Origin: Patescibacteria group bacterium
GTDB taxonomy: Bacteria; Patescibacteriota; Microgenomatia; UBA8517
DNA: 64,000 nucleotides
Assembly (NCBI GenBank): GCA_036835125.1
Contig: DAITMO010000001.1
Location: 57,444 to 121,443, forward strand
Direction: 5' to 3'
The notes beneath the pieces are model-generated. The model made no database searches. It worked only from the letters and a program-made list of their open reading frames with translations, and had not been told where the DNA came from. This document shows positions 1 through 64,000 of the stretch, one piece after another; positions within the stretch are counted from its first letter, which is position 1; each line of letters starts with the position of its first letter. The translations under genes and the position numbers were made by a program.

Positions 1-1180
1 AGAAATTACAACCAGTATTGATTTGTCTATTCAGGAGACTGCTGAGAAAATTGTAAAAGATGAATTGGAAAGACTTAAAGGTATGAATGTGGGAAATGGA
101 TCAGCACTAGTAATGAACCCCCAAACAGGAGAAATATTAGCAATGGTGGGAAGTAAAAATTACTTTGATACGGAAAAAGATGGAAACGTTAATGTTTTAA
201 CTAGATTAAGACAGCCTGGAAGTTCAATAAAAGTAGTTAATTATGCTTATGCCTTAGGAAATGGTTATACCTTGAGTTCAATTATAAACGACTCTCCAAT
301 CACTTTTCACACACCAGGGACAACTCCCTACTCCCCTGTTAATTATGATGGAAAGTTTTTGGGAAACGTTACTTTAAGAAGTGCTTTGGCACAAAGTAGA
401 AATATTCCAGCTGTTAAAATACTTTCTTCATATGGAGTTGGAAAAATGATAGAACAGGGTAAAAAAATGGGAATTACTACCTGGAACGATCCTTCCAATT
501 ATGGACTATCACTAACCCTTGGAGGAGGAGCAGTAAAAGCTCTTGATTTGGCAAAAGTATACGCAACTCTTGCTGCTTCAGGAAAAACCCCTGAACTAAT
601 GCCCATATTGGAAATAAAAAACTATAAAGGGCAAACTTTAGAGGAAAATACTCCAAAATCAACTCAAACTCTTGATTCACGAATTTCTTTTCTTTTAACT
701 GATGTTTTAAAGGATAACAATGCAAGAGCTCCTGAATTTGGCTACAACTCATACTTAGTTATCAAGAATCACCCTGAAGTGGCTGTAAAAACAGGAACCA
801 GCAATGATCTTCGAGACAATTGGACAGTTGGATACAACCAAGATTATTTAGTACTAACGTGGGTTGGTAATAATGACAATTCTCCAATGAGTAGAATTGC
901 CTCAGGTGTTACAGGTGCTTCCCCTATCTGGAACAAAATAATGTCTTCACTTTTAGAAGGTAACATCTCTTTTGATTGGGAAGTGCCAGAAGGAGTTAGT
1001 AAAATTAACATTTGTTCTTCAACAGGAACTCTCTCGTGTGAAGGGTGTATTTCAAAACAAGAATGGTTTTTAAATGAAAATAAACCAAGTAAACACTGCG
1101 TTATTGTTCCAAGCCCAATACCAACACCCTCTGGTGGTCAAATATTGGATAGTGGAGCAAGTACTGTTTTTAATCGATAG
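1..1180 (+). CDS. Penicillin-binding protein transpeptidase domain, partial (5' end lies upstream of the window)
   Basis: The reading frame is open from position 2. The protein has the SxxK (GSSIKVV), SxN (SRN) and KTG (KTGTS) motifs of the PBP transpeptidase fold. Confidence 0.8.
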   Translation, partial: EITTSIDLSIQETAEKIVKDELERLKGMNVGNGSALVMNPQTGEILAMVGSKNYFDTEKDGNVNVLTRLRQPGSSIKVVNYAYALGNGYTLSSIINDSPITFHTPGTTPYSPVNYDGKFLGNVTLRSALAQSRNIPAVKILSSYGVGKMIEQGKKMGITTWNDPSNYGLSLTLGGGAVKALDLAKVYATLAASGKTPELMPILEIKNYKGQTLEENTPKSTQTLDSRISFLLTDVLKDNNARAPEFGYNSYLVIKNHPEVAVKTGTSNDLRDNWTVGYNQDYLVLTWVGNNDNSPMSRIASGVTGASPIWNKIMSSLLEGNISFDWEVPEGVSKINICSSTGTLSCEGCISKQEWFLNENKPSKHCVIVPSPIPTPSGGQILDSGASTVFNR

Positions 1181-1847
1181 TTTGAAGCGAAACTTCCTTG
1201 TACAAATAGTATGTTGGTAATATATAAAGAGCTCCCAAAAAACTAAAAATCACCATTCCGACTCCATATGGAAGAGACGAAAAAATAATTTGGGAAAGTA
1301 TATAGAAAATTCCAAAAACTAGATTTCGAACCAATATTTTCCAAAATTTTCCTTTGACAAGTTTTTTGCTTTCTTTTAGAGACAATTTAATTCCTTTATT
1401 TTCAATAACTATTAAAAATTTACTAAAGATAAACCATGTTGAAAACAAGACAAAAGGAACTACTAACACTAATAATCCAACTATGTATAAAACGTAAAGA
1501 ATTATGCTTAAAAACAAAAATTTCCAATATCTTTTGATTACAACTTTATAAATATCTCTAATATTTTCTTTTTTATCTTCTTGTACTTTAGAAATTGCAA
1601 TTATCCCAGCTAGATTAACAAACACTGTTATCAACACAAATAACACATTTAAGATACTTGTGATTGGTTTACCTTGGGAAACAGAAAGGTAATTAGAAAC
1701 TACTGGAATATAAACAGATACTGCGGAAATAATTGAAAGTATTCCTATTGGCAAATAAATTTTGGCAAAAAACACCAAATTTTCTCTTTTGAAAAAAACA
1801 TCAATTGATTTTTTAATTAATGTAAAAGGAGAGGAAATTATTTGCAT
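1170..1847 (-). CDS. Hypothetical polytopic membrane protein
   Basis: 225-aa ORF with multiple hydrophobic segments. No recognisable catalytic motif. Confidence 0.4.
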   Translation of the reverse strand: MQIISSPFTLIKKSIDVFFKRENLVFFAKIYLPIGILSIISAVSVYIPVVSNYLSVSQGKPITSILNVLFVLITVFVNLAGIIAISKVQEDKKENIRDIYKVVIKRYWKFLFLSIILYVLYIVGLLVLVVPFVLFSTWFIFSKFLIVIENKGIKLSLKESKKLVKGKFWKILVRNLVFGIFYILSQIIFSSLPYGVGMVIFSFLGALYILPTYYLYKEVSLQTID

Positions 1848-1887
1848 GTATGTTAGTTAATTTTTTTAAAAAACTATCTTTCAATAA

Positions 1888-2202
1888 TTATTTTTCAACC
1901 ACTATTGTCTCACCTTTGAACAAGTTTAGCGAGTTGATGTTAATCTTAATAGTTTTTAATTCCAACTTCTTAAATTGTATTTTTGATATATCTTTAATGA
2001 GAAGGAATGCTGAGACTAGAGTTGTTAAAAGAAGGGCTATCAGAATAATCAATCTTTCTTTTTTACCCCAGGGTTTTGGAGGTTCTTTTCTTTTTTTCTT
2101 ATTTTCTGGATTAAGATCTTTGAGATTTTTGGTAATTTTCCTTTCTTCTCTAGTTTCTTCTATTTCTTCTTCCTCATCATTCTTTTTTTTGAATATAGAC
2201 AT
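1888..2202 (-). CDS. Hypothetical bitopic membrane protein (charged N-terminus, one TM segment)
   Basis: 104-aa ORF with a K/E-rich N-terminus followed by one hydrophobic helix. Preferred over the overlapping low-complexity + strand ORF 1850..2536. Confidence 0.3.
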   Translation of the reverse strand: MSIFKKKNDEEEEIEETREERKITKNLKDLNPENKKKRKEPPKPWGKKERLIILIALLLTTLVSAFLLIKDISKIQFKKLELKTIKININSLNLFKGETIVVEK

Positions 2203-2241
2203 CGTTATTTACTTTTTAATGTTTTATTTTTTCAATAAATA

Positions 2242-3255
2242 TTATTTTCTTCTAATCTCCCAAACGTTTTCATCAACAAGATTCTCGGGTTTTTTATCTG
2301 AAAATATATTTATAATTGAATTTACAGCCATTTCCCCCATTTTGTTTCTTGCCTCCACTGTAGCGCTTGCTATATGGGGAGTAAGTATAACATTTGGCAT
2401 TGAGAGAAACTCCGGATTAATATTCGGTTCACTTTCAAAAACGTCAAGTGCTGCGCCTTTAAGTATCCCTCTCTTTAAAGCCTCTATGAGATCACTCTCT
2501 TCAACAACAGGGCCCCTTGCAGTATTAACTAGATAAGCACCTTCTTTCATTTTTTCAAATGCATCTATGTTTATCATTCCTCTTGTTTCATCGGTTAAAG
2601 GAACATGTAGAGAAATAAAATCAGAAGTTTTTAGAAGTTCGTCCAAAGATGAGTAAATAACTCCAAGTTCTTTTTCAGTATCAGGATTTTCTCTGTTGTG
2701 TTTATTATAAAGAACTTTCATTCCATACCCTTGTGCTTTTTTTGCAACCATTGAGCCAATTCTTCCAAGACCTATTATTCCTAAAGTTTTTCCTTTAATG
2801 GATCTGCCCAAAAATAGATCTGGTTCCCACCCTTTGTATCCCCCTGTCCCTGCAAAATATCCTTGATTTCTAACAAATTCATCTGATTCAACAACTCGTC
2901 TTGCTAAAGCAAGGATTAAAGCCCATGTGTGCTCTGCAACCGCTTCATTAACTTCATCAGAGGGAGTATTGGTGACAACAATTCCTCTTTTTGTGGCAGA
3001 AGGGATATCAATATTGTCAAAACCAACTGCGTAGTTACTTATTATCTTCAAACTCGGTCCTGCTGCATCCATTACATCTCCGTCAAATTTATCAGTCAAA
3101 AGGCTTAAGACTCCATCCATTCCTTTAATATTTTCAACAAGTTCTGAGCTTGTTAAAGGTCTATCAAGTTCGGAGACTTTTACCTCGAGCCCTGCCTCCT
3201 TAAGTTTTTCTAAATGATTACCTGGAATATTTCTTGTAACAAATATTTTTGCCAT
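2242..3255 (-). CDS. D-isomer-specific 2-hydroxyacid dehydrogenase (glyoxylate/hydroxypyruvate reductase or D-glycerate dehydrogenase-like)
   Basis: 337 aa. NAD-binding GxGxxG motif (GLGRIGS) and the catalytic R/E/H pattern of the D-2-hydroxyacid dehydrogenase family. Confidence 0.8.
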   Translation of the reverse strand: MAKIFVTRNIPGNHLEKLKEAGLEVKVSELDRPLTSSELVENIKGMDGVLSLLTDKFDGDVMDAAGPSLKIISNYAVGFDNIDIPSATKRGIVVTNTPSDEVNEAVAEHTWALILALARRVVESDEFVRNQGYFAGTGGYKGWEPDLFLGRSIKGKTLGIIGLGRIGSMVAKKAQGYGMKVLYNKHNRENPDTEKELGVIYSSLDELLKTSDFISLHVPLTDETRGMINIDAFEKMKEGAYLVNTARGPVVEESDLIEALKRGILKGAALDVFESEPNINPEFLSMPNVILTPHIASATVEARNKMGEMAVNSIINIFSDKKPENLVDENVWEIRRK

Positions 3256-3267
3256 ATTTTTATTATT

Positions 3268-4296
3268 TTATATTTGACTTACTGTCACTCCACTACTTCT
3301 TGCTCTTTCAAGCCAGGTTGCCATTTCCTCAATTCTAAGAAGTCCTTTTTGAGAACCTGTATATCCAATGACTGAAGCTGAATTGCAAGTTCCCCAAAGA
3401 AGCGCTTCTTCCAAGTTTTTTCCGTTAATTAATGCTGCCAAAACTCCTGATCCAAAAGAATCCCCTGCCCCTGTCCTTTCATATGCATCTACAGGAAGAA
3501 CACCTGCTTTCAAAAACTTCCCATTGATACTATCGTATGCAAACGATCCTTTTGAACCATCTGTAATAATTGATACTTTTGGTCCAAGTTTAGAAAGAGC
3601 AATTAATAAATCTCTTTCTTTTCCTGAAGAATCAGAGAAATTTGTTAGTTTTTCTGCTTCCTGTCTGTTCACAAAGATTAGGTAGGTCAATTCCATTACG
3701 TCCTTAATGTTTTCGTATTCTGCCCTCATTTGCCAACTTCCTGGATTAAATGCGAGTTTTGTATTTGGATTTTTTCTAATCCAATCAACCAAATGAATAT
3801 AAAATGGTCTAAAGCTTTCACCCATGCTTGTTAAATAGACCCAAGGGGTAGCTGGTAATTGAACTGGAAACTCGTAACTCCTCGGGGCATGATATACAAA
3901 AATTGTACGTTCTCCTGAATAATTAATTATTGTTGAATAGTTTGAAGTTGTTGAGGGTTGCTTAATTACATAAGTGATGTCCACTCCCTCGTCTTCTAGA
4001 CGTTTACTTATCATTTCTCCAACATTATCTTGTCCTAAAGTTAGAACTATTCCAGCATTCACCCCAAGACGCCTTACTCCGACTGCATTATTGGCAGCAT
4101 TTCCTCCAATTGAAAATTCAAGATTTCTAACTGGAATTTTATCTCCATATGAGAATGCTATTAAACACTCCTTTGTGTCCATCTTACAAAGAGTTTCTTT
4201 TTCTGTTGGAGTCATAAATACATCAATTGTTGCATCCCCAATTGACAATAGGTCGTAATATGAAGCCGGCAGTTTAGAGTTTTCCATTTCTAGCAT
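3268..4296 (-). CDS. PfkB-family carbohydrate kinase (ribokinase/phosphofructokinase-B superfamily)
   Basis: 342 aa. C-terminal TGAGDSF anion-hole motif and a GG dipeptide near the N-terminus, both typical of the PfkB family. Lies immediately upstream of the aldolase gene. Confidence 0.75.
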   Translation of the reverse strand: MLEMENSKLPASYYDLLSIGDATIDVFMTPTEKETLCKMDTKECLIAFSYGDKIPVRNLEFSIGGNAANNAVGVRRLGVNAGIVLTLGQDNVGEMISKRLEDEGVDITYVIKQPSTTSNYSTIINYSGERTIFVYHAPRSYEFPVQLPATPWVYLTSMGESFRPFYIHLVDWIRKNPNTKLAFNPGSWQMRAEYENIKDVMELTYLIFVNRQEAEKLTNFSDSSGKERDLLIALSKLGPKVSIITDGSKGSFAYDSINGKFLKAGVLPVDAYERTGAGDSFGSGVLAALINGKNLEEALLWGTCNSASVIGYTGSQKGLLRIEEMATWLERARSSGVTVSQI

Positions 4297-5257
4297 CCGC
4301 CACTTTCTTTAAGCGGTTTATAAATATATTTTGTGCAGCTTGTCTATTCTCATCTTTTCCTAACCAACCTAATAACGCTTCTTCCTGTAGTGCTCTAGAA
4401 AAAGAAAAGGATAATTCCCATGGGGCATCGTTTTTGAGTTTAACAATTTCATTCAGATTGTTTGTGGCTTCATCTGGTGTTTGACCACCAGAAAGAAATA
4501 CTATTCCAGGAACCTCTTTTGGAACAGATTTTCTTAAAGCCCTTAGCGTAGAATTGGCTACTTCTAAGGGAAGAGCTTTAACTCCTGAGTCAGGACCGGG
4601 AAGTGACATGCTTGTTTTTACTAACAAATTTTTTATATCAACTCCTTCTTTTTGAAGTTTTTCAAACAATCTTGTTAGTGTTTCGTCTATCGTTTCACTA
4701 CATCTTGTAGTTGTGTGGTTTCCTTCTAAAAGTATTTCTGGCTCAACTATTGGTACAATTCCTGCTTCTTGGGAAAGTTTTGCATATTTTGTCATTCGAC
4801 CCAAATTCTCTTCAAAAAATGCATCAGATGGATATTTGTCATTAATTTTAAAAACTCCTCTCCATTTACTAAACTTCATTCCAAGACTCGAGTATTCTTT
4901 TAATCTTTCTTCTAACGTTTCTAATCCCTTTGTTATTTGTTCTTCCGTACCATTAAAAGATTCCAAACCCTCATCAACTTTGATACCGGGAATGATACCT
5001 TTCCCTTCAAGAATTTTATGAAGATTTTGACGAACAGATTCATCAAATAAAATAACTCCACTTATATAATTTTCTATTCCAGGAGTTTCAAAAAGCATTG
5101 TTCGATAGCTTTTATGTGTTTCGGGAGTAGAGGGAATTCCAAAGGCAGTAAACCTTTTATCTATTGTTTTTGTGCTTTCATCGGCTGCAAGTATTCCTTT
5201 ACCGTAAGAAAACAATTTTTGGACAGTTTCCTCCATATAAATTAAGTTTAAAGCCAA
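4274..5257 (-). CDS. fba: Fructose-bisphosphate aldolase, class I (Schiff-base type)
   Basis: 327 aa. The N-terminal GKGILAADES motif and overall architecture match eukaryote-type class I FBA. Confidence 0.85.
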   Translation of the reverse strand: MALNLIYMEETVQKLFSYGKGILAADESTKTIDKRFTAFGIPSTPETHKSYRTMLFETPGIENYISGVILFDESVRQNLHKILEGKGIIPGIKVDEGLESFNGTEEQITKGLETLEERLKEYSSLGMKFSKWRGVFKINDKYPSDAFFEENLGRMTKYAKLSQEAGIVPIVEPEILLEGNHTTTRCSETIDETLTRLFEKLQKEGVDIKNLLVKTSMSLPGPDSGVKALPLEVANSTLRALRKSVPKEVPGIVFLSGGQTPDEATNNLNEIVKLKNDAPWELSFSFSRALQEEALLGWLGKDENRQAAQNIFINRLKKVADARNGKL

Positions 5258-5280
5258 ATCTTTTATGAGTAAAGCGGATT

Positions 5281-5577
5281 ATGTTACAATCGTTTGGAAT
5301 GGAACCTACTCATAAAAGGAGTGACAATGTTATTACAATTGCCAGTGTTGCTCTTTTTATTCTTGCAGCTTTTGGAGTGATAGTATTTTTGTATAACCAG
5401 AATCAGTCTTTGAAGAAACAGTTGATTGAATATAAAACAGTGAACACTTCATCTCCAACCTCAAACCCAACACAGACACCAGATCTAACATTAAAAGAGG
5501 ACTCATCAGTGTCTGCTTCTCCGACTATAAAGGCGACAGCTAAACCAATAGCAACTTCATCGGCAACTGTAAATTAA
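5281..5577 (+). CDS. Small membrane-anchored Thr/Pro/Ser-rich protein
   Basis: 98-aa ORF with one N-terminal hydrophobic helix followed by a low-complexity T/P/S tail. Confidence 0.3.
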   Translation: MLQSFGMEPTHKRSDNVITIASVALFILAAFGVIVFLYNQNQSLKKQLIEYKTVNTSSPTSNPTQTPDLTLKEDSSVSASPTIKATAKPIATSSATVN

Positions 5578-5584
5578 CTAGTAG

Positions 5585-6526
5585 TTAAGAGTTTTTACGA
5601 AGTATTACCTTTTTAACTGCTTCAATAATATTTTCTTTTGTTAAGCCAAATTTTTTCCAAAGTTCCTGATAATTTTTTGCAGACTCTCCGAATGAATCTT
5701 TTACTCCAATAAATTCCATTGGAACAAGGTGTCCCTGGGTTACAACTTCAGAAACTGCACTTCCTAAACCCCCATAAACTTGATGTTCTTCAATTGTTAC
5801 TATTCCTCCACAAATTCTAGCGGCATTTGTTATTGCAATGTCATCAATAGGTTTAACTGTATGACAGTTAATAACCATTACCTCAATTCCAATTTGAGAG
5901 AGTTCCTCTGCAGCTTTTAATCCTTCTACCAAAATTGGTCCTGCTCCAATAATTGCAACTTGAGGATCTTTTGCTTCTCGTAATATTGAGACTTTTCCTA
6001 TTCCAAATTCTCCATTTGAAACAATTTCTGATTCTTGTCTTGCAAGACGTAGATATGATGGTTTTCCGTTTTCTGCAATAGCAAATGTTGCTCTTTTGGC
6101 CTCTTCAAAATCTCCTGGAATCTCAACAATCATGTTTGGGATTACCCGCATGAGGGCAATGTCTTCTAAACTTTCATGGGTTGCTCCATACATTGAAGCG
6201 CCAAACCCTGCATGAGCGCCAATTATTTTTACAGGCAGATCATTTAAAGCTATTGCTACTTTGATGTGTTCCCAAGTCCTTCCAGGAGAAAATACTGCAT
6301 ATGAAGTAATGAAAGGAATTTTACCTGCTTGTGCCATTCCAGCAGCTACTGTAACAAGAGATTGTTCGGCTACACCCACCTGGAAAAATCTGTCTGGAAA
6401 TTTTTTTGCAAAACCGGAAACCCTTGTTGAGTCTGCCAAATCGGCTGTCAAAACTACAATGTTTGAATTTTGTTCTCCAAGCTCGACCAATGCTTCCCCA
6501 AAACCATCTCTCATAGATTTTTTCAT
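5585..6526 (-). CDS. Transketolase, C-terminal subunit (pyrimidine-binding and C-terminal domains)
   Basis: 313 aa, matching the C-terminal half of transketolase. It overlaps the N-terminal-subunit gene by 4 nt, the split archaeal/CPR-style arrangement. Confidence 0.85.
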   Translation of the reverse strand: MKKSMRDGFGEALVELGEQNSNIVVLTADLADSTRVSGFAKKFPDRFFQVGVAEQSLVTVAAGMAQAGKIPFITSYAVFSPGRTWEHIKVAIALNDLPVKIIGAHAGFGASMYGATHESLEDIALMRVIPNMIVEIPGDFEEAKRATFAIAENGKPSYLRLARQESEIVSNGEFGIGKVSILREAKDPQVAIIGAGPILVEGLKAAEELSQIGIEVMVINCHTVKPIDDIAITNAARICGGIVTIEEHQVYGGLGSAVSEVVTQGHLVPMEFIGVKDSFGESAKNYQELWKKFGLTKENIIEAVKKVILRKNS

Positions 6527-7314
6527 TTTAGTTCCTCCATTCCTTTTTTGAATTCATCTTCATTCGGTGCTTTTGCGTGCCAATCGGGGTTTTCTTCCAT
6601 GAAGCTTATCCCTCTACCAAAAATTGTGTTGGCAATTATTACTGTTGGTTTTTCTTTTTTGCTTATTTCTTCTCCTTTTTTTATTTTGTCTAAAGTACTC
6701 ATTATCTCTTCAAAATTATGACCATTTATTTCAAAAACATTCCAACTAGCCGCCTCATATTTTTCTTTTAAGTTTCCTAAAGGCATAATTTCCTCTGTAG
6801 TTCCCTCAATTTGAATTCCATTTTTATCAATTATCTGAATAAGATTTGAAAGACTGTATTTTGCAGCAAAGTTGACAGCTTCCCAATGACTTCCCTCATT
6901 GTGCTCCCCATCACTGGTCATACAATAAACTGTTTTATCCTTTTTGATGGCTGCAAATCCAGAAGCTACCCCCAATCCCATTCCTAAAGATCCTGAAGTT
7001 ATTTCAATTCCTTTTATTCTTAACTTTTCAGGATGTCCTTGAAGAGGAGAATCAAGCTCTGTGTAAGTTGAAAGAAGAGCGCGATCAATAATTCCTTTTT
7101 CTATCATTACAGAATAAAGTGCCGGACAAACATGTCCATTACTCAAAAAGAAATGTGAGTTTTCGTCCATCTTTCCAAAATACAAAGAGACTAATAGTTC
7201 AACAGCAGATAGTGACCCTCCTGGGTGTCCACTTCCCGCTTTATAAACCATCTCTAAGATATCCTTCCTAACCTGAAGCGCAATACTTTGTAATTCTTCT
7301 ATTGGTTTTTCCAT
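6523..7314 (-). CDS. Transketolase, N-terminal subunit (TPP-binding)
   Basis: 263 aa with the TPP-binding GDG...N motif region (TSDGEHNEGSHWEA) and a GHPE-like motif. Confidence 0.85.
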   Translation of the reverse strand: MEKPIEELQSIALQVRKDILEMVYKAGSGHPGGSLSAVELLVSLYFGKMDENSHFFLSNGHVCPALYSVMIEKGIIDRALLSTYTELDSPLQGHPEKLRIKGIEITSGSLGMGLGVASGFAAIKKDKTVYCMTSDGEHNEGSHWEAVNFAAKYSLSNLIQIIDKNGIQIEGTTEEIMPLGNLKEKYEAASWNVFEINGHNFEEIMSTLDKIKKGEEISKKEKPTVIIANTIFGRGISFMEENPDWHAKAPNEDEFKKGMEELK

Positions 7315-7339
7315 ATAATTTAAAGTTTTTAACTAGGAG

Positions 7340-7981
7340 TTAAATCTTAAATGCTCCATCAATTGAACCATCTTTATGAATTTCACAACCTCTTTCCGAA
7401 GTTTTTCTTTCAAACCTTTCCACTGCAGATAGAACCTCTTCTTTACTATTACAAATTTCAAAGACACTCATTTCTGTAGAATCAATATTCATGCTTTTTC
7501 TAAATACATCTAGTATTTCTGCCCAGAAATCACCAAAAAGAATAATTGGTTTATGGTATCCATAATAGATTTTGGCTAGTACCCAGGCAGTTCCAAACTC
7601 AGAAACTGTGCCACTTCCTCCTTTAAATATCAAAAAAATGTCTCCGTACTCAATAAGTTTGAACATGCGTTCTATATAGTTAGTTGTAACCACTTCTGCA
7701 TCAGTCACATTTTTAATGTAGCGCCCTTCATAACCTACAGCTCCTACTGGGTCAAATGTCACAGATACAGTTTTTCCCCCACCCTTTTTTGCTCCACTTG
7801 TTGCAGCTTCCATTACTCCAGGGCCACCTCCATCAACTATTACGTATCCTTTCTCTCCTAAAGCTTCTGCCACTTCAAAAGCATCTTTATATGTTTCATC
7901 TGTTTCTGAAATATTTGCATCACCAAAAAAAGTGATGTTTTTGATGCATCTTTGATTTGAATATTTTTTTGTTTCTTCCAT
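7340..7981 (-). CDS. LOG family protein (TIGR00730 Rossmann-fold nucleotide-binding protein)
   Basis: 213 aa. Carries the GGGPGVMEA and GGxGT...E motifs characteristic of LOG / lysine-decarboxylase-like proteins. Confidence 0.7.
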   Translation of the reverse strand: MEETKKYSNQRCIKNITFFGDANISETDETYKDAFEVAEALGEKGYVIVDGGGPGVMEAATSGAKKGGGKTVSVTFDPVGAVGYEGRYIKNVTDAEVVTTNYIERMFKLIEYGDIFLIFKGGSGTVSEFGTAWVLAKIYYGYHKPIILFGDFWAEILDVFRKSMNIDSTEMSVFEICNSKEEVLSAVERFERKTSERGCEIHKDGSIDGAFKI

Positions 7982-7996
7982 ATAAAATATAAACCC

Positions 7997-9109
7997 TTAT
8001 AAACCAGAGGAAAAAGACAATGAAATTGGATCAGTTGGAATGTTTCCTCCTTCTAAACTCCTTCCAACGCGAATTACCTGTTCAATAAGCCTATTTGCAT
8101 ATCCCCACTCATTGTCGTACCAAGCAAATACTTTGACTAAGTTTCCACCGATGACTTGAGTAAGTGGTAGATCGACAATTGCTGATTCGCTTCGCCCTAT
8201 GATATCGCTAGATACTAATTGTTCCTCAGAAATTGCCAAAATTCCCTTATATATGGGGTTTTGTAAGGCATCTTTAAATGCTTGATTTACCTCTTCTACT
8301 GTTACTTCTTTTTTCAAGATTACCGCAAAATCTGTCATGGAACCGGTTGTCACAGGAACTCTTAGGGCTACTCCATCAAACTTATCTTTAAGGGAAGGGA
8401 TTGTCTCGGTTGTTGCAATTGCTGCCCCAGTGGAAGTTGGAACTATGTTTTGGGCAGCTGCTCTAGCCCGTCTTAAGTCTTTATGTGAACCATCTTGCAA
8501 ATTCTGATCATCAGTATATGCATGTATTGTTGTCATTGCTGCTTTTTCAATTCCAAATTTGGATTCTAAAACTGCCATTACTGGTGCAACACAATTTGTG
8601 GTGCAACTAGCATTTGATATAACCTCGGGAGAACCTTCTATTTCATTTACACCAACTACATATGTTCCAACATTCTCCCCTTTTGCTGGAGCTGATATTA
8701 CAACTCTTTTTGCTCCCCCAATGGCATGCTTCATGGCATCTTCTTTTTTAGTAAAAGCACCAGTTGATTCAATTACAACGTCAACATTATATTTCCCCCA
8801 TGGAATTTTTTCTGGATCTTTTTGAGCAAGAACAGGAACTTTTACGCCTCTTTCAGAAATCATTATTTCCCCAATTAGAGGATCTTCGTCTGTTGCTTCT
8901 TTTGGATCCTTAATATTTTTACCTTCTATTTTGTACTGAAAAGCTCTATACATAGTGTCATTATTGGTTAAATAAGCCCAATCTTTTGCAGGCATGCTTC
9001 CTGAAGTATTAATTGCAACAAACTCTATCTCGTCCAAGTGTTTGACTACACCAATTCTGAAGGCTAAACGTCCTATTCTTCCAAAACCATTTATTCCAAC
9101 TTTAATCAT
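7997..9109 (-). CDS. gap: Glyceraldehyde-3-phosphate dehydrogenase, type I
   Basis: 370 aa. N-terminal INGFGRIGR NAD-binding motif and the catalytic ASCTTNCVAP motif. Confidence 0.9.
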   Translation of the reverse strand: MIKVGINGFGRIGRLAFRIGVVKHLDEIEFVAINTSGSMPAKDWAYLTNNDTMYRAFQYKIEGKNIKDPKEATDEDPLIGEIMISERGVKVPVLAQKDPEKIPWGKYNVDVVIESTGAFTKKEDAMKHAIGGAKRVVISAPAKGENVGTYVVGVNEIEGSPEVISNASCTTNCVAPVMAVLESKFGIEKAAMTTIHAYTDDQNLQDGSHKDLRRARAAAQNIVPTSTGAAIATTETIPSLKDKFDGVALRVPVTTGSMTDFAVILKKEVTVEEVNQAFKDALQNPIYKGILAISEEQLVSSDIIGRSESAIVDLPLTQVIGGNLVKVFAWYDNEWGYANRLIEQVIRVGRSLEGGNIPTDPISLSFSSGL

Positions 9110-9201
9110 GTACTTATAATTTCTAAACTGTACATGACATTCTTTTTGTCATGGCAGTAAATTCATTTTATCACGAGGTTTTGTTTATTCCGAGTAGTAG
9201 G

Positions 9202-10173
9202 CTAACTAACTAAAGCTTCAATTCCAGGTAATGTTCTTTTTGAAAGGAATTCAAGCATAGCCCCTCCACCAACAGAGACCCAATCAAATTTATCTTCCAA
9301 AGAATAGATTGACAAAACTGAAAGACTATCACCTCCACCAACAATTTTGAAAGCATTACTTGATGCTATCTTGTTAAATATTCGTTCTGTCCCCTGTCTA
9401 TGACCTTCATCTTCATACCTACCTAAAGGACCGGCTAGTACTATTGTTTTTGCATTTTCAATTTCTTTTTCAAATCTATCAATTGAATTTAGTGTAATAT
9501 CCTCTTTATCTTGGTTTAGGTTTGCAATAATTACTTTACTATCCGCCTTTACTTCCCTAACACTTTCTAGCGCTAAATCTCCATAATATTCAGGAAGTCT
9601 TCCTCCAACTAATATTTTATCTGCAAGGCTTTCTAAATTAGATATATATTCTTTTTTGTCATCTTTTGATCCTCCTACAACAAAAAGAAGTGGTCTTTGT
9701 GGATTTTCAAAAACTGAGCTTAGATTTCTTACTTCTTCAATAAATCTCAAGCCTGCAGCATGTGGAAGTATCTTAGGAAGTGTGGTTATTGAGGCAGAAT
9801 CTCTATGAGAGGTTGCAAAAGCTTCATTGATATAGACATCCCCTTTAGCTGCAAGCATCTTTGCAAATTCAGGGTCATTTGATTCTTCTCCTGAATCAAA
9901 CCTTAAATTTTCTAGGACCTCAAACTCTATATTTGGACACAACTTCTTCAACTCTTTTGCAACTGGATCGATTTTTAATTCATCAACAACTTTTCCATTA
10001 GGTCTCCCCAAGTGCCCAATAATAATTATCTTTGATGCTTTTGAAGATAAATACTCGAGGGTTGGAATAATTGCTTCTAATCTATAGTTTTCTCCCAAAT
10101 CTATGTCCAAATCAGCCCTAACAATTACTCTTTTACCGGAAACATCGATATCTTTAACACTTGGCAGTTGCAT
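9202..10173 (-). CDS. pgk: Phosphoglycerate kinase (compact form)
   Basis: 323 aa. PGK signatures present: GHLGRPNG, LENLRFD, YINEAFATSHR, GGSKDDK, GGGDS and SVGGGAMLEFL. It is shorter than the typical ~395 aa. Confidence 0.8.
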   Translation of the reverse strand: MQLPSVKDIDVSGKRVIVRADLDIDLGENYRLEAIIPTLEYLSSKASKIIIIGHLGRPNGKVVDELKIDPVAKELKKLCPNIEFEVLENLRFDSGEESNDPEFAKMLAAKGDVYINEAFATSHRDSASITTLPKILPHAAGLRFIEEVRNLSSVFENPQRPLLFVVGGSKDDKKEYISNLESLADKILVGGRLPEYYGDLALESVREVKADSKVIIANLNQDKEDITLNSIDRFEKEIENAKTIVLAGPLGRYEDEGHRQGTERIFNKIASSNAFKIVGGGDSLSVLSIYSLEDKFDWVSVGGGAMLEFLSKRTLPGIEALVS

Positions 10174-10222
10174 ACAATAATATTATCAGTTAAATAGTTT
10201 GACAGTCTAGCAGCTTTAGCCT

Positions 10223-10672
10223 TTAATTATTTGCTTCTATCTCTTTAATTTCTTGAAGTCTTCTTTCATATTTTGCTCTCCCTGAGAATTTTGTTTCTAA
10301 AAATGCAATTAACATTGCTTTGGCCTCTTTCTCTTCTGTGAAGTCAGCCGCAATAACCAATATGTTCATGTCATCATCATTCCTTCCTGCCTCAACTTGA
10401 AAAACATCTTTTCCAATTGAAGCACGAATCCCATCAAATTTATTAGCAACAATATCAACCCCCACCCCACTTCCACAAAGAAGAACTCCTCGCGAATTCT
10501 CTGTCTTTGCAACTAAAGAAGCTACTTGTTCTGCATACTTAGTGTAGTCATCATTTGGGTCAAGGTGATTTGCTCCAAGATCTTGATATGGATACTCCAT
10601 TTCAAATAGCCACTTAGCAATTTTTTCCTTGAGTTCATACCCTCTATGGTCTGCACCTAAAAATATTTTCAT
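10223..10672 (-). CDS. rpiB: Ribose-5-phosphate isomerase B
   Basis: 149 aa. RpiB/LacA family signatures: MKIFLGADHRGYELK and CGSGVGVDIVANK. Confidence 0.85.
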   Translation of the reverse strand: MKIFLGADHRGYELKEKIAKWLFEMEYPYQDLGANHLDPNDDYTKYAEQVASLVAKTENSRGVLLCGSGVGVDIVANKFDGIRASIGKDVFQVEAGRNDDDMNILVIAADFTEEKEAKAMLIAFLETKFSGRAKYERRLQEIKEIEANN

Positions 10673-10686
10673 TATTGTTTATCCTG

Positions 10687-11346
10687 TTATTTGAAACCTT
10701 CTGTCAATTCCAACAATTTTGCTTTTGGATTATCTGCTTTAATAACAGCTGTTGCAATAGCAATTCCAGTTGCTCCCAACTCAATGCTTTTTTTGATGTC
10801 CTCCGTAGATGATATTCCAGCACCAACAATGAGAGGTTCTCCACCTTCTTTGGCTATGACTACAGCTTGAGAAATAATTTCTGGTTGAGATCTCGCAACT
10901 GAATTTGTAGTTGAACCAACAAGTTCAGGTGGCTCATATGCAACATATGTAGGTTTTAAGTCTATAACTTTTTTTAACTCTTCAAGACTGCCTGCAAAAA
11001 TTAATGTTTTTAGATTTGCAGAAAGGGATTTTTCATTTGCCAAACGAAGTGCCTCAAAGTCGTTAAATTTATGCTCACTATGATTTAGAAATACTCCTGA
11101 TACACCAACTCTTGAGACTTCTTCAGGTAATGTCCAACCAGTATGTGCACCAAAACTTACTGGATCAACGTGCTGAATCCAAACTTCAAGGGTAGTGGTA
11201 GCTACAATTCTTTCTGCATCTATTACTTGAACTACTGGTATGATTTTAATTTGTGATTCCCTTGCAGCTTCCTCAAGAGATCTTGTGAGAGTGATTGCTT
11301 TTTCACCTGAGCTTTCTTCAAAAGTTTTGTAGTTAACAAAAATCAT
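10687..11346 (-). CDS. tpiA: Triosephosphate isomerase, archaeal-type short form
   Basis: 219 aa. VNYKTF, HVD, GAHTG, LNHSEHK, YVAYEPPELVG and GAGISSTEDIKKSIELGATG align motif-for-motif with the ~225-aa archaeal TIMs from memory. Confidence 0.75.
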   Translation of the reverse strand: MIFVNYKTFEESSGEKAITLTRSLEEAARESQIKIIPVVQVIDAERIVATTTLEVWIQHVDPVSFGAHTGWTLPEEVSRVGVSGVFLNHSEHKFNDFEALRLANEKSLSANLKTLIFAGSLEELKKVIDLKPTYVAYEPPELVGSTTNSVARSQPEIISQAVVIAKEGGEPLIVGAGISSTEDIKKSIELGATGIAIATAVIKADNPKAKLLELTEGFK

Positions 11347-11600
11347 TATTGTTTATATATAACTATTGAGTCTAACTTGCCTTTATCAAAGCCAACAATA
11401 GTCTCCTTTGTTCCATTATCAAGAGTGATAACGGTAAAAGGAACTCCTGAAAACCCTCCTGATTGACTATCCATTTCTTCCAATGCTTTTTCATCAATGT
11501 CTATTAGTTTCTCTGTGTAGGGAATATTTTTTCCATCCAAATAATCTTTAAGCATTTTGCAGTAGGGACAACTTGATGTGGAATATATTGTTATCTGCAT
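11346..11600 (-). CDS. Glutaredoxin-like thioredoxin-fold protein
   Basis: 84 aa with the CPYC active site near the N-terminus. Shares its start/stop nucleotide with the TIM gene. Confidence 0.7.
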   Translation of the reverse strand: MQITIYSTSSCPYCKMLKDYLDGKNIPYTEKLIDIDEKALEEMDSQSGGFSGVPFTVITLDNGTKETIVGFDKGKLDSIVIYKQ

Positions 11601-11648
11601 ATTAATTAATCTTAATCTAAATTGGGGTGTAGAGTCCAGTTTATTAGT

Positions 11649-12089
11649 TTAAAAAGATCCCGTCAGAATAGTTTCATCACCCTTCATGATAATCAACTGT
11701 TTATAGTTTCTATATTTTGAAAGATCAAATTCCAAAATATAGCCACCTTTTGCTGATATTAGACTGCCAATCATGATTTTTGAAGATCCATTTGCTACAA
11801 AAACTTTATATGATTCTCCTATTTCTAATTCTGGCAAGTCTGCATATACACCTGTCGTCGTAAGTATTCCCATTCCCTCTCTACCTGAAACATTTACAAG
11901 TTCTATTGTATTCTCGTCATCAGGAATTGTCACACCTTTTATTTTTTCCTTAATTTGGGTCTCTACGGTAGAAGTTTCTTCTGGAATATAGCTAATAGAT
12001 GTTTTATTGTTTTTTTTGAAAAAATAAAGAAATCCTGCTAGAAGAAGCACTAATATCAAAAAGGCAATAATTACTCTTTTTATATTCAC
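11649..12089 (-). CDS. Hypothetical membrane-anchored protein
   Basis: 146-aa ORF with a single N-terminal TM helix. Confidence 0.35.
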   Translation of the reverse strand: MNIKRVIIAFLILVLLLAGFLYFFKKNNKTSISYIPEETSTVETQIKEKIKGVTIPDDENTIELVNVSGREGMGILTTTGVYADLPELEIGESYKVFVANGSSKIMIGSLISAKGGYILEFDLSKYRNYKQLIIMKGDETILTGSF

Positions 12090-12169
12090 CTTGAGCGAAA
12101 GATATCATTCCCTTTTCCTTTTGTCAAATTAATAAATACCGCAAATTTACTGCAGTTTTTCCGCTAGGA

Positions 12170-12358
12170 TCAACTCTGCTTCAAATAGATACTAAAAAGT
12201 GCCATAACTGATGCAACCAATAGCCACTGTGTTGAGGCTAGCCAAATATCCCTTCCAATCCAACCCGTTATGGCAAAAAGAACTGAAAGTACTGCTCCAA
12301 AAAACAATATCTTGGAAATAAATTCTTTATTTCTTTTAACAAGTTTCATATTCCTCAC
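12170..12358 (-). CDS. Hypothetical small membrane protein
   Basis: 62 aa with two hydrophobic segments. Confidence 0.25.
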   Translation of the reverse strand: MRNMKLVKRNKEFISKILFFGAVLSVLFAITGWIGRDIWLASTQWLLVASVMALFSIYLKQS

Positions 12359-12493
12359 CCCCTTTTATTAATATTACCACTTGACCCAAAAACACTTTAA
12401 AAGTAAATTGGGATACTTGGTGAAACACGGTGTAAATCCGTGGGTGTGCCGCAACCGTTAAACCCGGAGCCCAGTTAAACCCGAGCAGGAAAT

Positions 12494-13345
12494 ATGACTT
12501 ACGTAGAATCTCCAACCCAAACACTTACTCGCTTCATTTCTACGTGGAAAGAAACTCCACAAGACAGACTAAGTGATGAAATAATCAGTGCCTTTAATGA
12601 AACCCACAGAAAGCCAGATGATTATAAATTTAAGCTCTGTGATGGACAACTTGTAGATTATAAAACAGGAATCCAGATTAAGATAGATACATCAACTTAT
12701 TTAGGTAAAAAAGACAATGAACTTTTAGAAGTTCTGAATTATTGGGCCAACGAAAACATAAATGGAACAGCCCTTTGGATAAGCCCATCATATGATTCTT
12801 CCTACCCCTGCAATAAAATTACCATGTACCAACTTCAAGAGGAAAATGGAGAAAAAATAACAATTAATATAAGCGTTCTTTTTGACACACCCAAAGAACA
12901 CACTCTTTCAATAGCAGAAAAACTAAATCCATCATTTATCAATACTAAAGACCCTGAAACATTAAGAAATAAACTATTTATTGTGGATGAAAATTTTGAT
13001 CTTACTTCTCTACTCAAATTAATTGGTGAAAAACAATATTTTCCAGAAACTCCTAGTCAGGAACTTGTTAATTATTTTATTGGTCAAATATATTCTGGAA
13101 GAGACCCTAGGGATATTGCTTATGAAATGGAAAAAAGAGGAATGATTGGTGAATTCTCAGTAAGTTGTGGTGGTGGCTCCACTCTTAATAATTCCTTAAC
13201 AATAAATTTAAAAGGTGAAATTAATACCAATGAAGCATACTTTGAATGTCCAAGATGTCATGGATTAATTAAATCAGGCTTAGGAATTACTACATGTCCA
13301 CATTGTGGTTTAACAAAAGAACAAGCTGGATCTTCCTGTGTTTAA
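12494..13345 (+). CDS. Hypothetical protein with a C-terminal double-CxxC zinc ribbon
   Basis: 283 aa. C-terminal CPRCHG...CPHCG. A good AGGAAA RBS lies upstream, preceded by a TTGACC(N17)TAAATT promoter-like element. Confidence 0.5.
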   Translation: MTYVESPTQTLTRFISTWKETPQDRLSDEIISAFNETHRKPDDYKFKLCDGQLVDYKTGIQIKIDTSTYLGKKDNELLEVLNYWANENINGTALWISPSYDSSYPCNKITMYQLQEENGEKITINISVLFDTPKEHTLSIAEKLNPSFINTKDPETLRNKLFIVDENFDLTSLLKLIGEKQYFPETPSQELVNYFIGQIYSGRDPRDIAYEMEKRGMIGEFSVSCGGGSTLNNSLTINLKGEINTNEAYFECPRCHGLIKSGLGITTCPHCGLTKEQAGSSCV

Positions 13346-13437
13346 TACCTCTCCCCTCTTGGTTTTGCTATGAATGGCTTTATTTCATCCATTTCTTTTG
13401 GTCTTTGTTTATAGATAAAGAGGTCTTGTCAAGAAAA

Positions 13438-14007
13438 TTACTTTGTTCTTCCCAAATATTCACCCGTATCAGTATCAAGTATTACTTTTTCCCCAACTTT
13501 AATGAAGAGTGGAACTTGGGCTTCAATTCCTGTTTCTACTTTTACGGTCTTTTTTGGTGCGTTGACACGGTTACCTGCAACATCATCAGGAGATTCAACT
13601 ACTTCTAAAGTAACATTTGGAGGAAGTGTTGCTCCAATTGCTTCACCTCTATGCCAAACAATCCAACATTTAAGATTTGGAGTTAAGTATCCAAACTGAT
13701 CTTCAATTAAGGCAAGTGGAATACTTACTTGTTCATAGCTCTTAGGGTCCATAAAGACAAGCTCTTCTCCATCGCGATACAGGTATTCCATCTCTCGCTT
13801 TTCTATTTCAGCAAGTTCAATCGTCTCGTTTGTCTTAAAAGTAAACTCTCCAGCTACTCCCGTTGCCACATTTTTGAATTTCACTCTCATGATAGCTGCT
13901 CCTTTGCCTGGGGACATAAAGTCAGCTTTTGTAACAAAAACTGGATTGCCTTTAAAAATGATATAGCTGCTTTTTGTAATGTTTCCGGCACTTATTGTGT
14001 TTGCCAT
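13438..14007 (-). CDS. efp: Translation elongation factor P
   Basis: 189 aa. Has the EF-P KOW-like N-terminus with the SPGKGAA loop, which carries the conserved modifiable lysine. Confidence 0.9.
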   Translation of the reverse strand: MANTISAGNITKSSYIIFKGNPVFVTKADFMSPGKGAAIMRVKFKNVATGVAGEFTFKTNETIELAEIEKREMEYLYRDGEELVFMDPKSYEQVSIPLALIEDQFGYLTPNLKCWIVWHRGEAIGATLPPNVTLEVVESPDDVAGNRVNAPKKTVKVETGIEAQVPLFIKVGEKVILDTDTGEYLGRTK

Positions 14008-14045
14008 GCAGCTATTCTACCATTAAGTTACGCTCAAAAAAAGTC

Positions 14046-15077
14046 TTAAAGATTAAAAATTTCCTTATCGGGGAAAAATAGAGTTTCAGAAATTGTTTCT
14101 ACATTCCCTGCAAGCATAACAAGTCTATCTACCCCAACTGCAATTCCAGAAACATCTGGCATGCCACTTTTTAGTGCATCAATTAGATCCATGTCAATTG
14201 GATAGTCTTCTTTACCTTGAGACATGCGAGTGGCTTTGTCTTCTTCAAACCTTTTAAGCTGCAAGTCGCTGTCTGTTAATTCAGAAAAACAGTTACCAAG
14301 TTCAAGTTTATCCAAAAATACTTCAAATCTTTCTGCAAAATTTGGATCTTTGGAGGGTTTAGAAAGTGAAGCCTGAGAAATTGGATAATCATAAAGAAAA
14401 TACGGACGACCAAGTTTCAATATCTCGGGCTCAACTTTATTGAAATATATCTTATAAAAATCTTCATCTTTTACTTCTAAAACATCAAGATTCGCATATT
14501 TTTTAAAGGCATCGGCAATTCTAATTCTTGGCCAAGGAGTAGTTAAATTATATATTTTTCCTTGATATTCCCATTTTTTTATATTAGTTTTTGGATTAAC
14601 TTTCTTAATTATCTGAATAAATAGATCTTCAAAATCTTCCATTACATCAAAATAATTAGCCCCTACTTTATACCACTCCAGCATTGTAAATTCAGGGTTA
14701 TGAAGGGAACTTACCTCTTCATCATTCCTAAAGCATTTTGTTATTTCAAAACAATTCCCAATACCTGCTGCTAAAAGTTTTTTGATTGAAAACTCAGGAC
14801 TCATTATGAGATATCCAGGTCGTACCTCCCCTTTTGAAGTCCTTAATTCAGTTTTGAATACTTCCAAATTTGGTTCTATTGAAGGAATTGGAACTAAAAT
14901 TGGAGTAGAAACTTCATGAAAGTCTTGTTTTTTAAAAAAATCGCGAATAGCATCAATAACCTTTTCGCGAATCAAGTATTTTTCCAATAGTTTTGGATTT
15001 TCTTTTATTTTTTTCCAAGTTTGCATGAGGCTATTATACTCTATTTGAAACAATAAACTTAAAAAACATCTTGACAA
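14046..15077 (-). CDS. Class II aminoacyl-tRNA-synthetase-like catalytic domain without an anticodon-binding domain; probable EF-P lysyl ligase (EpmA/PoxA-like)
   Basis: 343 aa with class II motif 2 (CFRNDEEVSSLHNPEFTMLEWY) and motif 3 regions. Sits next to efp. AsnA-like function is not excluded. Confidence 0.6.
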   Translation of the reverse strand: MSRCFLSLLFQIEYNSLMQTWKKIKENPKLLEKYLIREKVIDAIRDFFKKQDFHEVSTPILVPIPSIEPNLEVFKTELRTSKGEVRPGYLIMSPEFSIKKLLAAGIGNCFEITKCFRNDEEVSSLHNPEFTMLEWYKVGANYFDVMEDFEDLFIQIIKKVNPKTNIKKWEYQGKIYNLTTPWPRIRIADAFKKYANLDVLEVKDEDFYKIYFNKVEPEILKLGRPYFLYDYPISQASLSKPSKDPNFAERFEVFLDKLELGNCFSELTDSDLQLKRFEEDKATRMSQGKEDYPIDMDLIDALKSGMPDVSGIAVGVDRLVMLAGNVETISETLFFPDKEIFNL

Positions 15078-15119
15078 ATTAGCACTCTAAGTGTTAGAGT
15101 GCTAGTATGATGAAAGGAG

Positions 15120-15554
15120 GTGAAACAAATGGCAATTGTAAAAATTAATCCTTTTAGTCCGTGGCTTAGCGATCGTTTCTTCTCAGGCTTTGATGAAGAT
15201 GACAACTGGCCAATAGTCAAAGTAACTGACGGGCTTGATGTCTACGAAACAGATAAAGAAGTAATCGTCAAAGCTGCGGTTCCAGGAATCCCAGGAGAAA
15301 AGGTAGATGTTACCTTTGAAGATGGAGTATTAAGAATTAAGGCAGAAGTAGAGGAAAAAGAAGAAGAGAAAAAAGCAAAAAAGGTAGTCTATAGACAACA
15401 AAAGATGAATTCTTTTGACTACACCACCACTCTTCCAAGGGCAGTTGATGGTGAGCGTATTTCTGCAGAAGTAAATGACGGAGTTGTTGTAATCAAAGCT
15501 CCTATTACTGAAGCAGCAAAACCAAAAAAAATTACTGTTAAATCAAACAAATAA
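15120..15554 (+). CDS. Hsp20/alpha-crystallin family small heat-shock protein
   Basis: 144 aa with an alpha-crystallin domain (VKAAVPGI...VDVTFEDGVLRIKAE). Confidence 0.85.
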   Translation: MKQMAIVKINPFSPWLSDRFFSGFDEDDNWPIVKVTDGLDVYETDKEVIVKAAVPGIPGEKVDVTFEDGVLRIKAEVEEKEEEKKAKKVVYRQQKMNSFDYTTTLPRAVDGERISAEVNDGVVVIKAPITEAAKPKKITVKSNK

Positions 15555-15580
15555 AGACTAAATACTTGATAAAGTCTTTT

Positions 15581-15606
15581 CCCCGCCAAACGGCGGGGTT
15601 TTTATT
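15581..15606 (+). terminator. Rho-independent terminator after the Hsp20 gene
   Basis: CCCCGCC-AAAC-GGCGGGG stem-loop followed by a T-tract. Confidence 0.7.
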
Positions 15607-15657
15607 GTCCTATCAATAATTAGGTTAATTCCTATATCCATGCTACAATGATCACTC

Positions 15658-16131
15658 ATGGGAAATTATAGAGGTGACAATAGAGGAACAAGAAGCTTTG
15701 GGAGTGACCGCGGAGGACGTGGTGGTTTTGGTGGACGTGGAAGAGATTTTGGTGGAAATCGTGGTGGTTTTGGTGGTAGAGGTGGAGATAGAGAGATGTT
15801 TAGTACAGTATGTAGTGAATGTGGAAAAGAATGCAGAGTTCCTTTTAGGCCAACAAATGGCAAACCTGTTTATTGTAGTGATTGTTTTGAAAAAGTAAAT
15901 GGAGGTCGAGATTCAAGACGCCCAGAAAGAAACGATTTTGCTCCTAGACCTCAAGGAAATGACCAAAGTAAAACCCAGTTGGATGCAATTAATGCAAAAT
16001 TAGATAAAATCCTAAATATTTTGGCTCCAACTTCAGTAGTTGAAGCTGTTGAAGAAAAAGTAGTTTCTGAAATAAAGCCTGAAAAAGCCAAAAAGGTTGT
16101 TAAGAAAGTAGCTTCAAAAAAGAAAGAATAA
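15658..16131 (+). CDS. Gly/Arg-rich (RGG/FGG repeat) protein with a CxxC-x17-CxxC zinc ribbon and a Lys-rich tail
   Basis: 157 aa. The N-terminal 45 aa are almost entirely G/R/F/D. CSECGKEC...CSDCF follows. A TGCTACAAT extended -10 lies upstream. Confidence 0.5.
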   Translation: MGNYRGDNRGTRSFGSDRGGRGGFGGRGRDFGGNRGGFGGRGGDREMFSTVCSECGKECRVPFRPTNGKPVYCSDCFEKVNGGRDSRRPERNDFAPRPQGNDQSKTQLDAINAKLDKILNILAPTSVVEAVEEKVVSEIKPEKAKKVVKKVASKKKE

Positions 16132-16148
16132 CATCCACGTTTTATCCT

Positions 16149-16661
16149 CTATTTGTTGTAGTGACCAACAATTGTTCGTATAACTAAATAAAGTGGGACT
16201 GCGAGAATTGCTCCTGAAATTCCTAACAAGATAGTTCCAAAGGTTACAAGAAGGATTACAAGTAAAGGATTAATCTTTGTTGTCTTTCCCAAAAATATTG
16301 GAGCAATTATTAGATCAATTATTTTATTGAATACAAAAAATACTGCCAATATTATTATTGCCTCAAGCCATCCAGGGGAACCCGTCCACATATTTGATTT
16401 ATCTAAGATTGCTACAACTGCAATAATAATTGTTGTAAAAGTCATTCCAAAACCAGGAACACCAGAGAAGGCTCCTGTTAGGATTGCTAGAAGTACTGCG
16501 TAATCAACTTTTAATAAAGATAGTATTCCCCAAGAAGCAAAGCCGACAATAATCATTAAAACAAATTGTGTTGTTAAATAGCTTCCTAAAACTTTCCCAA
16601 TTTCTTTACTTAATGAAGTTTTATTGTTTATTTTTGTTTTAGTAGATTTTGACCTTGGCAT
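16149..16661 (-). CDS. AI-2E (PerM/UPF0118) family transporter-like protein, half-size
   Basis: 170 aa, resembling only the C-terminal half of AI-2E permeases (GVPGFG...AVPLYLVIRT). No N-terminal half ORF lies upstream. Confidence 0.4.
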   Translation of the reverse strand: MPRSKSTKTKINNKTSLSKEIGKVLGSYLTTQFVLMIIVGFASWGILSLLKVDYAVLLAILTGAFSGVPGFGMTFTTIIIAVVAILDKSNMWTGSPGWLEAIIILAVFFVFNKIIDLIIAPIFLGKTTKINPLLVILLVTFGTILLGISGAILAVPLYLVIRTIVGHYNK

Positions 16662-16709
16662 TAATTAACTATATCAAGATATTAAAAACAAATCCAACTT
16701 TTAAAAAAG

Positions 16710-17111
16710 TTAATCAATTCTATATCTCCAAAACATTGCTGTAATGTTTTTACCACCACTTGTTAAATTTATTGCTTTTTTGAGTTCGTACTGACTAATG
16801 GTCTCATTTAGAGGTTCTCTATCTGGAATGTTTCCTGTGTAATAGCTCTCCAATGCTTGCAAGGCTTCTTTGTCTCCCAACTGACCCAATGCCCATATTG
16901 CAGAGTTTCTTGCAGAAAAACCACGATCTTCATCTTTAAGAAGTGTTATCAATGCATCAACACATCTTTCACTTCTATATTCATTTTTTGCATCTTTACA
17001 TTGTCTTTTAACGTCAAAGCCTATCCACACACTAGTAACAACAAAGAACAACACAAAAACAGATACTCCAATAACTCCTAAAAACAGTAATTTATTTATC
17101 AATTTTTTCAT
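16710..17111 (-). CDS. HEAT/PBS-lyase-repeat protein with an N-terminal TM anchor
   Basis: 133 aa. Contains the RNSAIWALGQLGDKEALQALE HEAT-like repeat. Confidence 0.45.
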   Translation of the reverse strand: MKKLINKLLFLGVIGVSVFVLFFVVTSVWIGFDVKRQCKDAKNEYRSERCVDALITLLKDEDRGFSARNSAIWALGQLGDKEALQALESYYTGNIPDREPLNETISQYELKKAINLTSGGKNITAMFWRYRID

Positions 17112-17302
17112 TTCTCTACAAATACCTCCTCTACTCTAACTTTAAAAAGCTTTGCGATTTTGTATGCTAAGGGCAAAGACGGCAAATATCTTCCAGCCTC
17201 AATTGCAATAACAGTTTGCCTAGTTATACCAAGTTTAACTGCCAATTCCTCTTGAGTCAGGTCACTTATTGCCCTATATACTTTTAAATTGCTTTTAATC
17301 AT
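17108..17302 (-). CDS. XRE-family helix-turn-helix transcriptional regulator
   Basis: 64 aa with a canonical HTH_3 core (LTQEELAVKLGITRQTVIAIEAG). Confidence 0.8.
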   Translation of the reverse strand: MIKSNLKVYRAISDLTQEELAVKLGITRQTVIAIEAGRYLPSLPLAYKIAKLFKVRVEEVFVEK

Positions 17303-17709
17303 TTTCCACCATACTTCCTATTCAAATAATAATAAGAGATGGCATAAATCGTCATCATAAATAAAGTTAGGTAAGCAAAAATCATCCCAAGAGAATCCAG
17401 AAAAACGAAGTCACCCTTTGCAAAAACTGTTAAGTGGCTAAGAGTTGGAAAAAGCATGATGAAAGCTCCAATTCCCAATGTGGGAGCAAATATAGAATAC
17501 GTGAGAAGGGCTGCCTTTTCCTTTACAGATTCCATTCTCTCGTCTGTTATTGTTTTTGCCTTCGATCTAACAAGGGACAAAAAAATCATTCCTGTAATAA
17601 CACCAGCAGCAGCTAAAAGATAACTGTTTTTAATAACGGCAACCGAAACAATAGCTCCAACTAAAAGACCCGCAAACGCTCTCATTTGTCTATATCTTTT
17701 CTCTGTCAT
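17299..17709 (-). CDS. Membrane protein partnered with the XRE regulator (DUF2178-like arrangement)
   Basis: 136 aa with 4 TM segments. Overlaps the HTH gene by 4 nt. Confidence 0.5.
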   Translation of the reverse strand: MTEKRYRQMRAFAGLLVGAIVSVAVIKNSYLLAAAGVITGMIFLSLVRSKAKTITDERMESVKEKAALLTYSIFAPTLGIGAFIMLFPTLSHLTVFAKGDFVFLDSLGMIFAYLTLFMMTIYAISYYYLNRKYGGK

Positions 17710-17789
17710 AAGAGAAATGTAACATATACTTTACATTTTGTCAAGCATGCTTTACTTCAAATATGTTAAAACAATGTTATAGTTAAGAA

Positions 17790-17972
17790 ATGAAACAAAA
17801 CAAACTCAAAACAATACTCACAGTTATTTTGACATTACCAATAGTTTTTTTCATGATTTTCTTGTTTGGAGAAGTATTTGCAGGAGACTTAAGTGGTTTT
17901 TCTCATATTCTTCAAGCTCTACCTTTCATAATAGTAATCATTCTTGTGTGGAGTTTGCCCAAAAAAAAGTAG
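17790..17972 (+). CDS. Hypothetical small membrane protein
   Basis: 60-aa ORF with two hydrophobic segments. Weak evidence. Confidence 0.2.
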   Translation: MKQNKLKTILTVILTLPIVFFMIFLFGEVFAGDLSGFSHILQALPFIIVIILVWSLPKKK

Positions 17973-17984
17973 AGTTACTGATTA

Positions 17985-18155
17985 TTATTTCCTTGAATTT
18001 AAAAACGCTAACAGCCCAAAAAATCCTGTCAGTCCAATCATACCTCCAAAAATATCTTTTCCGGTAACAGAATACAAAATAATCCCTAAGGGTCCCAAAA
18101 AACCCAAAAAACCAAGATAGCCAATTAATTTCTTATTTTTCAATAGTTTGTCCAT
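17985..18155 (-). CDS. Hypothetical small Gly-rich membrane protein (not in the supplied ORF track; below its length cut-off)
   Basis: Read by hand from the reverse strand: MDKLLKNKKLIGYLGFLGFLGPLGIILYSVTGKDIFGGMIGLTGFFGLLAFLNSRK. Lies directly downstream of the tRNA. Confidence 0.25.
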   Translation of the reverse strand: MDKLLKNKKLIGYLGFLGFLGPLGIILYSVTGKDIFGGMIGLTGFFGLLAFLNSRK

Positions 18156-18180
18156 ATTGATACTTTAATTAGAACCTTCG

Positions 18181-18457
18181 CTCCCCCGGCAGGATTCGAA
18201 CCTGCAACCTCGATCTTACAATACCCCTTCTGTTACCAAAAGGATTGGACTATCTAATCATCTTTATTTTAAAGATGTCAGGTATATAGTCTCTACACAT
18301 TTACTACATTCATTAATTGAATGCAGATTTAGCTCGGGATTGGCCTAAAAAAAAGGTGTTCCCCGAATTAGCCTGATTTTACACTTCAAATCACTTTAAA
18401 GCGCTGCCTTAAACCTATAGTCGACAGGATCTCGCTCTACCGTTGAGCTACAGGGGA
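18181..18457 (-). tRNA. Intron-containing tRNA, most likely tRNA-Asn(GUU): exons 18424..18457 and 18181..18218, interrupted in the anticodon loop
   Basis: Exon 1 is UCCCCUG-UA-GCUC-AACGGUA-GAGC-G-AGAUC-CUGU. Exon 2 is UAA-GAUCG-AGGUU-GCAGG-UUCGAAU-CCUGC-CGGGGGA-G. Together they give a perfect cloverleaf with U1-A72 and discriminator G73, as in bacterial tRNA-Asn. The alternative splice-junction placement gives Thr(UGU). Confidence 0.75.
18219..18423 (-). other. Group I self-splicing intron (IC3-like, Azoarcus/cyanobacterial tRNA-intron type), 205 nt
   Basis: The 5' exon ends in U and the intron ends in G. The intron contains GUGUAGAGACUA and AAUUCGGGGAA, both near-identical to the Azoarcus pre-tRNA-Ile intron core recalled from memory. 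No ORF lies inside. Confidence 0.7.
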
Positions 18458-18549
18458 ACGAAAATTCTAAAATATCAATGAGCTAGGCAATTATAGCAGT
18501 CGGAGGCCAAGTATTCCAGGTTTTAAATCTATCAGGATAATAAGTTTTA

Positions 18550-20370
18550 TTAGTCCTCTAAAGTTGAAGTGTCTCCTGTCTCTTCTCCCATCTCTCTTGC
18601 TCTTAATATTCTTCTAACTATCTTTCCACTTCTGGTTTTTGGAAGTTTATCAATGAATACAAATCTTTCTGGTTTTCCATGTTTGCCGTAGGTATCTCCA
18701 ACGTGTTCTGAAAGCTCATGAGATAGGTTGTCATTTGGGTTTTCACCTTTAATGAGAGTTACATAGGCAACAATTTTATTTCCTTTTATTTCATCGGGAA
18801 TTGCAATTACTGCAGCCTCTGCAACCTTTTTATGAGAAGTTAATATTGCTTCAAGTTCAGCAGATCCAATATTGTGACCTGCAACCACAATAATGTCATC
18901 GCTTCTCCCCAATATCTTTACATATCCGTCTTTATCTTTTACTGCAATATCTCCTGTAAAAAAGAACCCTGGGCTTTCTGTCCAGTATTTTTCAAAACGA
19001 TTAGGGTCTCCCCAACAACCTCTTAAAGAAGAGGGCCAGTTGCCTTTTATAACAAGAAAGCCTTTTTGTCCTTCTGGCACTTCTTCTCCACTTTCATTGA
19101 CAATAAGAGCTTCAAGTCCAAAATATGGAATTCCAGCCATTCCCGGTTTTTCACTTAATCCTGGTGGAGTTGTAATCATATGTCCCCCAGTTTCTGTCTG
19201 CCACCAAGTATCCACTATTGGACATTTGCTTTTTCCTACATACTCGTCATACCAAATCCAAGCTGATTCATTCAAAGGCTCTCCAACAGACCCTAGTATT
19301 CTAAGAGAACTCAAATTGTGATTCAGTGGAGAATTGTAGCCAACTGCCATTAACATTCTAATTGCAGTTGGTGATGTATAAAAAATGGTAACTTTGTACT
19401 TATCAATTATTCTCCACCAAACTTCTGAATCTGGAAAATTTGGAGTACCCTCATAAATAAGTGTTGTTGCGTGATTACTAAGGGGTCCATAGATAATATA
19501 TGAATGTCCTGTGATCCAGCCACTATCAGCAGTACACCAATAAATGTCTTTTTCTTTCAGATCAAATGAATATTTTGTGGTTATGTGAGTAAAAAGATTG
19601 TAGCCCGCAGTTGTATGAACTATTCCTTTTGGTTTTCCAGTAGTTCCAGATGTATAAAGAATAAAAAGTGGATCTTCAGAATCCATTTGAGGAGCTTCAA
19701 GTTTGTCACTAAATTCTGAATAGTTAGCTACCAAATCAACTTCATTTTCTTTTAGAATAGTTTCCTTTTCTCTTTTAAAAACAATTGTTTTTTTAAATTC
19801 TTTTATGTTTTTTACTGATTCCCTTACTGTTGAAAGAAGATCAATCTTGTTTCCCTTTCTATATGTAAAGTCGGAGGTGACTACAAACTTACTTTTTGCA
19901 TCTTCTATTCTTGTGGATAGTGATTCATAACTGAATCCTGCAAAAACAACCGAATGAACTATTCCAATTCTTGCACAAGCTAAAATTACAGCAATCTGTT
20001 CAATGGTCATGGGCATATAAATAGTTAATGTGTCACCCTTTTTAAGCCCGAGGCTTTCAAAATAATTTGCAATTTTGTTTACCTTTGAAAGCAGATTTTT
20101 ATAAGTTATCGTTTCTTCATCTCCTGCCTCGTTTGTCCAAATGTAGGCAATTTTATCTCCTCCTCCATTTTTAACGTGTCTGTCCAAACAATTGTAAGTA
20201 ATGTTTATTTTTCCCCCGGGAAACCATTTTGAAGAAAAACCATCTTTTACTAACACACTATCCCATTTTTTAAACCAATCTAGTTCTTTTGAAGCTAATT
20301 CTTCCCAAAACCCCTCGGGGTCATCAATTGATTTTTTATAAAGTTTGTCAAATTCGCTTTTTGAAAACAT
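18550..20370 (-). CDS. acs: Acetyl-CoA synthetase (AMP-forming)
   Basis: 606 aa. Has the YTSGTTGKPKG AMP-binding motif, the ACS N-terminal region and a C-terminal lysine region. Confidence 0.85.
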   Translation of the reverse strand: MFSKSEFDKLYKKSIDDPEGFWEELASKELDWFKKWDSVLVKDGFSSKWFPGGKINITYNCLDRHVKNGGGDKIAYIWTNEAGDEETITYKNLLSKVNKIANYFESLGLKKGDTLTIYMPMTIEQIAVILACARIGIVHSVVFAGFSYESLSTRIEDAKSKFVVTSDFTYRKGNKIDLLSTVRESVKNIKEFKKTIVFKREKETILKENEVDLVANYSEFSDKLEAPQMDSEDPLFILYTSGTTGKPKGIVHTTAGYNLFTHITTKYSFDLKEKDIYWCTADSGWITGHSYIIYGPLSNHATTLIYEGTPNFPDSEVWWRIIDKYKVTIFYTSPTAIRMLMAVGYNSPLNHNLSSLRILGSVGEPLNESAWIWYDEYVGKSKCPIVDTWWQTETGGHMITTPPGLSEKPGMAGIPYFGLEALIVNESGEEVPEGQKGFLVIKGNWPSSLRGCWGDPNRFEKYWTESPGFFFTGDIAVKDKDGYVKILGRSDDIIVVAGHNIGSAELEAILTSHKKVAEAAVIAIPDEIKGNKIVAYVTLIKGENPNDNLSHELSEHVGDTYGKHGKPERFVFIDKLPKTRSGKIVRRILRAREMGEETGDTSTLED

Positions 20371-20381
20371 AAAATGTAATA

Positions 20382-20864
20382 TTAAAAAATTGAATCTGGA
20401 TACATTTCTGGTCTAAACTGGGGCTGATAATTTTTGTGATACTCTGTATCAAATTCCATACTAAGCTTGTTTGCATTAATTCCGTGGGATTGACAAACAC
20501 TTTCTATTTTTATCTTCTCATCCTCTAATTTTGGATCTGGTTCCTCATCCAAAGAATGCTGAACAAGTATTTTGTTTCTAATCTTCATATAATTTTTTAT
20601 CATTTCAACACCTTCAGACCAGTCGACAGCTTCACACGTATCTGACACGATTTTCTCAGCAATCTTTTTGGCATTATTGTTATGTTCTTTTAGAAGATAT
20701 TTCTGATATTCTTCAACTGACATGTTTAATGTTTTTGCCACCAGTTCTACCGCTTCATTTCTCTTTTGAAGTTCTTTATTAAAAAGATTATCTAATTTAC
20801 CAAATGTGTTCGATAATGTATCCATATTTTCTTGTAATGAATTATCTCCTGCCATTTTAGTCAA
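20382..20864 (-). CDS. Hypothetical protein co-transcribed downstream of rpoD
   Basis: 160-aa soluble acidic ORF overlapping the rpoD start by 8 nt. No recognisable motif. Confidence 0.45.
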
Positions 20865-21936
20865 GATAGTCTTGCAATTTTTTCCTTCGGCTTGGGTGTT
20901 TTAATTTTCTTAGAGCTTTTGCTTCAATCTGACGGATACGTTCACGGGTAACACCAAATACTTTTCCAACTTCCTCCAATGTCATTGCTTTACTACCTTC
21001 AAGTCCAAATCTAAGTTTTAAAACTTTCGCTTCCCTTTCAGAAAGAGTTCCCAATACTTCTTCTAAATGATCTTTCAGAAGTTGTTTACTTGCCTGGTCA
21101 ACTGGTGAAAGTGTTGTTTCATCAGGTATGAAGTCTCCCAAGAAACTTTCCTGATCCTCTCCAACTGGAGCTTCAAGTGATGTTGTTTCTTGGGCAATTT
21201 TGAAAATTTCTCTGATTCTATCTCCATCCATTTCAAGTTCTTCTCCAATTTCTTCTGGGGTGGGCTCTCTGCCAAGTTCTTGCATTAAGCGCCTACTGGT
21301 TCTATATATCTTATTTATGGTTTCAACCATATGGACAGGAATTCTAATGGTTCTTGCCTGATCAGCGATAGCACGGGTTATAGCTTGCCTTATCCACCAG
21401 GTTGCATAGGTACTAAATTTGAATCCTTTTCTCCAATCATATTTTTCAACAGCTCGAATAAGTCCTTGATTTCCTTCCTGGATAAGATCGAGAAGTGAAA
21501 GACCACGCCCTATATATTTTTTAGCAATTGATACAACAAGTCTTAAATTACTTTCTGTTAGTTTATCTTTAGCTTTTTTATCTGCCTTTTCATATCTTTT
21601 GGCATATTCAATTTCATCCTCTGCTAAAAGAAGAGGAACTCTTCCAATTTCTCTTAAGTATTGACGGACTGGGTCGGTTGACTCAATTCCTTCAAGTTTT
21701 GTAAGAAGTTCTATTTCACGATCTAATTTCTCTTTTGCTTTTTCATCGCTTTCAATTTCCCCTGGAGTTACTGATTCAAATACATCAATCCCCTCAGCAA
21801 TAAGTTTTTCATATAAATCATCAAGTTCGGCAACCCTTTCTTCCGCATCAGAAAATACTTCCATTATTTCCTCTTGCGTAAGGAAGCCTTGATCACGACC
21901 TTTTTTTATTAAATCGAGTACTGGTTTTCTAACCAT
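20857..21936 (-). CDS. rpoD: RNA polymerase sigma-70 factor RpoD (compact)
   Basis: 359 aa. Regions 2-4 are present, including [27 protein letters not shown] and the region 4 HTH. Confidence 0.9.
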
Positions 21937-21970
21937 AGTTTTAATTTATAAACAAAACAATGCCCTATCT

Positions 21971-23773
21971 CTAGGGTTCATTTAGTATTATACCTCGCCC
22001 TTCATCCTTTTCGTAAGTGGAGCGTATTTTGGCGAGTGTATTAAATTCTTTCTGAGCTTCAAGAAGCTTTGTACTTTCGCCTTTCTCTTCCATCTCACGT
22101 ATCTGAGACTGTAAAGTTTCTAATCTTTCCCTGACACCCAGTATTGTAACCTCTTTTTTCACTAATTCCAACTCCATTTTTAACTCTTCTATGTTTTCAT
22201 TGGAGTCTCTCTCTTCTGAGAGAACAATTTTAGAAAATCCTTCAAACAACTCTTTTGGAAGTGATTGACCAAATTTCGAAATATTAAATTTATCTTTTTT
22301 GATGAACTTTATATATTCATCAATCAATTTAAGGTTAAAAGGAAGTTTTATTAGTTTTTTAATACTTTCATCATTCAATATTTTAGGGTCGGTAGTAAAA
22401 GCAAGTTTTAATAAATTTTCTTCTAAAACTTCTCTTTTTCCCCTTTTTTCTTTTTCTTCTTTTTCTTCCATGTTTGGTTTTTCCTCAGGTTTTTCAATTT
22501 TCTCAATTTGGTTAGTTACTGCCTCAAGTGGTACACCAAGTTTTTTGGCAACAACATTGGCATAGTGAGATTGAACTATTTTGTCCCCTATTTCAGAAAG
22601 TATTGGAACAATTTCTCTTGAAATTTTAGATTTTCCAACACCTGAGACTGAATCAAACCTTCCAAAAACTGAGTCTATTAGAAAGTCCCAAATCACTTTT
22701 GCTCCAATCAAATCTTTTTTATAGCTTTCAATATCTCCACGAGCAGCATCATCAGGATCTTTATAACCACCTGAAATCTTGGCAACTTTTACCTCAACTC
22801 CTGAGTCTGCCGCAATTTTAATTCCACGTCTTGCTGCAGCATCTCCTGCCATATCACTATCAAGGGCCAAAACAAACTTTTCTGCAAACCTTGAAAGAAG
22901 TCTTACTTGTTCCTCAGTTAAAGATGATCCTTTTATTGCAACAACATTCTTTATCCCTGCTTGCCAAGAACTCATTAAGTCAAGCTCTCCTTCAACAACA
23001 ATTGCGGTTTTTTTCTTTTTAATATAACTGCGTGTCAAGTTAAGCCCAAAAAGAACATTACTTTTATGATAAAGAGGTGTTTCGGGAGAATTTATATATT
23101 TACCAGTTTCCCTTTTGTCCCAAGGCAGAATCCTTCCAGAAAATCCAATAGGGTTACCTCTGTGGTCAAAAAGAGGAAAAATAACACGTCCGTTGAACCT
23201 GTCATAAATGTTTTGGCCACGTACAACTCCAATTCCTGCTTTTTCAATTTCATTTGGTGTAAATTTCTTTTTATCTACTAAATATTTTTTTAATGGATAT
23301 GAATTTTCAGGTGAGAAGCCTAGCTGAAATTCTTTGATTGTTGAGAGCAATAATCCCCTATCTTTCACTAGATAATCCAAAGCTTTTTTACCAACTGGGT
23401 GTTCAATCAAAAGAAAATTATAATAACGCAAGGCTTCGCGATTTAAATCAATTAGTTTTTCTTTTTCAGAAGCCTGTCCTCCAGCAAATTTTTCAAGCTT
23501 GATTCCAGCGCGATCTGCTAAATATTTTAGAGCTTCAGAAAATTCCATTCCCTCGTATTTTTCCAAGAAAGCGAACACATCTCCCGCTTCAGAACAGCCA
23601 AAACATTTAAATATTTGAAGTTCTGGGGAAACCATGAATGAAGGGGTTTTTTCTCCATGAAATGGGCAAGCTGCTTTGAAGTTCCTTCCTGCCTTTTTTA
23701 GCTCAATTCTTTCTCCAATGATTGAAACTATATCTGTTCTGTTTTTAACCTCTTCTATTTGGTTTACAGGCAT
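21971..23773 (-). CDS. dnaG: DNA primase
   Basis: 600 aa with a CHC2 zinc finger (CPFHGEKTPSF...CFGC) and a TOPRIM domain. Sits in the conserved dnaG-rpoD arrangement. Confidence 0.9.
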   Translation of the reverse strand: MPVNQIEEVKNRTDIVSIIGERIELKKAGRNFKAACPFHGEKTPSFMVSPELQIFKCFGCSEAGDVFAFLEKYEGMEFSEALKYLADRAGIKLEKFAGGQASEKEKLIDLNREALRYYNFLLIEHPVGKKALDYLVKDRGLLLSTIKEFQLGFSPENSYPLKKYLVDKKKFTPNEIEKAGIGVVRGQNIYDRFNGRVIFPLFDHRGNPIGFSGRILPWDKRETGKYINSPETPLYHKSNVLFGLNLTRSYIKKKKTAIVVEGELDLMSSWQAGIKNVVAIKGSSLTEEQVRLLSRFAEKFVLALDSDMAGDAAARRGIKIAADSGVEVKVAKISGGYKDPDDAARGDIESYKKDLIGAKVIWDFLIDSVFGRFDSVSGVGKSKISREIVPILSEIGDKIVQSHYANVVAKKLGVPLEAVTNQIEKIEKPEEKPNMEEKEEKEKRGKREVLEENLLKLAFTTDPKILNDESIKKLIKLPFNLKLIDEYIKFIKKDKFNISKFGQSLPKELFEGFSKIVLSEERDSNENIEELKMELELVKKEVTILGVRERLETLQSQIREMEEKGESTKLLEAQKEFNTLAKIRSTYEKDEGRGIILNEP

Positions 23774-23814
23774 ATTAATCCGATTGTAGCATATAACCCG
23801 AAAATAAGATGAAG

Positions 23815-24531
23815 TTAGAGTTCAAAATCTAAAACCAAAGGTAAATGATCTGAAACTTCATTATATGGAACTTCAAAACTCTTTACCTTTACCTTTGGTG
23901 AGACAAAACAATAATCAGCAAAGTATTGTTTATAAAACTCAGGCTGATGTTTAAACTGATCCCAACTAATTTTATTCCGTGTTGACTTGATATCAAATTC
24001 TTTGATCAAATTTCTAAATCCATTTTCTTCAAAAATGTTAACGCTTTTTGTATTCAAATTTAAATTAAAATCTCCTCCAATTATCACAGGGTGTTTCATT
24101 TTTTTTGAAGACTCAATTAATCTTTCAGATTGTTTTATTCTTGCAGGTGTGTCCACTTTTGTTCCTGGTCTTGCTTTTCCATGAACATTAATAACCATTG
24201 CTTCAAGTTTTTTTGTTGTTATTTTTATAACTGATCCAAAACCCACATCTGTAATTAAATTTCTAAAAGTAAAAATTCTTTTTTCTTCTTTTACCTCTAT
24301 TCCTTTTCTAACAAAAAATGCTTGTCCATAGTCCTCACCAATTGAAGTGTCATGTAAACCCTCATCATAGAAACCATTATGGTTAGGAAGATTTCTAGAA
24401 ATGTTTTTAAATACAGAGGGGCTAACTTCGGTAAAAGCAAAAACGTCTATTATCTGTGATGATTTCTTAATGTATTTGTAAAAAACATCTCCAGTCCTAG
24501 CATACCAACAATTTAAAAACATTATTTTCAT
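23815..24531 (-). CDS. Endonuclease/exonuclease/phosphatase (EEP) family protein
   Basis: 238 aa with the GGDFNL motif and a C-terminal SDHLPLV motif typical of EEP-fold enzymes. Confidence 0.7.
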   Translation of the reverse strand: MKIMFLNCWYARTGDVFYKYIKKSSQIIDVFAFTEVSPSVFKNISRNLPNHNGFYDEGLHDTSIGEDYGQAFFVRKGIEVKEEKRIFTFRNLITDVGFGSVIKITTKKLEAMVINVHGKARPGTKVDTPARIKQSERLIESSKKMKHPVIIGGDFNLNLNTKSVNIFEENGFRNLIKEFDIKSTRNKISWDQFKHQPEFYKQYFADYCFVSPKVKVKSFEVPYNEVSDHLPLVLDFEL

Positions 24532-24553
24532 GAGAAATATTTTACCTTTCTAA

Positions 24554-25987
24554 CTACTCCCGTTCAAATTTGATTAGTTTCATTTCTCCTAAGTTTTCTT
24601 CCCAAACCACTTTTGTTAGGTTTGATGCGTAAAACTCATATCTATGGTCTTTAATTGTTTTTTCTAAACTTGGAGTCAACACATAAAGAACATCTAAGTG
24701 TTCATATGAAATGTCACTTTCAGGCTTTTTCTCTACATTTTTCAAAACGAAATACCTCAACCCTCTCGCTTGTGCATCTCCATATAAGTTTTCTGACAGA
24801 TTATATGTTTCAGTTCCTATATCTGATTTTATTAGAAGACTGGCTTTTTCAAGAGTGTCTATTCCAACATAGTCTTTATTTGGATTTGGCCTAAAAGTAA
24901 TTAATTTGTAATCTGTAAAGATAATGAAGGGGATTAAAATAAACCAAATCCAATTAATTTTTTCAAAACATTTCATTAATAACCAGATAAATACTGGTGT
25001 AAGCCCAAAAAGATATCTTCCATTAAAAGAGTTACCTGAAATATAGCCAACAATTATTGAGGAAGCCAAAATCAAGGCAATCAAGAATTTTTCTCTCCTT
25101 TGTAGTTTTTTAAGAGAAAAAACAATTAAGAAAAGAAAAAGAACTCCAAAAACAATTTGCAAAAAACCAAGTGATATTGTTTGAAATCCAATTTCCATAG
25201 GTTTAATACCAATAATTGCGAGAGGAAATCTATACAAACTTTCGAAGAGTGAGAAAATATTCACTGACATTATAGAATTGTTAGACAAATTGAACCAAAA
25301 AGTTCTTGATAAAAAGAAATTGTTTCTGATTTCAAATATCCATATTGGGAATGTCCCAACAATAGCCCCGAGAAGGATAAAACCAACATTTTTATATTTC
25401 CTTTCAAAAAGGAAATAAACCAAATAGAAAACTAAAGGAACTATAGCAAAATAATGAAAGTTAAATATAAGACCTAAAAGAACTCCTGAGATAATTAAAC
25501 TAAATTTTCTTTCATTTTTGAGTATTAGATACCAAAACCAGACAGAAATACCAATAATGGCATTTGGATTCCAATAGAATCTCATGTGGGTTAGTATTAG
25601 TGGAGAAACAACGTAAATTAAAGTTCCCAAAATCGGGTTTTTTACTTTTAAATGATTTTTCAAAATCAAATACAAAATTGGGATTGAACTAATAAACACC
25701 AATACTTGTCCAACAGTACTTCCCCAAACCTCAAAGTCAGTTATCACTAAACCGACCATTCCCAAATAATATGAAAAAGACCCTAAATAAAATTCTCTTA
25801 TAGATCTTTGTCCCAAGGAAGCTGGTGGCCCAATTAAAGTTAATTCTTTATCCTGCCAAATTTGAATCATTCTTACACTATCACGGGCAGTGTCTTCAAT
25901 CAAAAGATATGTTTTATCAATATTAATGAAGCATAAAAATAAGCCCAGAATTATTAGCCACCAGGTTTTTTTGAAAATTGACATCAT
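24554..25987 (-). CDS. Polytopic membrane protein, putative GT-C glycosyltransferase (ArnT/PMT-like)
   Basis: 477 aa with at least 10 TM segments and loop regions resembling GT39/ArnT proteins. Assignment is by architecture only. Confidence 0.35.
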   Translation of the reverse strand: MMSIFKKTWWLIILGLFLCFINIDKTYLLIEDTARDSVRMIQIWQDKELTLIGPPASLGQRSIREFYLGSFSYYLGMVGLVITDFEVWGSTVGQVLVFISSIPILYLILKNHLKVKNPILGTLIYVVSPLILTHMRFYWNPNAIIGISVWFWYLILKNERKFSLIISGVLLGLIFNFHYFAIVPLVFYLVYFLFERKYKNVGFILLGAIVGTFPIWIFEIRNNFFLSRTFWFNLSNNSIMSVNIFSLFESLYRFPLAIIGIKPMEIGFQTISLGFLQIVFGVLFLFLIVFSLKKLQRREKFLIALILASSIIVGYISGNSFNGRYLFGLTPVFIWLLMKCFEKINWIWFILIPFIIFTDYKLITFRPNPNKDYVGIDTLEKASLLIKSDIGTETYNLSENLYGDAQARGLRYFVLKNVEKKPESDISYEHLDVLYVLTPSLEKTIKDHRYEFYASNLTKVVWEENLGEMKLIKFERE

Positions 25988-26057
25988 GAGAAGACTTATT
26001 AATCCTGATTATAGCAGAAGATTTTAAGCCAACTGACTGGTATAATATGCCTAGTTT

Positions 26058-26141
26058 GGAGGAGTGGCCCAGCGGCTACGGCGCGTACTTGGAAAGTACG
26101 TGGGAGCAATCCCTCGCAGGTTCGAGTCCTGTCTCCTCCGC
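26058..26141 (+). tRNA. tRNA-Ser(GGA)
   Basis: Acceptor GGAGGAG/CUCCUCC, anticodon loop UUGGAAA, long variable arm, discriminator G. Folded by hand. Confidence 0.85.
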
Positions 26142-26552
26142 TTAATCAAAAATATCATCTATCATTTTTTTGATTTTTAAAAAATGTTCCTTATGACTAT
26201 ATCGGATTTTAATTGTTCCAAATTGGCTGGGTCTGAAAACATTTGTTTTTTGTCCAAAAATAATAGTTTTTTGAAACCTCTCAAGAGGGATTTTGGTCTC
26301 ATTTGACCAATACTTCTTCAAATAACTTTCATTAAGATCTGAATAGATGAATAATTCTGCTTTAATTCTTGACTCATCCGCTTCAATTATTTCCCTTAAA
26401 AATCGTAAGAACATTTTTATTGTTCTAGAATCTGTATTTGTAAACTCAACAGCAAAGACTTTTCCTCCCCTCCTAAGTGTTCTTTCTTTCGTCCCTTCAC
26501 ATAAATATAATGAGGCGCCAAGGAGACTAAGATCGTGAGCAGAAATATCCAT
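26142..26552 (-). CDS. Hypothetical protein
   Basis: 136-aa ORF abutting the tRNA-Ser. Weak, unconvincing LAGLIDADG-like LLGASLYLCEGT segment. Confidence 0.4.
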   Translation of the reverse strand: MDISAHDLSLLGASLYLCEGTKERTLRRGGKVFAVEFTNTDSRTIKMFLRFLREIIEADESRIKAELFIYSDLNESYLKKYWSNETKIPLERFQKTIIFGQKTNVFRPSQFGTIKIRYSHKEHFLKIKKMIDDIFD

Positions 26553-26617
26553 ATATCATACTAATAAAACCCGAAGATAAAATCAATAACCAATTTAAAA
26601 AAGTGGATGTATTAATA

Positions 26618-27124
26618 TCAAAGAAGATTTTTCGCTTTTTCCAAAGCTTCTTTTTCACTTTTATATGAAAGTCTCTCTAATGCTTCATTATATGGAAGCC
26701 AGGCAATTTCTGATGTTTCAAAATCAAAACCATTGGGGTCATCTTTTATCCACTCCATGAGGTAGTGTGTAACAAACTTCATTACTTTTCCTCTAATAGG
26801 ATGTGTATAAAAAAGATTAATCGTTCCTATTTTTTTGATAATTTTTGCTTCAACTCCAGTTTCTTCTCTTGTTTCTCTTATTGCTGTTTTTTGAAGTATT
26901 TCCTCTGTAGCTTTTACTGATCCTCTCGCCATCGGACCTGGAATATCTGGTCCTGCATCATCAAGCCAACCTTTAGGGAACATCCAATAAGTATTTGGGA
27001 ACATCTTGCTTGCTGATGTTCTTCTCACAAGCCACAATAAACCTTTATCAGTTTTCTTATATACGATTCCTCCTGAGGAAAATTCGCGGCTTAAAATGTT
27101 TTTATCTTGTGTGTCTTTTCCCAC
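26618..27124 (-). CDS. NUDIX hydrolase
   Basis: 168 aa with the Nudix box (AIRETREETGVEAKI). Confidence 0.8.
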   Translation of the reverse strand: MGKDTQDKNILSREFSSGGIVYKKTDKGLLWLVRRTSASKMFPNTYWMFPKGWLDDAGPDIPGPMARGSVKATEEILQKTAIRETREETGVEAKIIKKIGTINLFYTHPIRGKVMKFVTHYLMEWIKDDPNGFDFETSEIAWLPYNEALERLSYKSEKEALEKAKNLL

Positions 27125-27564
27125 TCTTTTAATACTTCACGAGCGCTTTTGAACATATCCTTCTCTTTGCTAGATTTGAGTTTTTTTGTTATTTCTCCCG
27201 CTTCCAACCATTTAAAGTCCTGGAAACCAATAAGCTCGCTTGGGCCTCCTTTTTGGAATAAAAGATAGTAATAATACTTTTGAGATACTGAATTTCCATT
27301 TACAATGACATTTCCTGTATATCTTCCAGCTTCTTCTAGAACTCTAGCTGTCATTCCACCCTGTTCACCAGTAAGCCTAATTACAGCTCTCACAGAAGAC
27401 TCTCCTCGTCTCACAGTTACTTTTGGAATTTCCCAATCACTATCTTCACTTGTCTTAACAAGCAAAAATTGTCTTTTTCCACGGTTTTCTCTAAAGACTA
27501 CTGCGCCCCCAATTAATACTTGCTGATTGTTTTTTGCGTTCATATTTTTTAACTTGACCTCCAA
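27091..27564 (-). CDS. NUDIX hydrolase (second, divergent copy)
   Basis: 157 aa with a degenerate Nudix box (GESSVRAVIRLTGEQGG). Overlaps the downstream NUDIX gene by 34 nt. Confidence 0.6.
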   Translation of the reverse strand: MEVKLKNMNAKNNQQVLIGGAVVFRENRGKRQFLLVKTSEDSDWEIPKVTVRRGESSVRAVIRLTGEQGGMTARVLEEAGRYTGNVIVNGNSVSQKYYYYLLFQKGGPSELIGFQDFKWLEAGEITKKLKSSKEKDMFKSAREVLKEWEKTHKIKTF

Positions 27565-27603
27565 GTTTAACCTTTTAAGCCTATTTAGTAAAGCTCAAAC
27601 GTG

Positions 27604-27685
27604 CGGAGGATGCAGGAGTCGAACCTGCTCTCCCTTACGGGAATTGGTTTTCGAAACCAACGCATTACCGTTCTGCCCATCCTCC
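27604..27685 (-). tRNA. tRNA-Ser(CGA)
   Basis: Acceptor GGAGGAU/AUCCUCC, 3-bp D stem, anticodon loop UUCGAAA, long variable arm, discriminator G. Confidence 0.75.
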
Positions 27686-27705
27686 ATCAACTACCACATT
27701 TTATT

Positions 27706-27780
27706 TGGTGCACCCGGACAGAATCGAACTGTCATCAAGAGCTCCGCAAGCTCCTACTCTATCCGTTAAGCTACGGGTGC
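27706..27780 (-). tRNA. tRNA-Arg; anticodon reads GCG, CCA encoded
   Basis: Acceptor GCACCCG/CGGGUGC, anticodon stem GGAGC/GCUCU, loop UUGCGGA, discriminator A, 3' CCA present in the DNA. Confidence 0.7.
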
Positions 27781-27810
27781 AAATTAAATCTCATTATTCT
27801 CTTCGAAGTT

Positions 27811-28362
27811 TTATTCACTATCTGGCAGTTTTTTAACAACCCAACTTGTAAGCTTATCTAAAAATGAGGGCTGTATTGTTTCATACGGCACATAGGCAGA
27901 AATTTCATTTTTTAGCTTATCCTTTATCTCAGGCTTTACAACTATTTCCATTCTTCCTGGAAAATTAATAGTGTCAAAGGCTACCACTTCTCCACCAGAT
28001 TTGGAAAGAAATGAAAATCTTCTAATCTCTTGCCAGGGAGTTTCTTTTCCATCTACTTTTATTCCTTTATTTGTAACTTTATATTCAATTTCTTCAGGTT
28101 TGACTGTAGAAAGAACATAGAAAAGGAATATCAAAGAAACCATGAGAATTACTGGCATAATTCCCTCAGCTATAAAAAGGACAATGCTTACAATTCCAAC
28201 AATAGAGAAAATAGTTACATAAAACCTTCTTCCATACCTCTTAAACGGTCTTGAGGCAGCAACCCAAGTGACCAACTCACGTTCAGGTTCACGCCTAACA
28301 ACAACCGCTTGTGGTTCATTATTTAAAGAGCTATCTGGTTGGATATTGGCAGCAGTTTCCAT
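27811..28362 (-). CDS. Hypothetical membrane protein
   Basis: 183 aa with two central TM helices. Confidence 0.4.
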   Translation of the reverse strand: METAANIQPDSSLNNEPQAVVVRREPERELVTWVAASRPFKRYGRRFYVTIFSIVGIVSIVLFIAEGIMPVILMVSLIFLFYVLSTVKPEEIEYKVTNKGIKVDGKETPWQEIRRFSFLSKSGGEVVAFDTINFPGRMEIVVKPEIKDKLKNEISAYVPYETIQPSFLDKLTSWVVKKLPDSE

Positions 28363-28428
28363 ATGGATATATTATACCTCAATCAAAAGCTTCGTTCTAG
28401 AACTTGAAGCTGTTATAATATGCGTGTT

Positions 28429-28512
28429 GGAGGGCACGCCAATCGGCTAGGCAATAACCTGCTAAGTTATGACCACGCAAGTGGTTGGTGAGTTCGATTC
28501 TCACGCCCTCCG
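28429..28512 (+). tRNA. tRNA-Ser(GCU)
   Basis: Acceptor GGAGGGC/GCCCUCC, anticodon loop CUGCUAA, long variable arm, discriminator G. Confidence 0.85.
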
Positions 28513-28518
28513 CTCAAA

Positions 28519-28600
28519 GGTAGGTGGGCAGGACGGTAATGCGCGAGTCTTGAAAACTCGTGAGCGCAAGCTCTAACAGGTTCGACCCCTGTACCTACCG
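28519..28600 (+). tRNA. tRNA-Ser(UGA)
   Basis: Acceptor GGUAGGU/ACCUACC, anticodon loop CUUGAAA, long variable arm, discriminator G. Confidence 0.85.
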
Positions 28601-28642
28601 CATTTGACTTAATCTTGTTGATTCTTTATAATCGAGACCGAA

Positions 28643-28852
28643 ATGAAAATAGAAATACTTCAAAGGAAACCAGGAATTCGAACACTTGTGTGTCCACTAA
28701 ATGAAAAGAGTAAACCTGGACCAATAACAAAACACGGCCTTTATCCAGATTATATATTAACAGATGAAGATATAAGATTGTTTGAAAAACTAGCTCCTCT
28801 TCCTAAGCCAACAAGACAACACTTGGGAACCAAATCACATCGTAATGGTTAA
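28643..28852 (+). CDS. Hypothetical small protein
   Basis: 69-aa ORF only. Weak evidence. Confidence 0.25.
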   Translation: MKIEILQRKPGIRTLVCPLNEKSKPGPITKHGLYPDYILTDEDIRLFEKLAPLPKPTRQHLGTKSHRNG

Positions 28853-29539
28853 CCCCCAAACTTTTTTAACTCCCCCTTCTTTTAATACTTTAGTTGCTTC
28901 AAATAATGTTGAACCTGTTGTAAAAACATCATCAAACAATAATACTGAATTTGGTATTTCTATATTTGGATTTATCCCAAAAGATCCTTTTAAATTCTTT
29001 TGTCTTTTTTCTTTTGAGAGTTCAGCTTGTGGAACTGTTTGAATCTTTTTTATTAACAGATCAGTCATAAATTTTAACCGCAAATTTTCCGCAATATTAC
29101 CGCCAAGTTCAATTGATTGATTAAATCCTCTGGTATTTTGCTTATGCCAATAAATTGGAATAGGAACTAAATTGTATACAGAAGGTAATGTCAACTTCCT
29201 AAGTGAGGCTATTGTATATTCGGATATTTCTTTGCCTATTTCTGTAGCATATTTATATTTCAAGGCTAAAATTGCTTTTCTGATTACCCCTTTGTACTTC
29301 CAAATGGAAATTAAACCGTCTAGCCCATACTCTTTTTGACAATTCTCATGCGTTACACCGTTTATTGAAAAATGTCTACAGTATGGGCAAATAGTGTTTG
29401 CTTTTGAAACTTTACTAATACAATCCTCGCAAATATATTTCCCCTCTTTCCCACACTCAAGACACATTTTTGGGAAAATAAGATCAAAAAGTCCCATATA
29501 GGATATAATTGATTCTAATACAATGAATATTTCAAACAA
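28835..29539 (-). CDS. comFC: ComF family protein (double zinc ribbon plus phosphoribosyltransferase domain)
   Basis: 234 aa. N-terminal CxxC...CxxC pairs and the PRTase motif LLFDDVFTTGST. Confidence 0.75.
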   Translation of the reverse strand: MFEIFIVLESIISYMGLFDLIFPKMCLECGKEGKYICEDCISKVSKANTICPYCRHFSINGVTHENCQKEYGLDGLISIWKYKGVIRKAILALKYKYATEIGKEISEYTIASLRKLTLPSVYNLVPIPIYWHKQNTRGFNQSIELGGNIAENLRLKFMTDLLIKKIQTVPQAELSKEKRQKNLKGSFGINPNIEIPNSVLLFDDVFTTGSTLFEATKVLKEGGVKKVWGLTITM

Positions 29540-29957
29540 AAAAGCAAAATTTGAATATGAACTTATGGGTGAAGGGGTTGAGGCAGGTCTTTCTCTTTTG
29601 GGAGCTGAGGCAAAGTCGGTCCGTGAAGGAAGAGCTGATATATCTCAATCTGCAGTGAGAGTATTAAAAGATGAAGTGTACCTTATTAATGCAAACATTC
29701 CTGCAAAGGGTTTACAAAACTACAATTCCACCCGTGCAAGAAAATTACTTTTACATAGAAGTGAAATATTGTCACTCATTACAAAAATGAAGCAGGGAAA
29801 ATTGCAAATTGTGCCCATGAGGATATATAATAAAGGCCGCATAATTAAGCTCTATCTCGAGCTTGGAAAGAGTAAACACAAGTTCGAAAAAAGAGAATCA
29901 ATTAAGCGTCACGACATAAATCGTGATATTGAACGCGAATTTAAGGGAAAACTTTAA
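29523..29957 (+). CDS. smpB: SsrA-binding protein
   Basis: 144 aa matching SmpB (KAKFEYEL...GLSLLGAEAKSVREGRADISQS). A tmRNA follows immediately. Confidence 0.9.
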   Translation: MNISNKKAKFEYELMGEGVEAGLSLLGAEAKSVREGRADISQSAVRVLKDEVYLINANIPAKGLQNYNSTRARKLLLHRSEILSLITKMKQGKLQIVPMRIYNKGRIIKLYLELGKSKHKFEKRESIKRHDINRDIEREFKGKL

Positions 29958-29966
29958 ATTCACCAA

Positions 29967-30368
29967 GGGGACGATCGGTCTCGACGGAGAGCTCTTTACA
30001 ATACTGCAAGCAGACTTTAATTCTAAGTCTTTGATTAGAATTAAAAAATATAAGAGAAAGCTAAAAACTTCTCTGCAGGACTTGCATCATTATTTGGTGT
30101 AAATTCTGTTCAACCTATGTACGCACAAGCGTTTGCATAAGTTGCATCCTGAGATTTGAATCTCGATTGAATCAAAAGGGTGTTAACCAATTCGGGATAT
30201 AACTATCAGTTTATGATTAAAAGCTGATAGCTGAAACTAAATTAATCTTACTTTTGATTGTCCGTAGATCGGCTTAAGTTAAAAGGAAATAAAAATTGGT
30301 CTAACAAGCTTGTAGAAGTATTATAGAAAGTATTTTCGGACGCGGGTTCGATTCCCGCCGTCTCCACC
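29967..30368 (+). ncRNA. ssrA: tmRNA (SsrA)
   Basis: 5' GGGGACG pairs with 3' CGUCUCC-A-CC, giving a G3:U70 alanine identity. The 3' T-arm is GCGGGUUCGAUUCCCGC. The internal tag reading frame runs 30054..30140 and ends YAQAFA-UAA. Confidence 0.8.
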
Positions 30369-32254
30369 TATTTTAGTTCAATTGATAGTAGTTTTTCTCC
30401 TGTTAAAAGGATTATTTTCTTTTCAGATTCTGAAACAACTATCTTTGTTGCATTTGCTATTTGGTCTCCCAAATATTGGGCTTTATATTTTCCATTTTTA
30501 TCAATAACCACAACTCTCTTTCCTGCTTTATCAAGAAGATATACGTTTTCATTATCTGGATCAGCATTTATTGCGTCCACATTTCCTATTTCAGGACTAA
30601 CTCCCGAAAGATAAAAATTCTGAGGAGACCCTAGACTGTATTTCAAAATCTTTGAATTTGGATACAAAACATATATTGATCCATTCATTCCCCACTCTAA
30701 AGCATTTGAAAAGTCTGCTTTTGTTGAGGAAGATAACCAGTTTTGTTGAGTTCCAAAATTACTTCCTGATTCACCTGCATATCTATAGATTTGGCCTCCT
30801 GATTTATCTAATACATATAGATTTCCAGCAAAAGAATGAATTAGTGCCTCACCTCCCCAAGTTTTCTCTATTACTTTTACCTTTGTTGAATCAACCTCAT
30901 AAATTCCGTCATTAAGAAGTAAAAACACTGTGTCTTCGTATGCCGCTAAATCTATTGGATTTTCTATTACAGTTGGACCTGTAACAACTTTGCTTTTTTT
31001 ATTGCTCATTTCTATTGTTACAACCCTTGATCCGTTTTTATCCAAAACATATATTAATCCACCCGAATAGGCTACAGCATCACCTTTAAAACCTGAGGAA
31101 AGAAGAGAAAGGTCCAAGAAAAGTTCTGGTGTAACTACATATTCCCCCAAAACCGCGGCCCTGCTGTCAGATATTTTTTGAGCAAGTTCGGTAACCTTAG
31201 GGTCTTTCACTTTTAAAGCCTCAATTTGGGCAAGTTTATTCTCACTATTTAAAAACAAACTTCTTGATTCTTCAGGGTTAATACTAGCAAGATTTATTGC
31301 TTGATCAATTTCATTTTGTGCTTCAATTAATAGTCCTTGATATTGGTGCTTTAGTTCATTCTTTTTCTTTTGTCCAATTCCAAAACCAACACTGACTACT
31401 AAAATAATTAAAAGAATTATTCCAACTGAAAGAGTCATTTTTCTTCCTTGAGAAACAGCTTCATCCTGCATTCCCTGCCTTATATAAATATTTCTTTTTG
31501 GAAGTTTTGAGCTTATTTTTCTTAATAAAGTTAGAGCTTTGTCTTTTATTTCTATTTTTGATGTCTGAGAATACCCATCTGGATTAGAAGGAATGGGAGA
31601 GTTTGTTGGAATCTCTTGGGGTGATGAAATTATACTTTCCTCTTTAAAAGAAATAATCATGGCTCCAGTGTTTGACTTTTCCTCACCTTCATATATTAGG
31701 GGTGTCAAGCTTTCAACCATTGCGTCCAAATTTGCTTCAATAGAACTTCTTTTCAAATCTTCACCCCCAACTTTTTCAAAAAATTCCTTTGTGCCCACAA
31801 CTATTACATCTCCATTTTTCGGAAAACCTGATGCTGTTATTACCTCATTTCCACTTTCTAGAATGGATGCAGTTGACCCTCCTCTAATAATCTGTGTTTT
31901 TACTCCTCCAAAGGCTGCTGAATAAACAACGTTTTCTGAATACACACAACACCCAATTTCCAAACCAGATTCATTAGTGTTAAATTCTTCAACAACCTTT
32001 TGAACTGCAGCTTTTAGTGCATCAAACGGCTTTTCTGAAGAACTGTTGTAATAGGCCTCACGAATTTGTACTGCAATTTCTCTTTCAAAAGTAATTGCTT
32101 CAACTCCTTCTTTACCATTTTTCATAGCTATTATTGCAAATAGCTGACCACGCAGTTTATGAGCATCGTTTTCTGAAGGACTAAAACCGTGAACCTGTAC
32201 CCAACCTGAAGCTCCGGGCGAAACAGTGACTTTTGCACTAGTTATTCTTAACAT
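30368..32254 (-). CDS. Membrane-anchored protein with a C-terminal NHL/beta-propeller-like repeat domain
   Basis: 628 aa with a central TM helix. The C-terminus carries repeated YVLDK..G..Y and VYLLDKAGKRVVVID units. Confidence 0.45.
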   Translation of the reverse strand: MLRITSAKVTVSPGASGWVQVHGFSPSENDAHKLRGQLFAIIAMKNGKEGVEAITFEREIAVQIREAYYNSSSEKPFDALKAAVQKVVEEFNTNESGLEIGCCVYSENVVYSAAFGGVKTQIIRGGSTASILESGNEVITASGFPKNGDVIVVGTKEFFEKVGGEDLKRSSIEANLDAMVESLTPLIYEGEEKSNTGAMIISFKEESIISSPQEIPTNSPIPSNPDGYSQTSKIEIKDKALTLLRKISSKLPKRNIYIRQGMQDEAVSQGRKMTLSVGIILLIILVVSVGFGIGQKKKNELKHQYQGLLIEAQNEIDQAINLASINPEESRSLFLNSENKLAQIEALKVKDPKVTELAQKISDSRAAVLGEYVVTPELFLDLSLLSSGFKGDAVAYSGGLIYVLDKNGSRVVTIEMSNKKSKVVTGPTVIENPIDLAAYEDTVFLLLNDGIYEVDSTKVKVIEKTWGGEALIHSFAGNLYVLDKSGGQIYRYAGESGSNFGTQQNWLSSSTKADFSNALEWGMNGSIYVLYPNSKILKYSLGSPQNFYLSGVSPEIGNVDAINADPDNENVYLLDKAGKRVVVIDKNGKYKAQYLGDQIANATKIVVSESEKKIILLTGEKLLSIELK

Positions 32255-32257
32255 CGG

Positions 32258-32482
32258 CTAAAGAACGCTTAAAGCTAAAACAAAAACAAAGATTGCAAAT
32301 GCTAAATGGAAAAATGACAAAAACTTGACCAGAGGTTCAAATCCTAAAGTTAAAGTGTCTGTCATCACCTTTACCTGACGCCTTATGACAAAGGCAAAAA
32401 TTACATAAATTCCCAAGACAACTAGGGAAAGAATTTTTATAATTATAAAAAAATCAAAATTTAATATATCAAATCCTTGCAT
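32258..32482 (-). CDS. Hypothetical small membrane protein
   Basis: 74 aa with two TM helices. Confidence 0.3.
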   Translation of the reverse strand: MQGFDILNFDFFIIIKILSLVVLGIYVIFAFVIRRQVKVMTDTLTLGFEPLVKFLSFFHLAFAIFVFVLALSVL

Positions 32483-32490
32483 ATAATTAT

Positions 32491-33123
32491 TTATACGTTT
32501 TTCCTTAAATCATCCAAGACATCGGCAACTTTTTCAGGATTTGGAACTCTATGAAAATCCAATTCCTGTTGTTCAGATGCTGTTTGAACAAGTACACTTC
32601 CAAAATTAAATATTGTTCCAATTGGGCCACTTGTTGAATATGTGACATCCTGAATTTTATCTATTTCAGCATCAGATACTCTTTTGTTTATAAGATTAAA
32701 GAAATCTATATCAATTATTCTTCTTGTGGTTACAAAAAATACATTGAAATACCATTTAAAGAAACCTTCCATTGCATATGCAAAGGTTACTAAATACCAG
32801 GTAAGTTTTATTACAAGTTGAAATCCTGAAGGCAATAAGTTCAAAAGTCCTGTTTTCTCAAACATTCCTGGAGTAATAAATAAAATAATACTTAACAAAA
32901 CCCATCCCAAATTTGTAATTGGGTGTTGTCTAAGCATCAATATAATTTTTTCATCATCATCTTGAGTCTCAAAGTTAATCTTTTTTGGAAAATATCTAAA
33001 TGAAGAAAGCGTTCCTCCACTTCCATATCCAGGCAAATGTGGGATTTTTCTATCAGGAAGAGTGTGGTGACCTTCTACACTTTTCTTTTCTTTTTTTTCT
33101 GGAGAAACAAATATGTCTGGCAT
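32491..33123 (-). CDS. Membrane protein with a bacterial PH-like (YdbS/YdbT, DUF304-like) domain
   Basis: 210 aa with two TM helices followed by a PH-like beta-rich region. Confidence 0.4.
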   Translation of the reverse strand: MPDIFVSPEKKEKKSVEGHHTLPDRKIPHLPGYGSGGTLSSFRYFPKKINFETQDDDEKIILMLRQHPITNLGWVLLSIILFITPGMFEKTGLLNLLPSGFQLVIKLTWYLVTFAYAMEGFFKWYFNVFFVTTRRIIDIDFFNLINKRVSDAEIDKIQDVTYSTSGPIGTIFNFGSVLVQTASEQQELDFHRVPNPEKVADVLDDLRKNV

Positions 33124-33138
33124 TCTGCCACTATTATA

Positions 33139-34851
33139 CTATTTCTTCTCAATATTAAAAAATGCAAAACCTTTCTGAGGAATCATTAAATATCCTGGAG
33201 CACGAAGATTAAACGCTTGTTTAAATAAATCACCAGATATATGAATTGAGCCATTAATTATTACTTCATTTGTTGTCCCTGTTCCTTGAATTACCGACAC
33301 ACTTGTTACCGAATTTACCCCTCCCTTACTCCTTAATTCACCATAACTATATGGATTACCACCCCAACATGAAGTGGAAGTCGAAGTCACCCTATCATCA
33401 GATCCACTTTGTAAAACAATTGCGGCGTTAACTATGTCTGTAAATTCTTCATTGTTTAACCAAGGGTCCCCTTGTCCACATGTATCTCCACTTGATGAAT
33501 ATCCTTTTCTATACCAAGCTTTATATGCCCAAGGAGATCCTCCAATTTTTTCATAACTTTTGTCAAAGAAGTTTGTCCCACCTGATCCATCAGTTGTGTC
33601 CCAACCTGAAGTTGTTGAATACCCACCAGAAGTAGATGAATAATATGTCACTACATCCTCCAACACTTCTCCTTTAGTTTGATCAACTGCTTGTTTCCAT
33701 GCTGATGGTGGATTGTCAGATTTAGATTTGTTAAAAACTTGGCAACTTTCCGTTGTACATATCGTTTTTCCTTCAACCTTATATCTATAAGCGTATGTTC
33801 TAGCAGCTACAGCTTGTGCTTTCAAAGCTTCTGTGTTCCAACTTGAGGGCATTTCTGCAATTCCATAAAGATATGTTGTTTCAAAATCAATGGATCCATA
33901 TCCTGAAACACTAATACTTCCCCCTGTGTCTTTCCCAACAGGTTCTTTACCATAGTACGCTTTCAAGATTTGTTTGTAGTTTTGTCCGCTTTGTGCCCTA
34001 CCCCTTGCCCCGTACTGACTCATTCCTTTTCTATGGGTATATGCTCCGAATGAAAAAACAGCAAATGATCCTGAGGGGGCTGACTCTCTAAAACCTTTAA
34101 TGGAAGCATTATAATCGTCTGCCAGTTCACTATCTCCAACACTTGCTATAAAGCTTCCACTTTTGGCGTTCAATATTTCTTGTTGTTTAGAAGAAACCGC
34201 AGAAAGGTATGAATCAACTTTAGCAACCTCTCCTTCTAAAAACTTTGCATCTTCAGTTACTTTCTTTTGAAGAGAAGCAAGGGAAACTTTATTTTTTTCA
34301 AGATTTTCTTTGTCTGTTTTAAGTGATAGTAAATCTGCTGCATATTCTTCTAATGTTTTTCTATCAGAATCTGCTGCACGCTGTCTTAAACTAATTTCTT
34401 GGAAAGCTTGTGAAGCATTGTCTGAAAAAAGAAATGGAGTAATTGGATCATATAGTCTTAAGAAGGTATATTGGTCACGGGCTTTTTGATCAAAAAGGAT
34501 TTTTGTATATGCGAGGTCTTTTTCTCTTTCCTTCATTTCTATCTCTGTTACTTTTAATTGATTAGAAATTGAAGTTATTCTCTGATTCAAACTATTAATC
34601 TGACTTTTAAGGTTTGCTAGATTTGCTTTATTTTTTTCTTGTGCAGGAGCATAGGCGGCTGCAATTCTTGGAAGGATGGTATTTATACACTCATCCATTT
34701 CGTTTGTAGATAATTGACTTGGACTTTTATTTAAACAATCTGATTCTGTAACTGCAAAAATATCTGTTGTTTTAACAAAAGAAAAAATAAGTACAAATAA
34801 GGCTATCAAAAAACTAAGTATTATTTTCTTTTTTAGAGGAGGCATAACCAT
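33139..34851 (-). CDS. SpoIID/LytB-domain protein with an N-terminal signal anchor and long coiled coil
   Basis: 570 aa. The SpoIID signature MPSSWNTEALKAQAVAARTYAYRY follows about 250 aa of heptad-rich sequence. Confidence 0.65.
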   Translation of the reverse strand: MVMPPLKKKIILSFLIALFVLIFSFVKTTDIFAVTESDCLNKSPSQLSTNEMDECINTILPRIAAAYAPAQEKNKANLANLKSQINSLNQRITSISNQLKVTEIEMKEREKDLAYTKILFDQKARDQYTFLRLYDPITPFLFSDNASQAFQEISLRQRAADSDRKTLEEYAADLLSLKTDKENLEKNKVSLASLQKKVTEDAKFLEGEVAKVDSYLSAVSSKQQEILNAKSGSFIASVGDSELADDYNASIKGFRESAPSGSFAVFSFGAYTHRKGMSQYGARGRAQSGQNYKQILKAYYGKEPVGKDTGGSISVSGYGSIDFETTYLYGIAEMPSSWNTEALKAQAVAARTYAYRYKVEGKTICTTESCQVFNKSKSDNPPSAWKQAVDQTKGEVLEDVVTYYSSTSGGYSTTSGWDTTDGSGGTNFFDKSYEKIGGSPWAYKAWYRKGYSSSGDTCGQGDPWLNNEEFTDIVNAAIVLQSGSDDRVTSTSTSCWGGNPYSYGELRSKGGVNSVTSVSVIQGTGTTNEVIINGSIHISGDLFKQAFNLRAPGYLMIPQKGFAFFNIEKK

Positions 34852-34912
34852 ACAAATCTATTGTACCATCCCCCATCTTTTACTTTTACTGTATTTACTC
34901 TAAAATAAAGGT

Positions 34913-35530
34913 GTGAAAAAGTTTTTGACTACATTGTCTACATTTTCTTTATTTATTGTATCTATTATATTTTTATTTTCTTTTTTTACAGAAAAGGCTT
35001 TGTCTCAATCACCCATTAAATGTGGTTACTTAGATGAACCTTGTTGTGATTTTGCTGGTTCAACTTTATCTTGTGATACTGGATTAGTTTGTTTAAATGG
35101 ATCTTGTGTATCAGATGGGACTATAGAGAACCCGCCAACGAGAACAGAAGTGTTGAATGAGTCTAATTATACACCTGGTGAAGGAATAGCCCCTTCAACA
35201 AATAATAAGAATCAAAATATATTATGTGATGGATCAACGGGAATAAGCACGGCGATTGGTTGTATTCATGCACTTGGAGATGAAAATGCTTTCTTAAATG
35301 ATTTGTTAAAGTGGGCTGTGGGTATTGGTAGTGGAATTGCGTTTGTACTTATGCTTGTGGCTGGTTTTATGATAATGACAGCACAAGGAAATCCAGAGAG
35401 ATTAAAGGCTGGACAAGAACTATTGACCTCTGCGATAGCAGGCTTAATACTTTTGATCTTTTCAGTGTTTATACTCAAATTTATTGGAATTGATATACTA
35501 GGTTTAGGAAAATTTGGTTTTGGAAAATAG
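34913..35530 (+). CDS. Secreted Cys-rich protein with a C-terminal VirB2/TrbC-like two-helix pilin module
   Basis: 205 aa. Signal peptide, then a PCC-containing Cys-rich domain, then the hydrophobic-GxxPERLK-hydrophobic module shared with the seven downstream paralogs. Confidence 0.5.
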   Translation: MKKFLTTLSTFSLFIVSIIFLFSFFTEKALSQSPIKCGYLDEPCCDFAGSTLSCDTGLVCLNGSCVSDGTIENPPTRTEVLNESNYTPGEGIAPSTNNKNQNILCDGSTGISTAIGCIHALGDENAFLNDLLKWAVGIGSGIAFVLMLVAGFMIMTAQGNPERLKAGQELLTSAIAGLILLIFSVFILKFIGIDILGLGKFGFGK

Positions 35531-35887
35531 ATGAATAAACTATTAACGCAAGTAAATTTTGATAAATTACAAGTACCTGCCGAGGGTGGATTAATTGGAA
35601 ATGCAAATAGTGGAAGTCTTAAATTTGGAGACATAATTGGACAAATATTTTCCACATATATATTCTATGCCGCAGGAATTGCTCTTTTAATATATTTAAT
35701 AATTGGTGGTTTTCAGTTTATGCTTTCAAGGGGAGATCCAAAGGCCACTCAAGCAGCACAGGCTAGAATTAGCAATGCCGTTATTGGTTTTATAATTATT
35801 TTTCTTGCCTTTATAATTGTTCAACTTGTGGGACAATTGTTTGGACTTAGTGGTACTATTTTTGGAGAAATTTTTAAACAACAATGA
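35531..35887 (+). CDS. VirB2/TrbC-like small two-helix membrane protein, paralog 1
   Basis: 118 aa with a variable N-terminus, then TM1-GGFxFMLSRGDPKATQAAQARI-TM2. Confidence 0.5.
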   Translation: MNKLLTQVNFDKLQVPAEGGLIGNANSGSLKFGDIIGQIFSTYIFYAAGIALLIYLIIGGFQFMLSRGDPKATQAAQARISNAVIGFIIIFLAFIIVQLVGQLFGLSGTIFGEIFKQQ

Positions 35888-36216
35888 AACACTTAACTGC
35901 AGCGTTTGATATAGGTTCAAAGTTTTTTGGAGAAAATTCAAATAATCCTTTGGCAAAAGGTGATGTTACTGGAGTTGGAAATGTTGTTTCTTTGTTTTTG
36001 AACATCGCATTTGTTCTTGCAGGGCTTATTCTTCTCTTTTTTTTCATTTTAGGAGGAATTGGTCTTATTGGTAGTGCAGGTAAAGAAGATCCTCAAAAAA
36101 ATGAACAATCAAAAAAAACAATTACTTCAGCAATAATTGGATTTGTTATTGTGTTTGCATCCTATTGGATAGTAAAATTAATAGGTCAACTCTTAGGAAT
36201 TGAGGGACTAATATAA
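35884..36216 (+). CDS. VirB2/TrbC-like small two-helix membrane protein, paralog 2
   Basis: 110 aa with the same TM1-GGIGLIGSAGKEDPQK-TM2 module. Overlaps the upstream gene by 4 nt. Confidence 0.5.
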   Translation: MKHLTAAFDIGSKFFGENSNNPLAKGDVTGVGNVVSLFLNIAFVLAGLILLFFFILGGIGLIGSAGKEDPQKNEQSKKTITSAIIGFVIVFASYWIVKLIGQLLGIEGLI

Positions 36217-36219
36217 AAT

Positions 36220-36573
36220 ATGAAACTTTTAGCAGCTGAAATAAATCCGTTTGGAACAATTGAAGCGCCTGAAGCTGTAGCTAAATATGCAGACACTCCC
36301 GCTAAAGGCATTGGAAATCTTATTCAAACAGTTGTTTGGGTTCTAATAATAGGAGCTGGACTTTATTCCCTCATTAATTTTGTTTTAGCAGGGTATGCAT
36401 TTCTTTCAGCAGGAGATGATCCAAAGAAAGTTGCAGGGGCTTGGGCAAAGATATGGCAAACAGCTCTTGGTTTAGCAGTTGCTGCAGGTGCCTTTGTTCT
36501 AGCAGCAATATTTGGAGCCTTAATTTTTGGAAAATGGGATTTTATTATTAACCCAACAATACCTACTTTATGA
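36220..36573 (+). CDS. VirB2/TrbC-like small two-helix membrane protein, paralog 3
   Basis: 117 aa with the module ...AGYAFLSAGDDPKKVAGAWAK... Confidence 0.5.
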   Translation: MKLLAAEINPFGTIEAPEAVAKYADTPAKGIGNLIQTVVWVLIIGAGLYSLINFVLAGYAFLSAGDDPKKVAGAWAKIWQTALGLAVAAGAFVLAAIFGALIFGKWDFIINPTIPTL

Positions 36574-36956
36574 AAAATAATTTAGCAGAAAATATTCAAA
36601 TAGCACCTGAGGGTGGTTTTAAAGGTTTTGGGAAATTGGGACTCGATGACTCTTTAGGAGCTTATGGTGCAGGAGTTACTTTTAATAAATTCATTTCAAC
36701 AACTATTGGGGTAATGACCATCGTTGCCTTTGTGTGGTTTTTGATTCAGATTTTTGTAGGAGCCATAGCGATTTCAACGGCAGGAGGGGATAAACAAAAG
36801 ATGCAAGAGGCTAAATCTAAGCTTTCATCATCAATTATCGGTCTTGTTGTAGTGGTAGCTGCAATTTTCTTAATAGAGATTGTTGGCAGTATTCTAGGCA
36901 TTGAAGACATTTTAAATCCGGCTATTCTCATACAAAATATAATAAATAAACAATAA
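36570..36956 (+). CDS. VirB2/TrbC-like small two-helix membrane protein, paralog 4
   Basis: 128 aa with the module ...GAIAISTAGGDKQKMQEAKSK... Confidence 0.5.
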   Translation: MKNNLAENIQIAPEGGFKGFGKLGLDDSLGAYGAGVTFNKFISTTIGVMTIVAFVWFLIQIFVGAIAISTAGGDKQKMQEAKSKLSSSIIGLVVVVAAIFLIEIVGSILGIEDILNPAILIQNIINKQ

Positions 36957-37318
36957 TGTTAAATTTTTTAGCACAAGGTGTACCAGAGCCAAAAGGTGGT
37001 ATTAGCAATCCAGCACTTGGCGATAAATACATGAACACCTCCGGAATAAATTTTTTCAAGTTGTTGATTCCTCGCTTGGTTACCGTAGTTTTAATCATAG
37101 GGTCTTTGATCTTTTTTTTCACTCTCATTACCGGAGCTATTCAATGGATGTCTTCAGGTGGAGACAAACAAGCTTTGGAAACAGCTAGAGGGAAAATTAC
37201 TCAGGCACTAATAGGTATAGTGATACTTTTCGTTTCATTTGCCATAGTAAAACTTATAGAACATTTTTTTGGGATATCAATATTGACTCTTGACATAGGA
37301 AGTCTCGTCATTCAATAA
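36956..37318 (+). CDS. VirB2/TrbC-like small two-helix membrane protein, paralog 5
   Basis: 120 aa with the module ...GAIQWMSSGGDKQALETARGK... Confidence 0.5.
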   Translation: MLNFLAQGVPEPKGGISNPALGDKYMNTSGINFFKLLIPRLVTVVLIIGSLIFFFTLITGAIQWMSSGGDKQALETARGKITQALIGIVILFVSFAIVKLIEHFFGISILTLDIGSLVIQ

Positions 37319-37333
37319 TACTAATTACATATT

Positions 37334-37669
37334 ATGAAATTACTTGCAGACACTGCAAATACGATTAATTTGCAACCAACTGATGACAAGTTTAAAGTGT
37401 TGGGAGATCTTACTTTTCCATCGATTATTTCAGCTGGAATTAGGCTTGTTGTTGTAATAGCTGCTATTGTTTTCTTTTTTATTTTAGTCATCGGAGGAAT
37501 CAGATGGATTGTATCAGGTGGTGATAAAGCTCAAACAGAAGCTGCAAGAAACCAAATAACTTCAGCTTTAGTTGGTCTTGTAATAGTATTTGCAGCTTGG
37601 GCAATTGTTGCTTTAATAAATGTATTCTTTAAGGTAGACATCTTCTCTCTTGCTATTCCATCAGTTTAA
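37334..37669 (+). CDS. VirB2/TrbC-like small two-helix membrane protein, paralog 6
   Basis: 111 aa with the module ...GGIRWIVSGGDKAQTEAARNQ... Confidence 0.5.
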   Translation: MKLLADTANTINLQPTDDKFKVLGDLTFPSIISAGIRLVVVIAAIVFFFILVIGGIRWIVSGGDKAQTEAARNQITSALVGLVIVFAAWAIVALINVFFKVDIFSLAIPSV

Positions 37670-37712
37670 GTTTCCTCTTTTCCTTTTTGTTTGCTTATCA
37701 TAAAATGTTGTT

Positions 37713-38021
37713 ATGCGAAGTTTTACTGTAAAAGCAAGCGATATTGATGGTGTTGCAAAAATATCCGACTTAGAATCTGTTATTGGCAATGTCATTGGTT
37801 ACGTTCTTGGTTTTGCTGGAATAGTTCTTTTTGTTCTATTAATACTTGGTGGTTTTAAATTTATAACTTCTGGAGGAGATCCAAAAGCTGTTGAAGGTGC
37901 AAAAAAAACTTTAACATCAGCCTTAGCGGGACTCGCAATTATTCTTCTGGCTTATTTAATACTGGTCTTAATCAAAAATCTTACGGGAGTAAACGTTACA
38001 AACTTCAGTATCCAACTTTAA
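37713..38021 (+). CDS. VirB2/TrbC-like small two-helix membrane protein, paralog 7
   Basis: 102 aa with the module ...GGFKFITSGGDPKAVEGAKKT... Confidence 0.5.
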   Translation: MRSFTVKASDIDGVAKISDLESVIGNVIGYVLGFAGIVLFVLLILGGFKFITSGGDPKAVEGAKKTLTSALAGLAIILLAYLILVLIKNLTGVNVTNFSIQL

Positions 38022-38063
38022 AGAGTCATTTCCCTAATCCTTTCCTTGAGTTAAAATGGTTGT

Positions 38064-40805
38064 ATGAAAAGAATGTTTTCTAAGTTTTTGTTTCTTTTTG
38101 GTTTTTTTATTTATCTTTTTATATTTTCAACCAATAGTATGTATGCCCAAGAAGCACCATCTTGTGAATATACACGTAATTCTATTGGAAATCTTGTTGT
38201 GGCTGAAGGGCATGAATGTCCAGATGGGTATATTGAAACAAGTAATGGTATTTCAAATATGTACACTGTCCCTTCTTGTACGTGTGTAGCTGAAAACCCG
38301 GGAGAGACGTGTACAGGCGAAAACAAGACTCCAACAGTTACAAAACCATGCTGTGAGGGATTGAATGAATTTACTTATAATGGTGGAGTTAAATGTCTAA
38401 AAGAAAATTTAGATCCTTATAGCGCAGATTTATCTAACGATTCCGAATCAAATGAATCTAAACCAAATAAAGTCCCCACTTTGTTTTGTAGTAATGTTTC
38501 TAATAACGAGTTTCATTCTCTAAGACCTTATCCAGCAAATATTAGCTGCACTTCAAATATTACTGACTATGCAAGCTATTGTGGAGGTGATTTATCATTG
38601 ACAGATTCTATTGAAGTTGAATATCCAGGAACCGAGGCTTCATGTTCACGTATCGGAGATAAAGTTAATTGCAAATATAACATTCACATTTCTAAAAAAG
38701 TGACAATAGATTTATCAAACGCCGAACTTCCTATTATGGGAAATACTGAAGATGTGGTTAATAAAAAGAAGAATACTGATGATTTTGACGATGCTCAAAA
38801 AATGAATGAATATGTCAGTTGGTACTTAGGAGGTGTAACAAACAAAAAAGAATATCCAGACAAAAACGATTCTGTTTCTATTGTTAATTACTCTGGTCCA
38901 TTAGCAAAACTTATTCCTCAAGAAATTCAGTTTCTAGAAAGATACAACCAGGTGATAAAAGAGGCAGGAGTTACAAGACATGATCAGGTGGTTGTTTGCA
39001 CTAAAGGAATTGACGGCAATACCCCAACAGAATGTAATGGCCTAAACGAAATGAGATTAAGTGACTGGGATGGAGATTTATCAGCAATAAGAGGTGTGGG
39101 TAATGTTGTTGTTTCTTTGTTGAATGTTTTTGTAAAATCTATTCCTTGGATAGGTCAAGGTGTTGTAGCAAATGCTGTAAATGATAATAAAGCTTGGAAT
39201 CTTCGAACCCCTCCTCTCATGAGCGGCCTTGATCCAAACGGTGAACCCTTTAATAACCTTACTTATCAAAAGGCCTACAACGAATGGAGAGGAAAATCAT
39301 GTATTATGATTCCTTTTCCAAAATTTCTTGTTTGTTTAGAAAGTTACCTTGTGCCAAATAGATTTGCGGATCTTTATTCATATATTCCCCTATCCTCAAC
39401 CGAAGACATTAAAGGAGAAATTGTGGTCGACAACAAACCAAAATCAGTTGGGTCTAGTGCTGGTACAACAAAATTAACCAATGTTAGTTTCACAAATATT
39501 TTCGGTACAGGTAAAGCCTCGTCAACTCTTTTTTTTCCACACATGCAGGAATCTGATGATCTAGGATCCATTCTACAAAAAACCTATATACCAAAAGACG
39601 TTGAAGATTTGGGAAATCCGACAAACATATCTTCAGAAACCTCTTGTATTGATGTAGAGGTTCGATCAAATGCTGGAGATAATCTTTTTGCTAGTCAAAT
39701 AATTGGAACTTTAACATATGACGTTTCATTTGAACACAAGTTCGATTATTTATATTGTTCAGCCGGAAAAGATTCTGAATGCAAAAAAAACAAAGGACAA
39801 AAATGTCAAGAATCTAAAGATGGAGGTGTATGTGTATCAGATTCTGAACCGACAACACCTAAACAATACTACACAAAATCTGTCAATATAAAATTATCTA
39901 CCTCATCTAACACGCCGAAGGCAGATGATATTTGGTCACGCTTAGTTGCGGGCCCAATGTCTGTTTTTAAAAGAATTTTTCCAAAAACAAACACCGAAGG
40001 AAGTGTCGGAAAAATAATGGATATTGCAGGGTCAACGAGTATTACCTACTCTGGAACAAATGTAAGTGGATCTAGCGCCACAACAGATTTGAAAATTCCT
40101 CATATAGGAGGTGTGTATGAATACTTTCTGAAAGGCATTCAAACAGCTTTAAGACCAAAGGGTTATGGTGACAATATTATATTTGACAATAGTGCTTCAG
40201 ACATATTTGGTGATTCAAGCAGCATTTGTGATTCTAGCTGTAACCCAAACCCAACAAGTGTTGATATGGCTGGTGTAAAAGAAAGTTTTATAGCTGACGG
40301 AGTAAGGTGGGGATATGGAACAGAAGGAAGTCCAAGAATTGACATGTACGACACTGTAGTTTCAACTGCAAAAGCTGCTGGGGTGGACCCAATTTTTGTA
40401 CTTGCTTTATGGATTCATGAAAGTGGCGGAAGTAATTATTCTGCAATTTGTTCAGTTCAAGGGAAAAACAATCCAAACTCTGAATATTGTCAGTGGGTAC
40501 AAGATTTTGGAATCAACGATTCTTCAATAGCCACTAAAATAGATTCCAATGGAAATGTTGTTGAAGATCATTTTATGGATCAATTAAATGCAGTTGTCAA
40601 CTTACCAGGTTATTACTATGATTTATGCAACAACGATACAGCTGCTAAATGTCCCATTGAGTACTTTTATGCCATGTATAGGCTTGGTCAATGTAAACCA
40701 ACTAACGTTTCAAGTGGTGAATATGGAGGAAGTATGAAGAGGATTTATAACATTCTTACAGCTCAAAAATTCCCTTGCTACCCAATTAAAATACCAGACA
40801 ATTAA
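38064..40805 (+). CDS. Large secreted Cys-rich protein with a C-terminal lysozyme-like/lytic-transglycosylase-like region (candidate T4SS cell-wall hydrolase or adhesin)
   Basis: 913 aa. Signal peptide, then an N-terminal Cys-rich module (KPCCEG) related to the one in 34913..35530. The C-terminal DPIFVLALWIHESGGSNYSA resembles the SLT-domain ES...S motif. Confidence 0.45.
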   Translation: MKRMFSKFLFLFGFFIYLFIFSTNSMYAQEAPSCEYTRNSIGNLVVAEGHECPDGYIETSNGISNMYTVPSCTCVAENPGETCTGENKTPTVTKPCCEGLNEFTYNGGVKCLKENLDPYSADLSNDSESNESKPNKVPTLFCSNVSNNEFHSLRPYPANISCTSNITDYASYCGGDLSLTDSIEVEYPGTEASCSRIGDKVNCKYNIHISKKVTIDLSNAELPIMGNTEDVVNKKKNTDDFDDAQKMNEYVSWYLGGVTNKKEYPDKNDSVSIVNYSGPLAKLIPQEIQFLERYNQVIKEAGVTRHDQVVVCTKGIDGNTPTECNGLNEMRLSDWDGDLSAIRGVGNVVVSLLNVFVKSIPWIGQGVVANAVNDNKAWNLRTPPLMSGLDPNGEPFNNLTYQKAYNEWRGKSCIMIPFPKFLVCLESYLVPNRFADLYSYIPLSSTEDIKGEIVVDNKPKSVGSSAGTTKLTNVSFTNIFGTGKASSTLFFPHMQESDDLGSILQKTYIPKDVEDLGNPTNISSETSCIDVEVRSNAGDNLFASQIIGTLTYDVSFEHKFDYLYCSAGKDSECKKNKGQKCQESKDGGVCVSDSEPTTPKQYYTKSVNIKLSTSSNTPKADDIWSRLVAGPMSVFKRIFPKTNTEGSVGKIMDIAGSTSITYSGTNVSGSSATTDLKIPHIGGVYEYFLKGIQTALRPKGYGDNIIFDNSASDIFGDSSSICDSSCNPNPTSVDMAGVKESFIADGVRWGYGTEGSPRIDMYDTVVSTAKAAGVDPIFVLALWIHESGGSNYSAICSVQGKNNPNSEYCQWVQDFGINDSSIATKIDSNGNVVEDHFMDQLNAVVNLPGYYYDLCNNDTAAKCPIEYFYAMYRLGQCKPTNVSSGEYGGSMKRIYNILTAQKFPCYPIKIPDN

Positions 40806-40858
40806 AAGGTGCTTTAAATTGGTCGTGTTAAAATGTAGAATATTATACTAATACTGGT

Positions 40859-42553
40859 ATGTTAAAAAAACTGCTCACATCATTTTTAGTAGGCTTGGTT
40901 TTATTGTTCTCTATTGCCCCCTTGACCTCTACAAAAGCCTCTAGTGTTTCCTGGTATAACCAAACGTTTCCTGAATGGTATTTAAAAGTTTATGACACAA
41001 CTAATTCTGATGAAATATTTGGAGAGCGATATACAGCAGCTCAGGTTCAATGGATTGTTTATTCAATACCTTCTTTAATAATTAATCTTGTTACAGGGGG
41101 CAACACTGATTTAGGAAGTTGTCTTGTGGGAGCAATGTCAAACAATATTGACATGCCCAAATGCAGTGAGGCTGTTTCTGACATAGCTGGTGGTTTAGGT
41201 ATAGTTTACGAAACAAAAGACCAACCCACAATTGCTTCTCAGATATTTGAAAGAAAAGATCTTTCGGGAATTGGTTATGTCAAAAATGTTTTTTCTAAGC
41301 TTAATCCAGTTACGACAGTAAGTGCACAAAGTGCATCCTCAGGTTTTGGTTTCTCTGCACTTGAAGCCATAGCTTTCATTTGGAAAATAACAAGAAATAT
41401 TGCCTATTTTCTATTTATTATCATTGCTGTTGTGTTTGCTTTTATGGTTATGTTTAGGGTTAAACTGTCTCCTCAGGTTGTTGTTACAGTCCAATCTGTT
41501 TTACCAAAATTGGTTATTGCGATTATCTTAGTCACTTTTTCTTTTGCTATAGCTGGTCTTCTAATTGATCTTATGTATGTTGTAATGGCTCTTTTGGCTA
41601 CATTTTTAGCAACGATGCTTCCTGATATTTTGGGTGGAAATGCAAGAATGATTTTTAATTTTATGAATGGGACAAATATACCTTTGGTTTCAGGTGGAAT
41701 AGCGCTCCTTGTATACTTTACCGGATATCTCCTTTTATATATTGTTGCATTAATTGCCATTGCCATTGCAGCTGTATCAGGATTTAATATTTCCTCTGCA
41801 GTATTTGCAGTATTGCTACTTATTTTTGCATTAGTATTAATCCTTGTGCTTACATGGTACATACTTAAGACAACTTTTGTTCTTTTCAAAAATCTAGCTA
41901 CAGTATATGGTCTTGTAATAATCGCTCCCCTTCAAATAAGTCTTGGTGCTATTTATCCTCAAGCTGGATTTGGATCGTGGTTGAAAAAATTTCTTGCAAA
42001 ACTTATGGTCTTTCCTTTAACCGGTGCCTTTATTTATTTAGCCATGGTTTTACTAATTTATTCAATCAGACTCTCAGGCGCAGGATTTGTAGGAAACAAC
42101 GTTTTGGCTAACTTGCTAAAGGGTATAGGGATGGTTGCAAGTGATAGTAATTTTGATATTTCTGTAGTTAACCCTGTTGGTAGTTGGGCACCCCCTCTTC
42201 TTGGAAACAATGCGTCGGCAGGTGGAATTGCATTTCTTCTCATGAGTGTTGGTTTAATCATGATGATTCCAAAGATATCAGAGTCCATAGATTCCTTCCT
42301 TGCAGGTAAAGGTATTGCTGGAACTGCTATTGGTGAAGCAATGGGGCCACTTGGAGTTATTCCTCAAGGTATGCAGAGAGGAGCTCAAGAGTGGGTGGGG
42401 CAAAACGCTGGTGCTTATGGGAAGAAATACGGTGCGATGGGTGCTGATAAACTACTCAGCCAAATACCTGAAGAGGTCAGACAAAAATCGAAGGTTTGGC
42501 AAAAGGTACAACAAACTATCGATGAGTGGTCTAAAATAAATCTAAAGAAATAA
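40859..42553 (+). CDS. VirB6/TrbL-like polytopic membrane protein
   Basis: 564 aa. Signal peptide, extracytoplasmic N-terminal region, then about 7-8 TM helices. Positioned in the locus like a VirB6. Confidence 0.45.
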   Translation: MLKKLLTSFLVGLVLLFSIAPLTSTKASSVSWYNQTFPEWYLKVYDTTNSDEIFGERYTAAQVQWIVYSIPSLIINLVTGGNTDLGSCLVGAMSNNIDMPKCSEAVSDIAGGLGIVYETKDQPTIASQIFERKDLSGIGYVKNVFSKLNPVTTVSAQSASSGFGFSALEAIAFIWKITRNIAYFLFIIIAVVFAFMVMFRVKLSPQVVVTVQSVLPKLVIAIILVTFSFAIAGLLIDLMYVVMALLATFLATMLPDILGGNARMIFNFMNGTNIPLVSGGIALLVYFTGYLLLYIVALIAIAIAAVSGFNISSAVFAVLLLIFALVLILVLTWYILKTTFVLFKNLATVYGLVIIAPLQISLGAIYPQAGFGSWLKKFLAKLMVFPLTGAFIYLAMVLLIYSIRLSGAGFVGNNVLANLLKGIGMVASDSNFDISVVNPVGSWAPPLLGNNASAGGIAFLLMSVGLIMMIPKISESIDSFLAGKGIAGTAIGEAMGPLGVIPQGMQRGAQEWVGQNAGAYGKKYGAMGADKLLSQIPEEVRQKSKVWQKVQQTIDEWSKINLKK

Positions 42554-42585
42554 TGGTTGCCCCCAACAAATCTTTCTCATGAAAT

Positions 42586-45144
42586 TTAAACAAAGTCATT
42601 GGTCAGTGCTGTTTTTGTTTGGGTTTTGTCCGTTGTGAAATCAGATCCATAATCCATACCTATCCTATATACAAGATTTGTATAAAACCAAAGCATCTTC
42701 ATAAAAGTTACATTGTAACCTTCAAATTTCCACGATATTGTGTTTCCATTCTTATCTTTGGCCTTGCATGGTTTTTCCCCGGGCAGATACTGACACATAA
42801 CCAACCATTCACTAACTTCGTCTTTGTAAGCTTGTTGTAGGCTTGTGTCCGTTGAAAATTTTCCACTATTAACATTCCACTTTTTATCGAGACTCAAGGA
42901 TATCAACATAGGCAGCACCATAACCTCCAAAACGGGCTCAGGGATTTCCTCAAAAATTACTTCATTACCATCTTTTGTTTTTAATATTTTTTTCTCCTTC
43001 AGAGAAATTTTTAGACCCCTGTTTCCCAATTCATCTCTTTGAATTAAATCTTTAATACCACTCAGACCGCCATAAAATGTTTGATAATCTCTATCATGTT
43101 CTGTATCTTTTAGATCTACTATTTCTTTTAGCCATCTTGACATCATCTGATTATTAACAAGCCACCAATCATAACCATGATCTTTAAAGGAGAGCCAAGG
43201 AATGTCAGATTTGTCTATACCATCACACAACGCCTCCCAAACACTTTTGTCAATTCCATTTTCTTTGAATTTAAAACTGGTAAGCATGTTTACAGAATCT
43301 ATTTTTGGGGGAAGAAAAACTGGCCAATTCACTAAATATCTTTCACTTGCTGTTGGTTTGTTGTAAGCATCACGGTGGCTTGCGTACGGAGTTTCCCAAT
43401 ACCACAAATTATCCTTTAAGATTTCGACAACCGTAGGATTGATTTTAAAACCATATTTCTTTACACGATCCTTTAATATACCCTCAACTTTTTGTTCCCA
43501 CACATGATCTTCACCAAAAAGCTTGTTTAGTCTGTCCTTTAAAACTGGATCTTTGTCGACACTTTCTGGTATGTCTGGTTTTTGATCTGGTCTTTTGTTC
43601 TCAATATAACTTTCACGAAAACCTGAAACTGACGCTGGCCAAATAGCAGCACGTCGATTCGCTTTGATATCGTAAAGAGCCTTGTGCATGAGCCAGAATT
43701 TTGGTGTGTAAAGATCTGTAGCCTGATTAATAGAACCCGTAACAGCTTTTCTGTGTAAAACCCCTTTTTCATCTTTGTACCACTCAAAATTCCATCCCAT
43801 ATCACTACACGCACCAACTCCAATACCCTCAACAAAACCTTTCTTAACTACAAACTCCATTAGTTTGTATTTAAATTCTCTATCTGTATGCCCCAATTTA
43901 CTCATAACCTTATATGCCTTCCCCTCTTTGTCGTAAACAACAGTTCCCTTCATTATCTCGTTTCTTTTTCTAATAACATCATCTGCTAATTGTAGAATTA
44001 CTCCAACAGTTTCTTTCTTGCCAGCTTCCATATTAACTTTATCAATTTGTGCCAAAGCATCTGTGTCAATCAACGCCATCAATGTTGCAACATAGTTATC
44101 CTTTTCAATTGGAGACTCTACTGTTGTGTACCACTGAAGAAGTTCTTTTGGAAATCTTCTCTTAACGTCGTCCAAATTAACCGTTCTGATTAAATCTTCG
44201 TTTGAAAATCTTCTCTCCTTAACCTGGCAATCGTCAACTGGAACCAAAAATTTATCTTCTTTGAATTTCCTGTCCTTACCCAACAAACTTCCCATTGTCC
44301 CATCAGACTCCATTTGAATCGACTTGTTCATAACAACTGACAAAAGCAACATTTTTCCTGGAGTTAATTTTCTCACATCTTTTTTAGAAACCTCTGTTCC
44401 ACCAGCCACACACTCTGAGATATTACAAAAACTCATGAAAGAAACTTTTTCATCTATAATTCCAAAATTTTCTTTACTTGGATCATATTGTGTGAGAGCG
44501 GTCATTGACATTTGAAGTTTGTCAAATCTATTTTGGAAGTTGACAGCAGTCTCTCTTATATCTTTTGTCTCTCGCGCTTCCTGAGCAGTAATTGGTACGG
44601 TTGTTTCTCTTGAGAAGGTTCCAGCAAAATTATACATTGTAGGAATCCTTCTTGGTTTATCATACAATTCAGCCTGCATTCTGTCGGTGCCACCAAAATT
44701 ATATGGCATCCCAGCTGAGAAGCCTTCTAACAGAGAAAGGGAATTATTCATCCAATTTACACCATCCTCGAGACTTCTTATCCAAACCTTTCTTTCTGGA
44801 TTTATAGTTTCATCACGATACAATTTGCTTACAAAATCCTGCAGACTCTCGACTCTCCCTCGCGGATCTCTGGATTCATATGGGTATACCGATTCAAAAC
44901 CTAATAGTTTATCTAAAACTCTTAAATTGGCTTCGACGACTGGCGTTTCAAGTTCAACTATTTGTTTTTCTATATTTACAGCATCCTCAGGAGAAGTTTG
45001 GCCCTCTTTTTGCAAAACCGCTTTAAATAATCTAACGTCACTTAGAGGTAATCTTCCACGACCATCTCCCCTTTTGTAAGTCTCAGGGGTATTATCCTTT
45101 GGTGGTTCTGGTGGTTTAAAAACATCCTCTTCTTTCTCTGCCAT
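42586..45144 (-). CDS. Large hypothetical soluble protein with no recognisable domain
   Basis: 852-aa ORF with no TM segment or signal peptide and no motif I can assign. Transcribed opposite to the surrounding T4SS-like genes. Confidence 0.5.
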   Translation of the reverse strand: MAEKEEDVFKPPEPPKDNTPETYKRGDGRGRLPLSDVRLFKAVLQKEGQTSPEDAVNIEKQIVELETPVVEANLRVLDKLLGFESVYPYESRDPRGRVESLQDFVSKLYRDETINPERKVWIRSLEDGVNWMNNSLSLLEGFSAGMPYNFGGTDRMQAELYDKPRRIPTMYNFAGTFSRETTVPITAQEARETKDIRETAVNFQNRFDKLQMSMTALTQYDPSKENFGIIDEKVSFMSFCNISECVAGGTEVSKKDVRKLTPGKMLLLSVVMNKSIQMESDGTMGSLLGKDRKFKEDKFLVPVDDCQVKERRFSNEDLIRTVNLDDVKRRFPKELLQWYTTVESPIEKDNYVATLMALIDTDALAQIDKVNMEAGKKETVGVILQLADDVIRKRNEIMKGTVVYDKEGKAYKVMSKLGHTDREFKYKLMEFVVKKGFVEGIGVGACSDMGWNFEWYKDEKGVLHRKAVTGSINQATDLYTPKFWLMHKALYDIKANRRAAIWPASVSGFRESYIENKRPDQKPDIPESVDKDPVLKDRLNKLFGEDHVWEQKVEGILKDRVKKYGFKINPTVVEILKDNLWYWETPYASHRDAYNKPTASERYLVNWPVFLPPKIDSVNMLTSFKFKENGIDKSVWEALCDGIDKSDIPWLSFKDHGYDWWLVNNQMMSRWLKEIVDLKDTEHDRDYQTFYGGLSGIKDLIQRDELGNRGLKISLKEKKILKTKDGNEVIFEEIPEPVLEVMVLPMLISLSLDKKWNVNSGKFSTDTSLQQAYKDEVSEWLVMCQYLPGEKPCKAKDKNGNTISWKFEGYNVTFMKMLWFYTNLVYRIGMDYGSDFTTDKTQTKTALTNDFV

Positions 45145-45218
45145 AAATGAATTATATAACAGGGTTAGAATAAATTAAAATATAGCTGCAACTTGCAAGC
45201 CCGTGTTATTATGTTTTT

Positions 45219-46577
45219 GTGAAAAATGAAGTTCGAATAACTTTGCCCCACGACATTGCGGTACGGATTTATCCCTTTTCAAAACTTCCAATCTCAAGAA
45301 ACTTTGAAAAAATATATAAAGATTTATATTCAAAACATATTCTTGGTGAACTTAAAGAGGCCCCTTCAATGCCTGACATACCACAATATTTTACATATGC
45401 ATGTGCAAGATCATCAGGGAACAGAGAAGTAAATACCTCTTACGGATTTGGTGGGAGTGACGATGAAAAAACTTCAATAGAACACTCCATAGCCGAAGCC
45501 ATCGAACACTATTGTATTCTAAATGAGACATCAAAAAAATTTGTACAAGGATCTTACAACCAATTAAAAATGAAGGCGGTTGACCCCACTCTATTTATCC
45601 CTTTTTCTAAAAAGCAATTCTCCAAAAAAAAATATAAAAAGTTTCGTGTCTCTAAAGATTCATTCATAAACTGGCTGGGGGGGTATGATCTTACAAATTC
45701 TAAGAAAATGTTAATTCCCGCTTCATTGGCGTATGCAAACTATTCTCACAAATTACACAACGAACCCGTAATTCGTATGCCAATAAGCACTGGTGCTGCT
45801 TGTGGTCCAAATTTAGACTTTGCAATTTACAAAGGTATTTGTGAGATTATCGAGAGGGATGGATATATCATTTCTTTTATGCCTGAGGTTCCAAAACGAC
45901 TAATTTCGATCGATAAATCAAATAAAGAATTATGTAAATTATTAAACAAATTTAACAGATATAACTTCGAGGTTTATTTTTTTGACACCACACTGGATAC
46001 TGATATTTTTTCGGTTGTTTGTCTGCTCGTAGACAGAACAGGGGGTGGCCCCGCAGTGTGTTGTGGTCTAGGGGCAGGTTTAGATACAACCAACGCCTTA
46101 AAAACTTCGGCTATTGAAGCTCTCAGAAGATATGTTTCTAATAGGAATAAATATTTTTATTCCAACAGTCCTATACCTAAGAATGGTTCTTTCGAGTGGT
46201 TTAATTGGAAAAAATACCGTGAGTGGTCGTCTCCACACATGATTAAACAGGTTGAGAATATAATTAGAAATTCAAAGGAAATTCCCCTACACAAAACAGT
46301 AAAATTAAAAACAGATAAAGAATATTTAAAATATACGCTTTCTAGACTTAGAAAAGTGAAGTGTACAACTTATTATATTGATATGACAATTCCCGAGGTA
46401 GAAACGCAGGGTTTAAAAATCGTTAAGGTATTAATCCCCGAAATGGTTCCTTTGTGGCATGACGAAAGATATCCATATTTTGGTATTAAGAGACTAATTG
46501 AGATTCCAAAAAGAATGAATATACATGTCAATCTAAACATAAACACGAAAGAGTTGATAAAAATTCATCCTTTTTAA
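45219..46577 (+). CDS. YcaO-domain protein (ATP-dependent cyclodehydratase/amide-activating family), standalone
   Basis: 452 aa. YcaO signatures SYGFGGSDDEKTSIEHSIAEAIEHY and ISTGAACGPNLDFAIYKGICEIIERDG. No fused E1-like domain. Confidence 0.8.
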   Translation: MKNEVRITLPHDIAVRIYPFSKLPISRNFEKIYKDLYSKHILGELKEAPSMPDIPQYFTYACARSSGNREVNTSYGFGGSDDEKTSIEHSIAEAIEHYCILNETSKKFVQGSYNQLKMKAVDPTLFIPFSKKQFSKKKYKKFRVSKDSFINWLGGYDLTNSKKMLIPASLAYANYSHKLHNEPVIRMPISTGAACGPNLDFAIYKGICEIIERDGYIISFMPEVPKRLISIDKSNKELCKLLNKFNRYNFEVYFFDTTLDTDIFSVVCLLVDRTGGGPAVCCGLGAGLDTTNALKTSAIEALRRYVSNRNKYFYSNSPIPKNGSFEWFNWKKYREWSSPHMIKQVENIIRNSKEIPLHKTVKLKTDKEYLKYTLSRLRKVKCTTYYIDMTIPEVETQGLKIVKVLIPEMVPLWHDERYPYFGIKRLIEIPKRMNIHVNLNINTKELIKIHPF

Positions 46578-46580
46578 AAT

Positions 46581-47213
46581 ATGCATAAAAATTATCCAAG
46601 ATTAGATAAATTGGCCCTTCCAGATGTAGAAAGTATTGGCGAACTAAGAGAAAGTATTAAAACAAGGAAATCTTTTAGAGATTTTGCAAAAAAAGGAATT
46701 GATAAAAAGACACTTTCTGATATATTATATCACAGCTTGGCGGCTACTAGATGTAACCCCAATGAAGAGTTCAATCCTTTTCGGGTATATCCTTCTGCTG
46801 GAGCTAAATATCCGATTGAGGCTTATGTGCTTATTATAAAAGGGAGGGGCATCAAAAAGGGTCTTTATCATTATAACCCAATTAACCACGAGTTGGAGGT
46901 TTTATTAAAAACAATCAAAACGGAAGATATAGATAATATTTGGATGCCAAAACAGCGGTGGTTTAAAAACGCATCTGTTCTAATAATACTAACTTCCATT
47001 TTTCACAGAACAACAGATAAATATAAAAAAAGAGGGGTTCTTTTTCCTTATATTGAAGCGGGGCATATTGTCCAAAATATATATTTATTATCAGCATCTT
47101 TCAAGATCGGGTGCTGCGCTATAGGTATGCTAAACGAAAAGTCTTTAATAAAGCTCCTTGATATAAACTCTAGGGATGAATACCCGATTTATTATGTAGT
47201 CATAGGATCTTGA
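46581..47213 (+). CDS. SagB-type dehydrogenase (nitroreductase-superfamily, FMN-dependent azoline oxidase type)
   Basis: 210 aa. R-S-R-F near the N-terminus and PSAGAKYPIEAYV...GLYHYNP motifs typical of the SagB/McbC family. Starts 3 nt after the YcaO stop. Confidence 0.75.
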   Translation: MHKNYPRLDKLALPDVESIGELRESIKTRKSFRDFAKKGIDKKTLSDILYHSLAATRCNPNEEFNPFRVYPSAGAKYPIEAYVLIIKGRGIKKGLYHYNPINHELEVLLKTIKTEDIDNIWMPKQRWFKNASVLIILTSIFHRTTDKYKKRGVLFPYIEAGHIVQNIYLLSASFKIGCCAIGMLNEKSLIKLLDINSRDEYPIYYVVIGS

Positions 47214-47247
47214 CATTGGGAAATACTGGGTATATAACACAAAGCAA

Positions 47248-64000: not shown

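What the first reader, a model, noticed from the sequence alone, without database searches (positions are those of the whole stretch)
2242..11600. Nine-kb minus-strand central-carbon supercluster built from archaeal-type or minimal enzyme versions
Eleven consecutive co-oriented genes encode the following, with stop/start overlaps or spacers under 50 nt: 2-hydroxyacid dehydrogenase, PfkB kinase, class I Schiff-base FBA, transketolase split into N and C subunits, a LOG-family protein, GAPDH, a 323-aa PGK, RpiB, a 219-aa archaeal-type TIM and a glutaredoxin. The split transketolase and short TIM are hallmarks of archaea and some CPR bacteria. The class I FBA is eukaryote-type. The PfkB-family kinase placed directly before the aldolase may be the missing phosphofructokinase (PfkB-type) or a ribokinase feeding nucleoside ribose through RpiB and transketolase into lower glycolysis. 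The LOG-family gene embedded between the transketolase and gap genes is a curious insertion.
Basis: partly seen in the sequence, partly recalled or inferred. Interest (0 to 1): 0.5.

Follow-up and report, generated by a model that had tools for sequence, protein, structure and literature searches.

The report
Woesebacterial pentose-to-ATP gene supercluster
A tiny-genome (CPR, Woesebacteria) bacterium keeps almost all its sugar-phosphate-burning enzymes in one gene row that is conserved across about 75 related species, and a sugar kinase fused to the aldolase gene is a testable candidate for the phosphofructokinase and transaldolase steps reported as missing from these bacteria.

Summary
All eleven gene calls are correct (Pfam/NCBIfam), but the row is not seamless. 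A 98-aa opposite-strand membrane-protein gene sits in a 348-nt gap between transketolase-C and FBA, and the PGK-GAPDH spacer is 92 nt. The window is a Ca. Woesebacteria (CPR) genome. The order Grx-TIM-RpiB-PGK | GAPDH-(Rpe)-LOG-TKN-TKC | FBA-PfkB-HADH is colinear in 35/35 fully covered species-level loci. It forms three tight modules separated by two insertion hot spots. TIM is archaeal-type, which is already published. PGK is a real, widespread mini-form of about 320 aa. GAPDH, PGK and RpiB are bacterial-type, and the class I FBA belongs to a large bacterial family. LOG is a core member, not an insertion (51/53 loci; next to Rpe in 21). PfkB overlaps the FBA stop codon and follows FBA in 68/73 loci. 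In two species FBA is replaced in place by an archaeal class IA FBA that still overlaps PfkB. PfkB matches no characterised kinase family. My best reading is a nucleotide-ribose/pentose-phosphate to 3-PG fermentation cluster. In it, PfkB+FBA would phosphorylate and cleave F6P and sedoheptulose-7-P, replacing PFK and transaldolase. This is inferred, not shown. It is a new variant of a known kind, of moderate interest.

The parts
12099..12127 (-). Promoter-like site (TTGACA-17-TATCTT with TG). It is the candidate start of the first transcription unit.
   Evidence: One search scored it 10/12. It lies just upstream of the orf146 GTG start. This is a consensus match only and has not been tested.
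11649..12089 (-). orf146, a signal-anchored protein of unknown function. It is co-oriented and syntenic with the cluster.
   Evidence: It has no Pfam hit. It is found upstream of Grx in 17 relatives at 32-53% identity.
11346..11600 (-). Glutaredoxin (84 aa) with a CPYC active site.
   Evidence: Pfam PF00462, 48.5 bits. The ATG at 11600 gives MQITIYSTSSCPYCK. The gene caller's 69-aa start loses the CPYC.
10687..11346 (-). Archaeal-type triosephosphate isomerase (219 aa).
   Evidence: PRK04302 scores 197.7 bits, above the cutoff of 132. The only PDB hits are the archaeal TIMs 1hg3, 2h6r, 1w0m and 5csr. The NYK, NHSE and EPPEL motifs are present.
10223..10672 (-). Ribose-5-phosphate isomerase B.
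   Evidence: PRK05571 scores 146.7 bits against a cutoff of 135, and PF02502 scores 134 bits.
9202..10173 (-). Mini phosphoglycerate kinase (323 aa).
   Evidence: PF00162 scores 260 bits in 3 stretches. It has deletions relative to T. maritima and human PGK. The AF2 model has pLDDT 90.9. Foldseek TM-score (query-normalised) is 0.79-0.88 to PGKs of 384-424 aa. The short form is conserved in more than 120 clusters and in most of the top 150 representatives.
9133..9153 (-). Hairpin (CATGACA-N7-TGTCATG) in the 92-nt PGK-GAPDH spacer, just after a TAAAAT...ACTGCC promoter-like element.
   Evidence: Relatives carry TAnAAT-N~8-ACTGCC abutting the GAPDH ATG, or a short leader with a different hairpin. 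Its function is not tested.
7997..9109 (-). Type I (bacterial) GAPDH, 370 aa, with an N-domain insertion and a C-terminal extension.
   Evidence: TIGR01534 scores 384 bits against a cutoff of 367. The SCTTN motif is present.
7340..7981 (-). LOG/SLOG-family protein, a probable nucleotide 5'-monophosphate phosphoribohydrolase that would yield ribose-5-P.
   Evidence: PF18306 scores 61 bits and PF03641 scores 47 bits. The closest PDB entries are the type II LOGs 1wek and 5wq3. The motifs GGGPGVMEA, ER and KGGSGTVSE are conserved in 58 orthologues. It lies between GAPDH/Rpe and TKN in 51/53 loci.
6523..7314 (-). Transketolase N-terminal (TPP-binding) subunit.
   Evidence: PF00456 scores 131.7 bits, and NF004556 scores 238.7 bits (half-length match).
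5585..6526 (-). Transketolase C-terminal subunit. It overlaps TKN by 4 nt.
   Evidence: PF02779 and PF02780 hit, and NF004559 scores 262.9 bits.
5281..5577 (+). Opposite-strand 98-aa single-pass membrane protein. It is the shortest member of a family that occupies the TKC|FBA insertion hot spot.
   Evidence: It has homologues at 35-54% identity at the same site, which are usually longer (92-550 aa) and carry the motif FLYYQNQQLK plus a P/T/S-rich linker.
4274..5236 (-). Class I (Schiff-base) fructose/sedoheptulose-bisphosphate aldolase. It lacks the eukaryotic C-terminal tail.
   Evidence: NF033379 scores 384.7 bits against a cutoff of 250, and PF00274 scores 340 bits. The best PDB entry is 6rng at 255 bits, aligned to residues 21-334 of 358. 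The catalytic and both phosphate-site residues are present.
3268..4296 (-). PfkB-family sugar(-phosphate) kinase. Its start overlaps the FBA stop by 14-23 nt. It is the candidate F6P/S7P 1-kinase.
   Evidence: PF00294 scores 147.7 bits. No NCBIfam equivalog is reached. It is 54-82% identical across 75 species. The junction sequence is and the family alignment is A4.
2242..3255 (-). D-2-hydroxyacid dehydrogenase of the glyoxylate/hydroxypyruvate reductase type. It is the presumed NAD(P)H-reoxidising step.
   Evidence: PF02826 and PF00389 hit. PRK13243 scores 368 bits, below the cutoff of 455. The closest PDB entries are the glyoxylate reductases 6bii, 5aov and 2dbq (archaeal, Pyrococcus, from my own recollection). 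It lies downstream of PfkB in 65/68 loci.
1888..2202 (-). orf104, a small charged N-terminal region plus a TM helix. It is syntenic with the cluster and its function is unknown.
   Evidence: It is found in 57 relatives at 34-63% identity.
1170..1847 (-). orf225, a multi-pass membrane protein that is the last co-oriented gene of the run.
   Evidence: It has weak PF10110, UPF0259 and DUF7847 hits. It is found in 34 relatives.

Best explanation
This is the lineage-wide central-carbon supercluster of Ca. Woesebacteria (CPR/Patescibacteria). It consists of three tightly packed modules separated by two insertion-prone junctions:
- Module A: Grx-TIM-RpiB-PGK.
- Module B: GAPDH-(Rpe in many relatives)-LOG-TKN-TKC.
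- Module C: FBA-PfkB-HADH.

Read as one pathway, it would convert pentose phosphate, most plausibly nucleotide-derived ribose-5-P, into 3-phosphoglycerate plus ATP without a canonical PFK or transaldolase. The steps would be:
1. LOG hydrolyses nucleoside 5'-monophosphates to base + R5P.
2. RpiB (and Rpe) make Ru5P and X5P.
3. Split transketolase makes S7P + G3P, and later F6P + G3P.
4. The PfkB kinase phosphorylates the C1 hydroxyl of S7P and F6P with ATP.
5. The translationally coupled class I aldolase cleaves SBP to DHAP + E4P and FBP to DHAP + G3P.
6. TIM, GAPDH and the mini-PGK carry triose-P to 3-PG and ATP.
7. The 2-hydroxyacid dehydrogenase reoxidises NAD(P)H.
8. The CPYC glutaredoxin serves thiol maintenance.

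Shown here: the gene identities, their conservation, order and coupling, the archaeal-type TIM, the mini-PGK, and intact catalytic motifs.

Inferred only: the substrates of PfkB, LOG and HADH, the direction of flux, and the absence of transaldolase and PFK from this genome.
For: - Gene identities are confirmed.
- Seventy-five Woesebacteria loci carry the PfkB orthologue. TIM to HADH is colinear in 35/35 fully covered loci, spanning 8.4-13.7 kb.
- Junctions within modules are tight. The FBA-PfkB junction has a median overlap of 17.5 nt. Only PGK|GAPDH and TKC|FBA are variable.
- In about 10 relatives TKC and FBA are only 19-39 nt apart. In L032 all twelve enzyme genes, including Rpe, are contiguous.
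- Rpe sits between GAPDH and LOG in 21 loci, which places LOG inside a run of pentose-phosphate genes.
- LOG catalytic motifs are invariant in 58 orthologues.
- FBA keeps the Schiff-base Lys and both phosphate sites: the equivalents of K107/S35/T38, and of S271/G272/R303. It therefore needs a ketose bisphosphate, which only a kinase could supply.
- In L055 and L068 the eukaryote-type FBA is replaced in place by an archaeal class IA FBA (1ojx, 232 bits). The replacement still overlaps the PfkB start. The aldolase-kinase pairing is therefore functional, not merely inherited.
- In other bacteria the same FBA family is preceded by GlpX FBPase/SBPase, the reverse-direction partner.
- PfkB is among the most conserved proteins of the cluster (median 67% identity).
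- PfkB lacks the ribokinase motif-I Lys. It has an invariant lid Lys 11 residues before the GG dipeptide, the same spacing as Pfk-2 K27.
- The KDG-kinase carboxylate arginines are absent from PfkB.
- Literature. PFK is nearly absent across CPR, and only ROK and ADP-PFK were tested as alternatives (PMC7304191). A complete Microgenomates genome lacks glucokinase, PFK, FBPase and transaldolase (PMC7143001). The S7P-kinase plus FBA bypass of transaldolase is established in Entamoeba and cellulolytic clostridia (PMC7029132, PMC12203962). A PfkB next to FBA was predicted to be the PFK of Saccharibacteria strain TM7x (PMC12815258).
- No PfkA or transaldolase was found in 1.44 Mb of Woesebacteria flanks. 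This is weak evidence.
Against: - PfkB reaches no curated kinase family. Its best NCBIfam hits are iolC (104 bits), ribokinase (93) and fructoselysine kinase (90). It scores only 20.7 bits against PRK10294, the Pfk-2 model.
- E. coli Pfk-2 is not among the PDB hits at E<=1e-5.
- The equivalent of Pfk-2's 6-phosphate-binding Arg90 is not conserved in my by-eye alignment.
- Ribokinase Glu143 and Asp16 equivalents are conserved, so a neutral pentose or hexose substrate remains possible.
- The AF2 model of PfkB was too poor to use (pLDDT 59.7).
- Genome-wide absence of transaldolase, PFK and FBPase could not be tested for this organism.
- Rpe is not in this genome's cluster or in the 64-kb window. 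No Rpe on the 778-kb contig appeared among the top 120 Woesebacterial Rpe hits.
- An opposite-strand gene splits the row, so one polycistronic transcript is unproven.
- HADH resembles glyoxylate/hydroxypyruvate reductases more than D-lactate dehydrogenases.
- LOG scores below the TIGR00730 cutoff (67.7 vs 96.35).
Confidence: 0.5

Rival explanations
1. PfkB is a ribokinase, nucleoside kinase or fructokinase that only feeds a free sugar into the pathway. FBA then acts on imported FBP, or works gluconeogenically with an unidentified phosphatase. S7P is handled by an unrecognised enzyme.
For: Ribokinase is the second-best NCBIfam hit (92.7 bits). The profile-PDB ranking puts ribokinases and the MJ0406 sugar kinase (a nucleoside kinase, from my own recollection) close to the top. 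Equivalents of ribokinase D16, N46, E143 and D255 are conserved. The Ch65 paper's metabolic figure lists a ribokinase. In the distant loci L081/L082 the PfkB homologue sits near NUDIX-Gmk and a metallophosphoesterase.
Against: The score is far below the ribokinase cutoff (299.65), and the motif-I Lys43 is replaced by Asn in all orthologues. A ribokinase would leave FBA without a substrate source and S7P as a dead end in a lineage reported to lack PFK, FBPase and transaldolase. It also does not explain the stop/start overlap with the aldolase, or why that overlap survives replacement of FBA by a non-homologous aldolase.
Confidence: 0.2
2. The cluster runs anabolically, like the Calvin cycle. 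Triose-P from scavenged substrates is built into FBP and SBP by FBA, and then into F6P, E4P and R5P for cell-wall and nucleotide precursors. PfkB, LOG and HADH would be peripheral.
For: FBA, TK, RpiB, Rpe, TIM, GAPDH and PGK are exactly the reversible Calvin/non-oxidative set. A peptidoglycan synthesis gene lies next to the cluster (PBP), and my own inference is that such a cell needs F6P. In other bacteria this FBA family pairs with GlpX FBPase/SBPase.
Against: No FBPase or SBPase is in any of the 75 loci. Instead, an ATP-type kinase with intact NXXE and GAGD motifs is coupled to FBA. The Microgenomates genome Ch65 lacks FBPase. LOG releases R5P and does not consume it.
Confidence: 0.15
3. 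The row is inherited synteny of housekeeping genes in a streamlined genome, with no pathway-level logic. The adjacency of PfkB, LOG and HADH would then say nothing about their function.
For: All loci come from one lineage, so shared ancestry alone could preserve the order. Two junctions tolerate insertions of up to 5 kb, and an antisense gene is present.
Against: The order survives down to 40-55% protein identity. Overlapping stop/start junctions are preserved. The aldolase slot was refilled by a non-homologous aldolase. Rpe joins the same row in 21 species. A PfkB-HADH-GAPDH triad recurs in distant CPR at 32-49% identity.
Confidence: 0.1
4. The class I FBA itself acts as the missing transaldolase, as Kadnikov et al. 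2020 proposed for Ch65. PfkB would then be only an F6P kinase, or unrelated.
For: Both enzyme types use a Schiff-base lysine on a TIM barrel. FBA follows transketolase in the operon (PMC7143001).
Against: The protein passes the FBA equivalog NF033379 (384.7 bits vs 250). It retains the C1-phosphate site (equivalents of S271, G272 and R303) and the distal phosphate site, which fits DHAP rather than dihydroxyacetone transfer. Replacement by an archaeal FBP aldolase in L055 and L068 points to FBP/SBP aldolase as the selected activity.
Confidence: 0.05

Closest known systems
Sedoheptulose-1,7-bisphosphate (SBP) bypass of transaldolase in Entamoeba histolytica and cellulolytic clostridia (PMC7029132; PMC12203962)
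   Same: The gene content is transketolase + Rpi/Rpe + FBA + a sugar-phosphate 1-kinase, with no transaldolase recognised in the lineage. The kinase/aldolase pair would convert S7P to E4P + DHAP and F6P to two trioses.
   Different: The known cases use PfkA-superfamily (PPi- or ATP-dependent) PFKs. Here the candidate is a PfkB/ribokinase-fold kinase of an uncharacterised CPR-specific subfamily, and its gene overlaps the aldolase gene. S7P kinase activity is untested.
PfkB-type 6-phosphofructokinases (E. coli Pfk-2), and the predicted PfkB-type PFK TM7x_02415 of Nanosynbacter lyticus (PMC12815258)
   Same: It has the ribokinase-like fold with GG, NXXE and GAGD motifs. It has lost the motif-I lysine and has a lid lysine at the K27 spacing. 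It shares an operon with FBA, as reported for TM7x.
   Different: It scores only 20.7 bits against the Pfk-2 model and is not in the LacC/FruK/Pfk-2 subfamily. Arg90 is not conserved. The TM7x assignment is itself only a prediction supported by qPCR.
E. coli YdjH-YdjI kinase/aldolase pair (function of YdjH recalled from Huddleston & Raushel 2019; I could not retrieve the paper here)
   Same: YdjH (3h49) is the best solved match to the family profile (114 bits). As I recall, it is a C1 kinase for 7-9-carbon 2-ketoses with an anionic terminus, and its product is cleaved to DHAP by the neighbouring aldolase. That is the same logic as S7P to SBP to DHAP + E4P.
   Different: It scores only slightly above ribokinases. 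The YdjH substrate is a uronate, not a sugar phosphate, and YdjI is a class II aldolase. This resemblance is a lead, not a test.
Bacterial gap operons (for example Bacillus cggR-gapA-pgk-tpiA-pgm-eno, from my own knowledge), and the transketolase-FBA operon described in the Microgenomates genome Ch65 (PMC7143001)
   Same: GAPDH, PGK and TIM are co-localised. A class I FBA lies downstream of split transketolase in a Microgenomates genome that lacks PFK and transaldolase.
   Different: There is no CggR, pgm or eno. The cluster adds RpiB, (Rpe), LOG, PfkB, HADH and Grx. The gene order differs (TIM and PGK lie upstream of GAPDH). The full 11-14 gene conserved row, the PfkB coupling and the LOG membership were not described.
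Archaeal/CPR AMP (nucleotide-ribose) salvage through AMP phosphorylase, R15P isomerase and form II/III or III RuBisCO (PMC6389311)
   Same: The proposed purpose is the same. Ribose from scavenged nucleotides is funnelled into lower glycolysis for ATP in a reduced-genome symbiont.
   Different: The entry step is hydrolytic (LOG gives R5P) instead of phosphorolytic. Carbon passes through transketolase and aldolase rather than RuBisCO. No RuBisCO-pathway gene is in the cluster.

Membership tests
Archaeal-type triosephosphate isomerase (NCBIfam PRK04302) | Score above the curated cutoff and closer to archaeal than to bacterial/eukaryotic TIMs | tested here: met
   The score is 197.7 bits against a cutoff of 132. 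The general TIM model TIGR00419 scores only 94.7 bits, below its cutoff of 130.6. Only four PDB sequences match at E<=0.001, all annotated simply as triosephosphate isomerase; I recognise them as archaeal TIMs.
Archaeal-type triosephosphate isomerase (NCBIfam PRK04302) | Short chain (about 220-230 aa) with the catalytic Lys, His and Glu | tested here: met
   The protein is 219 aa. It contains VNYK, NHSEH and YEPPELVG.
Class I (Schiff-base) fructose-bisphosphate aldolase (PF00274 / NF033379) | Curated score cutoffs | tested here: met
   NF033379 scores 384.7 bits against 250. PF00274 scores 340 bits against 22.
Class I (Schiff-base) fructose-bisphosphate aldolase (PF00274 / NF033379) | Schiff-base Lys229, plus D33, K107, K146, R148, E187, S271 and R303 equivalents | tested here: met
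   AADES, GIKVD, SKWRGVFKI, IVEPEIL, LVKTSM, FLSGGQ and SFSRALQ are present. The key columns are invariant or nearly invariant in alignment A3. Rabbit aldolase numbering is from my own knowledge.
Class I (Schiff-base) fructose-bisphosphate aldolase (PF00274 / NF033379) | Eukaryotic C-terminal tail with the terminal Tyr | tested here: not met
   The 320-aa protein aligns to residues 21-334 of the 358-aa 6rng chain and ends at ...ARNGKL.
PfkB-type 6-phosphofructokinase (Pfk-2; PRK10294 / TIGR03168 hexose-kinase subfamily) | PfkB fold with the GG dipeptide, the NXXE motif and the GAGD catalytic Asp | tested here: met
   PF00294 scores 147.7 bits. GGNAANN, N-R-x-E and TGAGD are invariant.
PfkB-type 6-phosphofructokinase (Pfk-2; PRK10294 / TIGR03168 hexose-kinase subfamily) | Family-level score | tested here: not met
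   PRK10294 scores 20.7 bits against a cutoff of 353. TIGR03168 scores 54.4 against 216.4. Pfk-2 is absent from the PDB hits at E<=1e-5.
PfkB-type 6-phosphofructokinase (Pfk-2; PRK10294 / TIGR03168 hexose-kinase subfamily) | Phosphate-binding residues K27, R29 and R90 and loss of the motif-I Lys (PMC6429617) | tested here: inconclusive
   The motif-I Lys is replaced by Asn. An invariant lid Lys lies at the K27 spacing, 11 residues before GG. R29 and R90 equivalents are not conserved in a by-eye alignment. No usable structure model was obtained.
PfkB-type 6-phosphofructokinase (Pfk-2; PRK10294 / TIGR03168 hexose-kinase subfamily) | F6P (and S7P) 1-kinase activity | not testable with these tools
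   This needs an enzyme assay.
Ribokinase (TIGR02152 / PRK11142) | Curated cutoff and the ribose-binding K43 | tested here: not met
   The scores are 92.7 bits against 299.65 and 75.5 against 341. K43 is replaced by Asn in all orthologues. D16, N46, E143 and D255 equivalents are retained.
2-Keto-3-deoxygluconate kinase | Carboxylate-binding Arg105 and Arg167 (T. thermophilus numbering, from my own knowledge) and model cutoffs | tested here: not met
   In the 1v19 alignment, R105 aligns with an invariant His and R167 falls in a gap. The KDGK models score 37-57 bits against cutoffs of 400-440.
SBP pathway (transaldolase-independent non-oxidative PPP) | Transketolase, Rpi and an FBP/SBP aldolase present and linked | tested here: met
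   All lie in one conserved row. Rpe is in the row in 21 relatives, but it was not located in this genome.
SBP pathway (transaldolase-independent non-oxidative PPP) | Genome lacks transaldolase | not testable with these tools
   Only 64 kb plus 20-kb flanks were accessible. There was no hit in 1.44 Mb of flanks. Absence is reported for a related complete genome (PMC7143001).
LOG / nucleotide 5'-monophosphate phosphoribohydrolase (PF03641, TIGR00730, PpnN) | GGGxGxM nucleotide loop, catalytic Arg, and the PGGxGTxxE motif | tested here: met
   GGGPGVMEA, NYIERMFKL and KGGSGTVSE (Lys in place of Pro) are conserved in 58 orthologues. PF18306 scores 61.2 and PF03641 scores 47.1, both above their cutoffs.
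LOG / nucleotide 5'-monophosphate phosphoribohydrolase (PF03641, TIGR00730, PpnN) | NCBIfam family cutoff | tested here: not met
   TIGR00730 scores 67.7 against 96.35. The cytokinin LOG equivalog scores 41.6 against 300. PpnN scores 21 against 450.
Phosphoglycerate kinase (PF00162) | Two-domain PGK fold with the 3-PG basic patch and the phosphate-transfer residues | tested here: met
   The Pfam score is 260 bits. The AF2 model has pLDDT 90.9 and a TM-score (query-normalised) of up to 0.88 to PGKs. R38, H62, R65, R122, R170, K215, K219, E343 and GGGD equivalents are present.
Phosphoglycerate kinase (PF00162) | Canonical length (about 385-420 aa) and the adenine pocket (L256, F291, M311, L313, N336; human numbering, from my own knowledge) | tested here: not met
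   The protein is 323 aa. About 47 residues that span this pocket region are deleted, and N336 is replaced by Ala.
D-2-hydroxyacid dehydrogenase, glyoxylate/hydroxypyruvate reductase type (PRK13243) | Curated cutoff | tested here: not met
   The score is 368 bits against 455. Both Pfam domains score above their cutoffs. The Arg/Glu/His triad motifs are present.

The most novel reading that the evidence does not exclude
Woesebacteria, and perhaps other CPR, close their PFK-less and transaldolase-less central metabolism with a previously uncharacterised PfkB-fold ATP-dependent kinase. This kinase would phosphorylate both sedoheptulose-7-P and fructose-6-P and would be translationally coupled to the aldolase that cleaves the products. 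Together with a LOG-type NMP phosphoribohydrolase as the entry step, and a trimmed PGK with a remodelled nucleotide pocket, the cluster would be a self-contained, RuBisCO-independent 'nucleotide ribose to ATP' fermentation operon.
Probability: 0.35. Interest if true: 0.7.

Novelty: new variant of a known kind. Interest (0 to 1): 0.5.

Why it matters
CPR/Patescibacteria make up a large share of bacterial diversity. Genome surveys have repeatedly reported that they lack phosphofructokinase, and in some lineages transaldolase, so carbon flow between the upper and lower pathways is unexplained (PMC7304191, PMC7143001).

This cluster names one specific, highly conserved and easily expressed protein pair (PfkB + FBA) that would resolve both gaps at once. 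The cluster also points to a LOG enzyme as a nucleotide-ribose entry point. The question therefore becomes directly testable by enzyme assay or by complementation in E. coli.

The roughly 320-aa PGK family is a natural minimal version of a textbook two-domain kinase and is useful for studying which parts are dispensable.

If PfkB turns out to be an ordinary ribokinase, the cluster is simply a well-conserved housekeeping row.

Tried and rejected
- **AF2 model of PfkB.** The alignment of 14 close homologues (A1) was too shallow and gave pLDDT 59.7. I did no fold search or pocket analysis on it.
- **PfkB specificity from sequence.** NCBIfam, PDB phmmer and PDB profile search place the family roughly equidistant from ribokinase, iolC, fructokinase, KDGK, MJ0406 and YdjH. 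No assignment is possible from these. The KDG-kinase type is rejected because its arginines are missing.
- **A cluster-wide promoter motif (TAnAAT-N-ACTGCC).** It is seen upstream of GAPDH in relatives but is not a general motif in the window. I dropped it as a way to define transcription units.
- **The generic sigma-70 and terminator scan.** It found no enrichment over shuffles (41 vs 40.6 promoter-like sites; 6 vs 6.9 terminator-like sites), so it cannot define the operon structure.
- **Metagenome scan with the FBA profile, looking for a different kinase type after FBA.** It returned mostly unrelated high-GC bacteria without any kinase neighbour. The only useful result was the GlpX-FBA pairing.
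- **Rpe in this genome.** I searched with a Woesebacterial Rpe. No hit on the 778-kb contig appeared among the 120 hits listed, which is inconclusive.
- **Literature.** I found no report of an SBP bypass in CPR, of Woesebacteria with transaldolase, or of short PGKs. The YdjH and Pfk-2:F6P structure papers were not retrievable.
- **Rfam scan.** It found no riboswitch or other RNA family in the cluster.

Full report
**Observation**

Pfam and NCBIfam confirm every assignment:
- D-2-hydroxyacid dehydrogenase, 2242-3255
- PfkB kinase, 3268-4296
- class I FBA, 4274-5236
- transketolase C-half (5585-6526) and N-half (6523-7314)
- LOG/SLOG protein, 7340-7981
- type I GAPDH, 7997-9109
- a 323-aa PGK, 9202-10173
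- RpiB, 10223-10672
- a 219-aa TIM, 10687-11346
- an 84-aa glutaredoxin, 11346-11600. Its ATG at 11600 gives the CPYC site.

Two details of the description are wrong.
- Between TK-C and FBA there is a 348-nt gap. It holds a plus-strand 98-aa ORF with a clear transmembrane helix (5281-5577). An independent gene caller also calls this ORF.
- The PGK-GAPDH spacer is 92 nt.

The co-oriented run also extends beyond the stated limits. It includes orf146 upstream and orf104 and orf225 downstream, giving 12089 down to 1170.

**Organism and context**

The window has about 35% G+C. It encodes tmRNA/SmpB, EF-P, a PBP, DnaA/DnaN and a type IV secretion/pilin block. Homologues of its proteins that carry source names are labelled Ca. 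Woesebacteria or Microgenomates. Identical proteins occur on a 778-kb contig. This fits a small-genome CPR bacterium.

**Conservation and anatomy**

A scan of one genome per species with the PfkB profile returned 78 loci. Seventy-five of them are Woesebacteria-type. I mapped the window's proteins onto these loci with tblastn.
- The order TIM-RpiB-PGK-GAPDH-LOG-TKN-TKC-FBA-PfkB-HADH is colinear in 35 of 35 loci that cover it, spanning 8.4-13.7 kb.
- Median identities to the window proteins are: GAPDH 74%, RpiB 70%, PfkB 67%, LOG 65%, HADH 65%, FBA 59%, TIM 57%, TKC 56%, PGK 55% and TKN 48%.
- Junction lengths show three tight modules: Grx-TIM-RpiB-PGK, GAPDH-LOG-TKN-TKC and FBA-PfkB-HADH. They are separated by two insertion-prone junctions, PGK|GAPDH (median 612 nt) and TKC|FBA (median 1262 nt).
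- The TKC|FBA junction usually holds an opposite-strand gene for a single-pass membrane protein (motif FLYYQNQQLK followed by a Pro/Thr/Ser-rich linker; 92-550 aa). The window carries the shortest version. In about ten species TKC and FBA are only 19-39 nt apart.
- In 21 species, ribulose-phosphate 3-epimerase sits between GAPDH and LOG. The fullest form, for example L032, is therefore an uninterrupted twelve-enzyme row.

**Which parts are archaeal-type or minimal**

- **TIM** is archaeal-type. PRK04302 scores 198 bits against a cutoff of 132, and the only PDB matches are four archaeal TIMs. Jaffe et al. 2020 already reported that Microgenomates TIMs cluster with archaeal ones.
- **PGK** is a real mini-enzyme.
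  - Relative to T. maritima and human PGK, it lacks about 23 residues of the N-domain. It also lacks about 42-47 residues of the C-domain, which I assign from the sequence alignment and textbook PGK structure to a helix and a beta-hairpin lining the adenine pocket. All phosphate-transfer and 3-PG-binding residues remain.
  - AF2 gives a confident two-domain model with pLDDT 90.9. The model superposes on PGKs of 384-424 aa with a TM-score (query-normalised) of 0.79-0.88.
  - The short form is conserved in more than 120 90%-identity clusters. It also dominates the 150 closest 50%-identity representatives.
  - I found no report of this short form.
- **Other enzymes.** Transketolase is split, with a 4-nt overlap. 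GAPDH is bacterial type I and long (370 aa). RpiB is the ordinary bacterial type.
- **FBA** passes the bacterial class I FBA equivalog. It has hundreds of 45-50% identical relatives in high-GC bacteria. It lacks the eukaryotic C-terminal tail.
- **HADH** has its closest solved relatives among Pyrococcus glyoxylate reductases (about 300 bits).

The statement that the cluster is 'built from archaeal-type or minimal versions' therefore holds for TIM and PGK, and loosely for TK, FBA and HADH. It does not hold for the cluster as a whole.

**PfkB and the aldolase**

- The PfkB start (ATG at 4296 or 4287) overlaps the FBA stop (4274) by 23 or 14 nt. Across relatives the median overlap is 17.5 nt.
- A eukaryote-type FBA lies directly upstream of PfkB in 68 of 73 loci.
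- In L055 and L068 that slot holds a 258-aa DeoC/LacD-family aldolase instead. Its best solved relative is the Thermoproteus tenax archaeal class IA FBP aldolase (1ojx, 232 bits), and it again overlaps the PfkB start.
- This is a non-orthologous replacement in place. It argues that the FBP/SBP-aldolase activity, and its coupling to this kinase, is the thing being selected.
- In other bacteria the same FBA family is preceded by GlpX FBPase/SBPase. The usual neighbour of this aldolase is therefore the enzyme that interconverts the bisphosphate and the monophosphate.
- FBA retains both phosphate-binding sites, so it needs a ketose bisphosphate.
- PfkB has intact GG, NXXE and GAGD motifs but reaches no curated kinase family.
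- It is not KDG-kinase-like, because both carboxylate arginines are missing.
- It is not a ribokinase by score or by the motif-I lysine, although several ribose-contact equivalents are kept.
- Like E. coli Pfk-2, it has lost the motif-I lysine and has an invariant lid lysine 11 residues before the GG dipeptide, the position of Pfk-2 K27. The Arg90 equivalent is not conserved.
- The family profile's best solved match is E. coli YdjH. From memory, YdjH is a C1 kinase of long anionic 2-ketoses that works with an aldolase. I treat this only as a lead.
- The structure prediction for PfkB failed.

**LOG**

The LOG protein carries the family's nucleotide loop, catalytic Arg and (P/K)GGxGTxxE motif. 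These are invariant in 58 orthologues. It lies between GAPDH/Rpe and transketolase in 51 of 53 loci. LOG-family enzymes hydrolyse nucleoside 5'-monophosphates to base plus ribose-5-P (established family chemistry, from my own knowledge). Placing LOG among pentose-phosphate genes makes it a plausible entry step rather than an insertion.

**Proposed mechanism**

NMP is converted to R5P by LOG. RpiB and Rpe then give Ru5P and X5P. Transketolase gives S7P + G3P. PfkB converts S7P to SBP, and FBA cleaves SBP to DHAP + E4P. Transketolase then gives F6P + G3P. PfkB converts F6P to FBP, and FBA cleaves FBP to two trioses. TIM, GAPDH and PGK yield 3-PG and ATP. HADH reoxidises the reduced cofactor.

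With PfkB as an S7P/F6P kinase, the twelve-gene row is a closed route from R5P to 3-PG. Under any other PfkB function, S7P is a dead end and FBA has no substrate in a lineage reported to lack PFK, FBPase and transaldolase. The kinase-plus-aldolase bypass itself is established in Entamoeba and clostridia, where PfkA-type enzymes carry it out.

Shown here: gene identities, order, coupling, conservation and motif integrity. Inferred only: all substrate assignments for PfkB, LOG and HADH, the flux direction, and the genome-wide absence of Tal and Pfk.

**Caveats**

- I could not scan the whole genome.
- No PfkA or transaldolase appears in 1.44 Mb of Woesebacteria flanks, but this is weak evidence.
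- Rpe is not in this genome's cluster or in the window. It was not found on the 778-kb contig among the hits listed. It must lie elsewhere, or the model is incomplete for this subclade.
- The antisense gene and the 92-nt spacer make a single transcript unproven. The promoter and terminator scans were uninformative.
- HADH looks more like a glyoxylate/hydroxypyruvate reductase than a lactate dehydrogenase.

**Comparison with what is known, and novelty**

Already published:
- the archaeal-like TIM and class I FBA in these lineages, and the near-absence of PFK across CPR (Jaffe 2020)
- a TK-FBA operon in a Microgenomates genome that lacks PFK and Tal (Kadnikov 2020)
- a prediction that a PfkB gene next to FBA is the PFK of Saccharibacteria strain TM7x (2025)

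I did not find the following in the literature I could search:
- the full conserved supercluster and its modular anatomy
- the in-place aldolase replacement
- LOG (and Rpe) as core members
- the S7P-kinase/transaldolase-bypass reading
- the mini-PGK family

I rate this a new variant of a known kind and of moderate interest. Its main value is that it turns a long-standing gap in CPR metabolism into a simple enzyme assay.

Noticed in passing
window 18180-18457 (-): A tRNA-Thr(UGU) gene is interrupted in its anticodon loop by a 205-nt group I intron (Rfam RF00028, 80.6 bits). The standard ARAGORN run missed it. It was found only with the intron option.
   Followed up: partly
L055 9220-9996 and L068 979-1755: In two Woesebacteria species the eukaryote-type class I FBA upstream of PfkB is replaced in place by an archaeal class IA FBA (DeoC/LacD family; best PDB match T. 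tenax 1ojx). The replacement still overlaps the PfkB start.
   Followed up: yes
window 5281-5577 (+) and the TKC|FBA junction of L006-L080: A family of opposite-strand single-pass membrane proteins occupies the same intra-cluster junction in most relatives. They carry the motif FLYYQNQQLK, a P/T/S-rich linker, and a variable ectodomain (92-550 aa overall). The window has a 98-aa stump.
   Followed up: partly
window 9110-9201 (-) and the PGK|GAPDH spacers of relatives: Many relatives have TAnAAT-N~8-ACTGCC abutting the GAPDH ATG, which looks like a leaderless-type promoter. The window, L006, L040, L058 and L075 instead have a 40-60-nt leader that forms hairpins of different sequence.
   Followed up: partly
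L037, L059, L061, L067 (next to the main PfkB): A second PfkB paralogue (41-45% identity) lies in tandem. It has the same NCBIfam profile and also lacks the motif-I Lys. The two copies may have split specificities.
   Followed up: partly
L081-L083 (labelled Saccharibacteria, Berkelbacteria and Berkiella): A PfkB(32-35%)-HADH(46-48%)-GAPDH(46-49%) triad recurs in distant CPR. In L081 and L082 it is flanked by a NUDIX-guanylate kinase fusion, DsbA, a metallophosphoesterase, TrxB and SecDF, with no FBA adjacent.
   Followed up: partly
L006-L080, module GAPDH-(Rpe)-LOG-TKN-TKC: The identity pattern is mosaic. LOG falls into two classes (about 64-83% vs 43-48% identity to the window) and so does TKN (about 64-72% vs 42-50%). 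These classes do not track PfkB, GAPDH or HADH identity. Most of the 21 loci that carry Rpe in the cluster fall in the class with low TKN identity. This suggests module replacement or recombination.
   Followed up: no
window 11346-11600 (-): The public gene call for the glutaredoxin (69 aa) starts downstream of the CPYC active site. The 84-aa ORF starting at the ATG at 11600 restores it.
   Followed up: yes
window 13438-15077 (-): EF-P lies next to a 343-aa class II aaRS-like protein (tRNA-synt_2 domain only). This looks like an EpmA/PoxA-type EF-P lysylation pair. That reading comes from my own knowledge.
   Followed up: no
window about 35200-38000 (+) and 45219-51616 (+): There is an array of eight small T4SS-pilin (PF18895) genes. 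It is followed by large unannotated proteins, a YcaO plus nitroreductase pair, and PrgI/TraC/VirB4-like type IV secretion genes. DnaN and DnaA lie at 54968-57658.
   Followed up: no
window 26058-30369: Four tRNA-Ser genes (GGA, CGA, GCU, UGA) and one tRNA-Arg gene are clustered with two NUDIX genes, SmpB and a tmRNA. The tmRNA tag is unusually long (EKAKNFSAGLASLFGVNSVQPMYAQAFA).
   Followed up: no
loci L006, L009, L010, L017 and others: Many public MAG records that carry this Woesebacteria-type cluster are titled 'uncultured Gammaproteobacteria bacterium'. One is titled Alphaproteobacteria and one Azambacteria. These titles are evidently mislabelled.
   Followed up: no

Follow-up and report, generated by a model that had tools for sequence, protein, structure and literature searches.

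A tRNA-Asn(GUU) gene of a Patescibacterium split between positions 35 and 36 by a compact group I intron

The minus strand of the window (the whole 64,000-nucleotide stretch of DNA analysed here) very probably carries a functional tRNA-Asn(GUU) gene of a Patescibacterium (Microgenomates/Woesebacteria) that is split between U35 and U36 by a compact, self-splicing group I intron with no ORF. The 5′ exon (18424..18457, 34 nt) comprises tRNA positions 1–35 and ends ...AGAUC-CUGU, U35 being the −1 nucleotide; its 3′-terminal sequence is ...AGAUCCUGU (18457..18424). The 205-nt intron (18219..18423) begins with CGACUAUAGG and ends with GGUAUUG, and the 3′ exon (18181..18218, 38 nt, UAA-GAUCG...CGGGGGA-G) supplies positions 36–73 and reads UAAGAUCG...CGGGGGAG (18218..18181); CCA is not encoded after it, the following bases being CGA. 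Both exons were placed by sequence and by the ARAGORN fold of their joined form, and the intron by its match to Rfam model RF00028, its ends being set by the U(−1)/G(omega) rule, a conserved P1 and homologues. The 34-nt exon reaches U35 since position 17 is absent, the loop is interrupted as CUGU|UAA, and the joined exons would read ...GAUCCUGUUAAGAUCG... across the junction (junction 16-mer GATCCTGTTAAGATCG).

The split gene is real, with tRNA-Asn as its product, and it is almost certainly functional. The initial annotation had proposed a minus-strand tRNA with halves of 34 and 38 nt and a 205-nt gap filled by a group I intron, and it stood up to a check of coordinates and sequences. The intron matches RF00028 with 80.6 bits (gathering score 50, E = 6.7e-19) at 18407..18226, across the full model (1–253), and when folded alone it gives a z of −5.3 relative to shuffled sequences; its GC content is 35%, and 34% is given for the host sequence. 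The longest stop-free stretches within it are 26 amino acids on the plus strand and 42 on the minus strand, so it has no homing endonuclease, as had been claimed. The locus is base-for-base identical in four independent assemblies or runs (L001–L004), which excludes an assembly artefact. Joined, the exons are folded by ARAGORN into a 72-nt tRNA-Asn(GTT) cloverleaf with U1-A72 and G73; the cloverleaf falls a little short of perfect, for it carries one A27.G43 mismatch. A purine.purine pair at 27.43 is common to the relatives L005, L007 and L009 and to a published Microgenomatia tRNA-Asn, so this is a trait of the lineage and not damage. A scan for promoter and terminator consensus sequences around the gene returned nothing convincing; a putative extended −10 element, TGCTATAAT (18490..18498, minus strand), suggested by its sequence 32 nt upstream of tRNA position 1, went unflagged because a good −35 is absent. 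The same TGnTATAAT lies upstream of the tRNA in L005, L007 and L009. The host is a Patescibacterium, since the RpoD encoded in the window falls in a 90%-identity cluster with proteins of Ca. Woesebacteria, the Microgenomates group and the Patescibacteria group. A class II synthetase-like gene nearby (14046..15077) is EpmA, and is unrelated to tRNA-Asn.

The isotype is Asn(GUU), with the intron at 35/36. All eight placements of the junction that keep a 7-nt anticodon loop were tried, and they yield Thr(UGU), Thr(GGU), Asn(GUU) or Asp(GUC). Asn(GUU) at 35/36, the placement favoured from the start, is the only in-loop junction with U at −1 and G at omega; the sole other U/G placement within ±6 nt precedes loop position 32 and falls within the anticodon stem. 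ARAGORN misses the gene in its default mode, and in intron mode (-i) it reports tRNA-Thr(tgt) i(33,205) on the precursor. Taken at face value this call would make the gene a tRNA-Thr(UGU) with its intron at 33/34, the exon ending ...CU and the intron ...GGUAU, and the sequence joined in that way likewise folds as a cloverleaf. However, the intron would then end in U instead of G, and U33 would stand opposite an A of the guide, so that the U.G wobble of P1 is lost. The U1-A72 pair and G73 form what we take to be the usual tRNA-Asn pattern, which also argues against Thr, and the uninterrupted gene at the syntenic site of a relative is Asn(GTT), not Thr. In addition, the same two-base shift by ARAGORN and tFind, which miscalls such genes as Thr(UGU) or Ala(UGC) at 33/34, has been documented and disproved by sequenced spliced products of homologues (PMC13011429). 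A tRNA-Thr gene is thus extremely improbable, and the Asn(GUU) assignment is used below.

The order dnaG-rpoD-acs-tRNA is kept in relatives, whose acs genes are 71–76% identical to that of the window. RF00028 matches occur at the same place in L005, L007/L008 and L009/L010, with exon and intron ends ...CCUGU|...UG|UAAGA. At the syntenic site L006 (GCA_040961665.1) has an uninterrupted tRNA-Asn(GTT), which shares 78% identity with the window's joined exons and 76–80% with those of the window and its syntenic relatives as a set; 22 nt past this tRNA lies a relic of an intron-type 3′ exon, matching that of L005 at 33 of 38 positions. The divergence of the tRNA and the adjacent relic rule out L006 as a clean intron-less allele. 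Rather, it looks as if an intron-less gene had taken the place of an intron-bearing one, so that L006 is evidence for the isotype and not for the precise position of the junction.

We aligned the window intron with seven relatives, of which four are likewise Asn-hosted and three, two of them published introns, are Asp-hosted. Unguided, RNAalifold recovers from these eight sequences the tRNA anticodon stem across the intron and P1, P2, P3, P4, P5, P6, P8 and P9. The canonical topology, with P7 added as a pseudoknot, was then scored against partners slid by 1–3 columns and against 500 shuffles. Standard pairs fill 96.5% of the cells (37–47% with slid partners) and 28 pairs show double, compensated changes (5–10 with slid partners), and none of the 500 shuffles equals the observed pairing or covariation. 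Covariation is found in P2, P3, P6, P8 and P9; P1, P4 and P7 are invariant, and so covariation is silent on them, neither for nor against. The intron thus has, besides its above-threshold RF00028 score, a P1 with a U.G pair, an omega-G and a conserved P3–P8 core with a P7 pseudoknot, the features of a group I intron. All coordinates below are on the minus strand.

P1 is formed by the guide GGCAG (18404..18408) and the exon end (18427..18423): GCAG (18407..18404) pairs with exon CUGU (18427..18424), and the first G of the guide pairs with the first nucleotide of the intron (C, 18423). The U.G wobble at the splice site (alignment columns 9–26) and the four exon-guide pairs are invariant in all eight sequences, the flanking pair is C-G in seven clade members and U-G in one, and GCAG lies directly 5′ of P2, matching the Rfam alignment. 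The P1 first suggested, CCUGU with AUAGG, does not hold: AUAGG is part of a 9-nt P1-loop insertion found only in the window and L005 and absent from L007, L009, L020 and the published Asp introns, and therefore it is not the conserved guide. Since CUGU/GCAG puts the U.G pair at the splice site itself, the concern that the wobble lies at −2 also disappears. The insertion, being common to L005, predates the split of that lineage.

The P2 hairpin (18383..18402, GCUUUAAA/UUUGAAGU, loop GUGA) shows compensatory changes in seven of its eight pairs. The 5′ strand of P3 (UCAGG, 18372..18376) pairs with 18282..18278, and three of the five pairs covary, examples being UCGGG/CCCGA in L020 and CUAGG/CCUAG in the Asp intron validated in vitro. 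The P4–P5 domain (18333..18367) consists of P4 (UUCGGGG/UCCCGAG, 18367..18361 with 18339..18333), which is invariant in all eight sequences, J4/5 AA, P5 (CCU/AGG) and a U7 loop. P5 has 3 bp in the minimum-energy fold of the window intron and 5–6 bp in L007 and L009; in this model the short P5 could weaken folding, and it appears to be the only structural weakness of the window copy. All six aligned pairs of P6 (18304..18326, CUGCAUUCA/UGAAUGUAG, loop AUUAA) covary. Next come J6/7 and the 5′ strand of P7 (GUGUAGA-GACUAU, 18286..18298; P7 strand 18291..18286), a block that includes GUGUAGAGACUA, is invariant in the clade and is complementary to 18253..18248. The 3′ strand of P3 (CCUGA, 18278..18282) follows P7 after only 4 nt (UAUA), which leaves the intron without P7.1/P7.2. 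Beyond it are P8 (CAUCUUU/AAAGAUG, 18259..18277), which covaries, and J8/7 with the 3′ strand of P7 (18248..18258), J8/7 being AUUAGA (18258..18253) and overlapping by one base the P7 strand AUAGUC (18253..18248). P7 is the guanosine-binding helix expected from established group I structure; its six pairs are all complementary and invariant, and it forms a pseudoknot relative to P3. P9 (18226..18243, CCUUUUG/CAGAAGG, loop GUAA) covaries at four of seven pairs, and the last intron nucleotide, the omega-G (18219, ...GGUAUUG|UAAG), is G in all homologues compared. Both motifs that had been named as core elements occur in the intron (AAUUCGGGGAA, 18369..18359; GUGUAGAGACUA, 18298..18287), but the latter had been assigned to J8/7; it lies between P6 and the P3 3′ strand, and is therefore J6/7 with the P7 5′ strand. 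Candidates for P10, in which 3′ exon UAA(G) would pair with bases 5′ of the guide, are UUUA in the window and UUA in L007 and L009, with variable spacing; read from the sequences, L020 has no such candidate and conservation of the pairing is uneven among the clade sequences compared.

From this structure the following course of splicing is proposed. Transcription would give a 277-nt precursor, in which the intron would fold into a group I core of P1–P9 with P7 pseudoknotted, and the guide GCAG would pair with exon CUGU to form P1, its U.G wobble lying at the splice site. The first attack, after U35, would be that of a free guanosine occupying P7; the terminal G of the intron (18219) would then occupy the guanosine site, and the 3′-OH of U35 would attack after G18219. 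The exons would thereby be joined into a CUGU-UAA loop, restoring the GUU anticodon, and the intron would be released.

Introns of this kind have recently been described. In 95 complete Patescibacteria genomes, Nakagawa et al. (mSystems 2026; preprint July 2025) found group I introns at 35/36 in 15 tRNA-Asn and 3 tRNA-Asp genes (PMC13011429). One Asn and one Asp intron were shown to self-splice precisely in vitro, as confirmed by sequencing, and changing the omega G to C blocked exon ligation (PMC13011429). The authors credit the 35/36 site to the tFind preprint (Williams 2020, bioRxiv 10.1101/2020.01.27.920355), as type 'Asn.4Ug' (PMC13011429); that preprint raised the number of split tRNA types from 4 to 21. 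By its insertion site, its Patescibacteria host and its homology to published members, the window intron is a further example of this published and experimentally tested class (2025–2026), although its exact sequence is not in Table S3 of PMC13011429.

Its closest published relatives are two Microgenomatia introns of tRNA-Asp(GUC), those of GCA_001029755.1 (validated in vitro) and GCA_030583725.1 (Table S3/S4), to which it is 74–76% identical (74% to the validated one); its identity to published tRNA-Asn introns is 56–63%. The window and these Asp introns share the phylum, the class-level group, the 35/36 site, the exon end CCUGU, the guide GGCAG, the lack of an ORF and the 4-nt layout between P7 and the P3 3′ strand, and they have near-identical core blocks (GGCUAAUUCGGGGAA, AAUCCCGAGCUAAAU, GUAAAUGUGUAGAGACUAUAUACCU and AGAUAGUCC); P1 and the 3′ end are the same as in the validated intron. 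They differ in that the 3′ exon begins UAA in the window (Asn) and CAC in the Asp genes, and in that the window has the 9-nt P1-loop insertion and a longer P6. The tRNA-Asn(GUU) introns of Saccharimonadia and Paceibacteria, for example that of GCA_016700035.1 (validated in vitro), have the same host tRNA, site, U(−1)/G(omega) and CUGU/GCAG P1 as the window, and suffer the same Thr(UGU) 33/34 miscall by ARAGORN. However, several published tRNA-Asn introns have a 33–44-nt insert between P7 and the P3 3′ strand (P7.1/P7.2-like, IA-type) that the window intron lacks, and some of the Saccharimonadia/Paceibacteria ones contain homing endonuclease genes, whereas the window intron does not.

In theory, the intron could be a decayed, splicing-dead copy, the split gene a pseudogene, and tRNA-Asn supplied from elsewhere in the genome. 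The short P5 and the 9-nt insertion in the P1 loop might be read in this way, and the apparent replacement of the intron-type gene in L006 by an intron-less one indicates that loss happens. But the insertion is shared with L005 and so is older than that lineage split, the exons still form a good tRNA, and the variable helices keep their pairing through compensated changes. All of the catalytic core blocks (J3/4-P4, J6/7-P7, J8/7-P7′, P3, the omega-G and the P1 U.G) are intact and identical to the clade consensus, and in the published genomes tested the split genes are the sole tRNA-Asn or tRNA-Asp copies (PMC13011429). We therefore regard decay as highly unlikely. It is somewhat easier to imagine, but still improbable, that the intron depends for its splicing on a protein of the host or on a chaperone. 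In vivo, proteins assist many natural group I introns, and an AT-rich intron (35% GC) with a weak P5 might profit from such aid. On the other hand, Patescibacteria genomes are highly reduced, and a homologue of the same architecture, 74% identical, needs no protein for splicing in vitro (PMC13011429). By analogy with that homologue and with the tRNA-Asn intron that also splices in vitro (PMC13011429), the window copy would be expected to splice in the cell, and to do so protein-free; autonomous splicing of a functional tRNA-Asn precursor is the reading that we prefer.

The subgroup of the intron deserves comment. In IA introns, by definition, extra helices P7.1/P7.2 (or P7.1/P7.1a) occupy the spacer from P7 to the P3 3′ strand. 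With hand-specified strands, this spacer measures 4 nt in the window intron, 3 nt in the Nostoc IC3 reference and 33–44 nt in several published tRNA-Asn introns, and the window intron has no P7.1/P7.2. Its layout is of the IC3 type, a compact core with P2 but without P2.1, a P5abc extension or P7.1/P7.2. Like the IC3 introns of Azoarcus-type tRNA-Ile(CAU) and of cyanobacterial and plastid tRNA-Leu(UAA), it is small (about 200–250 nt) and lies in the anticodon loop, and its core AAUUCGGNGAA...CCGAGC...GUGUAGAGACUA recurs across many phyla in introns of Ile2/Met(CAU), Leu(UAA) and Arg(CCU) genes. The host tRNAs differ, however, and so do the insertion sites, 35/36 in the window as against 36/37 in tRNA-Ile(CAU) and 34/35 in tRNA-Leu(UAA). 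Overall identity is only 55–62% to the introns compared, those of Betaproteobacterial Ile2 genes (L012, L065 and L070) and the Nostoc PCC 7120 Leu intron. Covariance-model classification has placed no Patescibacteria tRNA intron in IC (PMC13011429). The window intron is architecturally IC3-like in spite of these two facts. The label of Azoarcus/cyanobacterial type given to it at first accordingly fits its architecture and core motifs, but sits poorly with an identity of just 55–62% to the Ile2(CAU) and Nostoc Leu introns and with the published assignments (PMC13011429).

Scanned for the core motif, a set with one genome per species gave at least 120 matches. Among the matches listed there are 91 split-tRNA loci that obey the splice-site rule, at least 48 of them in Leu(UAA) and at least 21 in tRNAs with a CAU anticodon; 35/36 loci account for at least 6 Asn(GUU) and at least 1 Asp(GUC) among the same 91. 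A targeted search was needed to resolve a seventh Asn locus, in the Saccharibacteria MAG L055. Six of the seven Asn loci among the matches listed come from MAGs whose labels name Patescibacteria lineages; the label of the other, L020, is just 'bacterium'. Metagenome contigs, scanned with a clade-specific pattern, yielded at least 122 copies. Their hosts were assigned by P1-guided placement, introns ending in GUG being otherwise ambiguous between 33/34 and 35/36; 101 of the 122 were resolved at 35/36, and among the matches listed at least 81 are in tRNA-Asn, at least 18 in tRNA-Asp and at least 2, doubtfully, in tRNA-Tyr. The early remark that group I introns are rare in tRNA-Asn thus fails in Patescibacteria: no other tRNA hosts them as often there, Asn(GUU) accounting for 15 of 22 in PMC13011429 and, among the matches listed, for 81 of the 101 resolved metagenome clade copies.

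In a neighbour-joining tree of 100 clade members among the matches listed, the Asp-hosted copies form essentially one branch, apart from the Asn-hosted ones. About five host changes are needed on this tree (again among the matches listed), compared with about 20 when labels are shuffled, and hosts have therefore been mostly stable, with few switches among tRNAs whose loops start with CUGU. We tentatively suggest, while thinking it somewhat doubtful, that the compact clade without P7.1/P7.2, which is abundant in Microgenomates-type contigs, is IC3 and is mobile between tRNA genes with CUGU loops, presumably through GCAG-guided reverse splicing. Confirmation of IC3 by subgroup models would run against the published conclusion that none of the tRNA introns of Patescibacteria falls in IC (PMC13011429); and if the suggestion is true, a ribozyme without an endonuclease would have moved a few times between tRNA genes that share the CUGU start of the anticodon loop.

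The biology of these introns is already published, and the value of the present locus is mainly practical. Since ARAGORN misses the gene in default mode or calls it tRNA-Thr(UGU) in intron mode, a bin that carries it would seem to be without tRNA-Asn and would be scored as less complete or be mis-annotated, a reminder that standard tools overlook or misname tRNA-Asn genes in bins of Patescibacteria. The class gains from the locus a Woesebacteria/Microgenomates example, and the locus, together with the scans, indicates that the compact form of the intron is common in environmental Patescibacteria and resides, among the matches listed, mostly in tRNA-Asn.

The published tRNA-Asn introns (PMC13011429 Table S3) were compared with positions 18278-18291 of the window, within the intron that splits its tRNA-Asn(GUU) gene. 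Some of the published 35/36 introns (inserted between tRNA positions 35 and 36) carry an IA-like insert of 33-44 nt between P7 and P3', and in others, which include both Microgenomatia Asp introns and a 205-nt Paceibacteria Asn intron, the P7-P3' spacer is only 4 nt. Structurally, then, the 35/36 introns of that study are not uniform, although it gives nearly all of them as IA, an assignment that follows the best-scoring covariance model. A Microgenomatia-like tRNA-Asp 35/36 intron is present in a MAG called Gammaproteobacteria (CAZTGB010000010.1), and the bacterial tRNA-intron core motif is present in one called Methanosarcinaceae archaeon (JAIPUR010000020.1), where no split tRNA was resolved. 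Both are probably mis-binned contigs.

One relative, L006 (GCA_040961665.1, JBFOMY010000011.1, 7224-7346), has an intron-less tRNA-Asn(GTT) gene syntenic with the split gene, and 22 nt past it lies a relic, AAGAATAAAGTCGCAGGTTCGAATTCAGCTCGGGGAGC. In relative L005, whose tRNA-Asn is of the intron type, the 3' exon agrees with this relic at 33 of 38 bases. From these sequences it seems that the intron-less gene took the place of an intron-bearing one, rather than arising by clean intron loss. Among the matches listed, two metagenome contigs each contain two compact-clade intron-split tRNA-Asn(GTT) genes on opposite strands, about 1.5-3 kb apart (L134, 7506-7584 (+) and 10487-10579 (-); L156, 11535-11626 (+) and 12994-13085 (-)).

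A putative extended -10 motif, TGnTATAAT, lies upstream of the split gene on the minus strand (window 18490-18498) and is kept in L005, L007 and L009; in the window it escaped a promoter scan by consensus because a good -35 is absent. Elsewhere in the window, at 26058-28601 and 29967-30369, four tRNA-Ser genes (GGA, CGA, GCU, UGA) and tRNA-Arg(GCG) form a cluster followed by a tmRNA gene of the standard type (RF00023, 124.7 bits), whose tag ends in ...PMYAQAFA. The class II synthetase-like gene at 14046-15077 (minus strand, 343 aa) has a TIGR00462 match (303.9 bits versus a cutoff of 286.9); it encodes EpmA, the EF-P lysine aminoacylase, and has no relation to the tRNA-Asn gene.

In two relatives the split tRNA-Asn gene is directly adjoined by a large serine recombinase gene with Resolvase, Recombinase and Zn_ribbon_recom domains (L007, 7338-8891; L010, 2569-4098), which suggests that the split gene serves as an integration site for mobile elements.

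Follow-up and report, generated by a model that had tools for sequence, protein, structure and literature searches.

A fast-evolving cytoplasmic protein family with a fixed place in Microgenomates-type T4SS-like loci of Patescibacteria is a candidate secretion substrate

We describe here an 852-aa protein encoded in a 64,000-nucleotide window (the whole stretch of DNA analysed) from a Patescibacteria bacterium, whose gene very probably belongs, as a lineage-specific member, to the core of the Microgenomates-type (Patescibacteria) T4SS cluster. The protein belongs to a previously undescribed, fast-evolving family without recognisable fold, and the position and orientation of its gene were fixed in all 13 loci compared, which span at least 12 lineages with pairwise VirB4 identities of only 55-89%. 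Tentatively, we read the protein as a dedicated translocated substrate of the T4SS and a putative scaffold-type effector, the mechanistic step in this reading being one that we infer. The locus in the window comprises the following features.

33139..34851, minus strand: SpoIID/LytB-like protein, the kept outer neighbour of the pilin array
34913..38021, plus strand: array of eight paralogous VirB2-like T4SS pilins (PF18895), most of which correspond one-to-one to orthologues in other lineages
38064..40805, plus strand: 913-aa secreted protein with a signal peptide, conserved and upstream of the VirB6-like gene
40859..42553, plus strand: VirB6-like polytopic membrane protein of 564 aa (signal/anchor and 6 TM segments), so named from topology only and with no Pfam match
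42554..42585: stop-to-stop spacer of 32 nt between the VirB6-like gene and the 852-aa gene, with no terminator-like hairpin
42586..45144, minus strand: the 852-aa gene, ATG start, encoding a cytoplasmic member of a new family without a Pfam entry
45145..45218: divergent intergenic region of 74 bp between the 852-aa gene and the YcaO gene
45219..47817, plus strand: accessory insert with YcaO (SagD-like), a nitroreductase-family protein and a 189-aa protein
45219..46577, plus strand: YcaO gene within that insert (PF02624, E=3e-48), GTG start
47850..54967, plus strand: second half of the T4SS cluster, with a PrgI/VirB3-like protein (366 aa), a TrsD/TraC-like protein (238 aa), the VirB4 ATPase (650 aa), a 944-aa membrane protein and a Big_5 protein (158 aa)
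54968..57658, minus strand: dnaN and dnaA, by which the cluster adjoins the replication origin

The open reading frame drawn in an earlier, sequence-only reading of this DNA was recovered with the same coordinates, strand, start and length, as was its placement, convergent to the VirB6-like gene and divergent from the YcaO gene. It is a real coding gene, as a 59%-identical, full-length orthologue (lineage L001) keeps the start codon position and 72 remote relatives exist. The DNA is identical across the locus in five assemblies, and with the closest orthologue at 59% identity dN/dS would be saturated.

All 13 loci share a common gene order, in which the pilins, the 913-aa protein and the VirB6-like gene are followed by the 852-aa gene, an optional insert, and PrgI, TrsD and VirB4. 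The VirB6-like gene is the convergent neighbour in every case (13/13), with stop-to-stop spacings of -4 to 52 nt. Genomic context was inspected for 13 of at least 72 family clusters, many of them on short contigs, and a related-locus search with smaller family alignments yielded one genome locus and three metagenome loci. The tie to a T4SS-like locus, which the sequence-only reading had proposed, thus held throughout (13/13), and a search for housekeeping homology or for homologues outside T4SS loci left it standing, with no inspected context (0/13) lacking T4SS genes. Note additionally that the whole block from dnaA-dnaN to SpoIID is syntenic across loci, so synteny alone could mean low rearrangement in tiny genomes, and the gene might encode a conserved cytoplasmic protein, unrelated to secretion, that is trapped in an origin-proximal block. 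However, the slot beside the gene is highly rearranged (holding the YcaO module, a 426-aa gene, 6 kb of metabolic genes or other cargo) while the gene itself never moved, and its divergence (22-23% identity) is unlike that of the housekeeping neighbours dnaA (63%) and dnaN (53%), which makes such trapping improbable. A candidate diversity-generating retroelement beside the L017 homologue was rejected: there is a bAvd-like match, but no template/variable repeats, and the neighbouring 335-aa gene is PrgI-like rather than a reverse transcriptase.

The window cluster resembles published Patescibacteria MPF-FATA-like T4SS clusters (Quinonero-Coronel et al. 2025, PMC12102498; Southlakia epibionticum SEML1_0004-0019, Wang et al. 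2023, PMC10633639) in its VirB4, TrsD-like, PrgI/VirB3-like and VirB6-like components and its VirB2-like pilin array, as well as in lying beside dnaA/dnaN with neither relaxase nor coupling protein in the cluster. The published inventories were built on known HMM profiles, with unmatched genes left unnamed, and the present family goes unmentioned in them (PMC12102498, PMC10633639). Judged by size, strand and annotation alone, the essential Saccharibacteria cluster SEML1_0004-0019 (PMC10633639) holds no evident counterpart, so the protein is probably no universal machine part.

The sequence-only reading had called the protein an orphan, an appearance confined to word-seeded searches, in which even a 51-sequence profile brought up nothing beyond the protein itself and the single orthologue at 59%. 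Exhaustive HMMER searching, by which alone the family becomes visible, instead places it among at least 72 clusters at 50% identity, with no matches in plasmids, phages or IMG/VR and a single copy per locus (no paralogues in the window or the compared loci). All members are acidic and devoid of signal peptide and TM segments. For the 852-aa protein itself (pI 5.9), the hydrophilic N-terminus and a best Kyte-Doolittle mean over 19 residues of 1.63 (at residue 734, with no segment reaching 1.8) agree with the earlier claim of a soluble, signal-less product. Similarly, the claimed lack of an assignable motif was borne out by zero matches in Pfam, PHROGs, NCBIfam, PADLOC (defence models) and PDB sequences, and by the absence of Walker A, HExxH, CxxC and HxH, none of which is conserved across the family either. 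No His/Cys, P-loop or metal motif is conserved among the members; Walker A occurs in 4/73, as chance matches at non-homologous positions, and HxH in 8/73 at scattered positions. A role as coupling protein, VirB4 or VirB11 ATPase was consequently rejected (no Walker A in the protein and no P-loop Pfam match in 51 members). The product is a ~98-kDa alpha/beta protein of a new family, made in the cytoplasm and non-enzymatic, with the following features.

45058..45144, minus strand (codons 1-29): hydrophilic, Pro/Glu/Lys/Gly-rich N-terminal tail, predicted to be disordered (pLDDT ~45) and kept in the 59% orthologue
44185..44304, minus strand (codons ~281-320): lineage-specific insertion modelled with low confidence (gapped in 72-95% of the family alignment)
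43018..43041, minus strand (codons 702-709): QRDELGNR, the family's best conserved motif (consensus KRxxLGxR), with R709 invariant in 51/51
42889..42945, minus strand (codons 734-752): the sole moderately hydrophobic helix (KD19 1.63), confidently modelled (pLDDT 92-97)

Further, smaller insertions of similar kind lie at residues ~225-260, 381-400, 541-560 and 705-735. Among relatives, the KD19 of the hydrophobic helix rises as high as 2.2, and most members place this helix about equally far from the C-terminus. Comparing the family profile against itself (hhalign) revealed no internal repeats. R709 and W780 are invariant, and the near-invariant residues are mostly Arg, Trp, Gly or Pro. We modelled the protein with AlphaFold using a 51-sequence alignment, a 2-sequence alignment having given a pLDDT of 32. 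The model shows repeated helix plus beta-hairpin elements, and its weak structural matches are to all-helical bundle or repeat proteins, with no significant match to a solved structure; the confidently predicted architecture is one without a detectable relative in the libraries searched.

Two features of the family could point to nucleic-acid handling, for instance as a highly divergent relaxase or relaxosome protein of a DNA-transporting T4SS, or as a processor of imported DNA. Arg/Lys abound among the conserved residues (R197, K702, R703, R709), and the helix plus beta-hairpin elements could, in our reading of the model, be winged-helix-like. Patescibacteria T4SS clusters moreover have no recognisable relaxases, and the authors who surveyed them allow for "very different relaxases". 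Against this, the family has no invariant Tyr or His and no invariant acidic cluster, and the window protein departs from the consensus at several acidic positions (D128G, D151G, D205N, D440G). HUH, Rep_trans, PD-(D/E)xK and primase signals are found in 0/51 members, Pfam and PDB return no match, and no structural match to a DNA-binding protein rises above noise. We therefore rejected a MOB-family relaxase (no invariant Tyr/His and no HUH, Rep_trans or PD-(D/E)xK signal) and consider nucleic-acid handling in general unlikely.

Size, a secretion locus and fast evolution, together with variable small genes upstream in some lineages, would also suit a polymorphic toxin, in which a variable C-terminal toxin domain is paired with a neighbouring immunity gene; proteins of this kind and XVIPCD-type bacteria-killing T4SS effectors are likewise large, strain-variable products of secretion loci. 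Unlike them, however, the family shows no conserved-N/variable-C build. The C-terminal variability that the sequence-only reading had proposed to look for was not seen: the last 100 residues belong to the conserved portion, and it is internal insertions that vary. With a toxin domain in 0/51 members, no conserved immunity-like neighbour, and the VirB6-like gene always downstream, a polymorphic toxin is highly improbable.

The family's divergence stands apart from that of the secretion machine. Between the window and lineages L006/L007, identity is 89% for VirB4, 82% for TrsD, 73% for PrgI, and 53% for both the VirB6-like and the 913-aa proteins, compared with 24-30% for the protein studied here. 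Seven deep types are 23-31% identical, with adjacent VirB6-like genes at 31-55%, and in L011 an outgroup machine (VirB4 55-58%, VirB6-like 31-39%) is accompanied by a protein that is nonetheless 40-45% identical to clade C. The protein thus diverges faster than, and discordantly with, the T4SS machine genes, although the discordance rests mainly on L011 and the trio of window, L001 and L007, as identities of 24-30% are near the floor. Nor is fast evolution unique to it, since the 944-aa membrane protein downstream of VirB4 is conserved even less.

We also examined how the gene is transcribed. A sigma-70 promoter and terminator scan of 42400..45400 returned nothing above shuffles, and the start-proximal -10 boxes emerged only through comparison of lineages.

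45151..45156, minus strand: TATAAT, -10 box of the 852-aa gene, 6 nt upstream of its ATG and without a Shine-Dalgarno sequence
45204-45212, plus strand: TGtTATTAT, box of the YcaO gene, 6 nt ahead of its GTG

Equivalent boxes occur 5-12 nt ahead of the start codon in 12/12 lineages (background 1.6%). A -10 box 6 nt from the ATG with no Shine-Dalgarno sequence implies an own promoter and a leaderless mRNA, and the gene is transcribed alone, against both structural operons, from a predicted promoter abutting its start codon.

This arrangement bears on two further readings. The sequence-only reading had suggested co-regulation with YcaO from the shared intergenic region, and the protein might by extension be a member of, or substrate for, a YcaO/azoline (TOMM-like) pathway, as it is adjacent and divergent to YcaO in the window and L006. 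However, the two -10 boxes are separate and ~50 bp apart, and the YcaO module is present in just 2/10 lineages with a visible upstream side. YcaO and the nitroreductase adjoin the gene only in the window lineage and L006/L007, while YcaO is absent from the other eight lineages (L001, L009, L010, L011, L012, L013, L015 and L017), where the PrgI-TrsD-VirB4 operon or unrelated cargo takes the divergent position. This distribution speaks against the claim of co-regulation and largely refutes the pathway link, which we regard as very improbable. A weak homologue of the 189-aa protein also precedes PrgI in L015, and the gene upstream of the L001 orthologue, a candidate YcaO, was found not to be one.

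A regulator or assembly checkpoint of the T4SS, such as a cytoplasmic sensor acting over the divergent VirB4 operon, would fit a gene that has its own promoter and diverges from PrgI-TrsD-VirB4 in most lineages, and convergent abutment on the pilin/VirB6 operon could cause transcriptional interference. Yet the protein has no HTH, receiver, kinase or STAND module, 850 aa and very fast evolution are atypical of regulators, and in many lineages unrelated cargo breaks the intergenic region; regulation is accordingly an improbable function.

The sequence-only reading had named translocated effectors or toxins, or their cognate regulators, as frequent roles of large proteins in secretion loci, and a role as effector or cognate regulator may still apply here. 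Our tentative reading as translocated substrate draws on the fixed place in the locus, the single copy per locus, the lack of signal peptide, TM segments and enzyme motif, the own -10 box, the divergence and the tails. By analogy with Helicobacter CagA, the protein would work as a large effector of the scaffold type, recruited on the cytoplasmic side via its disordered N-terminal tail and/or, in most relatives, a basic C-terminal tail, delivered through the VirB4/VirB6-like/pilus apparatus into or onto a host cell, and acting there by binding rather than catalysis. Contact with host targets would then explain the faster, machine-discordant divergence. Across the family, basicity is higher in the C-terminal 30 residues than elsewhere in the protein (mean +1.5 vs. 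-0.5; median percentile 0.79), a feature that does not hold for the window protein, whose C-terminal tail, modelled as a helix, has a net charge of -1. N-terminal tails of other members carry short linear motifs (PEW[KR]s.[IL]PDIRM, KFxIG, xINY..GGG).

CagA, the substrate of the Helicobacter pylori cag T4SS, is a cytoplasm-made protein of ~100-130 kDa with no signal peptide or enzyme motif. Its gene has its own promoter and a fixed position in the T4SS island; to our knowledge, no gene of the island evolves faster and the CagA fold has no relatives. The 852-aa protein is similar by analogy, not homology, in being large, cytoplasm-made, free of signal and enzyme motif, fixed in a T4SS locus and served by its own promoter. 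It differs in showing zero sequence or structural similarity to CagA, in a locus with no identified CagF-like chaperone or Cag-beta-like coupling ATPase, and in a target cell that would be a prokaryote. Counted against the effector reading is that no coupling protein (VirD4/TcpA) was found among the locus ORFs or the larger window ORFs scanned, and full-length conservation with universal single-copy presence suits a machine part equally well.

Such a part might be a cytoplasmic structural or adaptor component, a platform on VirB4/TrsD and/or on VirB6-like cytoplasmic loops that recruits substrates as a non-ATPase stand-in for the missing coupling complex. Legionella DotM/DotN/IcmS-IcmW/LvgA and the hydrophilic domains of extended VirB6 proteins are comparably soluble, non-ATPase and cytoplasmic, and act at the T4SS base; the all-helical bundle or repeat character of the weak structural matches is a further resemblance. 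The Legionella-type adaptors, however, are small and bind a VirD4-family ATPase of a kind absent from this locus; no homology to any known adaptor was detected, in every lineage the gene forms a transcription unit of its own that opposes both structural operons, and the protein's rate of evolution is two to three times that of VirB4 and TrsD, with which it is also discordant. We consider an adaptor possible but doubtful.

T4SS clusters occur widely across Patescibacteria, and in the only species so far open to genetics they proved essential for epibiotic growth. Relaxases are seldom encountered in these systems, few coupling-protein genes lie close to virB4, and the literature names no effector (PMC10633639, PMC12102498, PMC12857230). 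The family described here escapes profile-based inventories, and adds to the T4SS parts list a new protein that is invariant in presence, separately transcribed, cytoplasmic and fast-evolving. It is conceivable, if rather unlikely, that the family supplies the cargo of a Patescibacteria T4SS as a "core effector" of novel structure and without enzymatic activity, which Microgenomates would inject into prokaryotic hosts; its deep types, exchanged among lineages while the gene keeps its position in the locus, would then set or track host range. Collectively, these results make the family a concrete candidate for the cargo or substrate receptor of the Microgenomates T4SS.

We found that the 852-aa protein belongs to a new protein family and is a fixed, single-copy member of a Microgenomates T4SS gene cluster. 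It is encoded as follows:

42586..45144, minus strand: coding sequence of 852 aa with an ATG start

The sequence-only reading had described a long open reading frame without transmembrane segment, signal peptide or known motif, flanked by a VirB6-like gene and a divergent YcaO gene, and our ORF, hydropathy, motif, domain and neighbourhood checks all agree. The highest 19-residue Kyte-Doolittle mean is 1.63 at residue 734, with none reaching 1.8; the 98-kDa protein has an acidic pI of 5.9 and a hydrophilic N-terminus. It contains no Walker A, HExxH, CxxC or HxH motif. Searches of Pfam, with E relaxed to 5, and of PHROGs, NCBIfam, PADLOC and PDB sequences gave no match.

The same reading had regarded the protein as an orphan, a label contradicted by an exhaustive HMMER search. 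Word-seeded searches recovered only the protein itself and one full-length orthologue at 59% identity (P0002). Using this pair as the query against 1.84 billion cluster representatives, we obtained 72 clusters at E ≤ 1e-3, 50 of them at E ≤ 1e-10, most 750-1050 aa long. A 51-sequence alignment shows whole-length homology at 18-25% identity to the window protein, with R709 and W780 invariant and near-invariant residues including R197, Q219, W451, G470, D532, P612, S646, K702/R703 and L706. None of the 51 members matched Pfam, the family profile matched no PDB sequence, and signal peptides and transmembrane segments are absent from all members; source annotations read only "hypothetical protein [Patescibacteria group bacterium]", and literature searches found no description of the family. 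No conserved His or Cys, P-loop or metal motif occurs across the family, and several consensus acidic residues are replaced in the window protein (D128G, D151G, D205N, D440G), from which we infer a function in binding or scaffolding rather than catalysis.

AlphaFold gave a pLDDT of only 32 from 2 sequences, and 88.1 with a pTM of 0.89 from the 51-sequence alignment (five models, 84.8-88.1). This confidently predicted architecture, which matches nothing searched, comprises:

residues 1-29: disordered tail
residues ~34-220: N-terminal region of long helices
residues ~281-320: low-confidence lineage-specific insertion
body: mixed alpha/beta, with several helix plus beta-hairpin elements
C-terminus: 42-residue helix

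The window has a G+C content of ~35% and carries dnaA, dnaN, YidC, DnaG, a sigma-70 factor, glycolytic genes, tmRNA and tRNAs. An identical protein was found on a 778-kb contig, and four ENA assemblies and one Logan assembly share exactly the same DNA across the locus. Among named relatives, the one nearest to the gene block as a whole is a 'Microgenomates group bacterium' MAG (locus L010). Besides PrgI/VirB3-like, TrsD/TraC-like, VirB4 and Big_5 proteins, the surroundings include:

26058-30368: four tRNA-Ser genes (GGA, CGA, GCU, UGA) and a tRNA-Arg within 2.6 kb
29967-30368: tmRNA, 402 nt, tag EKAKNFSAGLASLFGVNSVQPMYAQAFA
30368-32254, minus strand: 628-aa ORF directly adjoining the tmRNA gene, no Pfam match
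33139-34851, minus strand: SpoIID/LytB-domain protein, 570 aa, N-terminal anchor, outer neighbour of the pilin array
34913-38021, plus strand: eight VirB2-type pilin paralogues (PF18895)
38064-40805, plus strand: 913-aa secreted protein, no Pfam or PDB match
40859..42553, plus strand: VirB6-like protein, 564 aa, signal/anchor plus six TM, opposite in strand to the 852-aa gene and ending 32 nt away
51623-54457, plus strand: 944-aa membrane protein after VirB4, with a cytoplasmic N-terminal half, TM cluster at 520-645 and C-terminal domain

This cluster matches the origin-proximal T4SS known from Patescibacteria, which bears a pilin array and lacks a relaxase and coupling protein (PMC12102498, PMC10633639, PMC12857230).

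The SpoIID/LytB-domain neighbour is conserved also in five homologous loci of other lineages (L001, L011, L012, L014, L015), which makes it a candidate for the enzyme that remodels the cell wall for this T4SS in place of VirB1. Within its conserved C-terminal region, the 913-aa protein carries 'LWIHESGGSNY', reminiscent of the catalytic Glu-Ser motif found in lytic transglycosylases. The pilins are mostly one-to-one orthologues in distant lineages, such as pil111, which shows 66-83% identity in most lineages and 47-56% in L011. Same-array paralogues are far more diverged, so the array is ancient, with each position maintained and no recent amplification.

To assess the tie to the T4SS locus, we compared 13 loci that represent at least 12 lineages (the window, L001, L006/L007, L008/L010, L009, L011, L012, L013/L014, L015, L016, L017 and L018). 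Wherever the contig reaches far enough, the gene order is:

first: dnaA, dnaN, Big_5
second: 944-like gene, VirB4, TrsD and PrgI, sharing one strand
third: variable slot
fourth: the 852-aa protein's gene, opposite strand to VirB4
fifth: VirB6-like, 913-like and eight pilins, same strand as VirB4
sixth: SpoIID, on the strand of the 852-aa protein's gene

In these 13 loci, the proposed tie held in both position and orientation. In each of them the gene is the sole opposite-strand member between two co-directional T4SS halves, without a paralogue, and no relatives were found in plasmids or phages (tblastn) or in IMG/VR (pattern scans). It abuts the VirB6-like gene stop-to-stop in every locus (-4 to 52 nt), and no terminator-like hairpin was seen between the stops (window 42554-42585 and equivalent spacers); the convergent transcripts must run together, making antisense or transcriptional interference possible. 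In L017, a 124-aa four-helix-bundle gene (23S_rRNA_IVP / bAvd-like; 560-934, minus strand) lies between the PrgI and TrsD homologues, with no DGR repeats found nearby.

The variable cargo slot, from the 5' end of the 852-aa gene to PrgI, holds unrelated genes by lineage while all around it is fixed:

window 45145-47849 and L006: YcaO, nitroreductase, 189-aa gene
L001 754-2201: unrelated 426-aa gene
L008/L010 (L010 8313-9697): DUF4177 and 228-aa gene
L015 3320-9704: ~6 kb of metabolic genes (oxidoreductase / argininosuccinate-synthase-like / amidohydrolase)
L017 (1999-2912) and L018: co-directional 250-aa gene
L009, L011, L013: empty

The YcaO gene, which starts 74 bp upstream of the 852-aa gene and is divergent from it, matches PF02624 (E = 3e-48) and scores 215 bits against SagD-type TIGR03604, just below the 219-bit cut-off. 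In two lineages, this SagD-like gene heads the PrgI-TrsD-VirB4 operon together with a nitroreductase-family gene, possibly SagB-like, and the 189-aa gene (window 45219-47817; L006 3456-6636). A TOMM-type modification system inside a T4SS cluster is unusual; no precursor-peptide gene was evident, and it is conceivable, as pure speculation, that the leader-bearing VirB2-like pilins are its substrates. Since slot content differs by lineage, the module is an accessory insert and not a partner of the 852-aa protein.

The start-proximal sequences are likewise separate:

45151-45156, minus strand: TATAAT -10 box, ending 6 nt before the ATG of the 852-aa gene
45204-45212, plus strand: TGtTATTAT, 6 nt before the YcaO GTG

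These boxes lie ~50 bp apart, and with YcaO confined to the window and L006 slots while other lineages differ, the co-regulation suggested from the shared intergenic region finds no support. No Shine-Dalgarno precedes the ATG of the 852-aa gene. A -10-like hexamer (TATAAT, TAAAAT, TAGAAT or TACAAT, several TGn-extended) ends 5-12 nt before the start in 12/12 lineages, a count in which L015 and L010 rely on starts re-assigned from the conserved N-terminal motif; TA[TAG]AAT would occur by chance in that slot at 1.6% in this window. We infer that the gene is transcribed from a promoter of its own into a leaderless, monocistronic mRNA. Similar boxes, 5-9 nt before starts and without Shine-Dalgarno, precede the first pilin gene (34913), the 913-aa gene (38064) and SpoIID (34851), suggesting that leaderless transcription is widespread in this genome.

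Divergence was uneven. Between the window and L006/L007, identity is 89% for VirB4, 81-82% for TrsD, 70-73% for PrgI, 68% for YcaO and 50-53% for the VirB6-like and 913-aa proteins, and only 24% (BLAST) or 30% (local Smith-Waterman) for the 852-aa protein. The 12 lineages carry at least seven deep types, mutually 23-31% identical, compared with 31-55% for the adjacent VirB6-like protein. Only the 944-aa protein is less conserved: it matches L010 at 36% over 436 aa, is barely detectable in L012, and could not be found in L011 or L009. The machine of L011 is the most divergent (VirB4 55-58%, VirB6-like 31-39%), yet its homologue of the 852-aa protein shares 40-45% identity with those of the L009/L010/L012/L014 clade. 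The window machine is much nearer that clade (VirB4 71-79%), but for the 852-aa protein itself identity to the clade is only 27-30%. Between the window and L001 the protein is 61% identical, no more diverged than its neighbours. This discordance fits either replacement in situ by a distant allele or an episode of accelerated change, which are inseparable at identities near the floor. Variation is concentrated in internal insertions, and conservation of the last ~100 residues sets the architecture apart from the polymorphic-toxin type, whose C-terminal variability the sequence-only reading had proposed to look for.

The disordered N-terminal tails contain recurrent short motifs, such as PEW[KR]s.[IL]PDIRM in at least 13 of 73 members, as well as KFxIG, MPDGM[ST][ST]PE and xINY..GGG, which within the loci are confined to this family; the window protein's tail is conserved with its orthologue. 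The C-terminal 30 residues are more basic than the remainder across the family (mean +1.5 vs. -0.5; median percentile 0.79), unlike the window protein's own tail (net charge -1).

Collectively, the protein is cytoplasmic, appears to be non-enzymatic and appears to work with the T4SS, and two mechanisms fit. Ranked first, tentatively, is that it would be the system's dedicated translocated substrate, a scaffold effector like CagA, because it is transcribed separately and oppositely in every lineage, diverges faster than and discordantly with the cytoplasmic machine parts, appears lineage-restricted and has terminal tails with signal-like properties. The lineage restriction rests on the essential Saccharibacteria cluster, in which gene sizes, strands and annotations revealed no obvious counterpart. 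The protein could also be a cytoplasmic part of the machine that serves as adaptor or platform, which we rank second and still more tentatively. Its presence in every locus, its conservation along the full length and its close linkage to a short VirB6-like gene would suit that role, as would the lack of a coupling protein in the locus. Relaxase-like, regulator, YcaO-pathway, polymorphic-toxin and unrelated-housekeeping readings were unsupported by the evidence.

Patescibacteria T4SSs were already known; the published inventories, built on known HMM profiles, explicitly left unmatched neighbours unnamed and found even VirB6 'scarce' in Microgenomatia. What is new is a T4SS cluster with an unrecognised core gene, structurally novel by prediction. 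Although the lack of cultivated Microgenomates is a limitation, the protein offers T4SS and CPR specialists a concrete candidate for this system's cargo or substrate receptor.
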